A stretch of 64,000 bases of DNA from an uncultured Rickettsiales bacterium (GTDB taxonomy: Bacteria > Pseudomonadota > Alphaproteobacteria > Rickettsiales > UBA1997), in the NCBI GenBank assembly GCA_944391075.1, contig CALXSG010000002.1:27869-91868 (forward strand). Reading direction: 5' to 3'. Position numbers and translations under genes: made by a program. Positions 1 through 64,000 of the stretch are shown here, one piece after another. Under the pieces are notes generated by a model. That model was not told where the DNA came from. It saw nothing but the letters and a program-made list of their open reading frames with translations, and did not search any database. Positions within the stretch are counted from its first letter, which is position 1. The number at the start of each line of letters is the position of its first letter.

Positions 1-371
1 TTTTACCTGAAAAACAAACTGATTTCATCTTTACGATGTATACTGAAGAAATGGGTTTTGTTGGTGGTTTTTATCTTGTATCTTTATATTTAATTGTAAT
101 AGCCATTATATTTTGGATTGCTTTTAAGTCAAAATATACATATGGTAGAATTATTGCCTCAGGCATGGGTTTTATAATATTCTTTCATGTATTTATTAAT
201 ATAGGTATGGTTATGGGAATATTGCCCGTTGTAGGTGTGCCATTACCTCTTATGTCTTACGGGGGAACAATTACAGTATCTACATTGTTAGCATTCGGTT
301 TTATAATGAATGCAGACCTATATAAAAATGAAGAATTAAAAACAAAACAAAACTTCATAATAAAATATTAA
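1..371 (+). CDS. rodA: SEDS-family peptidoglycan polymerase RodA, C-terminal part (5' end outside window)
   Basis: Frame 3 is open from nt 3 and reads LPEKQTDFIFT (PExxTDFIF motif) before the listed ORF. 'GILPVVGVPLPLMSYGGT' fits the RodA rather than the FtsW variant of the SEDS signature. Confidence 0.8.
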   Translation, partial: LPEKQTDFIFTMYTEEMGFVGGFYLVSLYLIVIAIIFWIAFKSKYTYGRIIASGMGFIIFFHVFINIGMVMGILPVVGVPLPLMSYGGTITVSTLLAFGFIMNADLYKNEELKTKQNFIIKY

Positions 372-390
372 AAAATATTTAAAAAAACTC

Positions 391-420
391 TTGATTTTTT
401 AATTGTGTAGTGTTTATAAT
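391..420 (+). promoter_or_regulatory. Putative sigma70-type promoter of tRNA-Arg
   Basis: TTGATT (391-396), 18 nt spacer, TATAAT (415-420); 13 nt upstream of the tRNA 5' end. Confidence 0.35.
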
Positions 421-433
421 TATTTTGTACAAA

Positions 434-510
434 GTGCCCTTAGCTCAGTTGGATAGAGCAACAGCCTTCTAAGCTGTGGGTCGTGAGTTCGAACCTCGCA
501 GGGCACACCA
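434..510 (+). tRNA. tRNA-Arg (anticodon UCU), CCA encoded
   Basis: Hand-folded cloverleaf: acceptor GTGCCCT/AGGGCAC, D arm GCTC..GAGC, anticodon stem ACAGC/GCTGT with loop CTTCTAA, T arm GTGAG-TTCGAAC-CTCGC, discriminator A plus CCA. Confidence 0.9.
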
Positions 511-572
511 TTCTTTAATTAATCATTGATTTTTAATCTTTATTCTTTATTATTTTTAAAAAAATAATATTA

Positions 573-1958
573 TTGTTTGTGAAAAAGTATTTAAATGTAT
601 TTATTTTTGGTTTATTATCAGGTCTAGCTTTTCCGCCGCTATATCTAATTATTTTTTTACCAATATCATTTTATTATTTATTAGAAAAAATAAATAATTC
701 ATCTTCATACAAAAATGCTTTTTTAAACGGGCTTATATTTGGCTTTGGTTATTTTTTATTACAATTTTATTGGATATGCTTTTCAATGATGGTTGATTTA
801 AAGTCATTTTTTTGGTTAATACCAATTACTATTTCTATGGTTCCACTTATTTGTTCATTATTTATATCTTGCTCTACATTATTATTATACTATTTTATCA
901 AAAAATTTAATATAAAAAATAAAATTATCATCACATTAATTTTTTCTATTTTATTTATATTTTTTGAATATTTAAGAAGTTTTATTTTTCCATGGAATTT
1001 ATTTGCATATATAGTTGGTTTTTCTAATACTTTAATGCAATTAGCATCAATTTTAAATATTTATATTTATGGAATTATTTTAATATTTTTATTATCTTTT
1101 TCATATGTATTTTTTAATTATCAAAATAAAAAAATAATATTTAATAAAGAATATAAAAAATATATTATTTTATATTTAGCTATTTTATTTTTTATAATTG
1201 GTTTTGGCGTTTTTAGATTAAATAATGCACAAGTAAAAAAATTTGATATTAATATAAAATTAATTCAAGCAAATATTAAACAAAATTTAAAATGGGACAA
1301 AAATGAAAAGGTAAATAATTTGCGAAAACATATTAATATGAGTAATAGTAAGAATGCAGAAATTATAATATGGTCAGAAAGTTCTATTCCATACATTCTT
1401 AATAAAGATTTTTATATTGATTTTCTAACAGATAAAATACTCGTAACAGGCGCTATAAGAGCAGAAATAAAAGATAAAAAAATTAATAAATTATGGAACA
1501 GTATTTTTGTATTTAATAACGGAAAAGTTAGTGATTATTATGATAAACAAGTACTAGTACCATTTGGTGAATATATACCATTTTCAAAATATTTACCATT
1601 TATTAAAAAAATAACAAATGGCGCAATAGATTTTTCAAGTGGAAATTCGAATAAAAATATAGTAATTAATAATATAAAATTTAACCCGATTATTTGTTAT
1701 GAAATAGTTTTTCCTAATTATGTAAAAAATAAAAATAAAAATGCAGATATAATATTAAATTTAACAAATGATGGTTGGTTTGGTATTTCAAGCGGCCCAT
1801 ATCAACATTTTGTAGCAACGCAATTTAGAGCTGTTGAAAACAAAACCCCCGTAATTAGAGTCTCAAACAGTGGTATTACTGCATATATTGATGAATATGG
1901 ACGAGTTGTTAAAAAATTAGATTTAGATACAGAAGGAGAAATTGAATTAAAAATATAA
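573..1958 (+). CDS. lnt: Apolipoprotein N-acyltransferase
   Basis: Polytopic N-terminus followed by a CN-hydrolase domain with the Lnt catalytic contexts 'IIIWSESS' (Glu) and 'PIICYEIVF' (Cys). TTG start as in the ORF track. Confidence 0.85.
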   Translation: MFVKKYLNVFIFGLLSGLAFPPLYLIIFLPISFYYLLEKINNSSSYKNAFLNGLIFGFGYFLLQFYWICFSMMVDLKSFFWLIPITISMVPLICSLFISCSTLLLYYFIKKFNIKNKIIITLIFSILFIFFEYLRSFIFPWNLFAYIVGFSNTLMQLASILNIYIYGIILIFLLSFSYVFFNYQNKKIIFNKEYKKYIILYLAILFFIIGFGVFRLNNAQVKKFDINIKLIQANIKQNLKWDKNEKVNNLRKHINMSNSKNAEIIIWSESSIPYILNKDFYIDFLTDKILVTGAIRAEIKDKKINKLWNSIFVFNNGKVSDYYDKQVLVPFGEYIPFSKYLPFIKKITNGAIDFSSGNSNKNIVINNIKFNPIICYEIVFPNYVKNKNKNADIILNLTNDGWFGISSGPYQHFVATQFRAVENKTPVIRVSNSGITAYIDEYGRVVKKLDLDTEGEIELKI

Positions 1959-1980
1959 TTAATTCATTTCTCTTTTTATA

Positions 1981-2757
1981 TTATTTTTTAGGCAATTTTG
2001 AAAATAAATAATTTACAATTGAAAAAGGTAATAATCTAGTAATTTTTAATAAAATATAAAATATTAAAGGAAAAGCAATCATTCCTTTATTTTTTGAGAT
2101 GCCTTTTATAATTTTTTTGCTAGCTTTTTCCGGAGACATTATAAGTGGCATTATAAATTTATTTTTATCAGTTAATGGCGTTTTAATAAAGCCCGGACAA
2201 ACAACAGAAACACCAACTCCGTGATATTTTAAATAACCTCTTAAACCTTCACCATAAGCAGTCATACAAGCTTTTGAACTTGAATAAGCAGGACAACTAG
2301 CCATACCAATAAAACTAGACATAGAAGATATAATGGCTATTTGACCACTTTTTCTTTTTATCATTTCTGATATAATTGGTTCTATTGTATTTAATACACC
2401 AAAAATATTTGTATTATAAATTTCATAAACCTGTTCATCAGGTTCAGTTCCGCCAAAAGTTCCCGCAGAAATACCTGCATTTGCTATTACTAAATCTAAA
2501 TTATTTTCTTTATTACAAGACAAAACCCACTCTTTCATAGCCTCTCTATCTCTAACATCAATAATTTTAGTAAAAACTTCTGCACCTTTTGCTTTGCATA
2601 AAGACATGGTTTCTTGTAATCTTTTTTCATTTCTTCCAGAAAGATATAAATTTACACCAGGTTCAGCATAATCTATGGCCATCTGTTTGCCAATACCACT
2701 AGATGCACCTGTAATTAAAATATTTTTATATTTTTTAATGGTCATTTTATTTTGCAT
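1981..2757 (-). CDS. Short-chain dehydrogenase/reductase (SDR) with hydrophobic C-terminal tail
   Basis: 'ITGASSGIG' cofactor motif, 'NAGIS', and 'YSSSKA' (YxxxK). The start overlaps the upstream LRR gene by 11 nt. Confidence 0.85.
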   Translation of the reverse strand: MQNKMTIKKYKNILITGASSGIGKQMAIDYAEPGVNLYLSGRNEKRLQETMSLCKAKGAEVFTKIIDVRDREAMKEWVLSCNKENNLDLVIANAGISAGTFGGTEPDEQVYEIYNTNIFGVLNTIEPIISEMIKRKSGQIAIISSMSSFIGMASCPAYSSSKACMTAYGEGLRGYLKYHGVGVSVVCPGFIKTPLTDKNKFIMPLIMSPEKASKKIIKGISKNKGMIAFPLIFYILLKITRLLPFSIVNYLFSKLPKK

Positions 2758-3214
2758 TATTATTTAATATTTCAGTAAGTCTTTCTTTAATCTTAGCCTT
2801 ATTTTTTACACCATTCCAATTAATATTAGCTTCAATAATATTGGGAGATATTTGTATAGCTTTTATAATTGCTAAGATGCCCATATCTCTAATTTTATTC
2901 CATGATAAATCTATAATTTTTAAACTCTTATTTTCCTTTATCATACTAGCAATAGCATAACCGCCTCTTTTTGTAATATGATTACCACTTAAATTTAAAT
3001 TTACTAAATTACTATTATCTTTAATTGCTTCAGTAATTACAATAACATCATCATCATTTAAATTATTGCTACCAAGATTTAGTGCCTCAATATGAGAATT
3101 ATTTCTAATCACGTCAGCAATATCATACAAATCTCTTCTACTAAGAGAAGAATTATATAAGTCCAATTCAATAAGTTTATTTTGTTTAGCTAATTGTAAA
3201 AGTTTTTTATCCAT
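2747..3214 (-). CDS. Ribonuclease-inhibitor-type leucine-rich repeat protein (eukaryote-like LRR)
   Basis: About four 28-residue repeats: 'HIEALNLGSNNLNDDDVIVITEAIKDNS / NLVNLNLSGNHITKRGGYAIASMIKENK / SLKIIDLSWNKIRDMGILAIIKAIQISP'. Starts 18 nt after the virB4 stop. Confidence 0.75.
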   Translation of the reverse strand: MDKKLLQLAKQNKLIELDLYNSSLSRRDLYDIADVIRNNSHIEALNLGSNNLNDDDVIVITEAIKDNSNLVNLNLSGNHITKRGGYAIASMIKENKSLKIIDLSWNKIRDMGILAIIKAIQISPNIIEANINWNGVKNKAKIKERLTEILNNNAK

Positions 3215-3232
3215 ACATCTTACCCTATAATT

Positions 3233-5755
3233 TTATTCATTTTTCATTATTTTATTAATATTATTATCGAAATTTCTAGCTTCTTCCCACTTTTGCTGAT
3301 TGATTTCATTTTCTCTCATTCTCTTAGCTTGTACTATTTTTTCATACTCTTCTAATATTTTTAAAAACATTGGTATCCATTCTTCTGGCTCATTAGTATT
3401 TGACACATCTTTGGCCTTTTTCATTGCATTAATAGCTACATTATCACTTACAAAAATGTCTTTATAATAACCAAAATTTGTTAAATCAATTGATGAAATA
3501 ATCACTTCTTTCTCATTTTTTAATAAAAAATTTCTATTTTCAACTTGCATTAAACTAAGAATTTTAGCCTCTTCATCTTCTATATTAAAAACCCTTCTTT
3601 CGTATGGTGTAATTTTAGGAGTTGCTAAATAAATTTTTGTAGCAAATAAATTAGAAATTGAAGAGGTTATATATGAATGATTCAATTCCATTTTATCATT
3701 AGTTGATAAAACTGCAATAATATTCTTATTATAGAATTCATTTAAATATTTAAAAAACAAAGGTGCTATTGAATCATTATCTATAACAGTCCATGCATTA
3801 TCTATAACTAATATAAATGGATTATTATCAGCAATTGAATTAATCATTAATAATATATATCTCATAATAGGAATAATTAATTCCTTATTTTTAATTATTG
3901 TCTTTAATGATACTCCGATAATTTTACTATTTAAATTAACATTTTCATTATGATTAAAAATAAAAGATAATTTTTCGTTATCGCGCCAATTTTTTAATTT
4001 AGTATAAATCAAACTAGTAGCATTATTTTTAAATAATTCTATAACAATATTAAGATTTCTATTTTCTTTTGGTAATTCAAATAATTTTTTTATTACTTGT
4101 GGTATATATTCATATTGACTCTTTAATTGAGTTAATTTCTTTCCCATTTCTATAAAACCATCATCCTGAAAGTCTACTAAATCAATAATAAAATCATTTA
4201 AAAACTTTTGATTTTCTGGTGTATCATCTAAATTAAATGGATTCATTTTAAATTGCTCATTAGCAGAAATATTTGGACTAATTCTGTAATATTGTCCATC
4301 CATGGCATTAATAAATACTTCCGAACTCCTCATTGTATCTATATAAAATATTTTAGGATTTATTTTAGATGTTTGAGATAATAGAAAATTCATTATACTT
4401 GTTTTTCCAGTACCATCAGGTCCAACTATTAATGTGTTTCCAGCAGTTTGATAGTGAAAATTAAAAAAGTATGGAGTATCTAAGGCGGTAGGAATAATAG
4501 TTATAGCATTACCCCAATAATTTTCTTTTAATTTTCCCGTTGGAAAATTAAATAATGAAATATATGTAGCAATTTTTGAAATTGGTAAGATATGAAATCT
4601 TTTTAAATATTGATAATTTCCTGGCAATTGTGACCAAAAAATAGTAGGTAAATATACATTTTCTTTAACTACAATTAACCCTATATTGTCTAATGCTTTA
4701 TAGAATTCTCGAATATTTAAAATTAAATCAGCTCTATTTTTATTAATTATCATAATAGAAACCTGGCTAATACAATATTCAGTATTATTAGGTCTATTAA
4801 CAAAACTAAATTCACTAAGTCCTGAAACATAAGCCAACTCACCATCATCACTTATTGATAATGTATCCACCTCTTTTTCAAATAATGACATGGCATATTT
4901 GGTATCAACGAATGTAGCAGTTTCAGTTACAACTAATTCAATTGGTAATTGCAAAATTTTGTCAAGTTGCCCTAATGTTAAGTCATTAAAAGCCTTTATT
5001 GTAAAAACAGATGCATATTTCTTTTCTCCGTCTTTATCAACTTCAATAATATCAGAACCATAAGTAATTTTTTTAGTTCTAATAATATCAGAAATACTAT
5101 CAAAAGTTATTGGAAAATTACCTTTATCAAGATTAATTAATAAAGAAAAAAAGTTCATATGCTCTGAATAAAAAGTTCCATCACTATTCTCTTGAATTGA
5201 TAAAATTCTTAAATCATAAGACATCATCTTTTCCATTATAAGATATGAAAACTTTTTCAAGATTTTAGTACATCTTTCAATTTCTTTGGTATATATGGTT
5301 TTAAGACCTAATTGAGTTAAAGATTTTAATATAAATACAGGACTTACTATATTTTCCTCTATATCTAAAGATATTGTAACAGTAATATAAATTTCATTAA
5401 CAAATTGATCATACCAATCGTTTTGATCATTCCATATTTGTTCAATAGCCTCACTAAAATAATTATGATTTAAACCTTTTGGTATAATATCAGCTTTTTC
5501 TCTAACTGTATTAAAATAAAATGACATATCTTGATTTTTAAAGTTTTTTGATAAGACTTCTCTTAAAACATCCCTGATTACAAATAAATCAGCTTTTGAT
5601 TTATTTGAAATAAAGCTGGGAATTTTAAAGGTCATTAACAAACAACCATTCTTTGTTAAAATTATTTGTTTATCAATATAACAAGCATACGGTATGAATT
5701 CCTCACTAGGAAACCATAATGTATTGTCATTATTTGATATTTTATTTTTTGCCAT
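3233..5755 (-). CDS. virB4: Type IV secretion ATPase VirB4 family, stand-alone copy
   Basis: 840 aa. VirB4-like N-domain ('FIPYACYIDKQIILTKNGCLLMTFKI'), Walker A 'GPDGTGKTS', and a Walker B-like 'ILVIDNAW' (DE replaced by DN). Confidence 0.85.
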   Translation of the reverse strand: MAKNKISNNDNTLWFPSEEFIPYACYIDKQIILTKNGCLLMTFKIPSFISNKSKADLFVIRDVLREVLSKNFKNQDMSFYFNTVREKADIIPKGLNHNYFSEAIEQIWNDQNDWYDQFVNEIYITVTISLDIEENIVSPVFILKSLTQLGLKTIYTKEIERCTKILKKFSYLIMEKMMSYDLRILSIQENSDGTFYSEHMNFFSLLINLDKGNFPITFDSISDIIRTKKITYGSDIIEVDKDGEKKYASVFTIKAFNDLTLGQLDKILQLPIELVVTETATFVDTKYAMSLFEKEVDTLSISDDGELAYVSGLSEFSFVNRPNNTEYCISQVSIMIINKNRADLILNIREFYKALDNIGLIVVKENVYLPTIFWSQLPGNYQYLKRFHILPISKIATYISLFNFPTGKLKENYWGNAITIIPTALDTPYFFNFHYQTAGNTLIVGPDGTGKTSIMNFLLSQTSKINPKIFYIDTMRSSEVFINAMDGQYYRISPNISANEQFKMNPFNLDDTPENQKFLNDFIIDLVDFQDDGFIEMGKKLTQLKSQYEYIPQVIKKLFELPKENRNLNIVIELFKNNATSLIYTKLKNWRDNEKLSFIFNHNENVNLNSKIIGVSLKTIIKNKELIIPIMRYILLMINSIADNNPFILVIDNAWTVIDNDSIAPLFFKYLNEFYNKNIIAVLSTNDKMELNHSYITSSISNLFATKIYLATPKITPYERRVFNIEDEEAKILSLMQVENRNFLLKNEKEVIISSIDLTNFGYYKDIFVSDNVAINAMKKAKDVSNTNEPEEWIPMFLKILEEYEKIVQAKRMRENEINQQKWEEARNFDNNINKIMKNE

Positions 5756-5848
5756 TTTATTTAAATAATTATATTTAAACTTGAAATTATTATTTTATAA
5801 TATAAATTTATAATATAAAAGATATTTAAGTAATCAACTTTTTTTTAT

Positions 5849-6112
5849 ATGATTGAATTAAATAATAGAGATCTTATTAAAGAAAAAAAGGCTATTTTAA
5901 TAAATGCATTAGATGAATTGAGTATGAATATATTAAATAAACTCAAATCAAAAAATGCTGAAATTAATAATATGCAAAATCATTCAATTCCAGATTTAGA
6001 TTACATTGCAAAATATAAAACTGAAAAAAATAAAGAGTTTGATAAATTAAAATCTGAATTGAATAATATAGTTGACGATATAGATAACATAATTAAGAAT
6101 ATAACAGAATGA
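5849..6112 (+). CDS. Small coiled-coil protein, DUF4164-like (ZapA-associated)
   Basis: 87-aa heptad-rich protein. ATGA overlap with the downstream zapA-like gene, the arrangement typical of alphaproteobacteria. Confidence 0.5.
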   Translation: MIELNNRDLIKEKKAILINALDELSMNILNKLKSKNAEINNMQNHSIPDLDYIAKYKTEKNKEFDKLKSELNNIVDDIDNIIKNITE

Positions 6113-6564
6113 CAAAATTAGATATAGCCGTAAGTTCCATAACACATTCACTAGAAATTAACGATGAAGAATTAGAAAGCTTCAAAAAAATAATTGCATC
6201 TCTAAATAAAAAAACTAATGAATTAGTTATGGAAACTGGAAAAATTAGTGATAGATTATTATTATTCATATTGATATTGATAAATATGAATAAAAAAGAA
6301 AAAATTTTTAACAATTTTGAAAAAAATATTATAGCATTACTAAAAAAAATTACTCCATTATTTAAAGGCGGAAATAATCTAGATACTCAATTGATATTAG
6401 CAGGTATTTTATCCGAAAACAAAACTGAAACATTACCAGAACCGCAATCAGTTGAAACAATCACAGAAAAACAAGACACAGAATTTGAAGAAGATACAAT
6501 TAAATTTTTAGACGAAGTTACAGAATTAATTACTAAATTATCAAACAATATTAAAGCTTTGTAA
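6109..6564 (+). CDS. zapA: Cell division protein ZapA-like
   Basis: N-terminal pattern 'LDIAVSSITHSLEINDEELESFKKIIASLNKKTNELVMETGKISDRLLLFILIL' follows the alphaproteobacterial ZapA consensus (V.I.G..Y.L.C...EE..L..LA..........G.I.D.RLL.M.AL). Confidence 0.6.
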   Translation: MTKLDIAVSSITHSLEINDEELESFKKIIASLNKKTNELVMETGKISDRLLLFILILINMNKKEKIFNNFEKNIIALLKKITPLFKGGNNLDTQLILAGILSENKTETLPEPQSVETITEKQDTEFEEDTIKFLDEVTELITKLSNNIKAL

Positions 6565-7095
6565 TTAGTTGTTTTTTCTTAATAAAACATATAAAGCACC
6601 ACTTCCGCCATCTTTAATATGTGCATCTGTATATTTTATTATTCTATTTGAAAAATAAGGTTCTTTAAACCATTGTACTATACTACTTTTTATAGTTGTA
6701 TTTTGAGAGTGTAAGCCTTTACCTGTAATAATTAAAAGGCATCTATAATTATTTAATTCTGCTTTTTCAAATAATAATTTAACCTTATTATATGCACTAT
6801 CAAGAGTTTCACCATGTAAATCTAATTTATAATCTATATTATATTTACCACTTGATAACTTTTTATCACTTTTTCTATCAATACCAAGAGTAGAATTTTT
6901 ATTTAGTATAAAATTATTTTCTTTATATTTTTTTTCATTAAATAAATGAAGATCTAAAATATTTTGTTTTTCTTTGACTTTTTTTAGTAAAGCTTTTGTA
7001 TCTTCATTAAAAGTTTTTTTATTTTCTTTTAATGTTTTTTTATAAGCCTCTTCAAATTCATTCAATAATTTTAAATCTTCATTTGATAATGACAT
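6565..7095 (-). CDS. Smr-domain protein
   Basis: C-terminal Smr domain 'LDLHGETLDSAYNKVKLLFEKAELNNYRCLLIITGKGLHS'. Its stop abuts the zapA stop with no spacer. Confidence 0.8.
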   Translation of the reverse strand: MSLSNEDLKLLNEFEEAYKKTLKENKKTFNEDTKALLKKVKEKQNILDLHLFNEKKYKENNFILNKNSTLGIDRKSDKKLSSGKYNIDYKLDLHGETLDSAYNKVKLLFEKAELNNYRCLLIITGKGLHSQNTTIKSSIVQWFKEPYFSNRIIKYTDAHIKDGGSGALYVLLRKNN

Positions 7096-7097
7096 TA

Positions 7098-7643
7098 TTA
7101 TTCCTTATTAAATTCGTACGCTAAGGCTAAATACATTTCTGCATCTTTTTTCATATATTCAATATCTTGTGGTCTTAATTTTCTCATAAATTTAGCCGGG
7201 TTACCAAACCATAGCTCACCGCTTCTAACAATACTACGTGGTGTTAAATTAGATGCTGCACCAATAAAAGCACCATCTTCTATTACACACTCATCACCAA
7301 TAACAGAACCCATACCAATTAAGCAATCATTACCAATTTGACAAGCATGAATAATACAAGAATGTCCTATTGTTGTATTTTTTCCTATAACAACATGTCC
7401 TGTTGGATCTTTTGTATAATCTTCTTCAATTGGTTGAGAAACATGAATTACCGTATTTTCTTGAACATTAGAATTATCACCAATAATGATACTTGCTAAA
7501 TCACCCCTAATACTACAATTTGACCATATACTAACATTTTCCCCTAACCTAACATCCCCTGCTATAAAAGCACCGTCAGCAATATAAGATGCCTTCTTAA
7601 TATCAGGTTCTTTATTTCTAAATTTTTTTATTATGTATGACAT
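7098..7643 (-). CDS. Gamma-carbonic-anhydrase-like hexapeptide-repeat protein (YrdA/PaaY family)
   Basis: Left-handed beta-helix hexapeptide repeats ('IAGDVRLGENVSIWSNCSIRGD', 'IGHSCIIHACQIGNDCLIGMGSVIGD') and the typical C-terminal helix. Confidence 0.85.
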   Translation of the reverse strand: MSYIIKKFRNKEPDIKKASYIADGAFIAGDVRLGENVSIWSNCSIRGDLASIIIGDNSNVQENTVIHVSQPIEEDYTKDPTGHVVIGKNTTIGHSCIIHACQIGNDCLIGMGSVIGDECVIEDGAFIGAASNLTPRSIVRSGELWFGNPAKFMRKLRPQDIEYMKKDAEMYLALAYEFNKE

Positions 7644-7705
7644 TATAATATTTTTAATTATTTTTTTTAAAAATACCTTTGTATACTAAAAAGTCAATAT
7701 ACAAG

Positions 7706-10700
7706 CTAAATAATTTCAACAGCCCAATTATCAATATTATCTTCTAAAATCATTTCATTAGTATACAACCATTCAGTCTCATCTTGAATTTCAACACTTC
7801 TTACTACACCATACCTATTTAAAATATTTAATGTATAATTTCTATTATATATTGTTTCTTCACCATCAACCCAATTATATATACCACGTCTTCTACATAC
7901 CCAACTAATTTTATAACCATCATTATTTTTAGTTATTTTAATATGTACAGGTTTTAATTCTTTTAAATTTTTACCTTCTATTTTCAGTGTTTTGTCCGTT
8001 GAATTTTCAAAAATATCTTTAAAAGTTATAATCTTAAAGTCGTAACTAATATTAACATCGGCATTTGTAAAAGTATTTGAAATAATATTTTCATTTAATA
8101 TAATGATTTTTTCATTATCTTCATGCGTTGAAATATATTCTTCTGTACCAAACTGCCCCCTTAATAATTGGCTAATTTTAAAACTACCATCACTTTGTAA
8201 TTCTATTTTTTTAAATTGTATAATTTCATTTCCAATTAAAGCCATATTAGCACCATCTAAAAAATCAAACATTTCAGCACTTTCCAATATTGATGTATCA
8301 ATATTTTTATTAAATGCTACATATAAAGAATTTTTATAATCAAAATAATAAGATCTTGCATCATTTAGTTTATTTAAGCAAAAACCAACAGTAGAATTAA
8401 ACCTATTTTCATTAATAACAGTAAAATTACTACTTCCTGTTTTTGCATAATAAACAGCACAGCCACCCCAACCATTTTCTTCACCATTTGTTGCAAAAAA
8501 TACTTCTGGAGTATCTAAATTTTTTATTGCAGGTAATTCAAATACTTCTACAATTGTTTTGCTTGTTGGCGTTATTAACGTAATATTATCAAAATTTTCT
8601 TCCTCTTTTTTAAAGCTATATAAAGAATTATCACATCTAACAGCCTTAACTTCTATTGTATTATCATCATTAACTAAAATATTAGCAATTCTTAAAATTA
8701 AATCCGTATTATTAACATTTAATGTTATAACATCACCAGCAGTTAAATATAAATATTTTGGTGGTAATTTAAAATGATAAATATTTTTTTCAAGCCAATT
8801 AGAATATAACAATTTATCCGCAATTTGTTTTGCTTTATATGCTGTAATTACAACAGGCAAACTAACTTCATCTTTTTTTTCACTATTTACAGAAACTCTT
8901 TCAGCATAGCTATTACTTATTTGATAATCTAAATCTTTATTAATATAACTTATATCTAATTTATATGGCAATTCGTCTTCGCCAATAATATCAGCTTCAA
9001 AATATTTTCCGTCTTCAATTTCAATTAACTCATCTTCAAAAATTTTTAGTACACTTTCATTTCGTTTAGAAAAAATATATAATTTTCCATCTTTTTCATA
9101 ATAATCAAAGAAAAAAACTTTTTGCAATATAGATAAAACTTCATTAACTGTTGTTTTACTATTCAAAGCAAGTCCATCGATACTATCATAAATATCTATA
9201 CCACCTAAATATTTTTTATCAATCTCTGCATCATCAAATAAATTATTAATCATATTTGAAAACATTAAATTACCCATTTTTCCATTTAGCCAATGCCCAT
9301 AATGCCATACACTACCATCACTCCATATATTTAATTGACTAGGAAAATATGGGTATGGTCTAGCATCCCAACACCATAAAAATTTTCTTTCCACCATGTG
9401 AGAATTAGCCCACACTTCTTGCGTTGCTTGAATAGCTTTTCTTTGTGCAAAATAATCTATTTTACCTTCAGAAAATCTAGGAAAACCACCGTCAATAGAT
9501 TCTGGATCGTAAAATTTATTAGGTTCATTAGTGGTTCCATCAACACTTGCAAAACCATACTCTGTAAACCATATTTTTTTACTTTGTGGAACCCATGCAG
9601 TTTGTTCTCCATTAGGGTTAACATGGTAGTTTTTCCACCACCAATCAATATTTTTCCACGCATATTTTGCTTCAACTTCTTCTTTTGTTGTTCTATTTTC
9701 ATCAGTATAAAGCCAATCATAACCCTCACCACTTGTCCAACCGTTTTTAATATCATCTTTTGTAATTAATTCTTCTTTTTTATCAGTTAGTGGAAAATAT
9801 GCATCAATACCAACAAAATCAATATTATCGCTAGCCCACAAAGTGTCCATATTATACCAACCACCATCAGTATGATGATATTCTGACCAATCAGCAGCAT
9901 AACCAATTTTCACATTTTCGCCAACAATATTTCTAACAGAATCAGCAAGATTTTTCAAACACTCAACAGCAGGATATACTCTTTTAGTAATATCATTTTC
10001 AATACTTTCAATATAAAGCTTAGTTAAATCTCTCATTTCACTGCCAATTATAAAAGCATCACAATAATCTTTCACTAAATTAGCATAATGCAAAATAAAA
10101 GCATTATAACCATTTGTTTTATTAAAGAAATTTTCTACATCACTAGCACTACCTGTTAAATAACCTCTCCATGGTTTATTTTCTAAATCCATAAAAATCA
10201 TTGGGTAAAACATAATACTAAACCCTTCATCTTTCAAATATTTTAAATATCTAACAATACTATTATCACTAACAGTTCCACCATATCTAATTTTCCCATT
10301 ATCACTAGAAATTAAATTAGCATTTTTTCTTTCTATACCTGCAACCTTCCATGGTTCAGGTTTAGTTTCCTGAGTTGGATATATTGGATCTAATTTAAAT
10401 TCAACTCTTGGTTCGACTTTACAATTAGCTATATTTAAAGAATCCCCAAACCACACAACAACTGGTGCAACCCATTTACAATTAGGTAGCTTTTCTTTTA
10501 ATTGTTGAGTTGCTACAATTACATCAGCAACCCCATTATTATTATTTTGATTTATTCTAGTAATAGAATCGCTAGGGTGCCATCTTTCATACCATATAAA
10601 ACCATCAACCTTACCAACAACCTCAGTATCATAAACAAATTCACCACAACCCGGAATAATATTCACACCCTCAATAACATTTTCCACTTCCTCTTCTTCA

Positions 10701-11311
10701 ATAAATGTTCTAGAAATTTCAAATGTAAAATTAGGAATTCTATTTCCAAATTCAGCAAGTGGCAAATTTTCAAAAACTATATAACATAAGCCACGATAAG
10801 CTGGCGTTGTATCAATGCCTTCAACACTTTGAATTAAACTGTCAGGTTCTTGTGTTTCCGTGCCTTTATAAAATCTATATGTATATTTTGATATATCAAT
10901 CAAATCTGTATCAGCCCATACTTTCTTTAATTCTGTTACCTCACCTTTACAAATACCAATAGCAACATTTGCATAATAATAATATTCTATATTGTTTTGA
11001 TAAACCTTCTTACCACCCTTCCCTGCTTTATAAGACGTAACATAAGATTTTTGTACTTCTTTTATATCAGTTGCCCATATAATATTTCCAGCAATTCTAT
11101 TTGTGCCATACAAAGTTGGTATTACTTCATTATAGCCCGACTTTTGCACAGTTAAATCACTCAGTCTTGAACTAACTTTATCTTTTTTCCATGTTGTATC
11201 ATCTTCATTATCAAATAAACTATATAAAGGATGATTTTTAAAAGTATTTATTATTGAATTTTTTTTATTATTTATTTCACCTACAACCGTCGAAATGAAA
11301 AAATTTGCCAT
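7706..11311 (-). CDS. GTA ORFg15-type phage tail / host-specificity protein with TIM-barrel-like glycoside hydrolase domain
   Basis: N-terminal 'LSDLTVQKSGYNEVIPTLYGTNRIAGNIIWATDIKE' matches the conserved start of RcGTA g15 homologues. Central hydrolase-like region ('FVGIDAYFPLTD', 'IWFTEYGFASVDG'). 1201 aa with no interruption. Confidence 0.8.
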   Translation of the reverse strand: MANFFISTVVGEINNKKNSIINTFKNHPLYSLFDNEDDTTWKKDKVSSRLSDLTVQKSGYNEVIPTLYGTNRIAGNIIWATDIKEVQKSYVTSYKAGKGGKKVYQNNIEYYYYANVAIGICKGEVTELKKVWADTDLIDISKYTYRFYKGTETQEPDSLIQSVEGIDTTPAYRGLCYIVFENLPLAEFGNRIPNFTFEISRTFIEEEEVENVIEGVNIIPGCGEFVYDTEVVGKVDGFIWYERWHPSDSITRINQNNNNGVADVIVATQQLKEKLPNCKWVAPVVVWFGDSLNIANCKVEPRVEFKLDPIYPTQETKPEPWKVAGIERKNANLISSDNGKIRYGGTVSDNSIVRYLKYLKDEGFSIMFYPMIFMDLENKPWRGYLTGSASDVENFFNKTNGYNAFILHYANLVKDYCDAFIIGSEMRDLTKLYIESIENDITKRVYPAVECLKNLADSVRNIVGENVKIGYAADWSEYHHTDGGWYNMDTLWASDNIDFVGIDAYFPLTDKKEELITKDDIKNGWTSGEGYDWLYTDENRTTKEEVEAKYAWKNIDWWWKNYHVNPNGEQTAWVPQSKKIWFTEYGFASVDGTTNEPNKFYDPESIDGGFPRFSEGKIDYFAQRKAIQATQEVWANSHMVERKFLWCWDARPYPYFPSQLNIWSDGSVWHYGHWLNGKMGNLMFSNMINNLFDDAEIDKKYLGGIDIYDSIDGLALNSKTTVNEVLSILQKVFFFDYYEKDGKLYIFSKRNESVLKIFEDELIEIEDGKYFEADIIGEDELPYKLDISYINKDLDYQISNSYAERVSVNSEKKDEVSLPVVITAYKAKQIADKLLYSNWLEKNIYHFKLPPKYLYLTAGDVITLNVNNTDLILRIANILVNDDNTIEVKAVRCDNSLYSFKKEEENFDNITLITPTSKTIVEVFELPAIKNLDTPEVFFATNGEENGWGGCAVYYAKTGSSNFTVINENRFNSTVGFCLNKLNDARSYYFDYKNSLYVAFNKNIDTSILESAEMFDFLDGANMALIGNEIIQFKKIELQSDGSFKISQLLRGQFGTEEYISTHEDNEKIIILNENIISNTFTNADVNISYDFKIITFKDIFENSTDKTLKIEGKNLKELKPVHIKITKNNDGYKISWVCRRRGIYNWVDGEETIYNRNYTLNILNRYGVVRSVEIQDETEWLYTNEMILEDNIDNWAVEII

Positions 11312-11506
11312 ATCATTTTTATTATTTTTATTAAAACAGAATATTTAAAGCAAAAACTCATGGAAGTATAAAGAAATATTATTAATCCACATAAAAAATA
11401 AACATTGCCTTTTTAAAAATATATTTTACTATGATAAATAGAGTATTTTACTCACGGAATTCTTTATTATTAGATTTTTGAAAAAATTTAATAATAATTT
11501 TGCCTT

Positions 11507-13267
11507 ATGGCGTTTATTATTTTAGAGTCGCAAGACTTACAATTTATTTTTAGTATGAATTTAAATTTAGAAAAATTTAAAAAGGAACTTTTGTTCCTAC
11601 CGCTTGGTGGTAGTGGTGAAATAGGACTTAACTGTAATTTATATCATTATAATGGCAAATGGTTAATAGTTGATATGGGAATTGGTTTTACTGATTCTAT
11701 ACCTGGTGTAGATGTTATAGCACCTGATATAAGTTTTATAAAAGAAAATTTAGAAAATTTCTTAGGAATTGTTATAACTCATATTCATGAAGACCATATT
11801 GGTGCAATTCAATATTTATGGGAAGAATTAAAATTGCCAATTTATGCATCAAAATTTGCTTCATTATTTTTAAAAGAAAAACTTAGTGAATATCAATTTT
11901 CAGAAGAAGTTAAAATTATAGAAATTGAAGACGGACAAAAATTATCATTAAAACCTTTTGACCTTGAATTTATTAATTTAACTCATTCCACGCCTGAAAT
12001 GAATGCAATTCTTATTAAAACACCAAAAGGAAATATTTTACATACAGGTGATTGGAAATTTGAAGAAAAACCAATTATTGGTAAAACATCAAATAAAAAA
12101 AGATTAAAACAATTGGGAAATAAAGAAAATATTTTAGCAATGATTTCAGAATCAACAAATATTTTTCAACACTCTAATACAAAAAATGAAGTTGATTTAT
12201 TAAAAAATCTAAAAAAGATAGTAAAAAGTAATAAAAAAGGTTTAGTTGTTTGTGCAATTTTTGCTTCAAATATTTCAAGAATAATTACATTATCACTTGC
12301 TGCAAAAGCTGCTGGACGAAAAATTGGTATAATTGGCCGATCAATTTACAGAATATTGAAGGTTGCTGACGAAATGAATTACCTTCCTAAGGGTTTAGAA
12401 TTTGTTTCAGAAGAAGAATTAGACAAATATGACAAAAAAGAATTATTAATAATTTCAACAGGTTGTCAAGGAGAACCTAATTCAGGACTTGCAAAATTAG
12501 CCAATGACTTATGCAAAAGAATAAAATTAAATTCTGGTGATACAATTATTTTTTCTTCAAGAATTATACCTGGCAATGAAAAAGCTATACACTCTTTATA
12601 TAACAAATTGTCAGAAAGAGATGTTAAAATAATAAATGCAGAAAATGAATTTGTACACTTATCAGGACATTACACACGAGACGAACTTATAGAAATGTAT
12701 AAATTAGTTAAACCTAAAATGGTTATTGCGGTACATGGTGAAGAAATGCATTTAGCAGAACATAAAAGAGTTGCAAAAGAGTGTGGCGTCTCTACTGTTA
12801 TTAAAGGAAAAAATGGTGATTTAATAAAAATAGATTCAAAAGATGTACAAAAAAGCAAAATTATCGATCATATATCTTTAACAAATGTTGCAGTAGACGG
12901 CAAAAGATTATTACCATTATCTAGCCACATTATTAATGAAAGGAAAAAATTAGCTGAATCTGGCATTATTTTATTAATATTAAAAGTTGATAGACTATAT
13001 AAATTATTAGACAAACCATCTATTACAGCAGTTGGAAATTATGATTTAATGCACGAGAAACTAATGAATGAAATGTTAGAAGATGAAATCAAAACTGCTT
13101 ATGACGAAGCTTTAATAAAATTATCTAATCAAGAAAATGCTGACGAATTCAAAGAAGACGAAAAGAAAGAAGCTTTTTTAATTAAGGAAGTAAACAAAAA
13201 AATTACACATATACTAAAACTAGATATGGGTAAAAAACCATTTATGGTTATTAAGATTATTAAATAA
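11507..13267 (+). CDS. rnj: Ribonuclease J
   Basis: Metallo-beta-lactamase motif 'THIHEDHIGA', then beta-CASP and C-terminal domains. The true start is probably Met17 (nt 11555, 'MNLNLEKF'). Confidence 0.85.
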   Translation: MAFIILESQDLQFIFSMNLNLEKFKKELLFLPLGGSGEIGLNCNLYHYNGKWLIVDMGIGFTDSIPGVDVIAPDISFIKENLENFLGIVITHIHEDHIGAIQYLWEELKLPIYASKFASLFLKEKLSEYQFSEEVKIIEIEDGQKLSLKPFDLEFINLTHSTPEMNAILIKTPKGNILHTGDWKFEEKPIIGKTSNKKRLKQLGNKENILAMISESTNIFQHSNTKNEVDLLKNLKKIVKSNKKGLVVCAIFASNISRIITLSLAAKAAGRKIGIIGRSIYRILKVADEMNYLPKGLEFVSEEELDKYDKKELLIISTGCQGEPNSGLAKLANDLCKRIKLNSGDTIIFSSRIIPGNEKAIHSLYNKLSERDVKIINAENEFVHLSGHYTRDELIEMYKLVKPKMVIAVHGEEMHLAEHKRVAKECGVSTVIKGKNGDLIKIDSKDVQKSKIIDHISLTNVAVDGKRLLPLSSHIINERKKLAESGIILLILKVDRLYKLLDKPSITAVGNYDLMHEKLMNEMLEDEIKTAYDEALIKLSNQENADEFKEDEKKEAFLIKEVNKKITHILKLDMGKKPFMVIKIIK

Positions 13268-13282
13268 TACACAACACAAAAA

Positions 13283-13304
13283 TAGACTCCTTATTAGGAG
13301 CCTA
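13283..13304. terminator. Bidirectional hairpin between convergent rnj and the 418-aa gene
   Basis: TAGACTCC-TTATT-AGGAGCCTA stem-loop followed by CTTTTT on the + strand; A-rich on the other side. Confidence 0.6.
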
Positions 13305-13328
13305 CTTTTTATTTAATATTATAAATTA

Positions 13329-14585
13329 TTATTTACTTCTTGTATTATCACTCTGTTTATTAGATAACAAAGAAGGAACGGAAAGAACAAGTTTCTTAGT
13401 TTTATCTATACCTTTCTTAATATTATCCTGATTTTTTATTACAGCTCCACCTATAGCAACAAGACCAGCAACTACCGATAGGGTTATAATATGACCAGAA
13501 GTTATGATATCATCACCGAGAAAATCATTTACACCTTTTACTATAGAAGAATTGTCAAAAACTTCTCTCATGTGTTCAAAACCTTTACTAAAATCATTAG
13601 ATAATTTAAAATTAGGATCATTAAATTTATTTGCTATGGCATTATTACAACTTGATAGATCACGTACAGAAGTAACCTCACTAATCATCTTTTTCAATTC
13701 TTCCCCTGCTTCTTTTGATAATGTACCATTGTCTATTCCTGCTTGAATTTTTTCGATATATAAAGCTTTGAGTTTTATTATATTCTCTGTTACAGAAACA
13801 TTACCAGGTGTAAATCCATTATCCGCATCATTAAAATATCCTTGACCTGTTTTTTCATCTACGAATCCAACCGTCACTTTGTTACTAGAAACAACTTTTT
13901 TATAAACAGTTATATCTGTTTGAGAAGCTGTACCTTTAAAGCCATTAAGATTATTTGATGTTACATTCATATCAGAATCTACAATTAACTCAGATTGCCT
14001 TGTGCTTGATGTAGTGGCTGGATCTAATGTTTGAAATTTTAATATTAATTTACCACTTTCATCAGTTGTACCATTTGCAGTATACTCCTTACCATTTATA
14101 AATACTTTATATTCAATTTGTTTTGTTGTATCTGGATTATCTTCTTTATAATAATAACCTACAAGATTTCCATTACTGTCTTTAATAGCAAAAGCATCTT
14201 TTATAGTTTTACCGTAATATCCCAGATTTTTACCATTTTCAGTTGTACTAGGTATACCTAAAAATTTTTCATATGTATCTGTTTGACTTCCTTTCTCTGG
14301 AAATTTATTTTTATCATCAGGCATAACACTAGTATTATCATAATCCCAATTTCCATTTGAATCTTGTGTAGCAGTTGCAACATCTAGATATGTTCCATCG
14401 CTCTGAAGAATATTATTTCCTTTTGCAGCAAGAAGATCTTCTTTTACCTGATCCATAATACTTTCAAACTCATCACTATAAACTTCTGCTCCGTGCTTAC
14501 CAACCAAGAGAGTAGCAACAGTAGCAACTGCTGCACCACCCGCAACTCTTTTTATAGTTTTGTCATTATCATTATTATTAGCCAT
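13329..14585 (-). CDS. Membrane protein, paralog 1 (N- and C-terminal Gly/Ala-rich TM segments, Thr/Gly/Asn-rich beta-type centre)
   Basis: Starts 'MANNND', then TM 'VAGGAAVATVATLLVG'. C-terminal TM 'ITLSVVAGLVAIGGAVI' and a basic tail. Shares 'DSNGNLVGYYYK', 'FINGKEY' and 'VFDNS..VNDFLGDDI' blocks with the gene at 15016-16173. Confidence 0.7.
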   Translation of the reverse strand: MANNNDNDKTIKRVAGGAAVATVATLLVGKHGAEVYSDEFESIMDQVKEDLLAAKGNNILQSDGTYLDVATATQDSNGNWDYDNTSVMPDDKNKFPEKGSQTDTYEKFLGIPSTTENGKNLGYYGKTIKDAFAIKDSNGNLVGYYYKEDNPDTTKQIEYKVFINGKEYTANGTTDESGKLILKFQTLDPATTSSTRQSELIVDSDMNVTSNNLNGFKGTASQTDITVYKKVVSSNKVTVGFVDEKTGQGYFNDADNGFTPGNVSVTENIIKLKALYIEKIQAGIDNGTLSKEAGEELKKMISEVTSVRDLSSCNNAIANKFNDPNFKLSNDFSKGFEHMREVFDNSSIVKGVNDFLGDDIITSGHIITLSVVAGLVAIGGAVIKNQDNIKKGIDKTKKLVLSVPSLLSNKQSDNTRSK

Positions 14586-14616
14586 ATTTTTAAATGATTA
14601 TTAACTTATAAGATAT

Positions 14617-14644
14617 ATTATAACATTTTTTTTATATTTATCAA
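14617..14644 (-). promoter_or_regulatory. Near-consensus sigma70 promoter of paralog 1
   Basis: On the minus strand: TTGATA (14644-14639), 16 nt spacer, TATAAT (14622-14617). About 25-nt leader to the ATG at 14585. Confidence 0.5.
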
Positions 14645-14959
14645 GAAAAATTTACACTTTATAATATAAAATAAATAAGATAATTTATGATGAGTAGTTA
14701 TTATAGATTATTTTACAAAAATAAAAATATTCATTAATATTAATAATAATCTTTGTCTATTTTTTACAAGTGACTATATAAAAATAAATTTATATTTTTT
14801 TACAATTTTCACTATCTACTATTAAAAATAAAAGATATAAATTTAAATATAAATTATTTAAGAAAATAATATATAAGAAAAATTGTTAAAATAAATTTTA
14901 TATGTAAATTCTAAAATTTTATAAAATTTAATAATTATTTATAAAAATATACCATAAAT

Positions 14960-14988
14960 ATAGCTCATCAAATAAACTGATGAGCTAT
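14960..14988 (-). terminator. Hairpin terminator downstream of paralog 2
   Basis: Perfect 11-bp stem ATAGCTCATCA/TGATGAGCTAT with a 7-nt loop, T/A-rich flanks, 28 nt past the stop of the 15016-16173 gene. Confidence 0.6.
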
Positions 14989-15015
14989 ATTTTTATAATA
15001 TTTTATTTAATATTA

Positions 15016-16173
15016 TTATCTTGTTTTTGAAATACTTCCATATGAAGAATTAAGGCTTGTTGCACCAAAAACTTTCTTTTTATTATTATCACTACTACTA
15101 CTTAATAATTTTGTTGCAAGTGCAGCTGTACCACCAACAGCTAAGGCACCTACTGTACAAATACCAATCATACCAATAGTTGATGGATCAGCAATATTTG
15201 CACCAAGAAATTTATTAATATTATCAAAAACATCTTGAGCACTTGTTGTAACATCATTTACTCCAAGAGATAATTTATTTAAAAGAGTTCCACCACTTTC
15301 TAACTTCTGTTTTACAGCTTCTATATACTTATCAACAGTCTTATATTTTTCTATGTTAACACCTTCAACCATACTTTGATACTCTTTAAGAGCTGCTGCA
15401 TCTATAGCTTTATCACCTAAGACATTATTAGTTGAACCTACTTGTGCTAAAATAGTTTTCTGAAGCTCTGTGAGATTTGCTCTTGATTCTACTATACCGT
15501 TAGTGTTAAGACCATTTGGATCATATAAGAATATATTCTTAGGATATGTCTCAGAAACTTCTTGATAACCAACTACATTTCCTCCTTTCATAATAGCCTG
15601 ATAATTCTTTTCTTCAGTACCAATATTTCCAGAAAATTCTTTTCCATCAATTTTAAAGTCAGCTGTATTTTTACTTGAATTAACAGTACCAAGTACATTG
15701 TCACCACTTTTTAATTTACCATCAGCTCCAACCTCAACATTATCATACCACTTGCCATTGATATATAATTTACCATTAGCTTGACCTTCAGTAGGAGCTT
15801 TATATAAACCTATAAGATTACCTTTCTCATCTGTTATTTCTTTAAATTTTTCGGTATTATTAGTATCTAAAGAATACTGAGCTGTTACTGTGTCACCATT
15901 AGAATTAGTATATGTCCATTTCCACGATGTAGTTCCCCCTTGGGTTGTATAGTCACTAACTGTAGCTATAGGTTCACCATCTGAACCTATTATCTCAGGA
16001 CCTTCAAAGGTATTTGCAGTTGCATTAGCTGCTGCTAATAATGCATTTTTTTGTTCTTCAGTTAACTCTAATGCTTTATCACCTTTAACACAAGCAGTAA
16101 CACCTAAAGCTGCTAATGTTAAACCACCTGCTGTATAACCTATTGCTGTACTTTTTTTATTATTATTTGCCAT
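15016..16173 (-). CDS. Membrane protein, paralog 2 (same architecture as 13329-14585)
   Basis: Starts 'MANNNKK', then TM 'TAGGLTLAALGVTA'. Blocks 'EKGNLIGLYKA', 'YINGKWY' and 'VFDNINKFLGANI'. C-terminal TM 'MIGICTVGALAVGGTAALA' plus a Ser/Lys tail. Confidence 0.7.
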   Translation of the reverse strand: MANNNKKSTAIGYTAGGLTLAALGVTACVKGDKALELTEEQKNALLAAANATANTFEGPEIIGSDGEPIATVSDYTTQGGTTSWKWTYTNSNGDTVTAQYSLDTNNTEKFKEITDEKGNLIGLYKAPTEGQANGKLYINGKWYDNVEVGADGKLKSGDNVLGTVNSSKNTADFKIDGKEFSGNIGTEEKNYQAIMKGGNVVGYQEVSETYPKNIFLYDPNGLNTNGIVESRANLTELQKTILAQVGSTNNVLGDKAIDAAALKEYQSMVEGVNIEKYKTVDKYIEAVKQKLESGGTLLNKLSLGVNDVTTSAQDVFDNINKFLGANIADPSTIGMIGICTVGALAVGGTAALATKLLSSSSDNNKKKVFGATSLNSSYGSISKTR

Positions 16174-16205
16174 ATTTTTTACTTTTATTATTAATATATG
16201 ATACC

Positions 16206-16234
16206 ATTATAACACAATTTTATTTAATTATCAA
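16206..16234 (-). promoter_or_regulatory. Near-consensus (extended -10) sigma70 promoter of paralog 2
   Basis: On the minus strand: TTGATA (16234-16229), 17 nt spacer, TGT-TATAAT (-10 at 16211-16206). About 26-nt leader. Confidence 0.5.
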
Positions 16235-16398
16235 CAAAAAAATACATTTTTAACAAAATATATAATAATTCCTATAAAATATTGAAATTACTATAATAAA
16301 TCATAATAAAATTTTTAATATTTTAAATATTTTTATTATTTATAAATTTTTTTTTATATTTTTTTTATAAAAATTCTTTAAAATTTTAGATATTATAA

Positions 16399-18609
16399 TT
16401 ATATAAATTTTACAAAATCTTGAATAATTGTTTTTACACCACAAGTTTTGAAAGCTATTGTAAGTTTTTTTCCATCAGTTTTTATAACAACACCTTCACC
16501 AAATGTAGGGTGTATAACTCTTTTTGCAACATTTTTCATAGCAAACTCTTCATTTCTTTGTATAATGGGTTCACCATCATCGTCAAAAGAATATGAAAGA
16601 TTTTTAGGTGTATAATAATTATTATATCTACCAACTCTTTGATTTTCATATTCTTCATCTTCATTTTTGTATTCTTCTCTAAATATATCTTTACTAATTA
16701 TATTTAAATTTTCTTCTGGTAATTCTTTAATAAATCTAGATGGTTGAGTTATTCTTAATTCATTATAATCAAATCTAGTCTTTGAATAACTAATAAATAA
16801 TTTCTTTTTAGCTCTTGTAATTGCAACATAAGCTAGTCTTCTTTCTTCTTCTAAACCATTCCTTTCATCAACGGATTTAGGGCTTGGAAAAATACCCTCT
16901 TCCCAACCTGGTAAAAATACTGTATCAAACTCTAAACCCTTTGCCGAATGAATTGTCATTATATTTACAGAGTTATTATTTACAGAATCTGTTTTGTCAG
17001 TAGCTAAGCTAACATATTCTAAAAACTCTGACAAACTTTGAAATTCTGCTAAGCCCCTAATAAATTCATTAATATTTTCAATAGCACTTTTTGATTCATC
17101 TGTATTTTCTGCTATAAGACTATCAATATAACCACTTCCATATAATATATCTCTTGTTAATGTAATATGATCTTTTTCACTTAATTGTTTGCTCCATTCT
17201 CTAATATCATTAATGAATTGTAAAATATTATCAGCGGTTTTGCCTTTAATCACTTCCGTAATACATAAATCTTCACATACATCTAAAATATTAACTTTTT
17301 GTCCTTTAACTTCATTTAATATTTTACCTAACGTAACATTACCAACACCCCTTCGTGGTACATTTATAATTCTTTCAAAAGCTAAAAAATCAGAGTGATT
17401 TTTAACTAATTTAAGATATGCTATACAATCTTTAATTTCTTTTCTATCATAAAATTTAAAACCACCAACAATTTTATAAGGTATAGATTGTGTAATAAAT
17501 ATTTCTTCAAAAATTCTTGTTTGATAACCGGCTCTAACTAAAATAGCTATATCTTTATATCGAATATCTTTAATTAAATCTAAAACTTTACTAGAAATAG
17601 CATATGCTTCTTCTTTATCCCTTTCAAAGCAATCAAGACAAACCTTATCACCAATATTATTAGTATCAGTCCATAAAGTTTTTTTATGTCTATCTCTATT
17701 ATTAGCAATTACAGCCGAAGCTACACTTAATATATTAGATGTAGAACGATAATTTCTTTCTAATCTAATTATTTTTGTATTTTCAAAATCCTTTTCAAAC
17801 TTTAAAATATTTTTAATTTCTGCACCTCTCCAACCATAAATTGATTGATCATCATCACCAACACATGTAATAAAAATATTATTTTTTACTCCTAAACCAG
17901 AAATCATTTTTAGCCAAGTATTTTGAATTGCATTTGTGTCTTGATATTCATCGACTAAAATATAAGCAAACTTATTAATATAATTTTGTAAAACTTCCGG
18001 ATATTGTTTAAAAATTTCAACATTGTATAATAGTAAATCGCCAAAATCACAAACATTTAATTTTTTGCATCTATCTTGATACTCTTTATATATTTCTTTA
18101 ATTTCAGGAAAATAATTAAAATCAATACCAAAATTCAAAACATCGTCAACAGTATAACCTTTGTCTTTCCATTCATTAATTTTATTAGCATAATTTTTTG
18201 CTGGAAATTCTTTAATATCAATATTTAAGTCCAACAATATTTGCTTAATTAATCGTTTTTGATCATCAGGATCCATAATAGTAAAATCACTTGTTAAAGA
18301 AACTAATTCAGCATGTTGTCTTAAAATTCTATTAGCTATTGAATGAAAAGTATTCAACCACATTGATGAAATATCTTTCATAAGAATATTAGAAACTCTT
18401 TCTTGCATTTCTCTTGCGGCTTTATTTGTAAATGTAACAGCAAGAATTTCGGAAGGATAAGCTTGTCCAGTTTCTAATAAATAAGCAATTTTAGATGTTA
18501 ATACTTTTGTTTTTCCAGTACCAGCACCAGCTAATACAAGCAATGGGCCATCATTATAAACAACAGCCTCTTTTTGCTCGGTATTTAATTCATCTAAAAT
18601 ATTTGACAT
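16399..18609 (-). CDS. uvrD: UvrD/PcrA-type SF1 DNA helicase
   Basis: Walker A 'GAGTGKTKVLT', 'LVDEYQDTN', 'TIHSAKGLEFD', 'YVAITRAKKKL', and the C-terminal 'GEGVVI' Tudor-like end. Confidence 0.9.
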   Translation of the reverse strand: MSNILDELNTEQKEAVVYNDGPLLVLAGAGTGKTKVLTSKIAYLLETGQAYPSEILAVTFTNKAAREMQERVSNILMKDISSMWLNTFHSIANRILRQHAELVSLTSDFTIMDPDDQKRLIKQILLDLNIDIKEFPAKNYANKINEWKDKGYTVDDVLNFGIDFNYFPEIKEIYKEYQDRCKKLNVCDFGDLLLYNVEIFKQYPEVLQNYINKFAYILVDEYQDTNAIQNTWLKMISGLGVKNNIFITCVGDDDQSIYGWRGAEIKNILKFEKDFENTKIIRLERNYRSTSNILSVASAVIANNRDRHKKTLWTDTNNIGDKVCLDCFERDKEEAYAISSKVLDLIKDIRYKDIAILVRAGYQTRIFEEIFITQSIPYKIVGGFKFYDRKEIKDCIAYLKLVKNHSDFLAFERIINVPRRGVGNVTLGKILNEVKGQKVNILDVCEDLCITEVIKGKTADNILQFINDIREWSKQLSEKDHITLTRDILYGSGYIDSLIAENTDESKSAIENINEFIRGLAEFQSLSEFLEYVSLATDKTDSVNNNSVNIMTIHSAKGLEFDTVFLPGWEEGIFPSPKSVDERNGLEEERRLAYVAITRAKKKLFISYSKTRFDYNELRITQPSRFIKELPEENLNIISKDIFREEYKNEDEEYENQRVGRYNNYYTPKNLSYSFDDDGEPIIQRNEEFAMKNVAKRVIHPTFGEGVVIKTDGKKLTIAFKTCGVKTIIQDFVKFI

Positions 18610-18751
18610 ATAAAATAAAAAATTTACTTAAAAATGATAAAAAATAAAATACTAAAATCAAGATTTTTATAATATTAAATTTAAATAAATAAACTATTGT
18701 ATTTTTAAAAAAATAGTTTATTAATAATAGCAATTAATAAATCAAAAAAAT

Positions 18752-19987
18752 ATGTTATTATATAATCAAATTTTAAAAAATATAGCTCCTGCAAAAGCAG
18801 AAACAGCAAAAAAAGTTCAAGAAGCTATTGAATGGGTAAAAAGCGAATTACATGGCGATAGCGATATGAAATGTGTTGGTATTGCTTATGAAAAGGATGA
18901 TTTAAAAGAAATCAAAGAATTTGCATCATTTATAAATAGTAACTTTAAACATACTGTTGTTATGGGTATTGGTGGTTCAAGTTTAGGTGCTATGACATTA
19001 TTAAGTGTTGCAAATAAAGATAATGTTACAGTTTTAGAAAGTATTGATAGTAATACAGTAAAAAAATTATTTGAAAGTTTAGATTTAGCTAATACAGCTT
19101 TCTTAACAGTTAGCAAATCCGGAAAAACAATTGAATGTATTTCTCAAACATTAATTGTTATGAAAATGGTTGAAGATAAATTAGGAAAAGAAGCTATTGG
19201 AAAACATTTCTTCTTCTTAACAGAAAACAAAGAAAGCCCAATTACTAATTTAGCAAAAGAATTTAATATTAAAACATTTGAACATCACAAAACAGTTGGT
19301 GGTAGATATTCTTATTTATCAAATACAGGTTTAATTCCAGCAGCAATTGGTGGACTTGATATTGAAGCTATTAGACAAGGTGCTATTGACACAATAGAAT
19401 ATACATTAAACAATAAAGATAATGATATTGCAAAAATTTGTGGTTCAATAGTTGATTTAACAGAAGGTGGTATTGTTGCAAATGTTGTTATGCCTTATAT
19501 TGATAGATTTGTAAATTTAACAAAATGGTATAGACAATTATGGGCTGAATCATTAGGAAAAGATGGTAAAGGTACAATTCCAGTAGATGCAATTGGTACT
19601 TCTGATCAACATAGCCAATTACAATTATATATGGATGGTCCTAGAAATAAATTCTATACATTCATTTATAAAGATAAAGATCCAGAATCTTTAAAAATTA
19701 CAAAAGTTTATAATGAAGGTTTTGAATACTTAAAAGGTTTAAGTCTTGATGATATTATGAATGTAGAATTTGAATCAACTGTTGAAGTTTTAGCAAAAAG
19801 ATCTTTACCAGTTAGAGTATTTAAATTTAAAGAAATTAATGAAAAATCATTATCTCAAATATTAATGCAATTCATGCTTGAAACAATTATTTGTGGAAGA
19901 GCTATGGGCATTAATTGCTTTGGTCAACACGCTGTTGAAGAAAGAAAAATTCTTGCTAGAGAAATGATGAAAGAATTAAAAAAATAA
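18752..19987 (+). CDS. pgi: Glucose-6-phosphate isomerase (short form)
   Basis: SIS-domain motifs 'GIGGSSLG', 'VSKSGKTIE' and 'VGGRYSYLS'. Confidence 0.85.
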   Translation: MLLYNQILKNIAPAKAETAKKVQEAIEWVKSELHGDSDMKCVGIAYEKDDLKEIKEFASFINSNFKHTVVMGIGGSSLGAMTLLSVANKDNVTVLESIDSNTVKKLFESLDLANTAFLTVSKSGKTIECISQTLIVMKMVEDKLGKEAIGKHFFFLTENKESPITNLAKEFNIKTFEHHKTVGGRYSYLSNTGLIPAAIGGLDIEAIRQGAIDTIEYTLNNKDNDIAKICGSIVDLTEGGIVANVVMPYIDRFVNLTKWYRQLWAESLGKDGKGTIPVDAIGTSDQHSQLQLYMDGPRNKFYTFIYKDKDPESLKITKVYNEGFEYLKGLSLDDIMNVEFESTVEVLAKRSLPVRVFKFKEINEKSLSQILMQFMLETIICGRAMGINCFGQHAVEERKILAREMMKELKK

Positions 19988-20010
19988 TTAATTCAAATAT
20001 AAAACAAAGA

Positions 20011-20038
20011 ACGGCCTAAAAAATTAGGTCGTTTTTTA
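20011..20038 (+). terminator. Rho-independent terminator of pgi
   Basis: ACGGCCTAA-AAAA-TTAGGTCGT stem (one G-U pair) followed by TTTTTA. Confidence 0.7.
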
Positions 20039-20058
20039 TTTTATAAATACTTTTATTC

Positions 20059-20087
20059 TTGAATTTTATAATAAAATATTTTAAAAT
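20059..20087 (+). promoter_or_regulatory. Putative promoter directly upstream of the structured GC-rich element
   Basis: TTGAAT (20059-20064), 17 nt spacer, TAAAAT (20082-20087). The predicted start near 20094 coincides with the 5' arm of the terminal stem. Confidence 0.3.
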
Positions 20088-20093
20088 TAAATT

Positions 20094-20243
20094 ACTACCG
20101 AATGGGACAGGGATTTAGAATTACACCCGAGGCAACGTCTAAAACAACGGGAGCTGTCACTTTCGACAATTGCGTCGTTACCACGGCACCCACCTTTACA
20201 CAAAGGTCTCATTGTACTACTTTTCATCCCATTTGGTGGTTTT
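20094..20243. ncRNA. Candidate structured small RNA, class unresolved (6S- or SRP-like closed rod)
   Basis: About 150-nt island much more GC-rich than its flanks. A 14-bp closing stem pairs 20094-20107 with 20227-20240, followed by TTTT. Internal hairpins ACCTTT-ACAC-AAAGGT and TGTC-ACTTTC-GACA. G-U versus A-C pairs give conflicting strand signals: the terminal stem favours +, the inner CCG-GGCAACG/CGTTACC-CGG helix favours -. Confidence 0.35.
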
Positions 20244-20829
20244 AGTAATACAATGTCATTTGATCTTGTCTTATATCATAACCCCTTAATTTATTTAAAA
20301 AATTCATTCCTAAGAGTGATTCTCCATCTAAATCTTTGCTAACTAATATCCACATTGAATCAACAGTAAAATTACCTATTTGAATATCAGTAATTTCAGC
20401 ACTTGCGGCAAAAGATAAACCATTAGCAGTATTAAGAGGGATATCAAAAGATAATTTTTCAGTATTAATTCCAACTCGTCTAGCATCTTTAAGAGTTAAT
20501 GTGGTCGTTGTAGCACCAGTATCTATCAAAAATAAAACTTTTTTACCATTGATATCTATTGATATATGAAAATGATTATCATTTGATTTTAAAATTTTTA
20601 ATTCATTATTTCCTGTATCGTACGCATTATATGGAATAAAATTTTTAAATAAAAATCTATTGTTATATAAAATCACAATAAGAAAAATAATAAATAACCA
20701 TATGGACAAGTTTTTAAGTTTCTTATTTATATCAGTTGTACTTCTAATAAAAAGACTAGAAATCAACATTGCAAGCAATATTATACTGTATATTAAATTA
20801 TTCCATTCACCTTGTGTTAGATCAAACAT
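20242..20829 (-). CDS. Membrane-anchored retropepsin-like aspartic protease (APRc / TIGR02281-like)
   Basis: Two N-terminal TM segments, then 'VLFLIDTGATTTTLTLKDARRVGI' (DTGA active-site motif) and the C-terminal 'LLGMNFLNKL'. Confidence 0.8.
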   Translation of the reverse strand: MFDLTQGEWNNLIYSIILLAMLISSLFIRSTTDINKKLKNLSIWLFIIFLIVILYNNRFLFKNFIPYNAYDTGNNELKILKSNDNHFHISIDINGKKVLFLIDTGATTTTLTLKDARRVGINTEKLSFDIPLNTANGLSFAASAEITDIQIGNFTVDSMWILVSKDLDGESLLGMNFLNKLRGYDIRQDQMTLYY

Positions 20830-20889
20830 AATAATTATTGTACCTTTTTATATTTTATATAGCCTACAAAACAATGCTGTTAATATTTA

Positions 20890-21666
20890 TTAAAGCATTT
20901 CAACACCAATTAATTCATAATAAAAATCATGGCATAAATAACCATTATTAATAGCAGTTTTATAATCTACTGATGTAGTAGCATCGTGTTTAGTTCTATC
21001 TGAATAACAAAATGATCTCATTTTTCCTTCATTATAAACACCATCATCAACTTTTTGATCAATTTTATAAAATACCCTTGGTTTTATATGTGTATTAGTA
21101 TCCACAAATTGAAAATAAACACCATTCATAGCACTACGAAATTGTGGCCATGTTCCATTATTATCTTTAAAATTTATAGTCTTTGGACCTATAGCTCTTA
21201 AATCCCCATTAAATAATTCAGGAGCTGCACCACTAGTACCACAAACCTTAATACCACTAGCACTTGGTTTAAAATCGTTAGTCTTTGCTAAATACATATC
21301 AAGCCAAAAAGCACCACATGTTGAAAGAGCAGTAGCACCATCAAGCCCTTCGTAATTACTAAGACCAAAATTAGATAATGTATACACCTTTTTAGCATAA
21401 ACAACCCAATTTCTATAATACAATTCACCAATATAATATGAATTATTCAAATTACTTGGCAATCTACCTTTTAAAGAATAAAAAGCATTAATATTTTTTT
21501 TCCAATCATCAGTAGCACTAATAAACGATCTAACTTTTGCTGTCTCAATCAAACTAGCAATACTAGTAATAGATACACCAAGCAAAGCCAATATAAGTAA
21601 AACCATCGACATTTCAATTAACGAAAAAGCCACTTCATTATTCAAAAAATCTTTTTTAATTTTCAT
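20890..21666 (-). CDS. Prepilin-type N-terminal methylation-motif protein (pilin/pseudopilin-like), orphan
   Basis: 'NNEVAFSLIEMSMVLLILALLG' is a class III signal with the conserved Glu at +5. Large Cys-containing C-terminal domain. No pilus assembly genes nearby. Confidence 0.65.
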   Translation of the reverse strand: MKIKKDFLNNEVAFSLIEMSMVLLILALLGVSITSIASLIETAKVRSFISATDDWKKNINAFYSLKGRLPSNLNNSYYIGELYYRNWVVYAKKVYTLSNFGLSNYEGLDGATALSTCGAFWLDMYLAKTNDFKPSASGIKVCGTSGAAPELFNGDLRAIGPKTINFKDNNGTWPQFRSAMNGVYFQFVDTNTHIKPRVFYKIDQKVDDGVYNEGKMRSFCYSDRTKHDATTSVDYKTAINNGYLCHDFYYELIGVEML

Positions 21667-21778
21667 AGTTAAATTTAGAGTTTACATTTTTAAAAATCCT
21701 ACATCTATATGGTATACATATTAAGTATATTAGTCAATAGATTTTTTTAAAATTTTAATATATTTTTTTTATATCTTA

Positions 21779-21806
21779 TTGACATTGTAAAAAAATACTT
21801 TAAAAT
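21779..21806 (+). promoter_or_regulatory. Putative sigma70 promoter of tRNA-Leu
   Basis: TTGACA (21779-21784), 16 nt spacer, TAAAAT (21801-21806); 9 nt before the tRNA 5' end. Confidence 0.45.
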
Positions 21807-21815
21807 ATTATTCAT

Positions 21816-21900
21816 GCGGCTATGGTGGAATTGGTAGACACGCAGTGTTGAGGTCGCTGTTCCGCAAGGAGTGGAAGTTCAAGTCTTCTTAGCCGCACCA
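21816..21900 (+). tRNA. tRNA-Leu (anticodon GAG), long variable arm, CCA encoded
   Basis: Acceptor GCGGCTA/TAGCCGC, anticodon stem CAGTG/CGCTG with loop TTGAGGT, 13-nt variable arm, T arm GGAAG-TTCAAGT-CTTCT, then A plus CCA. Confidence 0.9.
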
Positions 21901-22003
21901 ATTTCAATCCTAATAATCATAATGTAATATTAAATAAGAAATATATGCACTATTAGATACAAGAACATAATAATGTATTAACAGGATATAAAAGTAGATA
22001 TTT

Positions 22004-22036
22004 TGCTAGCAAAAAGAATTTATCTTCTTGCTAGCA
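22004..22036. terminator. Hairpin between tRNA-Leu and the convergent pheT
   Basis: 9-bp perfect stem TGCTAGCAA/TTGCTAGCA with a ~15-nt loop, 8 nt beyond the pheT stop. Confidence 0.4.
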
Positions 22037-22044
22037 TTTATATA

Positions 22045-24495
22045 TTAATTATCTCTTAAAATACCTTTATATTCATTAGTAATTGAGGAAATAATTTTAT
22101 CACTTATTTTATCGATTTCTTCTGTTGTTAAAGTTTTATTTAAAGGTTGTATAACAATTGAGAAAGCAACCGATTTCTTATCTTCTTCAATGTTATCGCC
22201 TTGGTAAATATCAAAAATATGTACTTCTTTGATTAATTCTTTATTTACCTTCTTTACAGAATTTACAATCTTGCCAATTTCTAAATCTTTATCAACTATA
22301 AATGCAAAATCTCTGTGAATTGGTTGTAAATCATTTAAAATAAATTTTTTCTTTTGAGTTGTTTTTTGAATTTTTATTTTTGGTAAATTATCTAAATAAA
22401 TTTCAAAAGCATTTACTTTATCTTTTAAACCAATTTTGTTAGATTTTAATGGATGTATTTCACCAAAAACACCTAAAATAACATTTCCCATTTTAACTGC
22501 TCCACTTCTGTAAGGGTGGTAATAATCAGGAACATCATGTGTAATAATTAAATTATCAGCATTTATATTAAACAATTTTAATACATCATATAAATCTTTT
22601 TTTACATCATATATATCATAATTTCTAGCCGAATTAAATACATCTTTCTTAGCTGTTTTTCCAATTCTAACTCCGGCAACCATTTCTTTTTGTCCTTGTG
22701 GAGTTTGATTTATAAATATTTTTCCTTGCTCAAAAATACAAATATCTTCAATAGCCCTATCTTGATTATATTTTGCAATAGTCATTAAATTAGGAACAAT
22801 ACTTGGTCTCATGTATGATAATTCGCTATTTATAGGATTTTGAACTTTTAAATCATCATGTATTAAAGAAAACTCACTAGCTATTACTTCATTCATAAAA
22901 CTCCAACTAATTACTTCAATCATACCATTGCTAGATAATACAGAAACAACATCATGCATTTTATCATAAAACAATTTATTTTCTATATTATCATTATCTT
23001 CACCAATTTTTTCACTAGCAATTTTTGCTTCTTTTAAATTATCATAACCATAAATTCTAATAATATCTTCTATAACATTTTCTTTAATTGTAACATCATT
23101 TCTCCATGACGGAACAGTTAAAGTTAAAATATCTAAATCACTAGTTTCTTCCTTAACTTGATAACCTAATTTATTTAAAACATCAATAATATCTTGTCTT
23201 TCAATTTTAATACCTAAAACTAATTCAACATCTTCAATATTAAAAGCAATTTTCTTTTCTTTGAAAACTTTTGCTGAACCACACTCGCAAAAATGATTAT
23301 CAGAACATGGAGTACCTTTTGTAATCTCACTAACTTCACCACCACATATTGTAGTAATTAAATGTGTTGCATAATTTATAGCTAATTCACCACTTAAAGC
23401 GTCAACACCCCTTTCAAATCTAAATTTTGCATCAGTATTAATATTTAAACCTCTGGCTGTTGTAGCTATTGAAATTGGTTCAAAAATAGCACATTCTAAT
23501 AAAATATTTTGTGTTTCATTTGAAGAACCACTTAATTCACCACCAATAACACCACCAAGCCCTAAAATATTATCATGTGAATCATTAATTAAAGTTGTAC
23601 CTGGTTTTAATATATATTCATTATGATCTAATGCTTTAAACTTTTCACCACCAATAGACTTTTTAACCACAATATTTCCATTGATTTTATCAGCATCATA
23701 ACAATGCATAGGTCTATTTAAAACAAACATTACATAATTAGTAATATCAACTAAGGCTGATTTAGGGTTTAAACCAATAGCAATTAATTTTTCTTTCATC
23801 CAATCTGGTGATTCACAATTCTTTACATTTTTTATATATCTACATAAAAATTCTGGACAATTATTATCTTGCATTTCAACTTTTATTGGACTAGGAATTG
23901 TAGCATTTATTTTATAGTCCTTAAACTCCTTTAAAGTACCAATGCTTGTTGCACTTAAATCTCTAGCAATACCATAAACACCTAAACAATCACCTCTGTT
24001 TGGTGTAATATTAATATCTATTGTAATATCATCAAGTCCTTTAATTTCAGCAATGCTTTTGCCAAGCTCTGTATCTTGTGGTAATTCTAAAATACCTGTA
24101 TGATCTTCACCTAAACCTAATTCTTTTTCAGAACAAAGCATACCACAACTTTCAACACCTCTAATCTTACTTTTTGAGATTTTAAAATCACTATTAGGCA
24201 TTGTAATACCAACAGGAGCCAAAACAGCTTTCATTCCACTCTTAACATTAGGAGCACCACAAACTATTTGCAAAACTTCACCATCTGCTTTTTTTACTTT
24301 ACAAATATGTAAATGATCAGAATTAGGGTGATTTTCTACATTCTCAACTAATACGCAACAAAAGTCTTTTAAATTTTTATTATTATCAATAACTTCTTCA
24401 ATTTCAAGACCAATTTGATCTAATTTATCACATATTTCACAAGCACTTGCTTGTGTGTCCAAATATTCTTTTAACCATTTAAGAGTGAATTTCAT
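22045..24495 (-). CDS. pheT: Phenylalanine--tRNA ligase beta subunit
   Basis: 816 aa. N-terminal tRNA-binding domain ('HPNSDHLHICKV'), B3_4 ('GLGGVIGGELSG'), B5 and C-terminal anticodon-binding domains. No pheS is adjacent. Confidence 0.9.
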   Translation of the reverse strand: MKFTLKWLKEYLDTQASACEICDKLDQIGLEIEEVIDNNKNLKDFCCVLVENVENHPNSDHLHICKVKKADGEVLQIVCGAPNVKSGMKAVLAPVGITMPNSDFKISKSKIRGVESCGMLCSEKELGLGEDHTGILELPQDTELGKSIAEIKGLDDITIDINITPNRGDCLGVYGIARDLSATSIGTLKEFKDYKINATIPSPIKVEMQDNNCPEFLCRYIKNVKNCESPDWMKEKLIAIGLNPKSALVDITNYVMFVLNRPMHCYDADKINGNIVVKKSIGGEKFKALDHNEYILKPGTTLINDSHDNILGLGGVIGGELSGSSNETQNILLECAIFEPISIATTARGLNINTDAKFRFERGVDALSGELAINYATHLITTICGGEVSEITKGTPCSDNHFCECGSAKVFKEKKIAFNIEDVELVLGIKIERQDIIDVLNKLGYQVKEETSDLDILTLTVPSWRNDVTIKENVIEDIIRIYGYDNLKEAKIASEKIGEDNDNIENKLFYDKMHDVVSVLSSNGMIEVISWSFMNEVIASEFSLIHDDLKVQNPINSELSYMRPSIVPNLMTIAKYNQDRAIEDICIFEQGKIFINQTPQGQKEMVAGVRIGKTAKKDVFNSARNYDIYDVKKDLYDVLKLFNINADNLIITHDVPDYYHPYRSGAVKMGNVILGVFGEIHPLKSNKIGLKDKVNAFEIYLDNLPKIKIQKTTQKKKFILNDLQPIHRDFAFIVDKDLEIGKIVNSVKKVNKELIKEVHIFDIYQGDNIEEDKKSVAFSIVIQPLNKTLTTEEIDKISDKIISSITNEYKGILRDN

Positions 24496-24566
24496 ATATC
24501 AAAAATTTTTATGCATATAATAAAATGCTAAATTATTATTTTATTTTATCAAGAAAAAATTAAATA

Positions 24567-24595
24567 GAAAAAGCATATCGTAAATACGATATGCT
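24567..24595 (-). terminator. Rho-independent terminator of efp
   Basis: Stem AGCATATCGTA/TACGATATGCT, followed on the minus strand by TTTTTCT. Confidence 0.7.
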
Positions 24596-24620
24596 ATAAA
24601 AGTAAAAATATATTTAATAA

Positions 24621-25187
24621 TTATTTAGCTCTTTCAACATAAGTAGCATCTTCTGTTCTAACAACAATTTTATCATCACTTGTAATAAATGGTGGAACCA
24701 TAACTCTAACACCATTTTCTAAAATTGCTGGTTTGTAAGATGCAGTAGCTGTTTGTCCCTTAACTGTTGCTTCTGTTGATTGAATTTTCATAACAACTTT
24801 TTCTGGAAGTCTAATTCTAATAGCTTCACCATCACAATACTCAACAACAACATCCATACCATCTTGTAAAAATGGTAAAGCTTCACCAACCAATTCTTTA
24901 CTTAATGATAATTGTTCATATGTATCCATATCCATTAAAGCTAAATTATCACCGTCCATATATTGATATTGATAAGGCTTATCTTCCATATTAGCTTTTT
25001 CAACATCATCAGTAGTATTAAATCTATTCATTAATTTATTTCCTGATTTAATATCTTTCATCTCAACTTGTAAGAAAGCACCACCCTTTCCTGGTTTAAC
25101 ATGCTCTCTTTTTGTAACCATACAATATTTTCCGTTATATATAATAACGTTTCCTACACTAATTGAATTTACGTTCATATAATCCAT
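24621..25187 (-). CDS. efp: Elongation factor P
   Basis: 'VKPGKGGAFLQVEMKD' loop and the three-domain length. The start could be Met1 or Met4. Confidence 0.9.
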   Translation of the reverse strand: MDYMNVNSISVGNVIIYNGKYCMVTKREHVKPGKGGAFLQVEMKDIKSGNKLMNRFNTTDDVEKANMEDKPYQYQYMDGDNLALMDMDTYEQLSLSKELVGEALPFLQDGMDVVVEYCDGEAIRIRLPEKVVMKIQSTEATVKGQTATASYKPAILENGVRVMVPPFITSDDKIVVRTEDATYVERAK

Positions 25188-25319
25188 AATATTTTAAACT
25201 TGTCTCTAGAATAAGTTTAGAAAATAAAAAAATCAATAGAATTATAAAAATTTTTATAAATCTTGATATTTTATTTTTTATTTTTTATAATATATTTATT
25301 AATGTAAATGAGGTTTAAA

Positions 25320-25481
25320 GTGTTAAAATATATATTAGTTTTATTAACTTTTTTAACTTTACAGTCATGTACCGCAAATAGAGTGATTGAAGTTAAAAGT
25401 CCTTGTGTTTCTGGTGAAGATGGCCCTTGTGGTCCTAAAAGATTCATCAATACTTGGTTAAATCAAAGTCAATTAAGTTAA
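25320..25481 (+). CDS. Small lipoprotein (53 aa), absent from the ORF track
   Basis: GTG start 6 nt after GAGG. Encodes VLKYILVLLTFLTLQSCTANRVIEVKSPCVSGEDGPCGPKRFINTWLNQSQLS, with signal peptide plus lipobox 'LQSC'. Recalls small Cys-rich lipoproteins of Rickettsiales (DUF2706-like; from memory, unverified). Confidence 0.55.
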   Translation: MLKYILVLLTFLTLQSCTANRVIEVKSPCVSGEDGPCGPKRFINTWLNQSQLS

Positions 25482-25505
25482 TTATAGAACAATTTAGTAA
25501 GAAAA

Positions 25506-26942
25506 ATGAAAAAATTAATAATAATTAATGTTTTATTATTTGTAGTATTTTTGGGTGTATATACCATAAATAGTAATTTAGGAAAATACATTTTTAATAC
25601 AAATAAATTATTACTTTTAGCTGATAATAATAATTTTTTTGAAGTATCTTCTAACAAAGACAATAAAATTAATCAAAAAACAGGTTTGGATTCAAATTCT
25701 GCAATTCAAATTGAAGATTATGGTGCATTATATAATGATGTAGTAAAAATGATTCAAACAACTTATGTTGAAGATGTTGATGAAAATGAATTTTTTGAAG
25801 CATCTTTAAATGGTATGCTAACATCATTAGATCCACATTCAGCTTATTTTTCAGCAGAAGAGTATGAACAATTAGTCAACGACACACAAGGTGAATTTAG
25901 TGGCTTAGGAATTGAAGTAACAGTTGAAAATTCTTTCGTAAAAGTTGTTACCCCAATAGATGATGGCCCCGCATACAAAGCTGGTATAAAAGCCGGTGAT
26001 TATATTAGTGAAATCGACGGAAAATCAGTAATTAATATGACCTTAAATGAAGCCGTTAAAATGATGAGAGGTAAAAATAAAAAAGATAAAGGAACAGTTA
26101 AATTAACAATTTTAAGATCTGGTGAAAAAGAACCATTAGAATTTAAAATAAAAAGAGATGTTATAAAAACAGACTCTGTAAAAGCAAGAGCAGAAGGTGA
26201 TATAATTTACTTACGTATTGCAAGCTTTACTGGACAAACTTATGCTAATATGATTAAAGAATTCAATAAAGTTGAAAATGAAATTGGCAAAGAAAATGTT
26301 AAAGGTTTAGTTCTTGATTTAAGAAATAACCCTGGTGGACTTTTAGATGCTTCTGTATTTGTTTCTGATGCCTTCTTAGATAAAGGACAAAAGATTGTCA
26401 GCATAAAAGGTAAAAATGGCATTTTAATGAAAGAATATACAGCATTAAACGATCAAGATTTAATACCTGGTTTGCCTATGGTTGTTTTAATAAACGAAGG
26501 TTCAGCTTCCGCTTCTGAAATTGTAGCTGGTGCCTTACAAGACAATGGTCGTGCTATTATTCTTGGTAAACAATCATTTGGTAAAGGTTCAGTTCAATCA
26601 ATAATTCCTTTAACAAATGGTGGTGGTATCAAATTGACAATTGCTAAATACTATACTCCTAATGATATTTCTATACAAGCAGAAGGTATTAAACCTGATA
26701 TAGAAGTTGGTTTAGCTAAATTAGAAACAATAGACACAAGCAAATGGACAACAAAAGAGAATGATTTAAAAGGTCATTTAGAAAATGAAGATAAAGTTGA
26801 AGATGATATTGTACATAAAGAAATTAAAAAACAATTAAAAACCAATAATGAATCAATGTACAATAAGGATTATCAATTAGCAAGAGCTCTTGATTTATTA
26901 CTTGGTATTAATTTTTATAATCAAAATAATAAAGCAAAATAG
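25506..26942 (+). CDS. ctpA: Carboxy-terminal processing protease (S41 family)
   Basis: Signal peptide, PDZ domain, 'NEGSASASEIVAGALQD' (Ser nucleophile) and 'SFGKGSVQ' (Lys). Confidence 0.9.
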   Translation: MKKLIIINVLLFVVFLGVYTINSNLGKYIFNTNKLLLLADNNNFFEVSSNKDNKINQKTGLDSNSAIQIEDYGALYNDVVKMIQTTYVEDVDENEFFEASLNGMLTSLDPHSAYFSAEEYEQLVNDTQGEFSGLGIEVTVENSFVKVVTPIDDGPAYKAGIKAGDYISEIDGKSVINMTLNEAVKMMRGKNKKDKGTVKLTILRSGEKEPLEFKIKRDVIKTDSVKARAEGDIIYLRIASFTGQTYANMIKEFNKVENEIGKENVKGLVLDLRNNPGGLLDASVFVSDAFLDKGQKIVSIKGKNGILMKEYTALNDQDLIPGLPMVVLINEGSASASEIVAGALQDNGRAIILGKQSFGKGSVQSIIPLTNGGGIKLTIAKYYTPNDISIQAEGIKPDIEVGLAKLETIDTSKWTTKENDLKGHLENEDKVEDDIVHKEIKKQLKTNNESMYNKDYQLARALDLLLGINFYNQNNKAK

Positions 26943-26945
26943 TAT

Positions 26946-27842
26946 ATGAAAAGTGTAATTATTTTTATCATTTCTTTGCTTTTTATCAACACATTGCAAG
27001 CAAGTGATTTTAAAGTTGTTGCAAAAGTTAATGATAAAATAATTACACAATATGATTTAGAAAATTATACAAATATGCTTAATACATATTTTAAGACATC
27101 TCAAAATATGAATTATAAAAATATACAAAATGAAGTTTTAAATCAATTAATTGATGACACTTTAAAACAAGAAGCTATTGAAAAAGAAAAGATTATTTTA
27201 GATGAAGATGAATTTAATTATTTCTTAAAAACCTTTGAAGAAAAAAATAATATTAAAGATCACAAATATAATGAAGAATCATATTTAAATACTGTTAAAA
27301 TTAATTTTTTATGGTTAAAATTAATAGATCAAAAAATAAAACCTTCTGTAAGTGTTAATGATTCAGAAGTTAATGATTCTCTAGAGTATTTAGCAGATAA
27401 TCCAATTAGAACTAGATACAATATTTCGCAAATAGTTATTTATGATAGACAAAATAGTGATGCTAATAATATTGTTAATAAATTATATAATGAAATAAAA
27501 TCAAATAATAATTTTGAGAAATTAGCTGAAAAATTTTCACAAGATGAAACTAGTAAAAAAAATGCTGGCTATGTTGGTTGGGTTGATGAAATGGAAATTA
27601 ATGAAAAAATATATTCTGCTATAAAAAATTTAAAGGTTGGTAATACAACAAAACCTATATATTTTGATAATGGAAATTTTTATCTTCTTATAAAATTAAA
27701 TGATAAAAAAGAAGAAAAAATTGTAAGGCAAGATGATATTGTTAGAGCAAAATATTATATATATGGACAAAAACTAAATTTAGCTATTAAAAATTATTTA
27801 GATAGCCTTTATAATAATGCTTTCATAGAAACTTATATATAA
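26946..27842 (+). CDS. SurA-like periplasmic chaperone / parvulin-type PPIase
   Basis: Signal peptide, SurA-N-like helical region, and a parvulin-like segment 'SQDETSKKNAGYVGWVDEMEI'. Confidence 0.6.
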   Translation: MKSVIIFIISLLFINTLQASDFKVVAKVNDKIITQYDLENYTNMLNTYFKTSQNMNYKNIQNEVLNQLIDDTLKQEAIEKEKIILDEDEFNYFLKTFEEKNNIKDHKYNEESYLNTVKINFLWLKLIDQKIKPSVSVNDSEVNDSLEYLADNPIRTRYNISQIVIYDRQNSDANNIVNKLYNEIKSNNNFEKLAEKFSQDETSKKNAGYVGWVDEMEINEKIYSAIKNLKVGNTTKPIYFDNGNFYLLIKLNDKKEEKIVRQDDIVRAKYYIYGQKLNLAIKNYLDSLYNNAFIETYI

Positions 27843-27906
27843 TTTCGCTTGACAAAAAAGTACTTTTTTATAATCTATTCAATAGTTTATTTATATTAAA
27901 TACAAT

Positions 27907-29328
27907 ATGAAAGATATTTTTTTGAATAATACATTAACACGAAAAATTGATAAATTGATACCAGCAAAAAATAATGAAATTACAATGTACTGCTGTGGAC
28001 CAACTGTTTATAATTATGCACATATTGGAAATCTTAGAACTTATATTTTTGAAGATATTTTAAATAAAACTTTGAAACTTGCGGGATATAATGTAAAACA
28101 TGAAATGAATATTACTGACGTAGGACATCTTACTAGTGATGCTGACGAAGGTGAAGACAAAATGTTGCTTGCTGCCGAAAAAGAAAAACAAAGTGTTTTT
28201 GATATTGCAAAAAAATATGAAAATAAATTTTTTGAAGATACAAAAGAATTAAATTTAAGCAAACCAAATATTATTGCAAGAGCATCGGAGCATATTGATG
28301 ACATGATTAAATTTATATCAAAACTAGAAGAATTAGGTTATGCTTATAAAGCTAAAAATGGAAATATATATTTTGATACAGAAAAATTTAAAGACTATGG
28401 TAAACTATCCGGACAAGACAGAAAAGATTTAAAACATGGAGCTAGGGTAGATAAAGATGAAAATAAGAAAAATCCTTCTGATTTTGTTTTATGGTTTGTT
28501 TCATCTAAATTTAAAAATCAAATATTACAATGGGACTCTCCTTGGGGTGTTGGTTATCCTGGTTGGCATATTGAATGTTCTGCTATGGCTATGAAATATT
28601 TAGGTGAAAATATTGATATTCATTGTGGTGGTATTGATCATATTACAGTACACCATGAAAATGAAAAAGCACAGAGTGAAGCATATTTAGGACATCAATG
28701 GGTAAATAATTGGGTACACTCTGAATTTTTGCAAATAAAAGATGGTAAAATGTCAAAATCTTCTGGTAATTTTATTACACTTGATACATTAAAAGAAAAA
28801 GGCTATAAACCATTACATTACAAATATTTTACTTTAACAGCACACTATAAAACACCATTAATTTTTTCTTATGAAAATTTAGATTCTGCAAAAAATGCTT
28901 ATGAAAATTTATTAGTAAAAATTAAGAATTGGAAAGAAAATATTGAAGATAATATAGAAAATGAAGAAGAATATAAAAAACAATTGGAAGAATATAAAAG
29001 CAAATTTGATAATTTTTTATTTGATGATTTAAAGACTCCACAAGCTTTATCTATAATATGGGAAGTATCAAAATCTAATTTACCTAATAAATATAAATTA
29101 GATTTTATAAATCATACAGAAAAAGTTTTTAATTTATCATTAAATAATGAAGAAAACTTTATAAAAGCAGAAATTCCACAAGAAATTATAGAAATTGCAG
29201 AAAATAGAAAAATTGCTAAACAAAATAAAGATTGGGCTTCTGCTGATAATTTTAGAGATAAAATTTTAGAACTTGGTTATATTATAAAAGATAAACCAAA
29301 TAATGAATATGAATTAATAAAAAAGTAA
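27907..29328 (+). CDS. cysS: Cysteine--tRNA ligase
   Basis: 'CGPTVYNYAHIGNLR' (HIGH) and 'KMSKSSGN' (KMSKS). Confidence 0.95.
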   Translation: MKDIFLNNTLTRKIDKLIPAKNNEITMYCCGPTVYNYAHIGNLRTYIFEDILNKTLKLAGYNVKHEMNITDVGHLTSDADEGEDKMLLAAEKEKQSVFDIAKKYENKFFEDTKELNLSKPNIIARASEHIDDMIKFISKLEELGYAYKAKNGNIYFDTEKFKDYGKLSGQDRKDLKHGARVDKDENKKNPSDFVLWFVSSKFKNQILQWDSPWGVGYPGWHIECSAMAMKYLGENIDIHCGGIDHITVHHENEKAQSEAYLGHQWVNNWVHSEFLQIKDGKMSKSSGNFITLDTLKEKGYKPLHYKYFTLTAHYKTPLIFSYENLDSAKNAYENLLVKIKNWKENIEDNIENEEEYKKQLEEYKSKFDNFLFDDLKTPQALSIIWEVSKSNLPNKYKLDFINHTEKVFNLSLNNEENFIKAEIPQEIIEIAENRKIAKQNKDWASADNFRDKILELGYIIKDKPNNEYELIKK

Positions 29329-29750
29329 TGATTATGGAAAATTTTACATATAATGTTAGAGTTTATTATGATAGTACAGACGCTGGTGGTGTTGTATATC
29401 ATTCAAAGTATTTAGACTTTTGCGAAAGAGCAAGAACAGAATTTTTAAGAAGTAAAAATATTATTCAATCAAAATTATTTGAAGAAGCTGGTATTGGCTT
29501 TGTTGTAAAAAATGCTAGTTTAGAATTTAAAAAGTCCGCAAAACTAGATGATTTATTAAAAATAGAAACAAAAGTTTTAGAAAATTCTGGTGTTATTATA
29601 AAAATGCTCCAAGAAATTTATTTAATTTCTAGGGAAGGGCGAGAAGTGAATAATGAATTACTATTTCAAATGAACGTAAATTTAGTTTGCATAAACAAAA
29701 ATTTTAGACCAACTAGAATACCTAAAGATATTTGTGAAAAAATTAAATAA
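29328..29750 (+). CDS. ybgC: YbgC-type acyl-CoA thioesterase (4HBT fold)
   Basis: 'VRVYYDSTDAGGVVYHSKYLDFCERARTEFLR'. The start may be Met3 (29334). Confidence 0.85.
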   Translation: MIMENFTYNVRVYYDSTDAGGVVYHSKYLDFCERARTEFLRSKNIIQSKLFEEAGIGFVVKNASLEFKKSAKLDDLLKIETKVLENSGVIIKMLQEIYLISREGREVNNELLFQMNVNLVCINKNFRPTRIPKDICEKIK

Positions 29751-29765
29751 TGTACAATCAAATTA

Positions 29766-30203
29766 TTAATCAATGATTTGATCTTGCATATATTCCATAG
29801 CCTCACTATCTAAATAAATTTCACAAGAATAATAGCCTGTGAATATACAATTTTTTAAATCAATTTTCTTAGCTTCTTTTAATAAAGCTTGAATATTTTT
29901 TCTTTCTTTTAAGGCTTTATTTTTTTCCTTAATATCTTTTGATTTTACATTATTTAATCTAATATTAGATGCTTTAACATTCATGCTTGCATGACCTTTT
30001 TGCATAATAAATGTATCATTAGTGATATTATATTTAATAAATTTTACATTAGCATATGTTTGAGCTTTTGTCTTATAGCATTTTCCATTCTTATCACAAA
30101 CTTCAACATCTTTAGCATAAGAATAATTTATAAAAAATAAAGATAAAATAAAAAGTAAAAAAATTTGTATTTTTGTGGTCATATTTTGCAAATTTATTAA
30201 CAA
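29766..30203 (-). CDS. Hypothetical secreted protein
   Basis: Signal peptide 'MTTKIQIFLLFILSLFFINYSYA' from an internal Met. No recognisable domain. Confidence 0.5.
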   Translation of the reverse strand: MLINLQNMTTKIQIFLLFILSLFFINYSYAKDVEVCDKNGKCYKTKAQTYANVKFIKYNITNDTFIMQKGHASMNVKASNIRLNNVKSKDIKEKNKALKERKNIQALLKEAKKIDLKNCIFTGYYSCEIYLDSEAMEYMQDQIID

Positions 30204-30258
30204 TAAACATTATTATATGAAAAAAAATTTTTTGCAACAATATTCTATTAATATTTTA

Positions 30259-31290
30259 TTAAAAACCATTTAAATATCTAATAAATTTATTTATTGGAAA
30301 ATCATCAAACTGTAATAATGAAGATAAATTAATAATTTTTTCTTTTACAAACATCATTAAAATTTCAATATTAGATTTATGTAATAAAAAATATTTTTTA
30401 ACTTCACTTGATCTATATTGCAAATAATCAAAATTCATATTTTCAATATCTAAAAAATTTTCAACATCTCTATTAACAAATGTTTTTAAAAATATTTTTT
30501 CTATTAATATTTTTAAAACAACTTCCTCAGTAATTTTATCGCTTGTATATCGTTGACTAACTTGTTTTGATTGTATATTATAAGAATCCATTAAATTAAA
30601 AAATAAATCTTCATCTTTTATAGATAACAAATTATTTAAAAACATATCAAGTTTTACTATAATATCTTTTTTATTTAATAAAATATCACTGTAAAAAAAA
30701 CTATAATTAGTATATTTAGAATCGTCTTCTAATAAATATAAATCTGTATTTTTAAAAAGTGTTTTTTGTAATAAATAAGGTATTTGATATAATGCAGAAA
30801 AAATATCATCATTATCATTTGGTGATAATACAGAAGTATAAATACCTATACTTCTAAAAAAATTTGATGCTTGTAATATTGTGCTCATTCTATAAGTCTC
30901 ATCTTGATTCATTACAACCGTTTCAGGAAATAATAAAAAATTACAAGGCATAAAATTTTCTGTCCTATTTTGAAATAAAGACTTTAAATGTAAAGTATTT
31001 TTTTTATATATATTTGTATTAAAAATTAAGCAATTATTTTTTGTAAAAGGTATTTGCTTTGCAATAATTTCATATTTTGCAAATTCAACATTTAATATAA
31101 TAATATCAGCTATTTTTAATAAGTCATTTAATAAAGTTTCTGGTGAATTAATAATTATATTTTTTTTCTTATATGCAAATATCTTGTCTACATCAAAATC
31201 AAAACCAAGAGTTTGAAAACCATACTCCTTTGCTCTATCGAAAATTTTAATCGCTAAATCATCTAAACCAATAACTAATACACTACTCAT
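30259..31290 (-). CDS. Prephenate/arogenate dehydrogenase (TyrA)-like protein with eroded motifs
   Basis: Collinear with TyrA, but 'VLVIGLDDLA' replaces GxGxxG, 'ADIIILNV' stands for ADLVILAVP, 'FMPCNFLL' for F(V/I)GGHPMAG (His lost), and 'NDNDDIFSALYQIPYLL' for HD...SHLPHLL. Confidence 0.4.
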   Translation of the reverse strand: MSSVLVIGLDDLAIKIFDRAKEYGFQTLGFDFDVDKIFAYKKKNIIINSPETLLNDLLKIADIIILNVEFAKYEIIAKQIPFTKNNCLIFNTNIYKKNTLHLKSLFQNRTENFMPCNFLLFPETVVMNQDETYRMSTILQASNFFRSIGIYTSVLSPNDNDDIFSALYQIPYLLQKTLFKNTDLYLLEDDSKYTNYSFFYSDILLNKKDIIVKLDMFLNNLLSIKDEDLFFNLMDSYNIQSKQVSQRYTSDKITEEVVLKILIEKIFLKTFVNRDVENFLDIENMNFDYLQYRSSEVKKYFLLHKSNIEILMMFVKEKIINLSSLLQFDDFPINKFIRYLNGF

Positions 31291-31357
31291 TAAAAATTTC
31301 TTGATAAATATTTTCTTGAATATATATTAAAAATTAGAATTATAAAAGTAAACAAAA

Positions 31358-31816
31358 ATGCTAAATGGTGTAAAAGATTTTTTTGCTAATTGTAAAAATA
31401 AGATAAATAATTTTTTTAAAACTATTATTTATTTTATTGCAAATAATAAAGAAAAATTAGAAAATTTATATCAAACAAATTATGATTTAACATTTAGTTT
31501 TATGAGATCTAGTCGAATGAAAGATGCGAGTTTTAGATTTACTTTAATGGAACTATTTTGGCCAAATAAAGTTGAAATTAAATACAATCATGCAATATGT
31601 TTTATTTTAATGCATAACGATTATAAAGCTTTTAAAAAATTAAATAAAATATTAAAAAAATATCCTGATTACAAACCAGCAGAGGAATTATTATACAAAT
31701 TAGATACTTGCAATGGACTTGACGAATTTATTGAGGAATATAAAATAGAATTTCATATTATTGACACTAATAATATACAAGAAGATAATGAGAATAATGA
31801 TAAACAAAAAAGCTAA
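31358..31816 (+). CDS. Hypothetical protein (helical, possibly TPR-like)
   Basis: ORF only; no diagnostic motif. Confidence 0.4.
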   Translation: MLNGVKDFFANCKNKINNFFKTIIYFIANNKEKLENLYQTNYDLTFSFMRSSRMKDASFRFTLMELFWPNKVEIKYNHAICFILMHNDYKAFKKLNKILKKYPDYKPAEELLYKLDTCNGLDEFIEEYKIEFHIIDTNNIQEDNENNDKQKS

Positions 31817-31821
31817 ATAAA

Positions 31822-32631
31822 ATGATAAAAAAACAGAATAATTTTTTATTAAAATTATTATTACTTTTATGTCTTTACTTTTTTAATAATTTTAATGCAT
31901 TTGCTATTGAAATAGACTATAAAAATAATAATGAAAGCAATGCTGATGAATATCTTGATGATTATTATTTTGATGACTATGGAATGGAAACATCAAATTT
32001 AAGTGTTTGGGATCCATGGGAACCATTTAATAGAAAAATTTATCAATTCAATGAATGGGTATTAAGGTATCTTGCAAAACCTTTATATTATAATGTATAT
32101 ACACAAATTACAACAGCCGATATGAGAAAAGGTGTTAGTAATTTTGTAACAAATCTTAAAATGCCAATGACATTTGCTAATTATGTCTTGCAATTAGATT
32201 TTAGAAATGCGGCAGCTTCTTTATATAGTTTTGTAATGAATACAATATTTGGTATTGGTGGTATATATGATGTTGCTGGTTATCAAAAAGTATATGTTTC
32301 CGATACTAACTTAGGTGTTACACTAGGTAAATACGGAGTACCTGCTGGCCCATATATAGTTTTACCATTTTTAGGACCTAATGATTTAAGGGGCACATTA
32401 TCATGGGGTGTTGAATTCTTTGTAGATCCATTTGATTACAATATTTTTGATATTGGCGGAGATGAAATACTTAATGATTGGATTTTATATATTCACTCAT
32501 TCTTATATGTTGTAGATAAAGGAAGTTATGCTGTTGTAAATTATTATGATTTAATTGAATCTTCTTTTGATCCTTATGTAATGATGAGAGATGCATACGG
32601 ACAATCACAAAATTTCAAAATTAATAATTAG
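31822..32631 (+). CDS. mlaA: MlaA/VacJ family outer-membrane lipoprotein
   Basis: 'WDPWEPFNRKIYQFNEWVLRYLAKPL' and 'GPYIVLPFLGPNDLRG' match MlaA signatures. Confidence 0.85.
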   Translation: MIKKQNNFLLKLLLLLCLYFFNNFNAFAIEIDYKNNNESNADEYLDDYYFDDYGMETSNLSVWDPWEPFNRKIYQFNEWVLRYLAKPLYYNVYTQITTADMRKGVSNFVTNLKMPMTFANYVLQLDFRNAAASLYSFVMNTIFGIGGIYDVAGYQKVYVSDTNLGVTLGKYGVPAGPYIVLPFLGPNDLRGTLSWGVEFFVDPFDYNIFDIGGDEILNDWILYIHSFLYVVDKGSYAVVNYYDLIESSFDPYVMMRDAYGQSQNFKINN

Positions 32632-32641
32632 AGAGGTAAAA

Positions 32642-33247
32642 ATGAAAAATAATATTTTTAAGATTTTATTTTTTATAACTTTATTTATTGTAAATGTTAA
32701 TGCTGAAAATAAAGTTATAACAGAGAACGATGTTAAAACATTTATTACAAATATGTCAATAAAGTCAAATAGTATTCTTAACAATACAGAAACAACAGAT
32801 ATACAAAAAGAAACAGAATATAAAAATTTCACAGGAGAAATTGTTGATTCTGATTATGTAGCTAGATTTATTTTAGCAACAAATTGGAGGACATTAACGG
32901 TAGAGCAACAACAAGAATTTCAAACTCTTTATAAAGAATATTTAATGGAAAATTATATACCTAAGTTAAAGGACTATAACCAAGATTTAACTGTTAATAA
33001 AATAGAAAAATTAAGAGATAAAGTCTATATAGCTCAAACAACAACAAAGGATAAAGATGGAAGATTGGTTAATGTTAATTTTAGAGTTATAGAAAAAAAT
33101 GGAGAATTATATATTATTGACATCATACCAGAAGGAATTAGTTTTATAAGTAGTCAAAGAACTGATGTAAATAATTCTATTTCAAAAAATGGTTATAATG
33201 GATTTATCAAAGAATTAAAAAGTAAAATCAAAAATAAGACAGAATAA
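32642..33247 (+). CDS. mlaC: MlaC/Ttg2D-like periplasmic phospholipid-binding protein
   Basis: Start moved to the ATG at 32642 (GAGAGG 6 nt upstream), which yields signal peptide 'MKNNIFKILFFITLFIVNVNA'. 'VARFILATNWRTLTVEQQQEFQTLYKEYL' is MlaC-like. Lies directly after mlaA. Confidence 0.7.
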   Translation: MKNNIFKILFFITLFIVNVNAENKVITENDVKTFITNMSIKSNSILNNTETTDIQKETEYKNFTGEIVDSDYVARFILATNWRTLTVEQQQEFQTLYKEYLMENYIPKLKDYNQDLTVNKIEKLRDKVYIAQTTTKDKDGRLVNVNFRVIEKNGELYIIDIIPEGISFISSQRTDVNNSISKNGYNGFIKELKSKIKNKTE

Positions 33248-33316
33248 AATATAAAGCAATAAAACCCCTATCTTGGGGTTTTATTAATAATTCAATATCT
33301 ATTATATTCTATTATA

Positions 33317-34378
33317 TTAATTATTTTTCTTCCATTTTTTTAATAAATCGATTAATACTTCATTTTCTTGTGGAGTGCCAATAGAAATTCTTAAAGAATT
33401 TGGAACTTGTGCAGATTGTGAAAGAATTACAACATTATTTTTATCTAAATAATCAATAATTTCTTCACTATATGGAGAAATTGCTAAAACAAAGTTTGTT
33501 TTAGATGGAAATACTTTATCTATATAATCCAATTTTTTTAATTCTTTAATTATTTTTTCTTTCCATAATAAAACAATTTCTTTATTTCTTTTATAAAATT
33601 CAAAATATTTATGTTCTAATGCGTCTATGGCTATATCAGTAATCATTGTTGGTATAGCAAAGGGCAATAATATTTTTTCTAAATTATCCTTCACTTTTTC
33701 ATTTCCAATAAAAACACCAATTCTTAAATTAGCTAACCCATAATATTTAGATAAAGTTCTTAAAACTCCAATATTAGGATAATCTTTTACATAATTGACA
33801 AAACTTTCTTCATTAGCCCACTCAATATAAGCTTCGTCAATTACAATATAACAATCATCTTTTAAGGCATCAGCAATTTTTAAAATGTCATTTTTATTCA
33901 TTAAAACACCTAATGGAGCATTAGGGTTCGGAATAAACATTAATTTTACATCTGGCTTTTTACCATTTTCTATAATTTTATCAACGTCCAATTGATAATC
34001 ATTAGTTAAAGGAACATTTACACAATTAGCACATTCTATTTCGATAGCATGAGAATACAACATATAAGTTGGCGGACATAATATAACACTATCTTTATAG
34101 GGAATACAAAATAATTTTATTAACATTTGTATAAGTTCAGTAGAACCTTTACCATATGCAATATTATTAAGTGATACATTGTAAAGATTAGCTAATTTTT
34201 CTTTTAACTCAATATTTTCTACTGTTGGATATCTATTAAATTCTTTATCATCTCTAAAACTATAAGGATTTTCATTAGATGATAAAGATATTACATTTTT
34301 TCCACTTCTTGGTTCAGAATATTTTTCTAATTTCAAATATTCTGGACGAATTAAATTTAAAATTTTTTCTTCTGACAT
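33317..34378 (-). CDS. hisC: Histidinol-phosphate/aromatic aminotransferase (class II, HisC family)
   Basis: PLP-lysine context 'LRTLSKYYGLANLRIGV'. It is the last gene of the aro operon, so an aromatic aminotransferase role is possible. Confidence 0.75.
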   Translation of the reverse strand: MSEEKILNLIRPEYLKLEKYSEPRSGKNVISLSSNENPYSFRDDKEFNRYPTVENIELKEKLANLYNVSLNNIAYGKGSTELIQMLIKLFCIPYKDSVILCPPTYMLYSHAIEIECANCVNVPLTNDYQLDVDKIIENGKKPDVKLMFIPNPNAPLGVLMNKNDILKIADALKDDCYIVIDEAYIEWANEESFVNYVKDYPNIGVLRTLSKYYGLANLRIGVFIGNEKVKDNLEKILLPFAIPTMITDIAIDALEHKYFEFYKRNKEIVLLWKEKIIKELKKLDYIDKVFPSKTNFVLAISPYSEEIIDYLDKNNVVILSQSAQVPNSLRISIGTPQENEVLIDLLKKWKKNN

Positions 34379-34402
34379 ATTATACCCACCTTATTAATAT
34401 TA

Positions 34403-35488
34403 TTATTTATTATCTTTTCCTTTATGGATTAAATAAGCATCCATAAGTGTCAACCAAGCCATAGCTTCAACTACTGGCACAGCTCTTGGGGCGATACAAG
34501 GATCATGTCTACCTTTTGGTTGAAATTTAACATTTTCTCCTTGAATATTTACAGTATCTTGTTCTTTAAATATTGTTGCTGTTGGTTTAAATACTGTTCT
34601 AAATACAATATCTTCACCATTTGAAATACCAGCTTGAATACCACCAGAATGATTAGTTTTTGTTCTTACTTTATTATTTTCACTAACAAAAGCATCGTTA
34701 TGAGTTGAACCTTTGAAATTTACACAGTTAAAACCTTCGCCATATTCAAAACCTTTACAAGCATTAATACTTAACATAGCTTTTGCTAAATCAGCAGAAA
34801 GTTTATCAAATACAGGCTCGCCTAAACCAATAGGACAACCTTTAATTATACATTTAATAATACCAGCAACAGAATCACCATCTTCTTTTGCATTTTGTAT
34901 TAATTGAATCATTTTTTCAGCTTGTGCCTGATCTGGACATCTAACAATATTAGATTCAACCATACTTTCTGTAATTTCACCTAATGAATTTAAATCAGCT
35001 TTAATATCAGCTATTTGTTCTACAAATGCTAACATGCTAATACCTTTTTGTGTTAAGAATTTTTTAGCAACAGCTCCACCAGCTACACGACAAGCTGTTT
35101 CTCTGGCAGAAGATCTACCACCACCCCTATAATCTCTAATACCATATTTTTGAAAATAAGTCCAATCACCATGTGAAGGTCTAAAAATATCTTTGATATT
35201 TGAATAATCACTTGATTTATGATCTTTATTCATAATAAGCATAGCAATAGGAGTTCCTGTTGTTTTGCCTTCAAAAACACCCGATAATATTTGTACTAAA
35301 TCCTCTTCTTTTCTTTGAGTTGTAATACTACTTTGTCCTGGTTTTCTTTTATCTAATTCTTTTTGAATATCTTCTTCTGTTAACTCAACATTAGCAGGGC
35401 AACCATCAACGATACAACCTATTGCAGTACCATGTGATTCGCCAAAAGTTGTAACTTTAAACATTTTTCCAAAAGTATTTCCTGTCAT
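34403..35488 (-). CDS. aroC: Chorismate synthase
   Basis: '[11 protein letters not shown]', '[11 protein letters not shown]' and 'GRHDPCI'. Confidence 0.95.
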
Positions 35489-35499
35489 TTTTTTCTCCT

Positions 35500-36084
35500 T
35501 TATTTTTTAATTTTTTGATTAATCAATTTCATTATTTCATTAACATTTTTATTTACATCTTTGCTGTTTGTATTAAACATTATATCAGCCATATCTTTAT
35601 AGTCTTTTTCCCTTTCTTTCATTATTCTAATATTTTCTTCAACATATTCTTCTTCATTAAATGTTTCTTCTTCTAAATCTGGCTTAATTTTCTTACGATT
35701 TTTAATTCTCTTTCTAATAACATTTGCATCGGAATATAACAATATTTTAAGAGTATCAGTAGAATCTTTTATAATTTTCTTTTGAATTTCTCCATAAGTT
35801 AACATATCATTATATTTAATATTATTAACCCCAACTCCACCACCAGCCGATATAACAATATTATTAAAGCTTAATAATTCTTTTAATTTTAGAGTTTCAA
35901 TTTCTCTAAATTCCCTCCAATTTTTGCCATCATTTGTGATTTTAGCAATACTTTTTCCTTCTTGTCTTTCAATTATAGTATCCATATTTAAACATTCAAA
36001 ATCTAGTAATTTTGCAAGCTTTGTGGAAATTATAGATTTTCCAACACATCTAAAACCGATAACTATAATTCTATTAAAATTCAT
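35500..36084 (-). CDS. aroK: Shikimate kinase with Lys/Glu-rich C-terminal extension
   Basis: P-loop 'IGFRCVGKS' and 'SAGGGVGVN'. Start taken at 'MNFNR' (ATG 36084-36082), forming a TAATG overlap with the aroA stop. Confidence 0.7.
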
Positions 36085-37349
36085 TATTTCTCCAACTTCT
36101 TCAAATATTGCCAAAATTCTGGAAATGATTTATTTACAACTTCTGGCTTTAAAATTTCTAAATTACCTAATTTTGTACCGGCAATTGCAAACGACATAGC
36201 CATTCTATGATCGTTATATGTTTCAATAGGACCTAAAATTTTATGATTATTATTACCATGAATAATAATATAATCTTCACCAATTTCTGTATCTATTGAA
36301 AGTTTTTTTAATTCATTATGTAAAGCTGCAAGTCTATCAGTTTCTTTATTTTTTAATGTGGATAAACCTGTAATCTTACTATCGCCATTAGCAAATGATA
36401 ATAAAACAGCTAACGACATTGCTGTATCTGGCATTCTTTCCATATCAACCTCAATAGGTTTTAGCTCGCCTTTTTTTACAATAATACCATTATCTTTATA
36501 TTCAATAATACCACCAGCTTTCTCTATTAACTTAACAAAATCTTTATCACCTTGTACGGAATTATTATTTACATTCAAAATTTCTAAACTTCCATCATGC
36601 AAACAACCCATACAAATAAAATAAGAAGCTGACGACCAATCACTTTCTATATTATATTCAATAGCTTTATATTTTGCATGTTTAATTATATATTGTTTAT
36701 AATCATTATTTATAACTTCAACACCAAAAGTTTTCATAATATCAGCAGTCATATCTATATATGATTTTGATACTTGCTTATCCAAAACATTTATTGTTAA
36801 ACCATCTTTTAAAAGTGGTGCAACCATCATTAATGCAGTAAAATATTGACTTGAAATTTTGCCACTAATACTAATTTCATTACCATTGACATTTTTACCA
36901 TTTCCTTTTAATGGCAAAGAACCTTCCTTACCAAGATATTCAATTTCAACACCAATTTGTCTTAAACCATCAACCAATTCACCAATTGGCCTTTCTAAAA
37001 TTTTACCTTCACCATTAATTATAACATCTTTATCCATTAATGCCAAAAGTCCAGTTAAGAATCTACTTGTAGTTCCAGCAAGTCCACAGAATAATTCTGT
37101 ACCATCTTTAACATCAAATTTGCCACCTTTACCATAAACCACTAAATTTTTTTCATTTTCTTCAATTTTGATACCTAATTTCTTTAATGATTCTATCATA
37201 TATTTTGTATCATCACTATAAAGTGGGTTATGTAAAACAGTTTTTCCATCTGTCAAACTTGCAATAATTAAAGCTCTATTTGTATAACTTTTTGAACCAG
37301 GAATTTCAAGTTTTACATTATTTATTTTTTCTATCTTTTCTACCAACAT
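36084..37349 (-). CDS. aroA: 3-phosphoshikimate 1-carboxyvinyltransferase (EPSP synthase)
   Basis: 'EIPGSKSYTNRALI', 'DHRMAMSFAIAG'. Confidence 0.95.
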   Translation of the reverse strand: MLVEKIEKINNVKLEIPGSKSYTNRALIIASLTDGKTVLHNPLYSDDTKYMIESLKKLGIKIEENEKNLVVYGKGGKFDVKDGTELFCGLAGTTSRFLTGLLALMDKDVIINGEGKILERPIGELVDGLRQIGVEIEYLGKEGSLPLKGNGKNVNGNEISISGKISSQYFTALMMVAPLLKDGLTINVLDKQVSKSYIDMTADIMKTFGVEVINNDYKQYIIKHAKYKAIEYNIESDWSSASYFICMGCLHDGSLEILNVNNNSVQGDKDFVKLIEKAGGIIEYKDNGIIVKKGELKPIEVDMERMPDTAMSLAVLLSFANGDSKITGLSTLKNKETDRLAALHNELKKLSIDTEIGEDYIIIHGNNNHKILGPIETYNDHRMAMSFAIAGTKLGNLEILKPEVVNKSFPEFWQYLKKLEK

Positions 37350-37359
37350 CTTTACCCCA

Positions 37360-37635
37360 TTAATTATTTTCTTTTAATTTATTATGTTCTTTAACAACTT
37401 CTGTCATTATAATTCTAAAAATTTCCTCCATCATATCTTCATCTAAATTATTTTCTTTTGCCATTAATCTAACATTTTCTATAACAATATTTTCTCTATT
37501 TTTATCAACAGATGATAAATTAGATTTAGCTTTTAATTTGCCAATTTCCCTTGTTGCTAAAAATCTTTTAGATATTGATTTTACAATGTCTTTATTAGCA
37601 TTATCAACTTCAATTCTTAATTCTTCTAAATTCAT
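37360..37635 (-). CDS. Chorismate mutase (AroQ class, monofunctional)
   Basis: 91-aa all-helical protein. 'LEELRIEVDNANKDIVKSISKRFLATREIGKLK' fits the AroQ N-terminal helix pattern. Confidence 0.75.
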   Translation of the reverse strand: MNLEELRIEVDNANKDIVKSISKRFLATREIGKLKAKSNLSSVDKNRENIVIENVRLMAKENNLDEDMMEEIFRIIMTEVVKEHNKLKENN

Positions 37636-37783
37636 AATCTTTATTATTTTTCTGTACTTTATATATTATTAATCTTTCGAAAACAGATAATATTATAGTA
37701 TTTTCAAAAAAGCAATTTTTAAAATAAGAATATTATTATTTATTTTTAAAAAGTTAAAATTTTTTTATTTACTATAATTATAG

Positions 37784-40732
37784 TTGACAATAAATAAAAT
37801 ATCTCTATCTTTAATTGCATTATATTTAATATTACACTATATGAATATATATAAAAAATACATTATATGGCTAATTTTAGGAATTACTCTAAGTGTCTTT
37901 ATATTTTATACTTATATTAGAGACGTATTTTATATTAGAGACATATTTTATAATACTTTGGATTATTTTTTACTCTTAATAAAAAGGCTAGATAATTATT
38001 TTTTACACAATACTGAAAAAACAGAGCATTTAAGCTATGCAATATCGGTTATTACAGCAATAATAGTTGCTATTCCAGCATTTCTTTTGCCATTATTTTT
38101 TAATGTTTTTGAAGATAAAATAAAAAACAATACTGCTAATCCTGATTTTATTTTTGATGAAATAATGAAAAAATATTCCATTAAACTTTTTTATATATTA
38201 ATTTTTTTATTTATAGTACATTTATTTTTACAAAATTATATTAAAATTTTATATTATCATTCATTAACTTTATCTATAAATGCAATATTAACAATTTCTA
38301 TTATTTATATAACTTATAAATTATTAAATGCAATTATATTAAAAGAATCACGATTGCTTATAAAAGAAATTTATGATTTTTCTATCAAAAATTTTAAAGA
38401 AAATAAAAAAGATTACAAAATAATAGTATATTTATATTTAAAAGATTTAAATAAATTTATTTTAGATAACAATATAGATAATTTTAATTCGTATTTAAAA
38501 GATTTTAAAAAATATATTATTAATATTAATACTATTGAATTTTATCTTAGTTATGTAGAAAATACTCAAATTAATAAATATCAAAATTTTAAATCTCTAA
38601 TAACAGATCAATCAGTTATATTGATTAATCAAAATGAAAATTTTTTTAATAATATACTAAAATTTTATTTAAATCAAGATACCTATAATTTTATAATAGA
38701 AAATCATAAAAAAGATTTTTTATATCAACATTTTATTTATTGTTTTCAATCATTAAATGATATATTGTGGAAACAAAATATTGAGACTAAAAGCAATTAT
38801 ATAATTTCTAATAGTTTAAAAAATCAATATCAATTAGATATTTTTACCAAAAATTGCAAAAATATAATTGAATATATAGAAATTCAATATTTTTTAATAC
38901 AAAAATATAAAGATAAAGATTTTGATTATTTAATAAAAATTTTTTATGCTATTCAATTGCCATCTTTAAATATTTATATTTATTGTATTTGTCAAAGTCT
39001 TATATCTGGTAATAAAGATTCAATATATGAATTTATAGAAGCTTTAATTTTTTATTGTGATAAATTTTTTATTAATAATAGCTTGTCTAAAAACGAATAT
39101 TGGGATATAAGAACTCAATTAATAATAGATCCTAATAACCAAAGTATTATAAATTCTTTAAAATATTTTGATTGTTTTGATTATATAAATATGATAAGTG
39201 CTAATAATGAAATAGAAAATTATAATAATAAAAAAGATATTAAATCACAATTATTTATATTAAAACTTTATAAATATAAATTAGATACAATTAAAAAAAT
39301 TATAGTAAATAAAAGTATTTTATATAAAGATTCTGAAATTATGGATTATTTAGTGAGAAATACATTTGTGGATTCTATATTTGATATGTTTAATATTTTT
39401 AGTTCAAAATATTTTGAATATTTAGAAGAAAATAAAAATGAAGATATATTTATTTTGAATGTAATTAAAAAATTAGTTAAATTTCAATTAGAAAATAGAA
39501 AAAATTATCAAATATATAATATAAATATTTTTAATAATGGAAATAATTTATTTTTTTCAATATTAAGATTATTTATTTTTAATAAGCAATATCCTTTATC
39601 AAATATTCGTATTAACAATCAAGATAGAATAAAAATTTTTTTTAAAAATAGCTATTCTGGAGTAGGAAAAGTTATGCCTATCTCCTATTACGATAATTTA
39701 GAATTTGGTATAATACTTTTATTGTATTATTCAATAGATATAAATACTGATAATTTAATAAAAACTTTATTATTTTTATTTAATGATTATATCGACATGG
39801 TAGTTTATAAAGAAAATTTTATTTCATTTAGAAATATTTTGAACAACATTAAATATAATAATTATAAAGAATATATAGAAAATGTTTTTGAAAATTTTTC
39901 AGAAGAAATTTTTAATAATAATAAACAAAAATTATTAGATAAACTAGAGAATATTATTAAAAAATTAGATGAACTGGAATTTAAGAGAATAAAAAATAGT
40001 AAAATAAATGAGACTAAAATTAATAATATTATAAATAATATTAAAGAAGAATTTAAAAATAAAATATCAAGTTATTTAAGCTTTTTTAATAAAATAGATT
40101 TTAATAAAAGTATTAAAAGAATTAAAGAAAATTTTTTTAGTATTAATATTCAAGATAAAAAATCTAATTTTTTAGAGAATAATTATGTTTATTATGATTA
40201 TTTAGATGTTTATAATTACTATTTTTATGATAATTTTACAATAGAATGTATTAGAAAACTTTTATATGAAATAAAAGAAGTAGAAAATACAAAAAATACA
40301 CAAAATATTACATTAAAAAAATTTATTGATGAATACCTTAATGATAATGAAAATTTTATATTTGCATATAGATGGGAAATATTAAACGAGAAAATTTTTG
40401 ATTTTAAAAGAACAACTGATTATTTTTATGATTCTAATAAATTTATTGCTTTTGTAAATAAAATTAATAATTTTAATTTTAGAGACGTACCTTTCCTTGA
40501 AAAATTCGAAAACCCAGTAGTTATAATACCAAAGAAATTCTTTAAAGAATTGGATGTTGACTTGAATTCTTTAAGCACTAATTTTGAAGAAGAAGAGAAT
40601 AATAAAATTATAATCACTATTTCTTGTTATTATAAAGTAATATTTGATAATCAAGATAAAAATAATAAAAATATTCAAGATAAGTTAGATGGTTGCTTCA
40701 ATGAAATTAAAATCATTAATATAAAAGATTAA
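37784..40732 (+). CDS. Large hypothetical membrane protein (N-terminal polytopic region plus ~790-aa Asn/Ile/Lys/Tyr-rich domain)
   Basis: 982-aa uninterrupted ORF with 5-6 hydrophobic segments in the first ~190 aa. No recognisable motif. Internal 6-aa tandem duplication 'YIRDVF YIRDIF'. Confidence 0.5.
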   Translation: MTINKISLSLIALYLILHYMNIYKKYIIWLILGITLSVFIFYTYIRDVFYIRDIFYNTLDYFLLLIKRLDNYFLHNTEKTEHLSYAISVITAIIVAIPAFLLPLFFNVFEDKIKNNTANPDFIFDEIMKKYSIKLFYILIFLFIVHLFLQNYIKILYYHSLTLSINAILTISIIYITYKLLNAIILKESRLLIKEIYDFSIKNFKENKKDYKIIVYLYLKDLNKFILDNNIDNFNSYLKDFKKYIININTIEFYLSYVENTQINKYQNFKSLITDQSVILINQNENFFNNILKFYLNQDTYNFIIENHKKDFLYQHFIYCFQSLNDILWKQNIETKSNYIISNSLKNQYQLDIFTKNCKNIIEYIEIQYFLIQKYKDKDFDYLIKIFYAIQLPSLNIYIYCICQSLISGNKDSIYEFIEALIFYCDKFFINNSLSKNEYWDIRTQLIIDPNNQSIINSLKYFDCFDYINMISANNEIENYNNKKDIKSQLFILKLYKYKLDTIKKIIVNKSILYKDSEIMDYLVRNTFVDSIFDMFNIFSSKYFEYLEENKNEDIFILNVIKKLVKFQLENRKNYQIYNINIFNNGNNLFFSILRLFIFNKQYPLSNIRINNQDRIKIFFKNSYSGVGKVMPISYYDNLEFGIILLLYYSIDINTDNLIKTLLFLFNDYIDMVVYKENFISFRNILNNIKYNNYKEYIENVFENFSEEIFNNNKQKLLDKLENIIKKLDELEFKRIKNSKINETKINNIINNIKEEFKNKISSYLSFFNKIDFNKSIKRIKENFFSINIQDKKSNFLENNYVYYDYLDVYNYYFYDNFTIECIRKLLYEIKEVENTKNTQNITLKKFIDEYLNDNENFIFAYRWEILNEKIFDFKRTTDYFYDSNKFIAFVNKINNFNFRDVPFLEKFENPVVIIPKKFFKELDVDLNSLSTNFEEEENNKIIITISCYYKVIFDNQDKNNKNIQDKLDGCFNEIKIINIKD

Positions 40733-40885
40733 ATTAATAAATTTTCATTTTTTTAATTTTTATACTTCCACAATTTTTTTATTATAATAGAATTAAATAT
40801 TTTCATTATACTTTCTCTTTATTTAGCTTGAAAAATTAAATTAAATTAAATAAATTTCTACTAATTAAATATTAAAAATTAAGGT

Positions 40886-42715
40886 ATGTCAACGGATTTA
40901 AACAAAATAAGAAATTTTGCAATTATTGCACATATAGATCATGGAAAATCAACACTTGCTGATAGGTTGATTGAGTATTGCGGTGGTGTGGAAAAAAGGG
41001 AAATGGAAGACAGAATACTTGATAGTATGGAACTTGAGAAGGAGAAGGGGATTACGATTAAATCACAAACTGTTAGGTTGAATTATAAGGCGGATGATGG
41101 AAATGATTATGTTTTGAATCTTATGGATACACCGGGACATGTTGATTTTGGTTATGAAGTTAGTCGTTCTTTATCATCTTGTGAAGGAAGTTTGCTTGTT
41201 GTGGATGCGACACAAGGTGTTGAGGCACAAACTCTTGCTAATGCTTATCAGGCTATTGATAATAATCATGAGATTATACCTGTTTTGAATAAGGTTGATT
41301 TGCCTTCTGCTGATGTTGAAAAAACAAAAAAACAAATTGAGGAAATTATTGGGATTGAAACTTCTTGTGCTGTTGAAGCTTCTGCAAAAACTGGTCTTGG
41401 TGTTCATGAAATTCTTGAAAGTATTGTTCATTTATTACCACCACCAAAAGGTGATATAAATGCTCCACTTAAAGTTTTAATTGTTGACAGCTGGTACGAT
41501 AGCTACATTGGAATTGTTATTCTTGTTAGAGTTATTGATGGAAAATTGAAAAGGGGTGATAAAATTAAAATGCACTCTACTCAAAACACATTTCAAGTTG
41601 ATCAAGTTGGTATTTTTACACCTAAAAAGGTTAAAGTTGATGAATTAGGAGCCGGTGAAATTGGCTACTTCACAGCTCAAATGAAAACTTTAAGCGACTG
41701 TAAAGTTGGTGATACAGTTGTTTATGCTGACGACATAACCACACAGCCATTGCCCGGCTTTAAACCCAACATGCCAGTTGTTTTTTGTGGAATGTATCCT
41801 GTTGATGCCAGCGACTACGACAACTTCAAAGAAAGCATTGCGAAACTTCACCTAAACGATGCCAGCTTTGAATACGAGCCCGAAACATCTTCTGCCCTCG
41901 GCTTTGGTTTTAGATGTGGCTTTTTAGGACTACTACACCTTGAAATCATACAAGAAAGACTTGACAGAGAATACAATTTAGATTTAATAACCACCGCCCC
42001 ATCAGTAATTTACAGAATCTACACAAACACCACCAAAGGCTTCAAATTTGAAGAAGGTAAAGACTACCTTGAAATTCACAATCCAGCCGACATGCCTGAA
42101 CCACAATATATTTCAAAAATGGAAGAGCCTTGGATCACCGCTACAATCATGACTCCCGACGAGTATTTAGGTGATGTCTTAAAACTTTGCACCGACAGAA
42201 GGGGTATACAAAAAAATCTATCATACATTGGCGACAGAGCAGTATTGACTTACAGACTTCCACTAAACGAAATTGTTTACGACTTTTACGACAAACTTAA
42301 ATCATACACAAAAGGCTATGCAAGTTTTGATTGGCAAGTTGACAGCTACGAAGAATCAAAACTCGTCAAAGTCGGCATACTCGTAAACGGCGAAAATGTA
42401 GATGCCCTTTCCCTAATTATGCATCAATCACAAGCCATCAAAAAAGGCCGACAACTCGTAGAAAAACTCAAAGAAGAAATACCACGACAAATGTTCAAAA
42501 TCGCCATCCAAGCCTCTATGGACGGCAAAATCATCGCAAGAGAAGACCTCTCCGGCTACAAAAAAGATGTCCTTGCAAAATGCTACGGAGGCGACATCTC
42601 CCGAAAGAAAAAACTCCTCGAAAAACAAAAGAAAGGTAAAAAACGAATGCGAAGTGTCGGCAATGTAGAGATTCCACAAAGCGCATTCCTGGCAGTGCTG
42701 AAGGTGGGGGATTAG
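40886..42715 (+). CDS. lepA: Elongation factor 4 (LepA)
   Basis: '[13 protein letters not shown]', 'DTPGHVDF', 'NKVDLP', and the C-terminal LepA domain ending '[10 protein letters not shown]'. Confidence 0.95.
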
Positions 42716-42753
42716 GATAAGAGAATGTAGTATAATAATAAATAGTAAGAGAT

Positions 42754-44571
42754 ATGATAGTAGAAAAAATTTTTAAAAATATTCAAAATGATCTTTCTTT
42801 ATTTAGTAATGAAGAAATTAGTAATATAGATAATGTAATTTATCAAAAAGATGATGGTAAATATTATATAAAATCAAATTCAAAAGGTGAAGAAGAAAAA
42901 ATGATTTATAGTGAAAAAAAATCTTCACCAGAAGAAATTGTTAGACAACTTTGCTTAAATAGATTAATCAATAAATATAAATATCCTAAAAATTTAATAG
43001 ATATTGAAACAATGGTAAATTTTGGCAGAGAAAAAAAGAGAGCTGATATAGTAATATATAAAGACGATAAAATAACTCCTTATATTATTGTTGAAGTTAA
43101 AGCTCCAAATGTCAAAAACGATGTAAAACAATTAAAAAGTTATTTGAATGCAGAAGGTGCTGAAATTGGTATTGTAATAAATGGGCAAACTGACGAAATA
43201 TTATATAGACCATATCCAAAAGATTTTTCATTACTACCAGACATACCAGAATATAAAGAATCACCAGAAGATGTTTATAGCAAAAAATTCAAATACAATG
43301 AATTAAAAGAACCAAAACAATTAAAACAAGTAATACAAAATTTAGAGGATGCAATACTTGCAAACTCAGGTTTTGATACTTTTGACGAAATTTTTAAAAT
43401 AATTTATGCAAAACTTTATGATGAAATGCAAGGTCAATACGACGATAATTATATTCTAGAATTCAGAGCCAGAAAAGAAGCTGATATTACTAAAAAAGCC
43501 ATAGACAAATTATTTGACAAAGCAAAAAATGAATGGCGAGATATTTTTGACAATAACGACAAAATAAAATTAAAAGATACTCACTTATCAAGTATTGTTG
43601 CAGAATTACAAGAATATAAATTATTAGGTTCTAATTTACAAGTTATTGACGATACATTTGAATACTTAATTCCAGATGTAGCAAAAGGTAAAAAAGGGCA
43701 ATATTTCACACCTAGACATGTAATTGATATGTGTGTCAAAATGCTAAATCCTAAAAAAGACGAGTTTGTAATAGACACAGCTTGTGGTTCTGGTGGTTTT
43801 TTAATCCACACAATGAAATATGTTAACCCTAAAAATTTCTCAGCCTATGCCACCAAACATTTATGGGGGATAGATTTTGACGAAAGAAGTTCAAAAATTT
43901 CAAAAGCAATGATGTTAATTGCTGGCGATGGAAAATCTCATATTTTCAAAGAAAACTCATTAGATTCTTCTTCTTGGGGCGACAACATAAAAGTAAATTT
44001 AAACAACGAAAAATTAGCAGATGAAAATTATAGATATTTCAATTTTGACATATTACTTGCCAACCCACCATTTGCCGGTGAAGTCACAGAAAAAAGTATT
44101 TTAGCAGAATATCCAAATGTTGTAAAAGAAAAACAAACAAAAATTTCAAGACACTTACTTTTTATCGAAAGAAACTTAAATTTTGTCAAAGATGGTGGAC
44201 GACTAGCCCTTGTCCTTCCACAAGGTGTATTCAACAACACCAGTGAAAAATACATCAGAGACTTTTTGGCAAACAAGGCCAGAATCATAGCAGTTATAGG
44301 ACTTGACACCAACACATTCAAACCACACACAGGCACAAAAACAAGTGTATTATTTTTACAAAAATGGGACAAAAACACCAACCCACAAAAAGCAGACTAC
44401 CCGATCTTTTTCGCAGTAAGTGAAAAATCCGGAAAAGACAACAGCGGAGAATACATTTACAAAGAAATCGATGGAAAAAGAGTTTTGCAACACGACTTAG
44501 ACGAAATAGCCAACGAGTTTATAAAGTGGGCTAAAACCGAAGGTTTTGAGTGGTGGAGTGGTAATAAATAA
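42754..44571 (+). CDS. hsdM: N6-adenine DNA methyltransferase (HsdM-like) fused to an N-terminal PD-(D/E)xK nuclease-like domain
   Basis: aa 98-116 'ADIVIYKDDKITPYIIVEVKAP' gives D...ExK (nt 43045-43101). SAM motif 'VIDTACGSGGFL'. Catalytic 'NPPF' at nt 44062-44073. Confidence 0.8.
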   Translation: MIVEKIFKNIQNDLSLFSNEEISNIDNVIYQKDDGKYYIKSNSKGEEEKMIYSEKKSSPEEIVRQLCLNRLINKYKYPKNLIDIETMVNFGREKKRADIVIYKDDKITPYIIVEVKAPNVKNDVKQLKSYLNAEGAEIGIVINGQTDEILYRPYPKDFSLLPDIPEYKESPEDVYSKKFKYNELKEPKQLKQVIQNLEDAILANSGFDTFDEIFKIIYAKLYDEMQGQYDDNYILEFRARKEADITKKAIDKLFDKAKNEWRDIFDNNDKIKLKDTHLSSIVAELQEYKLLGSNLQVIDDTFEYLIPDVAKGKKGQYFTPRHVIDMCVKMLNPKKDEFVIDTACGSGGFLIHTMKYVNPKNFSAYATKHLWGIDFDERSSKISKAMMLIAGDGKSHIFKENSLDSSSWGDNIKVNLNNEKLADENYRYFNFDILLANPPFAGEVTEKSILAEYPNVVKEKQTKISRHLLFIERNLNFVKDGGRLALVLPQGVFNNTSEKYIRDFLANKARIIAVIGLDTNTFKPHTGTKTSVLFLQKWDKNTNPQKADYPIFFAVSEKSGKDNSGEYIYKEIDGKRVLQHDLDEIANEFIKWAKTEGFEWWSGNK

Positions 44572-44580
44572 GGAGAGTAA

Positions 44581-45456
44581 ATGCATATATTTGATATTAT
44601 AAAACAAAATTATGATATAAAAGAAGAATTTTTAGAAATAAGAAATTTATTTAATAAAATAAAATTAAACTATTGTGGTTTCTTATATACAATAGAAGAA
44701 TTAGCGGATAAGAATTTTTCAAAATGGAAAGGTAGAAATACGATGATTAATTGTTCAAAATATAAAAATAAATTAGAACAATATATTTTAAAATGTTATT
44801 CAACCAAAAAAAATGGTATTAATATAATTGATTATAATAAACCAGAAATTATTATTATATATTTAGAATATTATATAAATATATCTCATTTTGTTAATTC
44901 ATTAAGATTATTTAATCTATTCATTTCTAATCCTAATGATTTTCAAATTATGAGTGAAAATATAAAAATATTATTGGAGCATTTGAATTATCAAAAAATA
45001 AATGATAATGATAATATTTTATTAATTCCAAAGAATCCAGAAGCTATTGTTGTTGCAGAACAAACAAAAAATATAGAGATAGCAAATGCTATACTAAAAT
45101 ATAATCACTACTCATTAAAAGGAAATCTTGAGGACAAAAGAAATTTGCTAATTTCTATTGCTAATGAATATAATGGTTTTTTACATAGTAAATTGGCAGG
45201 TTTTAATAAAGAACTTGATATGGCCATATTTTTAATAAATAATTGTCATATAAGACACAATAATAAAAGCGGAAATGAAGAAAAAAAATTAATAGCTAAC
45301 CTAAAAAATGAAGATCTTGAAAAATTATATGATGATACATATCAACTAATATTATTCTGTATTTTAGCTAAAACAAATGTTGAAAGAATGAAAAATTTTG
45401 AAGAAAAAGTAAAAAAACCAATTATAAATGGAGGTAAAAAATGCAATACTCAATAG
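44581..45456 (+). CDS. Hypothetical protein embedded between the methylase and specificity genes
   Basis: Strong SD (AAGGAG) 5 nt upstream. The 3' end overlaps the hsdS start by 16 nt. Helical. No motif identified with confidence ('NNCHIRHNNKSG' noted). Confidence 0.6.
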   Translation: MHIFDIIKQNYDIKEEFLEIRNLFNKIKLNYCGFLYTIEELADKNFSKWKGRNTMINCSKYKNKLEQYILKCYSTKKNGINIIDYNKPEIIIIYLEYYINISHFVNSLRLFNLFISNPNDFQIMSENIKILLEHLNYQKINDNDNILLIPKNPEAIVVAEQTKNIEIANAILKYNHYSLKGNLEDKRNLLISIANEYNGFLHSKLAGFNKELDMAIFLINNCHIRHNNKSGNEEKKLIANLKNEDLEKLYDDTYQLILFCILAKTNVERMKNFEEKVKKPIINGGKKCNTQ

Positions 45457-46844
45457 TTAATTTAAGCGAAGTTAGAGAAAATTCAGATTTTAGAATTGAC
45501 GCTGAATATTGGAAACCTGAATATTACGATTTGGTAAAATTATTAAATTATAAAAAAAGTAAAGATTTTTTTTATTATACTGAATTTATTAAAAAAGGTA
45601 TATTTGATATTTCCCCTAAAGAATATACGAATCACAATGGAATACCATTTGTTAGATCTGGAGATATAAAAAATATTTTTTTATCATATAATAATATGGT
45701 TCAAATAAATCAAATAGTGCATAAAAAAGAAATAAAAACAGAATTAAACAAAAATGATCTTGTACTATCGAAAGTTGGAACTATTGGTAACTTTGGTATT
45801 AATTTTGAAAAAGATAAAATAAATTTTAGTCAAAATGTTATTGGTATAAAAATAAAACAAGAATATAAAAATATTAGTGGATTTTTATTATCTTATTGTA
45901 ATTCAAAATATGGACAAAATCAAATTAAAAAAAATGTAACTGGACAAGTTCAAGAAAAGTTGACATTGAATGATATTAAATTTTTAAAAATTATAGATTT
46001 ATCTAGATTATTTCAAGAATCTATTGCTTCACTTGTCAACAAATCTTACACACTACGAGAATCTGCCGATACACTATACAAAGAAGCAGAAGATATTTTG
46101 CTTGAAGAATTAGGCTTTAAAGATTATCAAATAAAAAATCAAAAGTATTTTGTTAAAAATTTATCAGATACTCAAAAAGTTAGTAGAATTGATGCTGAAT
46201 ATTTTCAACCAAAATATGAAAATTTAATTAATAAAATAAAAGAATATAAGGGGGGATATAATATTCTTGATAATATTTGTAAAATAAAAAAATGCATAGA
46301 ACCTGGAAGCTCTGAATATAAAGAAAATGGCATACCTTTTATTAGAGTTAGCAATTTAGGTATTTTTGATATAAATTCAAATAATCAACAATATGTTAGT
46401 GAATTATTTTATAATAAAAATATTGAACATCAACCAAACAAAAATGAAATTTTATTGTCAAAAGATGGAACATTAGGTACTGCATATTGTTTATATAAAG
46501 AACCAGATAAAATGATTTGTAGTGGTGGAATTGTAAGATTAATTAATACAAAAATACAACCATTGTGTTTAACTTTGTTTTTAAATTCTATTATTTCTAA
46601 AATGCAAATAGATCAAAAATCAGGTGGAGCATTAATATCGCATTGGCTAATTGATGATATCAAAAATCTTCTCATTCCCATTTTGCCTGACTCTATTCAA
46701 TCCACAATCTCTTCAAAACTCCACAAATCCTTTCTTGACAGGCAAAAGTCTCTTGACTTGTTGGCTGTGGCGAAAGGGGCTGTTGAGGTTGCTATTGAAG
46801 ATGGGGAAGATGTGGCTTTTGGGTATATTGATAATAATTTATAG
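45441..46844 (+). CDS. hsdS: Restriction-modification specificity subunit (HsdS-like, two TRDs)
   Basis: Duplicated conserved motif 'FRIDAEYWKPEY' (N-terminus) and 'SRIDAEYFQPKY' (middle), each followed by a variable TRD and a coiled-coil spacer. Confidence 0.85.
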   Translation: MQYSIVNLSEVRENSDFRIDAEYWKPEYYDLVKLLNYKKSKDFFYYTEFIKKGIFDISPKEYTNHNGIPFVRSGDIKNIFLSYNNMVQINQIVHKKEIKTELNKNDLVLSKVGTIGNFGINFEKDKINFSQNVIGIKIKQEYKNISGFLLSYCNSKYGQNQIKKNVTGQVQEKLTLNDIKFLKIIDLSRLFQESIASLVNKSYTLRESADTLYKEAEDILLEELGFKDYQIKNQKYFVKNLSDTQKVSRIDAEYFQPKYENLINKIKEYKGGYNILDNICKIKKCIEPGSSEYKENGIPFIRVSNLGIFDINSNNQQYVSELFYNKNIEHQPNKNEILLSKDGTLGTAYCLYKEPDKMICSGGIVRLINTKIQPLCLTLFLNSIISKMQIDQKSGGALISHWLIDDIKNLLIPILPDSIQSTISSKLHKSFLDRQKSLDLLAVAKGAVEVAIEDGEDVAFGYIDNNL

Positions 46845-46995
46845 TCTTTTGTGGTAAATATTGAATATGAAGATATAGCTAGTTAATTGTATTTTGTATT
46901 GATAATAATTTATAGTTTTGTGTGGTAAATGATATAATATTAAAAATATAATTATTTGATTGTATTGATAATATTATTTGTGGGGTGTGTAGTAT
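46826..46995 (+). repeat. Three ~70-bp-spaced echoes of the hsdS 3' terminus
   Basis: 'TATTGATAATAATTTATAGTCTTTTGTGGTAAAT' (46830), 'TATTGATAATAATTTATAGTTTTGTGTGGTAAAT' (46898), 'TATTGATAATATTATTTGTGGGGTGTG' (46963). Confidence 0.7.
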
Positions 46996-47301
46996 GTTTG
47001 TTTTGTTGTGTTGTAAAATGTCTAATTGGGGTTTGTGAGTTATAATAAATGTGCTGTGGTTCTGTGATGTGGCGATTTTGTAAAGTATTAATAATTTTGT
47101 AATATTGTGGGGATGTTATAAAACTTTGTTTTATTGCATTAACTAAGTTATGGTGGATTTTTTTATAATTTTTAGTATAAATTAATTTTTGTAATGATAT
47201 TTATTGATAACATTTGATGTTATTTATCTAAATATTAAGTATAATATTGTATATTTTTGTTGATAAATTAATGTTTGTCAAATGAGTATTTATTGATTGA
47301 G

Positions 47302-47397
47302 AATTTAGAAAATAAATATAAAATATTTATTCTAGTATAGTAAAAAATTTATGGAAGTATAAATTTAGTATTTTTGTATTTATAATTTAAATTTTCT
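47302..47397 (+). repeat. 96-bp direct repeat, copy 1
   Basis: Near-identical to 47530-47626 ('AATAAATATAAAATATTTATTCTAGTATAGTAAAAAATTTATGGAAGTATAAATTTAGTATTTTTGTATTTATAATTTAAATTTTCT'). Confidence 0.9.
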
Positions 47398-47529
47398 TCT
47401 CGTGGTGTTAGGTATCTTACCCAACACCCAATGCTATCAAAAATTGAATTTATAATTTAAATTGATTTTATAAAACTTCACCATTTACAAGCCTTCGATA
47501 TATACTCAGGAGACCCTATACCACAGTAT

Positions 47530-47626
47530 AATTTAAAAAATAAATATAAAAATATTTATTCTAGTATAGTAAAAAATTTATGGAAGTATAAATTTAGTAT
47601 TTTTGTATTTATAATTTAAATTTTCT
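47530..47626 (+). repeat. 96-bp direct repeat, copy 2
   Basis: Differs from copy 1 by one extra A and one G/A change. The copies bracket a 132-bp unique segment. Confidence 0.9.
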
Positions 47627-48035
47627 CAACTCCCTGCAATTTTGTTGCTTTCGCCTTTATAAATGAAGGTAAGGAAAAAAGAATTTCGTCGCTCTCCCTT
47701 ACGAAGGGAAGTAAAGAGAAGAGGGTTTTGTCGTTCCCAATTATAAATGGGGCAAAGGATGGTGAATTCTTTTTTTGTAAAAGGATGAACTACTGGTTAT
47801 TTGTGGATTGCCACAGGCCTTCGGCCTTTGCAATGACGAAGGGGCAAGCGATGGTGAATTCTTTTATTTTTCTATGAATAAATAAGGAAGTAGTGGTTTA
47901 TGGATTGCTTCGCTTCGCTCGCAATGACGAAGGGGTGGGTGTGTTTATGGATTGCTTCACTTCGCTCGCAATGACAAGTGGATGAAGGGTAGTGAATTTT
48001 TTTATTTTTTCTATGAATGAATAAGGAAGTAGTGG

Positions 48036-48123
48036 TTTGTGGATTGCTTCGTCGTTTCACTCCTCGCAATGACAGCACACACAAACTCGTCATTGCGAGA
48101 GTTGCTTGCAACTCGTGGCAATC
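48036..48123. mobile_element. Palindromic element A (right end truncated)
   Basis: TTTGTGGATTGCTTCGTCGTTTCACTCCTCGCAATGAC-agcacacacaaactc-GTCATTGCGAGAGTTGCTTGCAACTCGTGGCAATC. Confidence 0.6.
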
Positions 48124-48260
48124 TCAGTATGGGATACAATTAATCATTCATGGAATTTTTTTTCTTTTCTGTTTTTGTATTGACTATTAGTGATTTGTGG
48201 GGGATTTGCCTCCCTTTGTAAGGGGGGAAGTTGCGAAGCAACAGGGGGGTTGAGAGAGAA

Positions 48261-48284
48261 ATTGAAAATTGAAAATTGAAAATT
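48261..48284 (+). repeat. ATTGAAA heptamer tandem tract (one of five)
   Basis: 3-4 tandem copies of the heptamer ATTGAAA. Similar tracts lie at 48442-48464, 48543-48572, about 48798-48820 and 48899-48928, flanking the conserved module of each macro-repeat. Confidence 0.8.
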
Positions 48285-48347
48285 AGTTTTTTAATTTGAT
48301 AAATAATAGTAAATTCTTTTTCTTTTTTGTTTTCGCATTAACTTTTT

Positions 48348-48441
48348 GTGGTTTATGGATTGCTTCGTCGTTTCACTCCTCGCAATGACAGTACCCCCAA
48401 GCCTGTCATTGCGAAGGCCGAAGGCCTGTGGCAATCCATAA
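48348..48441. mobile_element. Palindromic element B (complete)
   Basis: TTATGGATTGC..CGCAATGAC / GTCATTGCG..GCAATCCATAA arms, with an AGGCCGAAGGCCT inner hairpin in the right arm. Confidence 0.65.
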
Positions 48442-48706
48442 GAAATTAAAATTGAAAATTGAAGCACAAAGTGGGAAAATGATATGCTTGCATAATCATT
48501 TTAGCTTGTCGTCCCACGAAGTGCGAAACGAACAAAGCATAAGAAATTGAAAATTAAAAATTGAAAATTAATATTTCATCAAAAATTAGTTCTTTAATTT
48601 GATAAATAATAGTAAATTCTTTTTCTTTTCTGTGAATGAATAAATATTAGTGGTTTATGGATTGCTTCGCTTCGCTCGCAATGACAAAGGGGTGGTGGTT
48701 TGTGGT

Positions 48707-48797
48707 TTATGGATTGCTTCGTCACCTTGCTTCTCGCAATGACAGTACCCCAACACCGTCATTGCGAGAGTTGCTTGCAACTCGTGGCAATCCATAA
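48707..48797. mobile_element. Palindromic element C (complete)
   Basis: Same termini as element B. The left inner segment differs (TCACCTTGCTTC). The right arm carries GAGTTGCTTGCAACTC. Confidence 0.65.
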
Positions 48798-49106
48798 GAA
48801 ATTAAAATTGAAAATTGAAGCACAAAGTGGGAAAATGATAAGCTTGCATAATCATTTTAGCTTGTCGTCCCACGAAGTGCGAAACGAACGAAGCATAAGA
48901 AATTGAAAATTGAAAATTGAAAATTAATATTTCATCAAAAATTAGTTCTTTAATTTGATAAATAATAGTAAATTCTTTTTCTTTTCTGTGAATGAATAAA
49001 TATTAGTGGTTTATGGATTGCTTCGCTTCGCTCGCAATGACGAAGGGGTGGTGGTTTGTGGTTTATGGATTGCTTTTTGCTTGCAAAAATAAGGGGGCGA
49101 GTGGTG

Positions 49107-49193
49107 TTTGTGGATTACTTCGTCACCTTGCTTCTCGCAATGGCGGTATCCCTACATTGTCATTGTAAAATCAAAGGTTCTGGCAATCTATAA
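49107..49193. mobile_element. Palindromic element D (degenerate)
   Basis: TTTGTGGATTACTTCGTCACCTTGCTTCTCGCAATGGC...GTCATTGTAAAATCAAAGGTTCTGGCAATCTATAA; decayed copy. Confidence 0.5.
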
Positions 49194-49339
49194 AAATTAG
49201 AAATAAAAAATAAATTTTGTACTTCCATAATTATTTTATTGATATATAATAAAAATTTTTTATAGAAATATTTAAATTTTGCCCTTAAAAATAAAAAAAA
49301 TGTTAAAAAATTATGAAATTTATTTATATTTGAAGAATA

Positions 49340-49435
49340 AAAACAAAAAGGGGTTTTAAGCCCCCTTTTCGGATCAAGTCTCGTTATTATGCAGAAATAA
49401 TTCTAGAGTTTATTTCATTAACTACCACTACAATC
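49340..49435 (-). ncRNA. Candidate ~95-nt small RNA defined by a promoter-like site and an orphan intrinsic terminator
   Basis: On the minus strand: TTGATT (49469-49464), 16 nt spacer, TAAAAT (49447-49442). Further downstream, hairpin GGGGGCTTAAAACCCC (49346-49369) followed by TTTTTGTTTTT. No ORF is associated. Confidence 0.3.
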
Positions 49436-49577
49436 ACTTTGATTTTAATGTATAGTTTTTAATAATCAACTATTTATATATATTTTTTTAAATATACAAC
49501 CTATTTATTATTATATATAAAAAACAAAATTTTAATTATTTTAAATAATATATTGATTTTTAAGATTTTATAAAGTG

Positions 49578-49606
49578 TTGACAAATGCCAAAAAATATGA
49601 TACAAT
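49578..49606 (+). promoter_or_regulatory. Consensus-like sigma70 promoter of the HAD::MDH gene
   Basis: TTGACA (49578-49583), exactly 17 nt spacer, TACAAT (49601-49606). It lies inside the 5' end of the listed ORF, so the GTG at 49575 is unlikely to be the start. Confidence 0.6.
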
Positions 49607-49631
49607 ATGTGTAGGTTTTGAGAAACATGGT

Positions 49632-51434
49632 ATGTTTATGGCAAAAAATAATAAATTATTTCAACAAAAACCAAAAATGGTTTTATTCGATCTTGGAAGT
49701 ATGATTCTTGATTATAAAAGAGTTAATTTAGATACTATTAATCAAATTTTATCGGATTATAATACATCAATTTTATTGGATGCTAAAAAATATAAAAATA
49801 GTTATAAACTTAAAAAAAGCCTTAAACAGATATATGAAAAAGAAGATGCAAAAATATTACTAAACAATATTAAAAAATTACCATTACTTAATGATAATAT
49901 ATTTAAAACACTTGAATATTGTAGAAAAGAAGGCATTAAAACTGCTATTGTTGGAAAAAAAGATAATAAGGCAACTAAACAATTTTTAGACGCATTAAAT
50001 TTAACAAAATATTTTGATGATATACTTGTACCTCAAAATAATAAGAATGTAGATGATAAAGTTTTATCTTCTTATTTAAAACAAAATAATATAGATACAA
50101 AGAAAGATACTGTATTATTTATGGGAGACAATTTCAATGTGGTTAAAAATTCTTTTAGAACAGGTTGTATTCCTGTAATTTATAAAAAAACTGCAAAAAA
50201 GAAAAATTTATGGAAGTATATGAAGAGACTGTCTAAAATGAGATCTCTTCAAACAATTAGATATGTTAATAGTCAAAATGATTTTATTAAATTGATGCAA
50301 AAATCAAAAAAGGCACGTTTAGATAAAAAAGTAACAAAAATCACATATATTGGTGGCAGTGGTAAAATAGGTAAAAGCGCTATAAATATGATTTGTTCAC
50401 AAGTGCCTAATGGCAAAAAGGTTGAATTAGTTTTAATTGGTTCTGGCGATCCTGAGAGTTTAACTAGATTAGAAGGACTTATTAAAGATGTAAAAGGTGG
50501 CTTAGAATTATTAGGCAGAAAATCAAAAATTAAATTTACAATTACAAATGATTATTCGAAAACCGAGGGTTCAAAAGTTGCTATATGTTCAGCTGGAAAA
50601 TGGCCTACACCAGAGCAAAAAGCAATATTTAAAAAGAGAGATCCTAGTGGTAGATCACCACAATCTATTGTAAATGCTGATATGATTGCAAGTATTTCAA
50701 AAAATTTAAATAAATATTGTCCAGATGCATTATATTTAATGGTTACAAATCAAGTTGATACAATGTGTCATATTGCTAGACAAACAGCCCCTAATATGAA
50801 AAATATTCTTGGTTTGAGCGGTGCTGTTGATTCGTCTAGATTAAGACAAAGCATAAGAGATACAATGAATATAGATGGTGCAAAAGGTTATATGATAGGT
50901 GCACATAATGACAATATGTTGCCAATAATTCAAAGTATTAAAACAAAAAATAACAAGAAAATATTTGCATCATTAATTAAAAATATAAAAAGTAAAAAAA
51001 CACATTTAATAGATCAAGAATTTCAATCATTAGAACAACAAAACTTTGAAACAGTACTATCAGCAACTAGAAAAATGGGTAAATTAATTTCTGACGAACA
51101 AAAAGCTGGTTTAAAAAATTGTAAAGAAGCAACAGAAGCTACATTGTTACCAGCTACTGCTATTACAAGAGTTGTAAATAGCTATTGTTTTGGTAAAGAT
51201 AAACATATTGAAAGTTATAATACAATTATATTAGATCCAAAAGTTGCAAGTCATTATGGTGTAACTCCTGGTACTGAAATAAGTATTCCACTATCAATCA
51301 AAAAGGGAAAAATACAACAAAAAGCAAATATTCCTTTATTGCAAACAGAAAAATTGGCTATAAAAAGAATATTGCAAAAAAACAGAGAAGATCTCAATAT
51401 AGTTCTTAATGAAAATAAAGGCTTAAGTTTATAA
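49632..51434 (+). CDS. Fusion protein: degenerate HAD-phosphatase-like domain plus divergent LDH-type malate dehydrogenase-like domain
   Basis: HAD part: 'MVLFDLGSMIL' (DxD reduced to DxG) and 'VLFMGDNFNVV'. MDH part: 'ITYIGGSGKIGKS', 'TNDYSKTEGSKVAICSAGK', 'MVTNQVDTM', 'AVDSSRLR' and 'GAHNDNMLP', with a ~12-aa insertion replacing the substrate loop (R-K-P-G-M-S-R). Confidence 0.65.
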   Translation: MFMAKNNKLFQQKPKMVLFDLGSMILDYKRVNLDTINQILSDYNTSILLDAKKYKNSYKLKKSLKQIYEKEDAKILLNNIKKLPLLNDNIFKTLEYCRKEGIKTAIVGKKDNKATKQFLDALNLTKYFDDILVPQNNKNVDDKVLSSYLKQNNIDTKKDTVLFMGDNFNVVKNSFRTGCIPVIYKKTAKKKNLWKYMKRLSKMRSLQTIRYVNSQNDFIKLMQKSKKARLDKKVTKITYIGGSGKIGKSAINMICSQVPNGKKVELVLIGSGDPESLTRLEGLIKDVKGGLELLGRKSKIKFTITNDYSKTEGSKVAICSAGKWPTPEQKAIFKKRDPSGRSPQSIVNADMIASISKNLNKYCPDALYLMVTNQVDTMCHIARQTAPNMKNILGLSGAVDSSRLRQSIRDTMNIDGAKGYMIGAHNDNMLPIIQSIKTKNNKKIFASLIKNIKSKKTHLIDQEFQSLEQQNFETVLSATRKMGKLISDEQKAGLKNCKEATEATLLPATAITRVVNSYCFGKDKHIESYNTIILDPKVASHYGVTPGTEISIPLSIKKGKIQQKANIPLLQTEKLAIKRILQKNREDLNIVLNENKGLSL

Positions 51435-51456
51435 TTACATAATTAATTAATGACAA

Positions 51457-51490
51457 AAATAAATCGCTAATTTAATTAGCGATTTATTTT
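51457..51490. terminator. Bidirectional terminator between the HAD::MDH gene and the giant ORF
   Basis: 14-bp perfect stem AAATAAATCGCTAA/TTAGCGATTTATTT with loop TTTAA; A/T runs on both sides. Confidence 0.7.
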
Positions 51491-51493
51491 TAT

Positions 51494-54400
51494 TTATGAT
51501 GATTCACGAACTTGTTCTGTCTTCTTTACTTTAACATTATCAACAAGTATATTATTTGCTTTTAAATCAAGATCTTTTGTAAAAACTTTAGATAGATCCT
51601 CTGCAAGAAGTTTTGTAGTATCTTTTTTAGATTTTTCACTATCATTATATACTTCATTACCTAATGAAGGTTGAGCTTCTAATAAAGGTTTATTTTCAAC
51701 AAAATTTTTATTTTTATCCATAATATTTTCGTCTTTTTCTTTATGTTTTTGCTTATTTCTTTCAATAACCTTTTTAGACAATAACGATATAAGACCAACC
51801 CCTATAGCTACAACAATACCTATTGGTCCGCCTACAATAAAACCTAAAGCAGCGGAACATGAAGCAGTAGTAGTAATGAATTTTTTATCTTTTTGATCTC
51901 TATGAATTTTTTGCATTTCCTCTTCCATTTCAATCTTAAGCTTTTCTTTTTTCTCCTGCGTTTCTATTTCTTCTTTTTCTTTTTTTTCTTTATCTTTTTT
52001 TCTCTTCTCAGCATCTTTATTTTCCGCTACATATTTTAATTCGTAATTTACTTCTTTTATCGTTTTATTCGCTACATCTTTTATAATATCTTTAAGCTTT
52101 TCAATTGTCTGTTCTTCCTCTTTACACCTTTTAAATTCTCTCATAGACAATTTAATTCTATTTAAATCTTCACCCGTCTCCCCTTTTAAAAATTCAGGAT
52201 AATCTTGAACTGTTTGTCTATAAGTATTTAAAATTTGAAAATTTTCTACTCCAAGTTCTATTATTTCATTAGTTGCTCGCGCAGCCCATATACCACCAGA
52301 AACATTATCATATTGCCTACCATCATTTCTTGAATCAACTATTAAATGTTCTTTATCTTTATCAAGATAACAATCTAAAACCCAATCATCACCTTCCTTT
52401 TTAGTAGTAACTTTTGTAATACTTGTATTTTTTAAAAGTTCCTCTAATTCTTTGTTATCACACTTACTATCATCATATTTTTCTGGTGATAAAGAAATCA
52501 ACATTTTCTTATCTTCTAAATATATATAACTTGGTCCATTTGCTTTATCACTTGTGAAATACTTTGCTTTTTGTGTATCATGACTTTGTAAATATTCTTG
52601 GATAGCTAATAATTGTAATTCATGAAGATTGGTCTTAGATAATTTAATACCAGTATCATCATAGCAATTACACTTATCATAAAAATCACCATCCTTCTTA
52701 AGAATTTCATCTAATTCTTTTATATATTCCATAGTATTCGTTGCATCAGGCGAATTAGCCAAATAATCCTTTTCATATTTTGCACTATTTCTAAAATTTC
52801 GAATTATAGTTCCACTATTTAGACATGTTATTAATTCATTGTTTTTGATAGTAGCTAACATATCAGGATCTGATTGTTCTATAAATAATTCTACTAACTT
52901 ACGTAGTTCTGGATTATTTTCTATATCTTCAAATGGATCATAATTTTTATTTATTAATTGCGACTCACTTTCCTGAATTATTTCATTATCAACATCAGTA
53001 TCAACCTCAACTGGCATATCAAAATCTTTAACATCAACTAAATCTTTATTGTCTGTTATAGTTTTTGTTGTAACTTTTTGAATTCTCTTCAATTTTCTTA
53101 AACCGCCAGCATTACATTTTATCTTAGTTCTTATAGATTGACCCCTAGTTTTAAATTTAATACTTAGATTATCTTTATTTTTTATTAAATTATATATTTG
53201 TGCAGCATCCTTACCAGTTATATCTATGTTATTTTTTGTAGAAGCATCAAAAATTTCCAAATTTTTTATTTTTCTACTATTCTGCATTTGATATATTTGA
53301 TCAGCTAACTCAACACGATCTACAAAATTTTTTAATGAACTATCTTCAAAACCAATATCATTAGATATAATCTCTGCACCATCTGAAGCTATATATACAG
53401 CTATTAATTTATCTGTATCTTTAAAACATTTTACTTTTTTATGTAATTTTTTATAATCTATAAATCCTGGTTTTTTATCATCTTCAACTAAGCCTATTGG
53501 ATTAAAATGCACTCCATCAGGTGTCTTGTAAAAAGTTATTTCTCTTCCATTTATCGTAGTCTTACGACTGGCTGTATTATATTTTATCCGTGATAATACT
53601 TCTTCTGCTTCTTTACTTGGTTTGGAATCTATAGTATTTCTTATATACTGATCAACATTATCAAATGTATGATCATTCAAAGGATTATCATAATTAGTAT
53701 TAAGCCAATGCTCAAAATGTTCATTAGATTCGCCATATCGACATGTTGCTAACACAGGCGCATTTACAGCTTTAAAGTATCTTTCTAAATCTTTATCTCC
53801 TGCTACTAAAAAACTACTATTATCAGCACGCGTAATTCGTATTTTACTTTCATCACCATCTGCTCTTATTTTCTTTAAACGGTTATAAAGTTTTAATTTT
53901 TCAAAAGATTGATAAAAAGAATCAAAAAACCTGTCTTTATCTCCAGCTCGTGCTGCGCTTGCATATAATGGAATTGCAGATGTGGTAATTCCATCTCCAT
54001 TTATAGCATATATTTGCATATTTGGTTTGTCACTATATTTTTGACAAATAACATCTAATATTTCCTTTGTGTTTTTTCCTTTAAATGCAACGTCTTGTAC
54101 AGGCTGGTCACGTCCACCTTGACGAGTAAATAATTGATATTCCTCATTACAATGTTTTGGTTTTATTTTTACACAACCTGTATCATCAACAATTAATGAA
54201 TTTTCTAAAAAACCACCACTGATACCCTGAGCCAACAAAGGATGTGGAGCGCACTCAACTTTTTTTTGTGCGTCTCTCATACTTTTTACATTTGCAGTAT
54301 CATATTTAATTGTTTGATTGCCACAAAGTTTTATTGTATGTTCTCTCGGATCAATTGCATCAGGCACATCTTCACGCCTAAATGTATCATCTACGTTTTG

Positions 54401-57400
54401 TACATTATCTACATATTTATTAAGTGTGTCGTTTAATTCATTTTGTACTATATGATTAAGACATTCTTTAAAAGCAACTAAACTATTAATAGCTACTCTT
54501 TCTTCTACTATTGACCTTCTCGTGTCTTCTTTAACTATATATACATTCTCTCTAGTATTTAATAGTTTAGTATATAGATTTTCCTTTTCATTAATTGCTA
54601 AACGACCCACACCTTCAATACCAAAGAAATAAGTTTGTCCACTTGTCTTATCTTCAATATACAATTGATGACTATCTTCAGTAGTATTTAATTCCAAACC
54701 AGCTTCCTTTAAAGCCTTTTGTAATTCTTCTACATCTTGTTTTTGTTGTTCCTTAATATCTGTTAGTTTTGCACTAATTATATCATAACCTTTATCTGGT
54801 TCTAAAACAGTTGGTTTACCGCCATACACTATTTGTACAGTTTTATTTTCTTCCCTACCTACATTCTTCTTATAACAAATTGCTTTATATAAGTCTTGAT
54901 TATTATTACATGGACTACCATCACTATATTGAACTTGTATAAAGCCTTGTTCTTGCATATCTAATATTGTAGCAAAATTATCAAAATTTTTTTGAAAATT
55001 ATCTCTAGTAATATACTGATTACCATTATCTTGAAATTCATGTGAACATATATAATCTGCATTTTTGTAACGTAATTTAATAGGTTGATAATTTGATAAC
55101 GGATTACCAGTAGTCAAAAAATTAAATTTTTCTTGTAATGTATTAAGTTTATTATTTGTCCACAAACCTTCTATATAACAATCGTCTTTCTGTTCACCAT
55201 TTACCTTAATATATACTTTACCATTCCCATCCATCTGATCAATATCCATATCATTAAATACTTGAACATCTTGAATTGCTAGTTTAAAATCAACTATAAT
55301 TCCTGCATAACGATCATTATCATACATATCATCATATCCATCATCATTGAATGAAGGTAATGTATATGTTATTTCTTCACCTGATTTATGTTTATAAATT
55401 AGTTGAGTCTTTGTATCATCATCATGTTTTGTTTGTTCTATACCATCCTTCAAAAATTTATAAGTATATTCAGATCCAGTGTTATCTTCCTGGCCTTTTG
55501 ACCGATAATCGTCTAAATCATGCAACAAAAAAAACCTCTTATACGCATACTCTATATCTTTTTTTATTATACCTATTCGACCACTTAAAACATTATCATA
55601 AAAGTCAATATCATATGATGCATCTTCATCGAATTGTTGTTCTCTAATTTTACAATTACGCAAATCTTGTGCTTTTAAATTTCGACCTTTGTCATGTATA
55701 TCTTTCGTACAGTTTACTCCATTTTCATCTATAAAATAAAACTTATTACCTGATTCCTCTATAAAACATTGTGAATCATCATCATATGTTGTCAATAACG
55801 CATTCTTAAACGCATCTACTCTTCTTTGTACTTCTTTTGCTCCTAATCTTACCTCTGTCAGTGCATTATCAGTGTGTCTTATTACATTGCTTTTAGTGGA
55901 TATAGTAGATTGTTTTTCTCCAATAAATAATTCAATATCTTGTTTATTTTGTAATGCTGTATGCAATATTTGCTGCACTATTTGATAGCTATTACTTCCA
56001 TTAGTTTTATCAATTCCAATTTCTTCTTCACCAATTTTTATTTTGTCTACATCTGAATTAAATATAGAACTTGCTATATAACAACTTGCAATTTGTTGTT
56101 CATATATCTTAGATAACTCTTTTGCCCCTTGTCCATGTAACCATGTTTTTGGTTCTAATTCATATCTTTTTCCATTAACTTCAAATGCAAAATTTACACT
56201 GCCATCTTCTTTTAAACAATTAGGTAAAATAGTAGATAAATTTTTATTTGTACAATCATCATTAGCTAATACAATCTCACACGAGAAAGCACCATCACCA
56301 CCAAATTTTCTTCCATTATCTGTTTTAATTTGTTGTAAAATAGTACTTGAGCGTATTTGTTGTTTATATGCTTCAAGACCATCTGCTTTGGCATCTTCTT
56401 GCATTGTTTCAATTGCCTTTTGCCATCTTGTTTTTGTATCGTATTGTATTCTTCGCTCTTGCCCATTAACATAATACGACATTGTACAAGGTTCTTGTTC
56501 ATATAACGCTAATAAAAAATTTTCTTTATCTGACTCTCTGTCTTTTACTTTATAAGTAATTTTTCCATGTTTTTTTTCTATATCCGTTGACAACGCATCA
56601 AAACCTGTAACTAGGTGTGCTGACTCAAATGATTTAGCAACCCTATCAACGAACGTTTCACATGGTAATAAATGATCAAATTTTCGTTGTTTTCCTAATA
56701 CTGTACATGTAAAAGATTTCTTATTAAATGCTATATCAAAATACATTTTTCGAATATCTTTTTCTTCTGAAGCTGATGTTATTCCTTGACTACGATCTAC
56801 ACTTATAGTTAAATTATCTTTATCTTGAAAATAATTATGTGATAAAGTCTCTTGAATTTTTCGAACATCAGTACACAAGATATCTGCTGCTGTTGCAAGA
56901 AAATCTTCTTTAGGTTCTCGTATATCAAAACCAATTTGTTTTTGACCAATTTGGACATTACAAGCTTCTCCGCTATTAAAAATATCATCTAATTTAATAT
57001 CTGGTATTCGTTCATGACCATAACGATCTCGTGCCTTCTTCATCATCTCAGCTACTTCACAGTGAAATAAAAATTGTGTCAATTTTTTTTCTTCTTCTTC
57101 TTTTAATTCTTCGTAATTATGAGATTCAACATAAGTCCCAATATGATTTAAATCTATAGTTTCTTTAATTTGCCTTCCTTGATCGTCGTTATATTGTAAT
57201 GCTATCTTTCCTCCATTACTACTAGATACTTGATCAAATCTTTCTCTAAGATTTCTTCGCATTATATCATTATTCCATGCTTCATTATCTTTTATATTTT
57301 GAAAAATATCATTTAATTGCGCATCTTCAAATGAAAAATAATAATTTGTCCAACTAGTACCACTTTCTATAAACTTTGTAAATATATTAAAATACGGAGG

Positions 57401-64000: not shown

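What the first reader, a model, noticed from the sequence alone, without database searches (positions are those of the whole stretch)
13329..16234. Tandem pair of divergent paralogous membrane proteins with matching near-consensus promoters and their own terminators
Both proteins share the same layout: MANNN start, a Gly/Ala-rich TM, a Thr/Gly/Asn/Asp-rich beta-type centre, a helical region, a second Gly-rich TM and a basic Ser/Lys tail. The centre has shared blocks (D(S/E)xGNL(V/I)G(Y/L)Y.K; (F/Y)INGK(E/W)Y) and the helical region ends (V)FDN..(V/I)N.FLG. Their amino-acid and codon composition (many G, T, A, S; GC-richer) differs from the Lys/Ile/Asn-rich neighbours. Each has a TTGATA-N16/17-TATAAT promoter, a ~25-nt leader, a long AT-rich upstream region (430 and 225 bp) and a hairpin terminator. 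That profile fits abundant, independently expressed envelope or surface proteins, possibly antigen-like and diversifying. I recognise no known family.
Basis: seen in the sequence. Interest (0 to 1): 0.6.

Follow-up and report, generated by a model that had tools for sequence, protein, structure and literature searches.

The report
Hypervariable orphan envelope-protein gene array
Two neighbouring genes of an uncultured, very AT-rich human-gut 'Rickettsiales' bacterium encode related membrane-anchored proteins of a family found nowhere else; they carry the two strongest-looking promoters in the genome and differ enormously between otherwise near-identical strains, the pattern expected for an exposed protein in an arms race.

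Summary
Window 15016-16173(-) (385 aa, 'B type') and 13329-14585(-) (418 aa, 'C type') are true paralogues (BLASTP E 6e-6; profile-profile E 1.7e-17). Both have a weak N-terminal hydrophobic helix, an acidic beta-rich core, a helical region, a strong C-terminal TM and a basic tail. Each has its own TTGATA-N16/17-TGnTATAAT promoter and hairpin terminator. That promoter pattern occurs exactly twice in the 1.16-Mb genome, at these two genes.

No Pfam, NCBIfam, PHROG, PADLOC, PDB-sequence or Foldseek match was found. Only 10 clusters among 1.84 billion representative proteins belong to the family. It is absent from eight other species of the same genus.

In conspecific metagenome contigs the flanking uvrD, rnj and pgi are 95.5-99.5% identical, while the slot holds one to three family members that are 21-82% identical. 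Recombination junctions lie at the start codon, and a duplicated uvrD 3' end sits inside some arrays. Site models on nine B alleles support positive selection (about 6% of codons, omega about 8.5, LRT 112; the uvrD control gave LRT 0.1).

Best reading: a strain-variable, probably abundant envelope protein set with an extracytoplasmic head. Surface exposure, abundance and function are untested. It is a new family of a known kind of locus.

The parts
16206..16234 (-). Promoter of the B-type gene: TTGATA, 17-nt spacer, TG-n-TATAAT
   Evidence: One of only two such sites in the genome. Conserved as the 'position-1' promoter directly after uvrD in L005, L006, L008 and L011.
15016..16173 (-). B-type family member, 385 aa (P0002). 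By residue: N-flank 1-10, weak TM1 11-29, helix 39-53, beta core 57-232, helices 234-323, TM2 about 330-358, basic tail
16087..16143 (-). B TM1 (aa 11-29), Gly/Ala-rich, marginal hydrophobicity (mean KD over 19 residues = 1.53). It may be a signal anchor or a cleavable signal peptide.
15874..16047 (-). B hypervariable block 1 (aa 43-100), with selected sites N43, D74, T76, T77, G79, G80, S83, Q99
15604..15672 (-). B hypervariable block 2 (aa 168-190), with selected sites K168, D172, S181, N190
15307..15468 (-). B hypervariable block 3 in the helical region (aa 236-289), with selected sites E236, N250, V251, E275, K282, Q289
15115..15171 (-). B TM2 (aa 335-353, KD19 1.86), followed by a tail of net charge +5 with the conserved KKKVFGATSLNSS...KTR motif
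14956..14992 (-). Terminator hairpin of the B gene (16-bp stem, -20.7 kcal/mol)
   Evidence: The same hairpin follows the A and B genes in L005.
14586..15015 (.). 430-bp AT-rich spacer (GC about 11%). It contains the B terminator and the C promoter and is a repeated module of the arrays.
   Evidence: No Rfam match.
14617..14644 (-). Promoter of the C-type gene: TTGATA, 16-nt spacer, TG-n-TATAAT
   Evidence: Promoter and leader are the same as those of L005's second-position gene.
13329..14585 (-). C-type family member, 418 aa (P0001). By residue: TM1 6-29, helix 37-53, beta region 57-267, helices 269-356, TM2 363-392, basic tail
14499..14555 (-). C TM1 (aa 11-29, KD19 1.42)
13437..13493 (-). 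C TM2 (aa 365-383, KD19 2.21), followed by a tail of net charge +6
13278..13309 (.). Terminator hairpin of the C gene, shared with the convergent rnj gene and so bidirectional

Best explanation
The locus between uvrD and rnj is a hypervariable slot that holds one to three members of an orphan protein family. As far as the public data show, the family is confined to this one species-level lineage of an uncultured, roughly 26% G+C human-gut 'Rickettsiales'. Wherever the rnj side of the slot was captured (five haplotypes), a strain carries at least one member of the A/B/D superclade and one member of the C superclade. The window holds the minimal set, B plus C.

Each gene is its own transcription unit, with the best sigma-70-type promoter in the genome and a hairpin terminator. 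Each protein is inserted so that the strongly basic C-terminal tail stays in the cytoplasm. The C-terminal TM anchors it. A 290-380-residue acidic ectodomain lies outside the cytoplasm and consists of a short helix, a beta-hairpin-rich head and a helical stalk. The weak N-terminal helix acts either as a second anchor or as a signal peptide.

The head and stalk are the part an antagonist sees. The antagonist could be host antibody, a eukaryotic host cell, a phage or a competitor. The locus evades it in two ways:
1. Replacement and reshuffling of whole alleles or gene modules by homologous recombination. The conserved pieces that allow this are the uvrD 3' end, the promoter/spacer/terminator modules, the MANNN-TM1 5' end and the TM2-tail 3' end.
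2. Positive selection on a small set of ectodomain codons.

Shown here: paralogy, family restriction, locus variability, recombination junctions, elevated omega with a positively selected site class, and promoter uniqueness. Inferred: topology, high expression, exposure to an antagonist, and the identity of that antagonist.
For: Paralogy and shared architecture.

Orphan status:
- No hit in Pfam, NCBIfam, PHROGs, PADLOC or PDB sequences.
- No Foldseek match at E<=1e-3 in PDB or BFVD for either model.
- Only 10 representative clusters among 1.84 billion proteins.
- Nothing in GTDB genome contigs or JGI metagenomes.
- Nothing in 40 relatives, including 8 congeners.
- In two congeners the region downstream of uvrD holds other genes.

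Hypervariability: uvrD, rnj and pgi are 95.5-99.5% identical at the protein level between W, L005, L006 and L008, while the family members are 21-82% identical. Arrays found are 385+418 (window), 376+387+366, 369+454+376, 375+387+491 and 384+pilin.

Rates (ML codon model): pairwise omega is 0.75-1.17 for B, 0.42-0.49 for C and 0.31-0.56 for A, against 0.02 for uvrD and rnj. C-type alleles from different strains have dS of about 1, while the flanks have dS of about 0.1. These are therefore old alleles that were swapped in.

Site models on 9 B alleles: M2a beats M1a with LRT 112 (p 5e-25), with 6.4% of codons at omega 8.5. 18 of the 19 sites with posterior >0.9 lie in the predicted ectodomain and none in a TM. 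The same code on uvrD gives LRT 0.11. The test stays significant in each third of the gene with its own tree (LRT 51, 37, 19.5), and the three trees disagree, which indicates intragenic recombination.

Recombination junction: upstream of the ATG, the window's B gene is 95-98% identical to the upstream region of L005's A gene. From the ATG onward it matches L005's B gene. L011 and L024 carry a duplicated uvrD 3' end plus a position-1 promoter in front of an extra member.

Promoter uniqueness. Terminators.

Topology: tail charge +5 to +7, ectodomain charge -9 to -24, no internal hydrophobic peak.

Purifying selection on the C-type stalk, TM2 and tail (omega 0.11-0.19) shows that the proteins are functional.
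Against: - There is no expression or protein evidence.
- The organism has BamA, so a helically anchored protein would normally face the periplasm. The periplasm is not an obvious place for antibody-driven selection.
- Gene-wide omega is not above 1 by ML. My first NG86 estimates of 1.5-2.3 were inflated by the AT-rich, transition-biased composition.
- Site-model LRTs are known to give false positives under recombination. My implementation also keeps relative branch lengths fixed and uses NEB posteriors.
- TM1 is only marginally hydrophobic and falls below threshold in some members.
- AlphaFold confidence is low outside the beta core (overall pLDDT 61-64).
- The selecting agent is unknown.
Confidence: 0.55

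Rival explanations
1. The proteins are inner-membrane proteins that face the periplasm and determine strain-specific susceptibility or immunity to agents that cross the outer membrane. Such agents include phage DNA-injection machinery, bacteriocins or contact-dependent toxins, and entry exclusion for the T4SS or pili. Under this reading the variation is driven by phages or competitors, not by host immunity, and the proteins never reach the cell surface.
For: The organism is diderm, with BamA. The topology has two helical anchors and a basic cytoplasmic tail. The cytoplasmic tail motif is conserved across types, as expected for a protein that stays in the inner membrane. According to earlier notes the genome is rich in T4SS and pilus genes, and one related array has a pilin gene in the C position.
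Against: No PADLOC or PHROG similarity. No toxin, phage or conjugation genes lie in or beside the slot. Known immunity and exclusion proteins are usually small and sit next to their cognate system. A genome-unique consensus promoter suggests a bulk structural protein rather than an immunity factor.
Confidence: 0.22
2. The proteins are exported substrates, for example of the rvh type IV secretion system. The basic C-terminal tail would be the secretion signal, and the moderately hydrophobic Gly/Ala-rich helices would insert into a host or vacuolar membrane. The variation would then reflect an arms race with a eukaryotic host cell.
For: The C-terminal tail is basic and conserved. TM1 has unusually low hydrophobicity. 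From general knowledge, exported membrane effectors tend to have weakly hydrophobic TMs. Earlier notes report T4SS genes and other hypervariable, eukaryote-like giant proteins in the same genome.
Against: TM2 is strongly hydrophobic (KD19 1.9-2.4) and would be captured by the Sec/YidC pathway. No effector-like eukaryotic domain is present. The tail follows a TM rather than a soluble domain. Nothing links the locus to T4SS genes.
Confidence: 0.1
3. The genes are cargo of a mobile element or phage remnant, such as superinfection exclusion or lysogenic-conversion genes, and not native envelope genes.
For: Gene content at the slot varies between strains. A GTA-type tail gene lies 2 kb away. In some haplotypes (L011, L008) a conserved GC-richer stretch follows the array, with only a sub-threshold Rfam hit.
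Against: There is no integrase, transposase or phage gene in the slot. GC3 is typical of the genome. Both flanks are housekeeping genes with a fixed order in the contigs that capture both sides (W, L005, L006, L014). There is no PHROG hit. The neighbouring GTA gene is itself conserved (98% DNA identity).
Confidence: 0.06
4. The genes are lineage-specific ORFs under relaxed constraint, drifting toward loss and without a real function.
For: Gene-wide omega is close to 1 in the B type. The family is restricted to one lineage.
Against: Every full-length allele aligned or translated here (about 40) has an intact ORF, including lineages with saturated dS. Motifs, TMs and tails are conserved. Omega is 0.11-0.19 in the C-type stalk, TM2 and tail. 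A site class with w0 of about 0.07 covers half of the B codons. Promoters and terminators are conserved.
Confidence: 0.04

Closest known systems
Orientia tsutsugamushi 56-kDa type-specific antigen (TSA56)
   Same: Both come from organisms labelled Rickettsiales. TSA56 is a membrane protein reported as highly variable and very abundant (about 20% of the proteome), with discrete variable domains set in conserved sequence that define strain types (PMC11918436). Here there are likewise about three hypervariable blocks between conserved blocks, a very strong private promoter, and alleles that distinguish strains with near-identical housekeeping genes.
   Different: No sequence relationship was detected by any library search. 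I did not compare directly with a TSA56 sequence. TSA56 is one gene, whereas this is a tandem set of two deep paralogue classes whose copy number varies. Abundance, surface location and antigenicity are untested here.
Anaplasma Msp2/P44 and Ehrlichia OMP-1/P28 families (Pfam PF01617, Surface_Ag_2)
   Same: Tandem paralogous envelope-protein genes in Rickettsiales that are diversified by recombination.
   Different: There is no PF01617 hit. Those proteins are beta-barrel porins that vary by gene conversion from silent cassettes within one genome. Here there are no extra copies or fragments in the genome, the anchors are helical, and the variation is between strains.
Borrelia OspA (single-layer beta-sheet outer-surface lipoprotein)
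   Same: OspA gave the best, though non-significant, Foldseek hits for the B-type model (E 4e-3, probability 0.33). Both have a long meander of antiparallel beta hairpins. OspA is a variable surface antigen.
   Different: TM-score is about 0.1, and the C-type model does not hit OspA at all. The Cys in the VTAC sequence of the B type is not conserved in A- or C-type members, so there is no lipobox. These proteins also have a helical stalk and a C-terminal TM.
Allelic-replacement loci bounded by conserved housekeeping genes (e.g. flagellin fliC central domain, pneumococcal pspA or the capsule locus between dexB and aliA)
   Same: Flanks and gene ends are conserved and serve as recombination handles. 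The central parts differ deeply. Old alleles coexist within one species.
   Different: The protein family is unrelated. In addition, the promoter/spacer/terminator modules and a duplicated 3' end of uvrD are themselves part of the shuffled unit.

Membership tests
Any curated protein family (Pfam-A, NCBIfam, PHROGs, PADLOC) | Score above the family's threshold in a profile HMM search | tested here: not met
   Best Pfam E-value 0.07 (13.5 bits against a cut-off of 27). Best NCBIfam E-value 0.005 (16.9 bits against 229). PHROGs E>0.1. PADLOC no hit.
Borrelia OspA-like lipoproteins | Conserved lipobox Cys after the signal peptide | tested here: not met
   Cys28 (sequence VTAC) is present only in B-type and some A-type members. 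Other A-type members have Tyr, and C-type members have no Cys.
Borrelia OspA-like lipoproteins | Structural match to the OspA fold | tested here: inconclusive
   Foldseek E 4e-3, probability 0.33, TM about 0.1 for the B model. OspA is absent from the hits of the C model.
Rickettsiales Surface_Ag_2 porins (Msp2/P44/OMP-1, PF01617) | PF01617 beta-barrel domain | tested here: not met
   No hit. The models show helical anchors and no barrel.
C-terminal sorting-signal proteins (LPXTG, PEP-CTERM, GlyGly-CTERM) | Signature motif + TM + short basic cluster at the extreme C-terminus, recognised by NCBIfam/TIGR models | tested here: not met
   No NCBIfam hit even at E<=10. The tail after the TM is 31-40 residues long and has its own conserved motif. 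I did not test whether the genome encodes a sortase-type enzyme.
Two-TM periplasmic sensor proteins (chemoreceptor or histidine-kinase type) | Cytoplasmic signalling module after TM2 (HAMP, MCP signal, HisKA) | tested here: not met
   Only a 31-40-residue disordered basic tail follows TM2, and there is no Pfam domain.
Orientia TSA56 | Sequence homology to TSA56 | not tested
   No TSA56 sequence was available to me. The library searches gave no such hit. The resemblance is in behaviour only.
Strain-variable exposed envelope antigens (a functional kind) | Far faster protein evolution than the flanks, with a positively selected site class in the extracytoplasmic part | tested here: met
   Omega is 0.4-1.2 against 0.02 for the flanks. 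M2a against M1a gives LRT 112, and 18 of 19 selected sites lie in the ectodomain.
Strain-variable exposed envelope antigens (a functional kind) | Demonstrated surface exposure and high expression | not testable with these tools
There are no proteomic data. Only the promoter quality and the predicted topology bear on this.

The most novel reading that the evidence does not exclude
One A/B/D-type protein and one C-type protein together form the dominant, serotype-defining envelope coat or spike of this uncultured human-gut Rickettsiales lineage. The head would be a beta-hairpin fold without a solved relative, displayed at the cell surface on a helical stalk and held by glycine-rich helical anchors rather than a beta-barrel or a lipid. 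It would be the main target of host (IgA) or protist-host recognition. That would make it both a natural strain-typing locus and a handle for capturing the organism.
Probability: 0.2. Interest if true: 0.7.

Novelty: new variant of a known kind. Interest (0 to 1): 0.5.

Why it matters
Uncultured, small-genome 'Rickettsiales' of the human gut are known only from metagenomes, and nothing is known about their envelope or how they meet the host. This locus is the clearest candidate for their main variable envelope component, for four reasons: its promoter type is unique in the genome, the family is an orphan, alleles differ deeply between strains with near-identical housekeeping genes, and there is statistical support for positive selection in the extracytoplasmic part.

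It offers a high-resolution strain marker for metagenomics. It gives a defined antigen for testing IgA coating or for raising capture reagents. It is also a compact example of modular allele shuffling, in which promoter, spacer, terminator and even a neighbouring gene's 3' end act as recombination handles. If the head domain has a new fold, it is a worthwhile structural target.

Tried and rejected
- Further paralogues or silent cassettes in the genome: none found. The weak profile hit in a 1059-aa ORF is an RND/AcrB-type transporter and the match is a chance one.
- GTDB genome contigs and JGI metagenome contigs: no relatives. A third word-indexed search with a family profile added nothing.
- The 1031-aa representative hit P0028 is a repetitive LPXTG-type Gram-positive surface protein that matches only a G.Y.V.Y..D.DGN hairpin motif. 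It is not a family member.
- Lipoprotein reading (VTAC lipobox): rejected because the Cys is not conserved.
- NG86 dN/dS above 1: withdrawn as a headline after the ML model with kappa and F3x4 gave omega of about 1. It was replaced by site models with a control gene.
- The site model on the C type failed numerically because only three alleles had DNA.
- Rfam on the locus and spacer: no match.
- Foreign-origin reading: not supported, because GC3 is typical.
- Literature searches on gut Rickettsiales and on TSA56 topology gave nothing specific to this family.
Full report
**What is there**

On the minus strand of the window, between uvrD (16399-18609) and the convergent rnj (11507-13267), lie two ORFs. 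The first is 15016-16173 (385 aa, P0002, here called 'B type'). The second is 13329-14585 (418 aa, P0001, 'C type'). They align end to end at 24% identity (BLASTP E 6e-6). Profiles built from each one's relatives match with 98.9% probability and E 1.7e-17 over 314 columns, so the paralogy is real.

Each gene has a TTGATA-N16/17-TATAAT promoter with a TG extended -10 element, matching 11 of 12 consensus positions. Each has a leader of about 25 nt and a hairpin terminator, at -20.7 and -11.9 kcal/mol. The second terminator is shared with rnj.

The pattern TTGATA-N13-15-TGnTATAAT occurs exactly twice in the 1.16-Mb, 25.9% G+C genome. Both occurrences are here, against 0.2 expected by chance.

- The extra G+C sits in codon positions 1 and 2 and comes from the Gly/Ala/Thr-rich composition. 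GC3 is ordinary.
- The lack of a Shine-Dalgarno sequence is typical of this genome.

**Architecture**

AlphaFold2 models of both proteins have low overall confidence (mean pLDDT 61 and 64) but are confident in the beta core (pLDDT 85-90). They give the same plan:
- an N-terminal hydrophobic helix;
- a short helix;
- a run of antiparallel beta hairpins (B residues 57-232, C residues 57-267);
- four to five helices;
- a C-terminal TM helix;
- a disordered tail.

Hydropathy shows a marginal TM1 (mean KD over 19 residues 1.4-1.8, below 1.4 in some members) and a clear TM2 (1.9-2.4). There is no hydrophobic peak between them. The ectodomain is acidic (net charge -9 to -24) and the tail is basic (+5 to +7).

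By the positive-inside rule, which is established knowledge, the tail is cytoplasmic and the central domain lies outside the cytoplasm. Whether TM1 is a second anchor or a cleaved signal peptide cannot be decided here.

The genome encodes BamA, so the cell is diderm. Read plainly, the head then lies in the periplasm unless the protein is moved further out.

**No known relatives**

- Pfam, NCBIfam, PHROGs and PADLOC gave nothing near threshold.
- A family profile against all PDB sequences gave nothing below E 1.8.
- Foldseek against PDB and BFVD gave no hit at E<=1e-3 for either model. The best hits for B were OspA variants with TM about 0.1, and C did not reproduce them.
- An exhaustive HMMER search of 1.84 billion representative proteins found ten clusters. 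One of them is an unrelated repetitive Gram-positive surface protein that matches only a hairpin motif.
- Nothing was found in GTDB genome contigs or in JGI metagenomes.
- None of 40 relatives has the family, including eight species of the same genus.
- In two congeners (uvrD 93% and 78% identical), the region downstream of uvrD carries rpsB-tsf-pyrH, or a pilin gene followed by rpsF, rpsR and rplI.
- The genome has no further copies or fragments.

**The locus is hypervariable within one species**

Public metagenome contigs share the flanks almost perfectly. The uvrD, rnj and pgi proteins are 95.5-99.5% identical and flank dS is 0.10-0.24. The same slot nevertheless carries different sets of family members:

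| Source | Members in the slot (aa) |
|---|---|
| Window and L014 | 385/386 + 418/420 |
| L005 | 376 + 387 + 366 |
| L006 | 369 + 454 + 376 |
| L011 | 375 + 387 + 491, and the contig ends there |
| L008 | 384 + a pilin gene, then thrS instead of rnj |

Members are 21-82% identical to one another.

A tree of 44 sequences shows two deep superclades. One is A/B/D, found on the uvrD side in one to three copies. The other is C, found next to rnj in one copy, with three deep allelic lineages.

Many contigs that carry these genes are only 1.3-3 kb long. That fits assemblies breaking at a variable, repeat-containing locus.

**How it varies: recombination**

- Upstream of its ATG, the window's B gene is 95-98% identical to the upstream region of L005's A gene (the position-1 promoter and leader). 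It is only 53-72% identical to the upstream region of L005's B gene.
- From the start codon onward the relationship flips.
- Promoter types therefore go with position while the coding sequences move.
- L011 and L024 carry, inside the array, a duplicated 46-55-codon 3' end of uvrD, followed by a position-1 promoter and an extra D-type member.
- C-type alleles from different strains have dS of about 1 beside flanks with dS of about 0.1. They are old alleles that have been exchanged, not recent divergence.
- Trees for the three thirds of the B gene disagree.

**How it varies: selection**

My first Nei-Gojobori estimates gave dN/dS of 1.5-2.3 for B alleles. A maximum-likelihood codon model with kappa and F3x4 frequencies showed these were inflated by the base composition:

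| Gene or type | ML omega |
|---|---|
| B type | 0.75-1.17 (not different from 1) |
| C type | 0.42-0.49 |
| A type | 0.31-0.56 |
| uvrD and rnj | 0.02 |

By region, the C-type stalk, TM2 and tail are under purifying selection (omega 0.11-0.19), while its head is at 0.5.

I then wrote M0, M1a and M2a site models and ran them on nine B alleles with DNA:
- M2a beat M1a by LRT 112 (p 5e-25).
- 51% of codons fell at omega 0.07, 42% at omega 1 and 6.4% at omega 8.5.
- 19 sites had posterior above 0.9. Eighteen lie in the predicted ectodomain, none in a TM, and they cluster at residues 43-99, 168-190 and 236-289.
- The same code on six uvrD alleles gave omega 0.023 and LRT 0.11.
- Splitting B into thirds, each with its own tree, kept the result (LRT 51, 37, 19.5).

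Caveats: recombination inflates such tests, relative branch lengths were kept fixed, and the posteriors are NEB.

**Interpretation**

The shown facts are as follows:
- an orphan family that is functional, given intact ORFs in every allele examined and conserved anchors, tails, motifs and signals;
- a private consensus promoter type;
- an extracytoplasmic head;
- modular allele shuffling;
- positively selected head and stalk sites.

Together they fit a strain-variable, probably abundant envelope protein set at an interface with an antagonist. I put this reading at about 0.55.

The main open question is where the head ends up. The strongest rival (0.22) keeps it in the periplasm, as a strain-specific determinant of susceptibility or immunity to phages, bacteriocins or exclusion systems. 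Lesser rivals:
- a T4SS-exported membrane effector (0.10);
- mobile-element cargo (0.06);
- decaying ORFs (0.04).

Earlier notes of this scan supplied the organism label (uncultured human-gut 'Rickettsiales'). They also report that the same genome holds other hypervariable giant proteins, phase-variable pilins and rvh-type T4SS genes. That is useful context, but I did not re-test it.

**Comparison with known systems**

In behaviour, the closest analogue is Orientia's TSA56. It is an abundant, highly variable membrane protein with discrete variable domains that define strain types (PMC11918436). Allelic-replacement loci bounded by conserved genes are a second analogue. Membership in any known family was tested and not met (see the membership table). 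I therefore class this as a new variant of a known kind of locus, built from a new protein family.

**Limits**

DNA was available for only 3-9 alleles per type. No multimer modelling was possible. The selecting agent is unknown.

Noticed in passing
L011:6243-6383 and L024:1260-1427: Inside the array of two related strains sits a duplicated copy of the last 46-55 codons of uvrD (the Tudor-like C-terminus). It is followed by a copy of the position-1 promoter and an extra 491-aa D-type family member. The neighbouring gene's 3' end is therefore part of the shuffled module.
   Followed up: partly
L024:1621-4708: A 570-aa ORF begins as a D-type family member (about 330 aa) and then switches abruptly to unrelated sequence. 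Small genes follow, and at least one is WXG100-like (Pfam E 5.7e-6, 26.9 bits, just under the 27.3 cut-off). None of these has a homologue in the window's genome. This is probably a chimeric metagenome scaffold, or possibly a strain-specific insertion. G+C does not discriminate between the two.
   Followed up: partly
L008:7276-8070: In one haplotype the position of the C-type gene is taken by a type IV prepilin-like gene (264 aa), and thrS follows instead of rnj. A congener (G008) also has a pilin gene directly downstream of uvrD.
   Followed up: no
L011:8100-8340 and L008:6760-6800: After the last terminator of these arrays comes a shared motif (ATCTAAA(A)CCC..AGTTAGA). In L011 a GC-rich stretch of about 200 nt follows. 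The only Rfam hit is far below threshold (STnc490, 23 bits against 56). This could be the end of an inserted element or a structured RNA.
   Followed up: partly
window 13278-13309: The terminator hairpin of the C-type gene also scores as a terminator on the plus strand for the convergent rnj gene, so it is a shared bidirectional terminator.
   Followed up: yes
whole genome (G000): Only about 15% of ORFs of 200 aa or more have an AGGA/GGAG/GAGG motif at -20 to -4, and G enrichment at -10 to -8 is weak. Translation initiation in this organism seems largely independent of Shine-Dalgarno pairing.
   Followed up: partly
public assemblies: Many contigs that carry family members are just one gene long (1.3-1.5 kb). 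This suggests that assemblies break at the repeated spacer and terminator modules, or because several strains coexist in a sample.
   Followed up: no

What the first reader, a model, noticed from the sequence alone, without database searches (positions are those of the whole stretch)
42754..46844. HsdR-less RM module: PD-(D/E)xK::gamma-MTase fusion plus HsdS-like subunit, a candidate BcgI-like (Type IIB) system
The three genes are tightly coupled (38 nt after lepA, a 9-nt gap, then a 16-nt overlap). No hsdR follows; instead comes 2.4 kb of repeats. The 605-aa 'HsdM' is ~100 aa longer than usual because of an N-terminal domain with a D98...E114-x-K116 nuclease motif ('ADIVIY...IIVEVKAP'). That domain sits ahead of standard SAM ('DTACGSGGF') and NPPF motifs. 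A nuclease-methylase polypeptide working with a separate two-TRD specificity subunit is the BcgI (Type IIB) design. Such a system would be self-sufficient for restriction without a translocase.
Basis: partly seen in the sequence, partly recalled or inferred. Interest (0 to 1): 0.7.

Follow-up and report, generated by a model that had tools for sequence, protein, structure and literature searches.

The report
Translocase-free restriction-methylase plus specificity subunit
This is an intact two-protein restriction-modification system of the BcgI/BsaXI (Type IIB-like) design, a known kind that turns out to be very common, and it carries an unexplained third gene that elsewhere sits inside classical Type I restriction operons.

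Summary
Three co-directional ORFs follow lepA: a 605-aa protein (42754-44571), a 291-aa protein (44581-45456) and a 467-aa protein (45441-46844). The spacings are as stated, and 2.7 kb of non-coding repeats follow.

The 605-aa protein is an N-terminal PD-(D/E)xK nuclease (Pfam HSDR_N_2), a helical connector, and a gamma-class N6-adenine methyltransferase. Its closest solved relative, by sequence and by predicted fold, is the RM subunit of the Type IIB enzyme BsaXI. BsaXI's four mutationally proven catalytic residues align with E85, D98, E114 and K116. Those residues are as conserved across 78 genomes as the NPPF methylase motif.

The 467-aa protein is a two-TRD HsdS-like subunit. A sister strain with a nearly identical RM gene has both TRDs replaced.

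Across 80 genomes the only conserved neighbour of the RM gene is S. No HsdR was found in those loci or in the window.

This is a new member of a known kind.

The middle gene belongs to an uncharacterised family with no sequence or fold match. It is usually found next to hsdS in classical Type I operons.

The parts
42754..44571 (+). RM subunit (605 aa): a fusion of nuclease, helical connector, gamma-class N6-adenine methyltransferase and C-terminal helix
   Evidence: ORF. Pfam HSDR_N_2 plus N6_Mtase. PADLOC MTase_I PDLC03034 matches at 549 bits over the full length. The best PDB hit is RM.BsaXI, E 2.9e-32. The AF2 model has pLDDT 85. The top Foldseek hits are BsaXI RM chains at E about 1e-24.
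42928..43248 (+). PD-(D/E)xK nuclease domain (aa 59-165). Predicted catalytic residues are E85 (43006-43008), D98 (43045-43047), E114 (43093-43095) and K116 (43099-43101).
   Evidence: HSDR_N_2, E 2e-27. The residues align with BsaXI E73/D90/E105/K107, which are essential for BsaXI cleavage. They are invariant in 48 homologues and present in 77-78 of 78 genomes.
43249..43641 (+). Multi-helical connector between the nuclease and the methyltransferase (aa 166-296)
   Evidence: The AF2 model has helices at 190-205, 209-229, 243-260 and 275-285. The segment aligns with the BsaXI RM chain in Foldseek and phmmer (stretch 190-358).
43642..44532 (+). Gamma-class N6-adenine DNA methyltransferase domain (aa 297-593). 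SAM motif I is D341-F349 (43774-43800). Catalytic motif IV is NPPF 437-440 (44062-44073).
   Evidence: N6_Mtase, E 1e-38, and Eco57I, E 2.5e-13. Both motifs are present in 78 of 78 homologues.
44497..44559 (+). C-terminal helical tail (aa 582-602). This is the presumed contact with the coiled-coil conserved regions of S.
   Evidence: AF2 helices at 582-595 and 599-602. A lone C-terminal helix that bundles with CR1/CR2 is described for the Type IIB 'RM + S' group in PMC11997821. The role proposed here is an inference.
44581..45456 (+). X291: a 291-aa protein of an uncharacterised family, carried as cargo inside the RM operon. It has a strong Shine-Dalgarno sequence (AAGGAG).
   Evidence: ORF, RBS. 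No Pfam, NCBIfam, PADLOC, PHROG or PDB sequence match. The AF2 model has pLDDT 84, yet Foldseek finds no match in PDB or BFVD. The family has 1182 clusters at 50% identity. Members are usually embedded in Type I operons next to hsdS.
45441..46844 (+). S subunit (467 aa) with two TRDs. Approximate layout: N-terminal conserved stretch aa 1-23, TRD1 aa 24-197 (45510-46031), central conserved region aa 198-273 (46031-46259), TRD2 aa 274-412 (46259-46675), C-terminal conserved region aa 412-467.
   Evidence: PADLOC Specificity_I matches down to 1e-33. NCBIfam MAD5 matches at 3.5e-48, below its cutoff. A profile of 36 homologues hits Type I S subunits and S.BsaXI in the PDB. The domain borders come from comparison with the sister strain L090.

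Best explanation
The 605-aa and 467-aa genes encode a self-contained restriction-modification enzyme without a translocase, of the BcgI/BsaXI (Type IIB, 'RM + S') design.

Inferred mechanism, by analogy with BcgI and BsaXI:
- Two RM subunits dock through their C-terminal helices onto one S subunit.
- The two TRDs of S read a bipartite target.
- The gamma-class methyltransferase domains put m6A on each half-site of host DNA.
- On unmodified DNA the tethered N-terminal PD-(D/E)xK domains cut at fixed short distances from the site, without ATP-driven translocation.

Specificity is changed by swapping TRD cassettes, as seen between sister strains.

The 291-aa gene in the middle is not part of this core. 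It is one of many unrelated cargo genes that occupy the slot between the RM and S genes. It belongs to an uncharacterised family that otherwise sits beside hsdS in classical Type I operons. It is most likely an RM-associated accessory or second-line defence protein.

What is shown: domain identities, catalytic-residue conservation, gene neighbourhood and TRD swapping. What is inferred: stoichiometry, cleavage geometry, in vivo activity and any role of X291.
For: (1) Architecture. HSDR_N_2 nuclease plus N6_Mtase lie in one polypeptide. The AF2 model is confident, with pLDDT 85.

(2) Closest solved relative. This is RM.BsaXI by sequence (E 2.9e-32, with three aligned stretches including the nuclease). 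It is also RM.BsaXI by fold (E about 1e-24 over about 650 columns, against 1e-16 for Type I HsdM).

(3) Catalytic residues. E85/D98/E114/K116 align with BsaXI E73/D90/E105/K107. Each of those is essential for BsaXI cleavage, and the authors report them conserved across Type IIB enzymes.

(4) Purifying selection. These four residues are present in 77-78 of 78 homologues from different phyla, the same level as NPPF. The nuclease domain is nearly as conserved as the methyltransferase domain (51% against 56% mean identity).

(5) Gene neighbourhood. S is the only conserved neighbour, present in 75 of 80 loci: directly downstream in 47, and one or two genes further in 32. No other neighbouring family occurs in more than 10 loci. 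No HsdR was detected in any locus or in the window. The closest relative outside this species (L004) has AdhE after S.

(6) RMS fusions. Some family members (1100-1180 aa) appear to carry the specificity part in the same polypeptide and have no separate S gene next to them. This resembles single-chain Type IIB enzymes. Their C-terminal parts were not analysed.

(7) Signs of activity. All three reading frames are intact. The sister strain L090 is 95-96% identical in the flanking DNA and nearly identical in the RM protein. Both TRDs of its S gene are replaced, with no DNA similarity left.
Against: - No biochemical or methylome data exist for this system.
- BcgIA itself could not be compared.
- In sequence the RM protein scores higher against the NCBIfam model for MAD2 of the eight-gene MADS system (297 bits, below the 720 cutoff) than against BsaXI (115 bits). 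Relatives can therefore work within larger systems.
- BsaXI also needs residues in a C-terminal 'paddle' for cleavage, and this protein has no paddle. According, the other Type IIB enzymes with known sequence lack a paddle as well.
- REBASE-derived PADLOC models file the family under 'Type I methyltransferase'.
- Only 64 kb of this genome was searched for hsdR.
Confidence: 0.7

Rival explanations
1. Solitary M2S methyltransferase. The pair only methylates a bipartite site, for epigenetic regulation or protection. The N-terminal PD-(D/E)xK domain is inactive, autoinhibited or used for something other than restriction.
For: Annotation pipelines call these proteins only 'N-6 DNA methylase'. The host is a reduced-genome Rickettsiales bacterium, where phage pressure may be low. 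No cleavage data exist.
Against: The four catalytic residues are as conserved as the methylase motifs across phyla, and the nuclease domain is under comparable constraint. A vestigial domain would not be expected to behave this way. In BsaXI the homologous domain is the proven nuclease.
Confidence: 0.12
2. Part of a larger system whose other components lie elsewhere. Either it is a Type I variant served by an unlinked HsdR motor, or it is a MADS-like multi-gene system of which only the MAD2-like and MAD5-like genes are in this locus.
For: NCBIfam's best hits are MAD2 (E 1.9e-88) and MAD5 (E 3.5e-48). PADLOC places the family among Type I methyltransferases. In eight of 80 loci, mostly from Poribacteria, an ABC/OLD-type ATPase gene with a weak MAD3 match follows S. 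The rest of this genome was not searched.
Against: Both MADS scores are far below the curated cutoffs (297 against 720, and 165 against 400). No other MADS-like gene and no HsdR is in the window. No partner other than S is conserved across 80 genomes. An HsdR carries its own HSDR_N nuclease (see the HsdR genes), so a nuclease fused to M would be redundant.
Confidence: 0.1
3. Decaying or silent relic. The genes are intact by chance but are not expressed or not functional in this reduced genome.
For: No recognisable terminator or strong promoter is specific to the module. The RM gene has only a weak Shine-Dalgarno sequence. The locus is followed by 2.7 kb of repeat-rich non-coding DNA.
Against: About 4.1 kb of open reading frames is intact in a genome of about 25% G+C, where stop codons arise easily. 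X291 and S have strong Shine-Dalgarno sequences. The RM protein is nearly identical in a sister strain whose TRDs were exchanged cleanly in frame.
Confidence: 0.05

Closest known systems
BsaXI (Type IIB, RM + S; PDB 8w0p/8w2p/8w2q; PMC11997821)
   Same: The domain order is the same: N-terminal PD-(D/E)xK nuclease, helical connector, then gamma-class methyltransferase. The four catalytic nuclease residues align. The two-TRD S subunit is separate and of similar size (467 aa against 476 aa). BsaXI is the best fold match.
   Different: BsaXI RM is 916 aa and has 'knob' and 'paddle' insertions, and paddle residues D816 and E823 are needed for its cleavage. The 605-aa protein has neither insertion and ends in a lone helix. 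Foldseek identity is only about 22%.
BcgI / BaeI group of Type IIB enzymes (2 RM : 1 S)
   Same: As described in the literature, this group has a short RM subunit, an EcoKI-like methyltransferase fold, a lone C-terminal helix and a separate S subunit. It needs no translocase and no accompanying methyltransferase.
   Different: No direct sequence comparison was possible because BcgIA was not available in the tools. [quoted passage not shown] The cleavage pattern here is unknown.
Classical Type I RM (HsdM/HsdS/HsdR, e.g. EcoKI, EcoR124I)
   Same: The S subunit has the TRD1-CR1-TRD2-CR2 layout and diversifies by TRD swapping. The methyltransferase core is homologous to HsdM. Variable cargo genes sit inside the operon.
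   Different: There is no HsdR, and the RM protein has no HsdM_N domain. The nuclease is fused to the methyltransferase, whereas in Type I it is fused to an SF2 motor.
MADS (methylation-associated defence system; MAD2 methyltransferase and MAD5 specificity subunit)
   Same: MAD2 and MAD5 are the best NCBIfam matches. The MAD2 model also aligns with the N-terminal nuclease-like region.
   Different: The scores are well below the equivalog cutoffs. The ORFs of 460 aa or more scanned in the window gave no sign of further MADS-like genes, although the smaller ORFs were not scanned against the MADS models. Most related loci are plain RM-S pairs.

Membership tests
Type IIB restriction-modification, 'RM + S' group (BcgI/BsaXI-like) | One polypeptide carries an N-terminal PD-(D/E)xK nuclease followed by a gamma-class N6-adenine methyltransferase | tested here: met
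   Pfam HSDR_N_2 at 59-165 and N6_Mtase at 297-593. Full-length sequence and fold matches to RM.BsaXI.
Type IIB restriction-modification, 'RM + S' group (BcgI/BsaXI-like) | The nuclease catalytic residues equivalent to BsaXI E73, D90, E105 and K107 are present | tested here: met
   E85, D98, E114 and K116 align with them. They are present in 77-78 of 78 homologues.
Type IIB restriction-modification, 'RM + S' group (BcgI/BsaXI-like) | A separate specificity subunit with two TRDs and conserved coiled-coil regions | tested here: met
   PADLOC Specificity_I matches. The family profile hits Type I S subunits and S.BsaXI. The TRD and CR layout is visible in the sister-strain comparison.
Type IIB restriction-modification, 'RM + S' group (BcgI/BsaXI-like) | No ATP-dependent translocase subunit belongs to the system | tested here: inconclusive
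   None was found in the 64-kb window or within 10 kb of homologues in 80 genomes. The rest of this genome could not be searched.
Type IIB restriction-modification, 'RM + S' group (BcgI/BsaXI-like) | Cleaves both strands on both sides of a bipartite site at fixed distances | not testable with these tools
   Needs purified enzyme and run-off sequencing of the cleavage products.
Type IIB restriction-modification, 'RM + S' group (BcgI/BsaXI-like) | Methylates adenines in both half-sites without an accompanying methyltransferase | not testable with these tools
   Needs a PacBio or Nanopore methylome. No second methyltransferase gene lies next to the module.
Classical Type I RM | An HsdR subunit with an SF2 motor and nuclease is encoded with or for the M and S genes | tested here: not met
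   No HsdR in the window and none near the 80 homologous loci. The whole genome was not searched.
Classical Type I RM | HsdM with the HsdM_N helical N-terminal domain | tested here: not met
   There is no PF12161 match, and the N-terminus is HSDR_N_2 instead. Classical HsdM genes in loci L084-L098 do carry HsdM_N.
MADS (eight-gene methylation-associated defence system) | MAD2 and MAD5 equivalogs score above the NCBIfam cutoffs | tested here: not met
   297 bits against a cutoff of 720, and 165 bits against a cutoff of 400.
MADS (eight-gene methylation-associated defence system) | The other mad genes (ATPase and the rest) lie in the same locus | tested here: not met
   The module is flanked by lepA on one side and by non-coding repeats followed by a HAD/Ldh-domain gene on the other. 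X291 matches no MADS model.
Type IIG single-chain enzymes (MmeI, BpuSI) | The target-recognition domain is fused to the RM polypeptide, with no separate S subunit | tested here: not met
   The RM protein ends about 25 residues after the methyltransferase domain, and S is a separate gene. BpuSI and DrdV are weaker fold matches.

The most novel reading that the evidence does not exclude
X291 may be the founding member seen here of an undescribed, structurally novel accessory component that works with M2S-type restriction complexes, however the nuclease is delivered (a separate HsdR or a nuclease fused to the methyltransferase). It might, for example, sense anti-restriction proteins or modulate restriction. 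That would make this locus a three-component system rather than a plain BcgI-like pair.

A second reading is also not excluded. The HSDR_N_2-methyltransferase plus S family has thousands of clusters and is annotated as methylases or Type I M subunits. It could be a large, overlooked clade of translocase-free restriction enzymes, which would make the Type IIB design far more common than the 28 enzymes listed in REBASE (figure taken from PMC11997821).
Probability: 0.3. Interest if true: 0.6.

Novelty: new member of a known kind. Interest (0 to 1): 0.35.

Why it matters
For this locus, the practical result is a better annotation. The "N-6 DNA methylase" beside lepA is predicted to be a complete restriction enzyme when paired with its S subunit. 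It sits in an uncultured gut-associated Rickettsiales bacterium, and its specificity was recently exchanged between strains.

More broadly, the same nuclease-methyltransferase plus S pair occurs in hundreds of genomes across bacterial and archaeal phyla and on conjugative plasmids. Annotation pipelines name it only as a methylase. PADLOC files it under Type I methyltransferases, so an RM-S pair lacking an HsdR-type nuclease would probably not be scored as a complete system (an inference from PADLOC's categories, not tested). [quoted passage not shown]

X291 adds a sizeable protein family with no known fold that is tightly linked to hsdS. That makes it a candidate for a new accessory function in restriction systems.

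Tried and rejected
- A PDB sequence search with the N-terminal 200 aa alone returned only weak, spurious staphylococcal-nuclease hits and did not recover BsaXI. The full-length search was informative.
- tblastn with two classical HsdR proteins, and with the RM and S proteins, found no pseudogene remnants in the 2.7-kb spacer or anywhere else in the window.
- X291 gave nothing in any library tried:
  - Pfam, NCBIfam and PADLOC.
  - A Pfam scan of 44 family members.
  - PHROGs.
  - PDB by single sequence and by profile.
  - Foldseek against PDB and BFVD.
- Two long X291-family proteins carry a LytR_cpsA_psr domain. I set these aside as possible gene-call fusions and drew nothing from them.
- Profile comparison of X291 with the cargo genes occupying the same slot in L011 and L004 showed no relationship, so the slot holds unrelated genes.
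- The MADS reading was rejected on scores and gene content.
- MANTIS (bioRxiv 10.64898/2026.09.23.753747) was checked and is unrelated in architecture.
- The promoter and terminator scan was uninformative in this AT-rich DNA: 54 promoter-like sites against 44.5 expected.


Full report
**Observation**

- lepA ends at 42715.
- A 605-aa ORF runs 42754-44571, a 38-nt gap after lepA.
- A 291-aa ORF runs 44581-45456, a 9-nt gap.
- A 467-aa ORF runs 45441-46844, a 16-nt overlap.

The 291-aa and 467-aa genes have strong Shine-Dalgarno sequences, AAGGAG and GGAGG. The next sizeable ORF starts at 49575.

The 2.7 kb in between has no tRNA, no Rfam match, and no HsdR or HsdS remnant. It is packed with short repeats.

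The window has about 25% G+C. Its closest relative outside its own species is an uncultured Rickettsiales MAG from human gut. Identical copies of the locus occur on gut-metagenome contigs.

**The 605-aa protein**

Pfam finds HSDR_N_2, a PD-(D/E)xK nuclease domain, at residues 59-165 (E 2e-27). It finds N6_Mtase at 297-593 (E 1e-38). There is no HsdM_N domain.

The best match among solved structures is the RM subunit of the Type IIB enzyme BsaXI (8w0p, E 2.9e-32). Three stretches align, and one of them covers the nuclease: query 57-126 against BsaXI 45-118.

Counting along that alignment, query E85, D98, E114 and K116 fall on BsaXI E73, D90, E105 and K107. In the BsaXI cryo-EM paper, alanine substitution at each of these four positions abolishes cleavage. 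The authors also state that the four are conserved across Type IIB enzymes (PMC11997821).

An AlphaFold2 model built on 48 homologues is confident, with pLDDT 85 and pTM 0.78. Its layout is nuclease, then a four-helix connector, then a Rossmann-type methyltransferase, then a lone C-terminal helix.

Foldseek against the PDB ranks the three BsaXI RM chains first, at E about 1e-24 over about 650 aligned columns. Type I HsdM proteins follow at 1e-16. The single-chain enzymes BpuSI and DrdV follow at 1e-13 to 1e-11.

**Is the nuclease domain maintained?**

In 48 homologues of 56-84% identity, the four catalytic residues are invariant.

In 78 homologues from 78 genomes, at 41-86% tblastn identity to the query, the counts are as follows:

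| Residue or motif | Present |
|---|---|
| E85 | 77/78 |
| D98 | 77/78 |
| E114 | 78/78 |
| K116 | 78/78 |
| NPPF | 78/78 |
| D, G, S, G and F of SAM motif I | 78/78 |

These genomes span Patescibacteria, Poribacteria, Elusimicrobiota, Campylobacter, Treponema, Cyanobacteria and an archaeon. Mean identity to the query is 51% for the nuclease domain and 56% for the methyltransferase domain. This argues against a vestigial domain.

**The 467-aa protein**

It matches many PADLOC Type I specificity models, down to 1e-33. It also matches the NCBIfam MAD5 model, but below its cutoff.

A profile of 36 homologues hits solved Type I S subunits and S.BsaXI.

The comparison with a sister strain (locus L090) is informative.
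- The flanking DNA is 95-96% identical, and the RM proteins are nearly identical.
- Two blocks of the S gene, 45510-46031 and 46259-46675, have no detectable DNA similarity.
- The N-terminal, central and C-terminal conserved regions of S are 76-96% identical.

This is a clean in-frame exchange of both TRDs. It is the usual way such systems change specificity, and it is a sign that the module is in use.

**Gene neighbourhood of the family**

The protein search saturated at 8000 clusters with E below 1e-10.

I called ORFs in the 80 genome loci fetched and clustered the neighbours.
- An S gene accompanies the RM gene in 75 loci: directly downstream in 47, second in 22 and third in 10.
- No other neighbouring family occurs in more than 10 loci.
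- phmmer with two classical HsdR proteins found no HsdR in any of these loci.
- None is in the window.

Genes that sit between RM and S are unrelated to one another. They include DUF3800, an AAA_15/AAA_21 ATPase, RhuM, Fic and several unknowns. This is the kind of cargo also seen inside the Type I operons examined here.

A few family members are 1100-1180 aa long with no separate S gene next to them. They resemble the single-chain Type IIB form, although their C-terminal parts were not analysed.

On a Klebsiella pneumoniae IncF plasmid, the pair is annotated "N-6 DNA methylase" plus "restriction endonuclease subunit S", with no R gene.

**Comparison with known systems**

The published picture of Type IIB 'RM + S' enzymes fits this module: 2 RM to 1 S, an EcoKI-like methyltransferase fold, a lone C-terminal helix that bundles with the S conserved regions, and no accompanying methyltransferase.

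It differs from BsaXI in lacking the knob and paddle insertions, and two paddle residues are needed for BsaXI cleavage. According, the other Type IIB enzymes with known sequence also lack a paddle.

I could not obtain the BcgIA sequence, so the BcgI link is indirect.

The NCBIfam MADS hits are well below the equivalog cutoffs: MAD2 at 297 bits against 720, and MAD5 at 165 bits against 400. Nothing in the window suggested further MADS components, so I do not file the module under MADS. The hits do show that related nuclease-methyltransferase proteins can serve in larger systems.

PADLOC's REBASE-derived model PDLC03034, labelled "Type I methyltransferase", covers the whole protein at 549 bits. 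Members of this family are therefore currently filed as Type I M subunits.

**The middle gene (X291)**

It has no match in Pfam, NCBIfam, PADLOC or PHROGs, and none in the PDB by sequence or by profile.

Its AlphaFold2 model is confident, with pLDDT 84 and pTM 0.75, and is mostly helical. Foldseek nevertheless finds nothing in the PDB or BFVD; the best E-values are 0.5-0.7.

A profile search of 1.84 billion cluster representatives finds 1182 relatives at E up to 0.001 and 850 at E up to 1e-10, nearly all 270-300 aa long.

Where homologues lie:
- In the contigs looked up individually, they lie directly after hsdS and before hsdR in classical Type I operons. One is stand-alone.
- In 48 further metagenome loci, about 41 are in Type I operons, and 27 directly follow hsdS. 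Five of the seven without an RM neighbour are contigs shorter than 4 kb.
- In the Rickettsiales sister strain, the RM-X-S order is kept.

X291 is therefore an RM-linked, S-adjacent gene of unknown function. Conserved motifs are LEYYxN, PKNP, LKYNHxSLxG, NNxxxRHNN and WYDExYQLLLFC.

My guess, with low confidence, is an accessory or second-line defence role. Nothing here shows a mechanism.

**Verdict**

Three things remain untested:
- cleavage on both sides of the site;
- the methylated motif;
- whether an hsdR exists elsewhere in this genome.

The system is a new member of a known kind. Two points add modest interest. This known kind appears to be far more widespread, and more poorly annotated, than the literature implies. 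And the locus carries a gene from an uncharacterised RM-linked family.

Noticed in passing
window 44581-45456 (+); also loci L084-L098 and L101-L148: X291 belongs to a family of about 280-aa proteins (1182 clusters at 50% identity). It has no Pfam, PHROG or PDB match and no Foldseek match despite a confident AF2 model. Members are nearly always embedded in Type I RM operons, usually directly after hsdS and before hsdR.
   Followed up: partly
window 46845-49574: A 2.7-kb non-coding stretch is full of short repeats. There are ten 'TGGATTGC...GCAATGAC' units of 28-37 nt, all between 47804 and 49041, where none is expected by chance. There is also a near-identical 292-nt duplicate at 48428-48719 and 48784-49075, and an exact 78-nt repeat at 47320-47397 and 47549-47626. 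No Rfam or tRNA hit. A diverged version is present in the sister strain L090.
   Followed up: partly
window 46826-46859 and 46897-46930: The last 19 nt of the S gene (including its stop codon) plus the 15 nt that follow are repeated 71 nt downstream at 94% identity. A weaker copy of 46809-46840 lies at 47066-47097. These may be scars of past recombination at the end of the S gene.
   Followed up: no
window 45510-46031 and 46259-46675, compared with L090 7927-8427 and 8655-9059: Both TRD cassettes of the S gene differ completely between two strains whose flanking DNA is 95-96% identical. X291 is only 71% identical between them, while the RM protein is nearly identical, so the recombination tract seems to begin right after the RM gene.
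   Followed up: partly
window 37784-40732 (+): A 982-aa ORF lies in DNA of only 15-17% G+C. It has no Pfam match, a hydrophobic N-terminus, and sits just upstream of lepA. The sister strain has a 685-aa ORF at the same place.
   Followed up: no
window 51494-60574 (-): A 3026-aa ORF has no Pfam domain at E up to 1e-4.
   Followed up: no
window 7706-11311 (-) and 3233-5755 (-): The first is a gene-transfer-agent-like tail/host-specificity protein (GTA_TIM, Phage-tail_3, Rcc01698_C). The second is a VirB4-type type IV secretion ATPase. Both are consistent with an alphaproteobacterial (Rickettsiales) origin.
   Followed up: no
loci L021, L042, L045 and other Poribacteria loci: In eight loci, mostly from Poribacteria, S is followed by a roughly 400-aa ABC/OLD-type ATPase gene with weak MAD3, PtuA and Eco8 similarity, usually followed in turn by a roughly 236-aa gene. 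This suggests an added ATPase module downstream of the RM-S core.
   Followed up: partly

Follow-up and report, generated by a model that had tools for sequence, protein, structure and literature searches.

Layout of the repeat field

The window analyzed here, a 64,000-nucleotide stretch of a metagenome-assembled genome (MAG) of an uncultured Rickettsiales bacterium (contig CALXSG010000002.1), contains a non-coding gap of 2731 bp (46845-49575) between an S-subunit gene and the next gene, in line with the original prediction of ~2.7 kb. The name hsdS given there to the gene before the gap is roughly right, as the 467-amino-acid (aa) protein matches the models for MADS5 subunit S (3.5e-48, under that model's cut-off) and for the type I S subunit (3.9e-9). 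Between 47627 and 49200 lie 14 hairpin units, 11 of them intact and three decayed, together with three AT-rich leaders, heptamer arrays, two 82-nt modules, and a tandem repeat of 356 bp, and every feature first noticed by reading the sequence was found in its place (Table 1). A search with the pattern GGATT[GA]C..GCAATG[AG]C returns 11 hairpin units within 47805-49144.

Table 1. Features of the repeat field (positions in the window; TT, tags inward)
Feature	Position	Strand	Details
Left border block	47302-47626	+	97-nt END module twice, around the 132-nt dispersed repeat X132
END copies	47302-47397, 47530-47626		98% alike
X132	47398-47529		132-nt dispersed repeat
Block of three small hairpins	47627-47800	+	174 nt; leads into first REP unit
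REP unit, class I	47805-47837	-	Inner hairpin AGGCC/GGCCT; tag end at right
Two REP units, class III	47902-47928, 47949-47975	-	27 nt each, head to tail
TT doublet	48041-48126	.	Class II 48041-48073; 15-nt spacer; class I decayed tail 48088-48126
G6 spacer module (..GTTGCGAAGCAACAGGGGGGTTGAG)	48198-48258	+	12 copies in genome
AAATTGA heptamer arrays	48259-48284	+	Also 48443-48463, 48544-48571, 48799-48819, 48900-48925
AT-rich leader module	48279-48330	+	52 nt; also 48582-48633, 48938-48989; 96-100% alike
Tandem macro-repeat	48345-49075	+	Period 356 bp; 2.1 copies; 93% identity
TT doublet	48357-48437	.	Class II 48357-48389; 15-nt spacer; class I 48405-48437; one long hairpin
M82 structured module, copy 1	48461-48530	+	Three-helix core; covariance model 101.8 bits; 82-nt extent 48461-48542
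Class III unit and TT doublet	48659-48793	.	Class III 48659-48685; class II 48711-48743; class I 48758-48793
M82 structured module, copy 2	48817-48886	+	Covariance model 98.2 bits; 82-nt extent 48817-48898
Right-hand field end	49015-49191	.	Class III 49015-49041; truncated (decayed) unit 49067-49089
Right-hand field end, continued			Class II variant GGATTAC..GCAATGGC 49112-49144; decayed class I 49159-49191

To describe the wider setting, we refer to the genome of the window as G000 and to that of a sister species as G005. The 174-nt block of three hairpins has further copies in G000 at C18:20352-20526 (95%) and C4:1178-1351 (93%), and its ortholog in G005 is 96% identical. X132 is present in at least nine copies in G005 and several in G000, the AT-rich leader in 13 copies genome-wide, and the heptamer arrays number 74 by pattern count, mostly within fields. 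A further END copy, inverted and 70% complementary, is found at 49205-49278. At the orthologous site of G005, END is present once and X132 is absent. Within the tandem macro-repeat, a stretch of 292 nt is 99% identical. In all, G000 contains about 20 composite mosaic fields of this kind, ~17 kb in total, with several at contig ends, and the order of the modules recurs over about 20 fields.

The hairpin units are CGTC-tagged REPs

The palindromic family proposed originally is genuine and dispersed genome-wide. In this genome of 1.16 Mb and 25% G+C, the string CGCAATGAC was counted 141 times, against ~1.5 expected by an estimate from base composition, and a reversed-pattern control gave no match in 41 genomes. 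Each unit is laid out as a (C/T)GTC tag, an ATTGC...GCAAT outer stem, and a CCA tail. The outer stem is present in all units; among the 75 of G000, the tag is CGTC in 38 and TGTC in 35, and 74 carry the CCA tail, while the 219 units of G005 have CGTC in 124, TGTC in 91, and the tail without exception. In class I units, an outer stem of 5 bp is followed by an internal loop and then by an inner stem of 5-7 bp that ends in a loop of 3-4 nt. Units of classes II and III do not fold stably by themselves (z = 0.2-0.4). The class II and class I units of the doublet at 48357-48437 fold together, at a free energy of -40 kcal/mol for RNA (z = -6.0) and of -25.7 kcal/mol for DNA (z = -7.1). Pairs are oriented head-to-tail in 14 cases and tags-inward in four in G000, and in 43 and five cases, respectively, in G005, with no tags-outward (HH) pair in either count.

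This anatomy matches a described group, the CGTC-tagged REP superfamily, which comprises families CGTC-1 to -4 and includes Neisseria dRS3 and Rickettsia RPE-4 and RPE-6 (Di Nocera, De Gregorio, Rocco 2013, BMC Genomics 14:522, PMC3733652). Its members are defined by an unpaired CGTC tag (or TGTC/CCTC), a stem opening with two A-T pairs, and a 3-nt CCA-type tail; the stem is 8-9 bp and the loop 4-5 nt, most occur as HH dimers, and large clusters are rare outside Neisseria and Wolbachia (PMC3733652). The units of the field share the unpaired CGTC or TGTC tag, the two A-T pairs at the start of the stem, and the CCA tail. Like CGTC REPs, they are extragenic, lie mostly downstream of genes, chiefly where these are convergent or unidirectional, and have no flanking transposase, and their distribution is patchy and centered on the Alphaproteobacteria yet spans phyla. 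They depart from the published description in that their stem, bipartite or bulged, has 5 bp, then an internal loop and a variable inner hairpin; two unit classes lack the inner hairpin; pairs, mostly tags-outward in that description, are here tags-inward or head-to-tail at a spacing of 62-63 nt; and nearly all units sit in large clusters. We conclude that the hairpin units are CGTC-tagged REPs, of the family of Neisseria dRS3/NTS. The family has been described previously, and the field is an ordinary, well-developed example of REP-type repeats, not a new kind.

The resemblance to Rickettsia palindromic elements noted in the original prediction holds in part. RPE-4 and RPE-6 do belong to the superfamily, as set out above, but the units here, unlike Rickettsia palindromic elements that are protein-coding insertions, are never found in-frame in genes. 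A check for such insertions found none, and ~156 sites are intergenic. All units of G000 are intergenic; 12 octamer matches inside its open reading frames (ORFs) have no unit context, and no unit lies in any real ORF. The peptides that spurious ORFs derive from the repeats were mostly recovered, with LAMT nine times, VIASEAKQS three times, and CHCERSEAI twice; RFARNDG has no exact copy, but FARND occurs four times. These three recovered peptides, which appear in the spurious ORFs of many MAGs, are hereby traced to a described hairpin family. Rfam gave no match at E <= 1 in 46000-50000 or in eight loci from other taxa, and a literature search by sequence or peptide strings returned nothing relevant. 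We also compared Br-REP1 and Br-REP2 of Bradyrhizobium and rejected them as the same repeat on account of their differing sequences.

Units are present in 13 of 41 related genomes and, within the genus, only in G000 and G005. The same termini are found in Bradyrhizobium, Sphingomonas, Micavibrio, Solimonas, Bacteroidota, CPR, and Chloroflexota. Units are enriched between convergent genes: in G005, 24% of convergent spacers contain them, compared to 4.4% of the tandem spacers and 2% of the divergent ones.

A structured 82-nt module and its possible transcription

The two 82-nt modules of the field were predicted to differ by two substitutions and to form a hairpin, and both points are borne out: there are exactly two differences, at 48485 and 48534, and the fold is conserved. 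Across copies of this module, M82, 16 of the 21 pairs of a three-helix fold are changed on both sides. Paired cells amount to 95%, against at most 47% with slid partners, none of 500 shuffles reaches the observed value, and RNAalifold gives the same fold. G000 has 16 copies of M82 and G005 has 45; the module ranges over this genus and one neighboring genus, including genomes without REP units, where it forms tandem chains. Both species keep one solitary copy in the same position, flanked by tuf and tRNA-Trp. M82 is a separate dispersed repeat with a strongly covarying three-helix fold; its covariation is clear, and it is a concrete candidate structured element that would be new.

It is tempting to read the macro-units as small transcription units, in which a promoter in the heptamers or the leader would drive a candidate M82 small RNA (sRNA) and the REP doublets would be processing, stabilizing, or termination hairpins. 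The compensatory changes, the share of paired cells, and the RNAalifold result all favor this reading, as does the position of the solitary copy, kept in both species. Promoter-like TTGAAA-17-GAAAAT sites with a TG also lie closely upstream of both M82 copies in the field, but each is a weak match, with agreement at 9 of 12 positions and in DNA of ~20% G+C. Wobble pairs reveal no strand bias, with ~24 G-U cells against ~20 A-C cells, so that neither strand is favored, and as DNA the two strands fold equally well. The conserved solitary copy, moreover, is antisense to the flanking tuf and tRNA-Trp. The copy numbers and the tandem chains in REP-free genomes are the behavior of a dispersed repeat, Rfam offers no match, and the REP hairpins have no T-runs. 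Transcription of the macro-units as sRNA genes is therefore distinctly improbable in our judgment, though a tandem sRNA gene array would be compatible with the explanation of the field that we prefer below. The lack of T-runs also led us to reject an intrinsic-terminator role for the units; the sole terminator-like site, at 49344-49371, is beyond the field.

A putative nuclease, and proposed recombination at the fields

A candidate protein partner for the units comes from the sister species. G005 has two copies of a gene for a 97-aa single-domain GIY-YIG protein (C1:65087-65377 and C1:13171-13461), both within fields and flanked by inverted units with tags outward. HH pairs occur around this gene as well as in other taxa. 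A conspecific contig, L266, 96.9% identical to contig C21 of G000, has the GIY-YIG gene too, in the same field and beside carD. The protein matches the Pfam GIY-YIG model at 4.5e-17 and is 64-69% identical to homologues in Bradyrhizobium, and its sole sequence match in the PDB, the UPF0213 protein 1ZG2, is weak (E = 1e-4). Across the 41 genomes, the gene is found in 9 of 13 unit-bearing relatives and 5 of 28 unit-free ones (odds ratio ~10, one-sided hypergeometric p ~0.002, computed by hand and with phylogeny ignored).

NTS/SRM hairpins are known to be associated with the Ssn nucleases, a GIY-YIG family that acts on single-strand DNA; genomes with many copies of the motif tend to encode the nuclease, and a degenerate SRM string, HGTCWYN(0-2)YYVSBRH..., has been published (Chenal et al. 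2025, Nat Commun 16:2388, PMC11893778). The units resemble these in being oriented hairpins with a conserved GTC directly upstream and a C directly after the palindrome. As in the Ssn/NTS systems, a small single-domain GIY-YIG gene is flanked by hairpins on both sides, in G005 and in the conspecific strain, and repeats and gene co-occur across genomes. Unlike NTS/SRM, the units do not fit the published string: on CGTCATTGCGAG.., the YY position lacks two pyrimidines at any N(0-2) gap, as checked by hand. We infer from these sequence features that the 97-aa protein is a putative Ssn-type single-strand DNA nuclease, giving the CGTC hairpin family a plausible protein partner. The G000 assembly contains no ssn homologue, and G031 has 82 units without the GIY-YIG gene, so the link to a nuclease is indirect for this window.

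The arrays also invite comparison to Neisseria intergenic mosaic elements (NIMEs), in which dRS3 hairpins alternate with RS elements and which had reportedly not been observed outside Neisseria (Bentley et al. 2007, PMC1797815). Both are long intergenic arrays of GC-richer hairpins alternating with AT-richer repeat families of 50-150 nt, both vary in length and content between relatives, both adjoin pilin paralogues and other variable genes, and both are associated with recombination. The hairpin here is ATTGC..GCAAT, not ATTCCC-N8-GGGAAT, and NIME-like arrays are hereby extended to a different host, a gut alphaproteobacterium that is uncultured and AT-rich. An excess divergence of flanking genes, as around NIMEs, was not found, with median identity at 93.5% for flanking genes and 90.8% for other genes; a fraction of 0.82 of array-flanking genes has an ortholog, compared to 0.84 of the others.

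Taken together, these observations suggest that the field is probably a mosaic array of gene-less intergenic repeats, built of CGTC-tagged REP units and spacer modules, with the units as putative targets of an Ssn-type nuclease and with recombination reshaping the fields. The modules between units are the leader, AAATTGA heptamers, G6, X132, END, and the 70-82-nt M82, and this interleaving of units with AT-rich or structured spacers mirrors the alternation of dRS3 and RS in NIMEs. The 97-aa nuclease may recognize the tag and the C after the stem, which would keep the termini constant across phyla, and the units would then act, or have acted, as hairpin targets in single-stranded DNA, such as that taken up in transformation. 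ComEC and DprA are intact and many type IV pilins are present, which is permissive for such a role. The units of this assembly may be orphans, or the GIY-YIG gene may fall in an unassembled gap. With the conserved termini as anchors, homologous recombination and gene conversion would enlarge, shorten, and reshuffle the fields, which would also serve as substrates for genome rearrangement.

Were the field an assembly artifact, with repeats collapsed or expanded, many contigs would be expected to terminate within fields, as they do, and two Logan contigs end at the END module; we nonetheless give this reading almost no credence, as independent assemblies of two samples give an identical field sequence, both tandem units included, and the same architecture is seen in G005 and about 20 other genomes. 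A contig from the second sample (ERZ24773441) is identical across 47703-49700, and one from ERZ24773446 is identical over 13.4 kb. That the units are REPINs set in motion by a RAYT (REP-associated tyrosine transposase), as known from Pseudomonas and E. coli, is largely refuted and retains only a very slight chance. The units are REP-like and often in inverted pairs, and like the REP/BIME and REPIN-RAYT systems of enterobacteria and pseudomonads they are short extragenic palindromes in mosaic clusters, but the tag is CGTC instead of the GTAG of those systems, and CGTC REPs are without flanking transposase according to the literature. The only trace of a Y1 transposase in G000 is a 58-aa remnant, a truncated IS200-like TnpA N terminus (C3:45215-45388) ~450 bp from one field, and PF01797 (Y1_Tnp) has no match in G005, with its 219 units, or in G031, G034, and G039, yet is present in several unit-free genomes.

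Nested classical MITEs, that is, deletion derivatives of IS elements that have terminal inverted repeats, give target-site duplications, and are moved by a DDE transposase in trans, would account for the patchy distribution and for entire fields being present or absent between species. Other taxa indeed have a canonical ~90-nt element with 11-nt inverted ends, GTCATTGCGAG/CTCGCAATGAC. We consider this origin highly improbable nevertheless, given that neither G000 nor G005 has a multicopy transposase ORF and that 120 loci from other taxa share no recurrent neighbor gene, only spurious ORFs with the repeat peptides. Clean target-site duplications were not seen at polymorphic sites, where boundaries are not clean, and the join at the expanded site falls within a unit terminus, as homologous exchange predicts. 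A link to the 23S-IVS four-helix-bundle cassette was dismissed as well: the gene is present with and without units, and the similarity near it is AT-rich low complexity only.

Two more far-reaching readings are unlikely. M82 might be a new kind of structured element and not mere spacer, whether as a multicopy structured RNA not yet described or as a hairpin that a second DNA enzyme recognizes, or the genome might hold a convergent, Neisseria-like plasticity kit. The latter could combine Ssn-type hairpins in NIME-like arrays with many phase-variable type IV pilins and intact ComEC and DprA. If so, the arrays would be the main rearrangement substrates in a reduced gut alphaproteobacterial lineage.

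The modular swapping by recombination first proposed for this field is supported by three observations. Doublets within the 99%-identical tandem units carry different unit variants, an orthologous copy of the 82-nt module differs between species in blocks of paired changes, and G005 lacks 1.3 kb of the field, with the join inside the conserved GTGGATTGC terminus. At this orthologous site, G005 has one doublet, corresponding to the last doublet of the field, and G000 also has a 229-bp duplication. The reverse is seen at another spacer, where an entire field of ~750 bp in G005 is missing in G000.

Assemblies are interrupted at fields, and breakpoints in gene order fall there as well; the fields are therefore relevant to MAG quality and to rearrangement in small genomes. 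Gene-order breaks are found at 18 of 22 field spacers versus 69 of 595 other spacers (odds ratio 34, p = 4e-13), an association that stems from two MAGs and to which misjoins at repeats may contribute. In G005, 49 of 66 fields fall in the 20% of the genome that lies between synteny blocks.

Hairpin units and their arrays

Judged from its sequence, the field in the window appears to be a well-developed case of something known: hairpins of the CGTC-tagged REP (NTS/SRM) type arranged in mosaic arrays like NIMEs, to which sister genomes add an Ssn-like nuclease gene. New are the lineage, the bulged unit design, the head-to-tail or tags-inward pairing, and a strong tie to gene-order breakpoints, together with a covarying spacer module, M82. 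On the opposite strand, each unit reads (C/T)GTC-ATTGC...GCAAT-CCA. Among the 75 units of the source assembly, G000, 38 carry the tag CGTC and 35 TGTC; for the 219 units of its sister species, G005, the numbers are 124 and 91. A CCA tail ends 74/75 and 219/219 units, respectively. CGTC-tagged REPs have an unpaired CGTC or TGTC tag, a stem opening with two A-T pairs, and a CCA tail; they are centred in Alphaproteobacteria, spread across phyla, and have no dedicated transposase (PMC3733652). Three details excepted, the units here seem to fit this definition. Unlike the published elements, they have a bipartite stem, which in class I units runs from 5 outer base pairs through an internal loop to an inner hairpin of 5-7 bp that varies between units, often by compensatory changes; in class II and III units the termini are retained without a fold of their own; and pairs are head-to-tail or tags-inward, not tags-outward. 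A class II-class I doublet forms a single long hairpin (-25.7 kcal/mol as DNA, z = -7).

The field lies in a non-coding gap downstream of a gene for a 467-aa protein similar to restriction-system S subunits. Units, leaders, heptamers, tandem repeat, and module pair had all been described in the original prediction, and every checkable detail was correct; what was observed is real, and the description of it is good. The field sequence is identical in contigs from two samples and is thus no artefact of a single assembly.

Features of the field, its surroundings, and related loci (bare coordinates are window positions)
Feature	Location	Count or size	Description
Window	G000:C2:27869-91868		
lepA-to-field region	42770-46690		restriction-modification genes; different 4-kb gene set in G005
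Non-coding gap	46844 to 49575	2731 bp	stop of 467-aa gene to next gene
G/T-rich tract, + strand	46850-47130		GC skew up to 0.78 in ~22-24% G+C; begins right past S-subunit gene; 98% conserved in G005
Insertion and duplication	47398-47626	229 bp	in G000 relative to G005
G+C-enriched stretch	47600-49250		up from ~0.2 to 0.32-0.40
Intact units		11 in field	GGATTGC..CGCAATGAC
Decayed units		3	
AT-rich leaders		3	52 nt each
AAATTGA heptamer arrays		5	
Tandem repeat		356 bp	period
82-nt modules (M82)		2	2 differing positions
Join within terminus	47811 and 49107	1.3 kb	extra length in G000
Terminator-like hairpin	49344-49371		bidirectional (AAAAAGGGG..CCCCCTTTT); kept in G005
End of G000-G005 synteny	~49540		
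Near-consensus promoter	49578-49606		TTGACA-17-TACAAT with TG; ahead of HAD/Ldh-like gene
TnpA remnant (L006)	G000:C3:44950-45390	58 aa	
ORF beside a field	G000:C11:24529-25065		
GIY-YIG gene	G005:C1:65087-65377; G005:C1:13171-13461	97 aa	two identical copies
Solitary M82	G000:C9:13710-13907; G005:C10:42520-42700		
lepA of related genome G001	C91:39062-40445; C7:26849-27421		split on two contigs

The nonamer CGCAATGAC occurs 141 times in G000 (1.16 Mb, 35 contigs, ~25% G+C) against ~1.5 expected, and the 75 full units lie in ~20 composite fields, ~17 kb altogether, several of them at contig ends. ORFs of at least 100 aa cover ~90% of this genome, and none of its real coding sequences contains a unit. 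The likeness to Rickettsia RPEs that had been predicted is reasonable in that RPE-4 and RPE-6, with Neisseria dRS3, belong to the same superfamily as CGTC-tagged REPs (PMC3733652). The RPE-like in-frame insertions that had been suggested as a check are absent genome-wide. Fields share a grammar (REP units, heptamers, M82 or 'G6', heptamers, leader, REP units) whose relative order and orientation recur at many loci. The genes beside them run from housekeeping genes (tuf/nusG, glmS, glmM, pyrG, ftsA) through to pilin paralogues, with pilin-like ORFs at ~6/37 of those flanking fields. One neighbouring ORF, on contig C11, looks spurious, as if an rRNA gene had been read in antisense; an rRNA operon therefore probably adjoins the field in question.

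Units are present in 13 of 41 related genomes (0 hits with a reversed-pattern control), G000 and G005 being the sole carriers within the genus. With one genome scanned for each species, the same termini turned up in Bradyrhizobium, Sphingomonas, Micavibrio, Solimonas, Legionellales, Bacteroidota, Chloroflexota, CPR, and others; the usual form in these taxa is a tags-outward pair of ~90 nt.

Turnover of fields and gene order

G005 was compared with G000 as a whole genome (average nucleotide identity, ~88%). At the orthologous site, the left border, comprising the G/T-rich tract, one END module, and the small-hairpin block, is 96-98% identical, and the G005 field is one doublet of a class II and a decayed class I unit. 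The extra length in G000 joins within the conserved GTGGATTGC terminus. The tandem units of G000 are 99% identical elsewhere, yet their doublets combine differing unit variants, and at another spacer the whole field measures ~750 bp in G005 versus ~100 bp in G000. The join, the shuffled doublets, and field gain and loss support the modular swapping proposed originally and fit homologous recombination or gene conversion, through which units and fields may be exchanged with the conserved termini as anchors. Upstream of the field, conservation in G005 is limited to the final ~150 nt of the S-subunit gene and the spacer after it, and the restriction-modification region resembles a defence cassette that has been exchanged while its 3' end stayed fixed.

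Units occur in 24% of convergent, 4.4% of tandem, and 2% of divergent spacers in G005, and the stretches between synteny blocks, 20% of that genome, contain 49 of its 66 fields. Orthologues of the flanking genes are non-adjacent in G000 for 18/22 field-bearing spacers versus 69/595 others (odds ratio, 34; p = 4e-13), and this excess persists when convergent spacers are taken alone. Both genomes are MAGs, and repeat-mediated misjoining has to be weighed; at 23 of 34 such junctions there is no field mark at either G000 breakpoint, which argues that the association is not simple misjoining.

Neisseria NIMEs are arrays of dRS3 hairpins with more than 100 families of 50- to 150-bp RS elements between them, dynamic across strains, beside variable genes and pilS cassettes, and 'not observed in non-neisserial genomes' (Bentley et al. 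2007, PMC1797815). The fields described here resemble them in array architecture and in having hairpins from the same superfamily. One property of NIMEs is lacking: divergence between G000 and G005 is no higher for genes next to fields (median identity, 93.5% versus 90.8% for other genes), nor are genes without an orthologue commoner among them than among other genes.

A putative GIY-YIG nuclease gene associated with units

Y1/RAYT was rejected as the mover of units, as its presence does not follow theirs and none was found in G005 or in the related genomes G031, G034, and G039. Multicopy transposases are absent from both G000 and G005, and no recurrent neighbour gene was seen across 120 unit loci from other taxa. 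On G000 contig C3, an N-terminal remnant of an IS200-like TnpA (..HTKWNCKYHIVFAPKFRRK..) adjoins a ~250-nt GC-rich, apparently structured stretch, with a REP field ~450 bp off.

SsnA is a small GIY-YIG protein with a single domain. Its action on the dRS3-containing NTS hairpin (CGTCATTCCCGCG..CGGGAATC), both binding and cutting, is confined to the single-stranded DNA form, cleavage needing the three bases upstream of the palindrome and binding the C directly after it; ssnA genes typically have NTS-type hairpins on their flanks, and SsnA reduces transformation by NTS-bearing DNA (Chenal et al. 2025, PMC11893778). The corresponding GTC tag and the C opening the CCA tail are conserved in the units here, which, unlike NTS/SRM, do not match the degenerate SRM string as published in a manual reading. 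Both copies of the G005 GIY-YIG gene, whose product is a candidate SsnA homologue that may cut these units, lie within fields, each between inverted class I units with tags outward. The same gene (94% amino acid identity) stands in a field beside carD on a contig from another sample, which is conspecific with G000 given its 96.9% match to contig C21. G000's own assembly has no trace of it, the orthologous field beside carD included, and the gene is either lost or within an unassembled repeat-bounded gap. Among the 41 relatives, a homologue (E <= 1e-10) is present in 9/13 unit-bearing versus 5/28 unit-free genomes (odds ratio, ~10; hypergeometric p, ~0.002, hand-computed with kinship ignored). 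Among named homologues, the nearest are annotated 'GIY-YIG nuclease family' and come from Bradyrhizobium (64-69% identity), a genus with the same unit termini, and the sole PDB sequence match is the UPF0213 protein 1ZG2. G000 and its relatives have intact ComEC and DprA, which permits a possible role for the system in handling incoming single-stranded DNA. A six-frame search for GIY-YIG domains gave, the ssn-like gene of G005 aside, no UvrC-type match (an ORF of ~600 aa) in G000, G005, or the related genomes G001, G003, and G008; such matches are present in other members of the order, hinting that the genus may have lost nucleotide excision repair.

The M82 module

M82 is a repeat family separate from the REP units, with 16 copies in G000, 45 in G005, and further copies in G001, G002, G007, G008, and G018, all without REP units. 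Three helices are supported by 43 distinct copies aligned without gaps, with 16 of 21 pairs changed on both sides; 95% of cells were paired versus 47% or less in slid controls, the observed values were not reached in any of 500 shuffles, and the RNAalifold fold agrees. In a mobile repeat family, amplification of fold-competent copies can also produce such covariation. G-U mismatches are offset by A-C ones, and neither strand folds better than the other, so the data fit a role as RNA or as single-stranded DNA alike. M82 has no Rfam match, and across 151 genomes sampled from the order its covariance model found strong matches in G000 only, with weak ones (~35 bits) in three genomes of another family.

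G001, whose M82 copies are all diverged, exceeds G005 in lepA identity to G000 (97-98% versus 95%) and is possibly a mixed or chimeric MAG.

In both species, a solitary, heptamer-flanked M82 occupies the interval between tuf and secE-nusG, immediately upstream of tRNA-Trp and antisense to tuf and the tRNA gene. Between G000 and G005 it differs by blocks of paired changes within flanks that are 95-97% identical, differences that look like conversion from other copies. Two more decayed M82-like copies lie beside it in G005.
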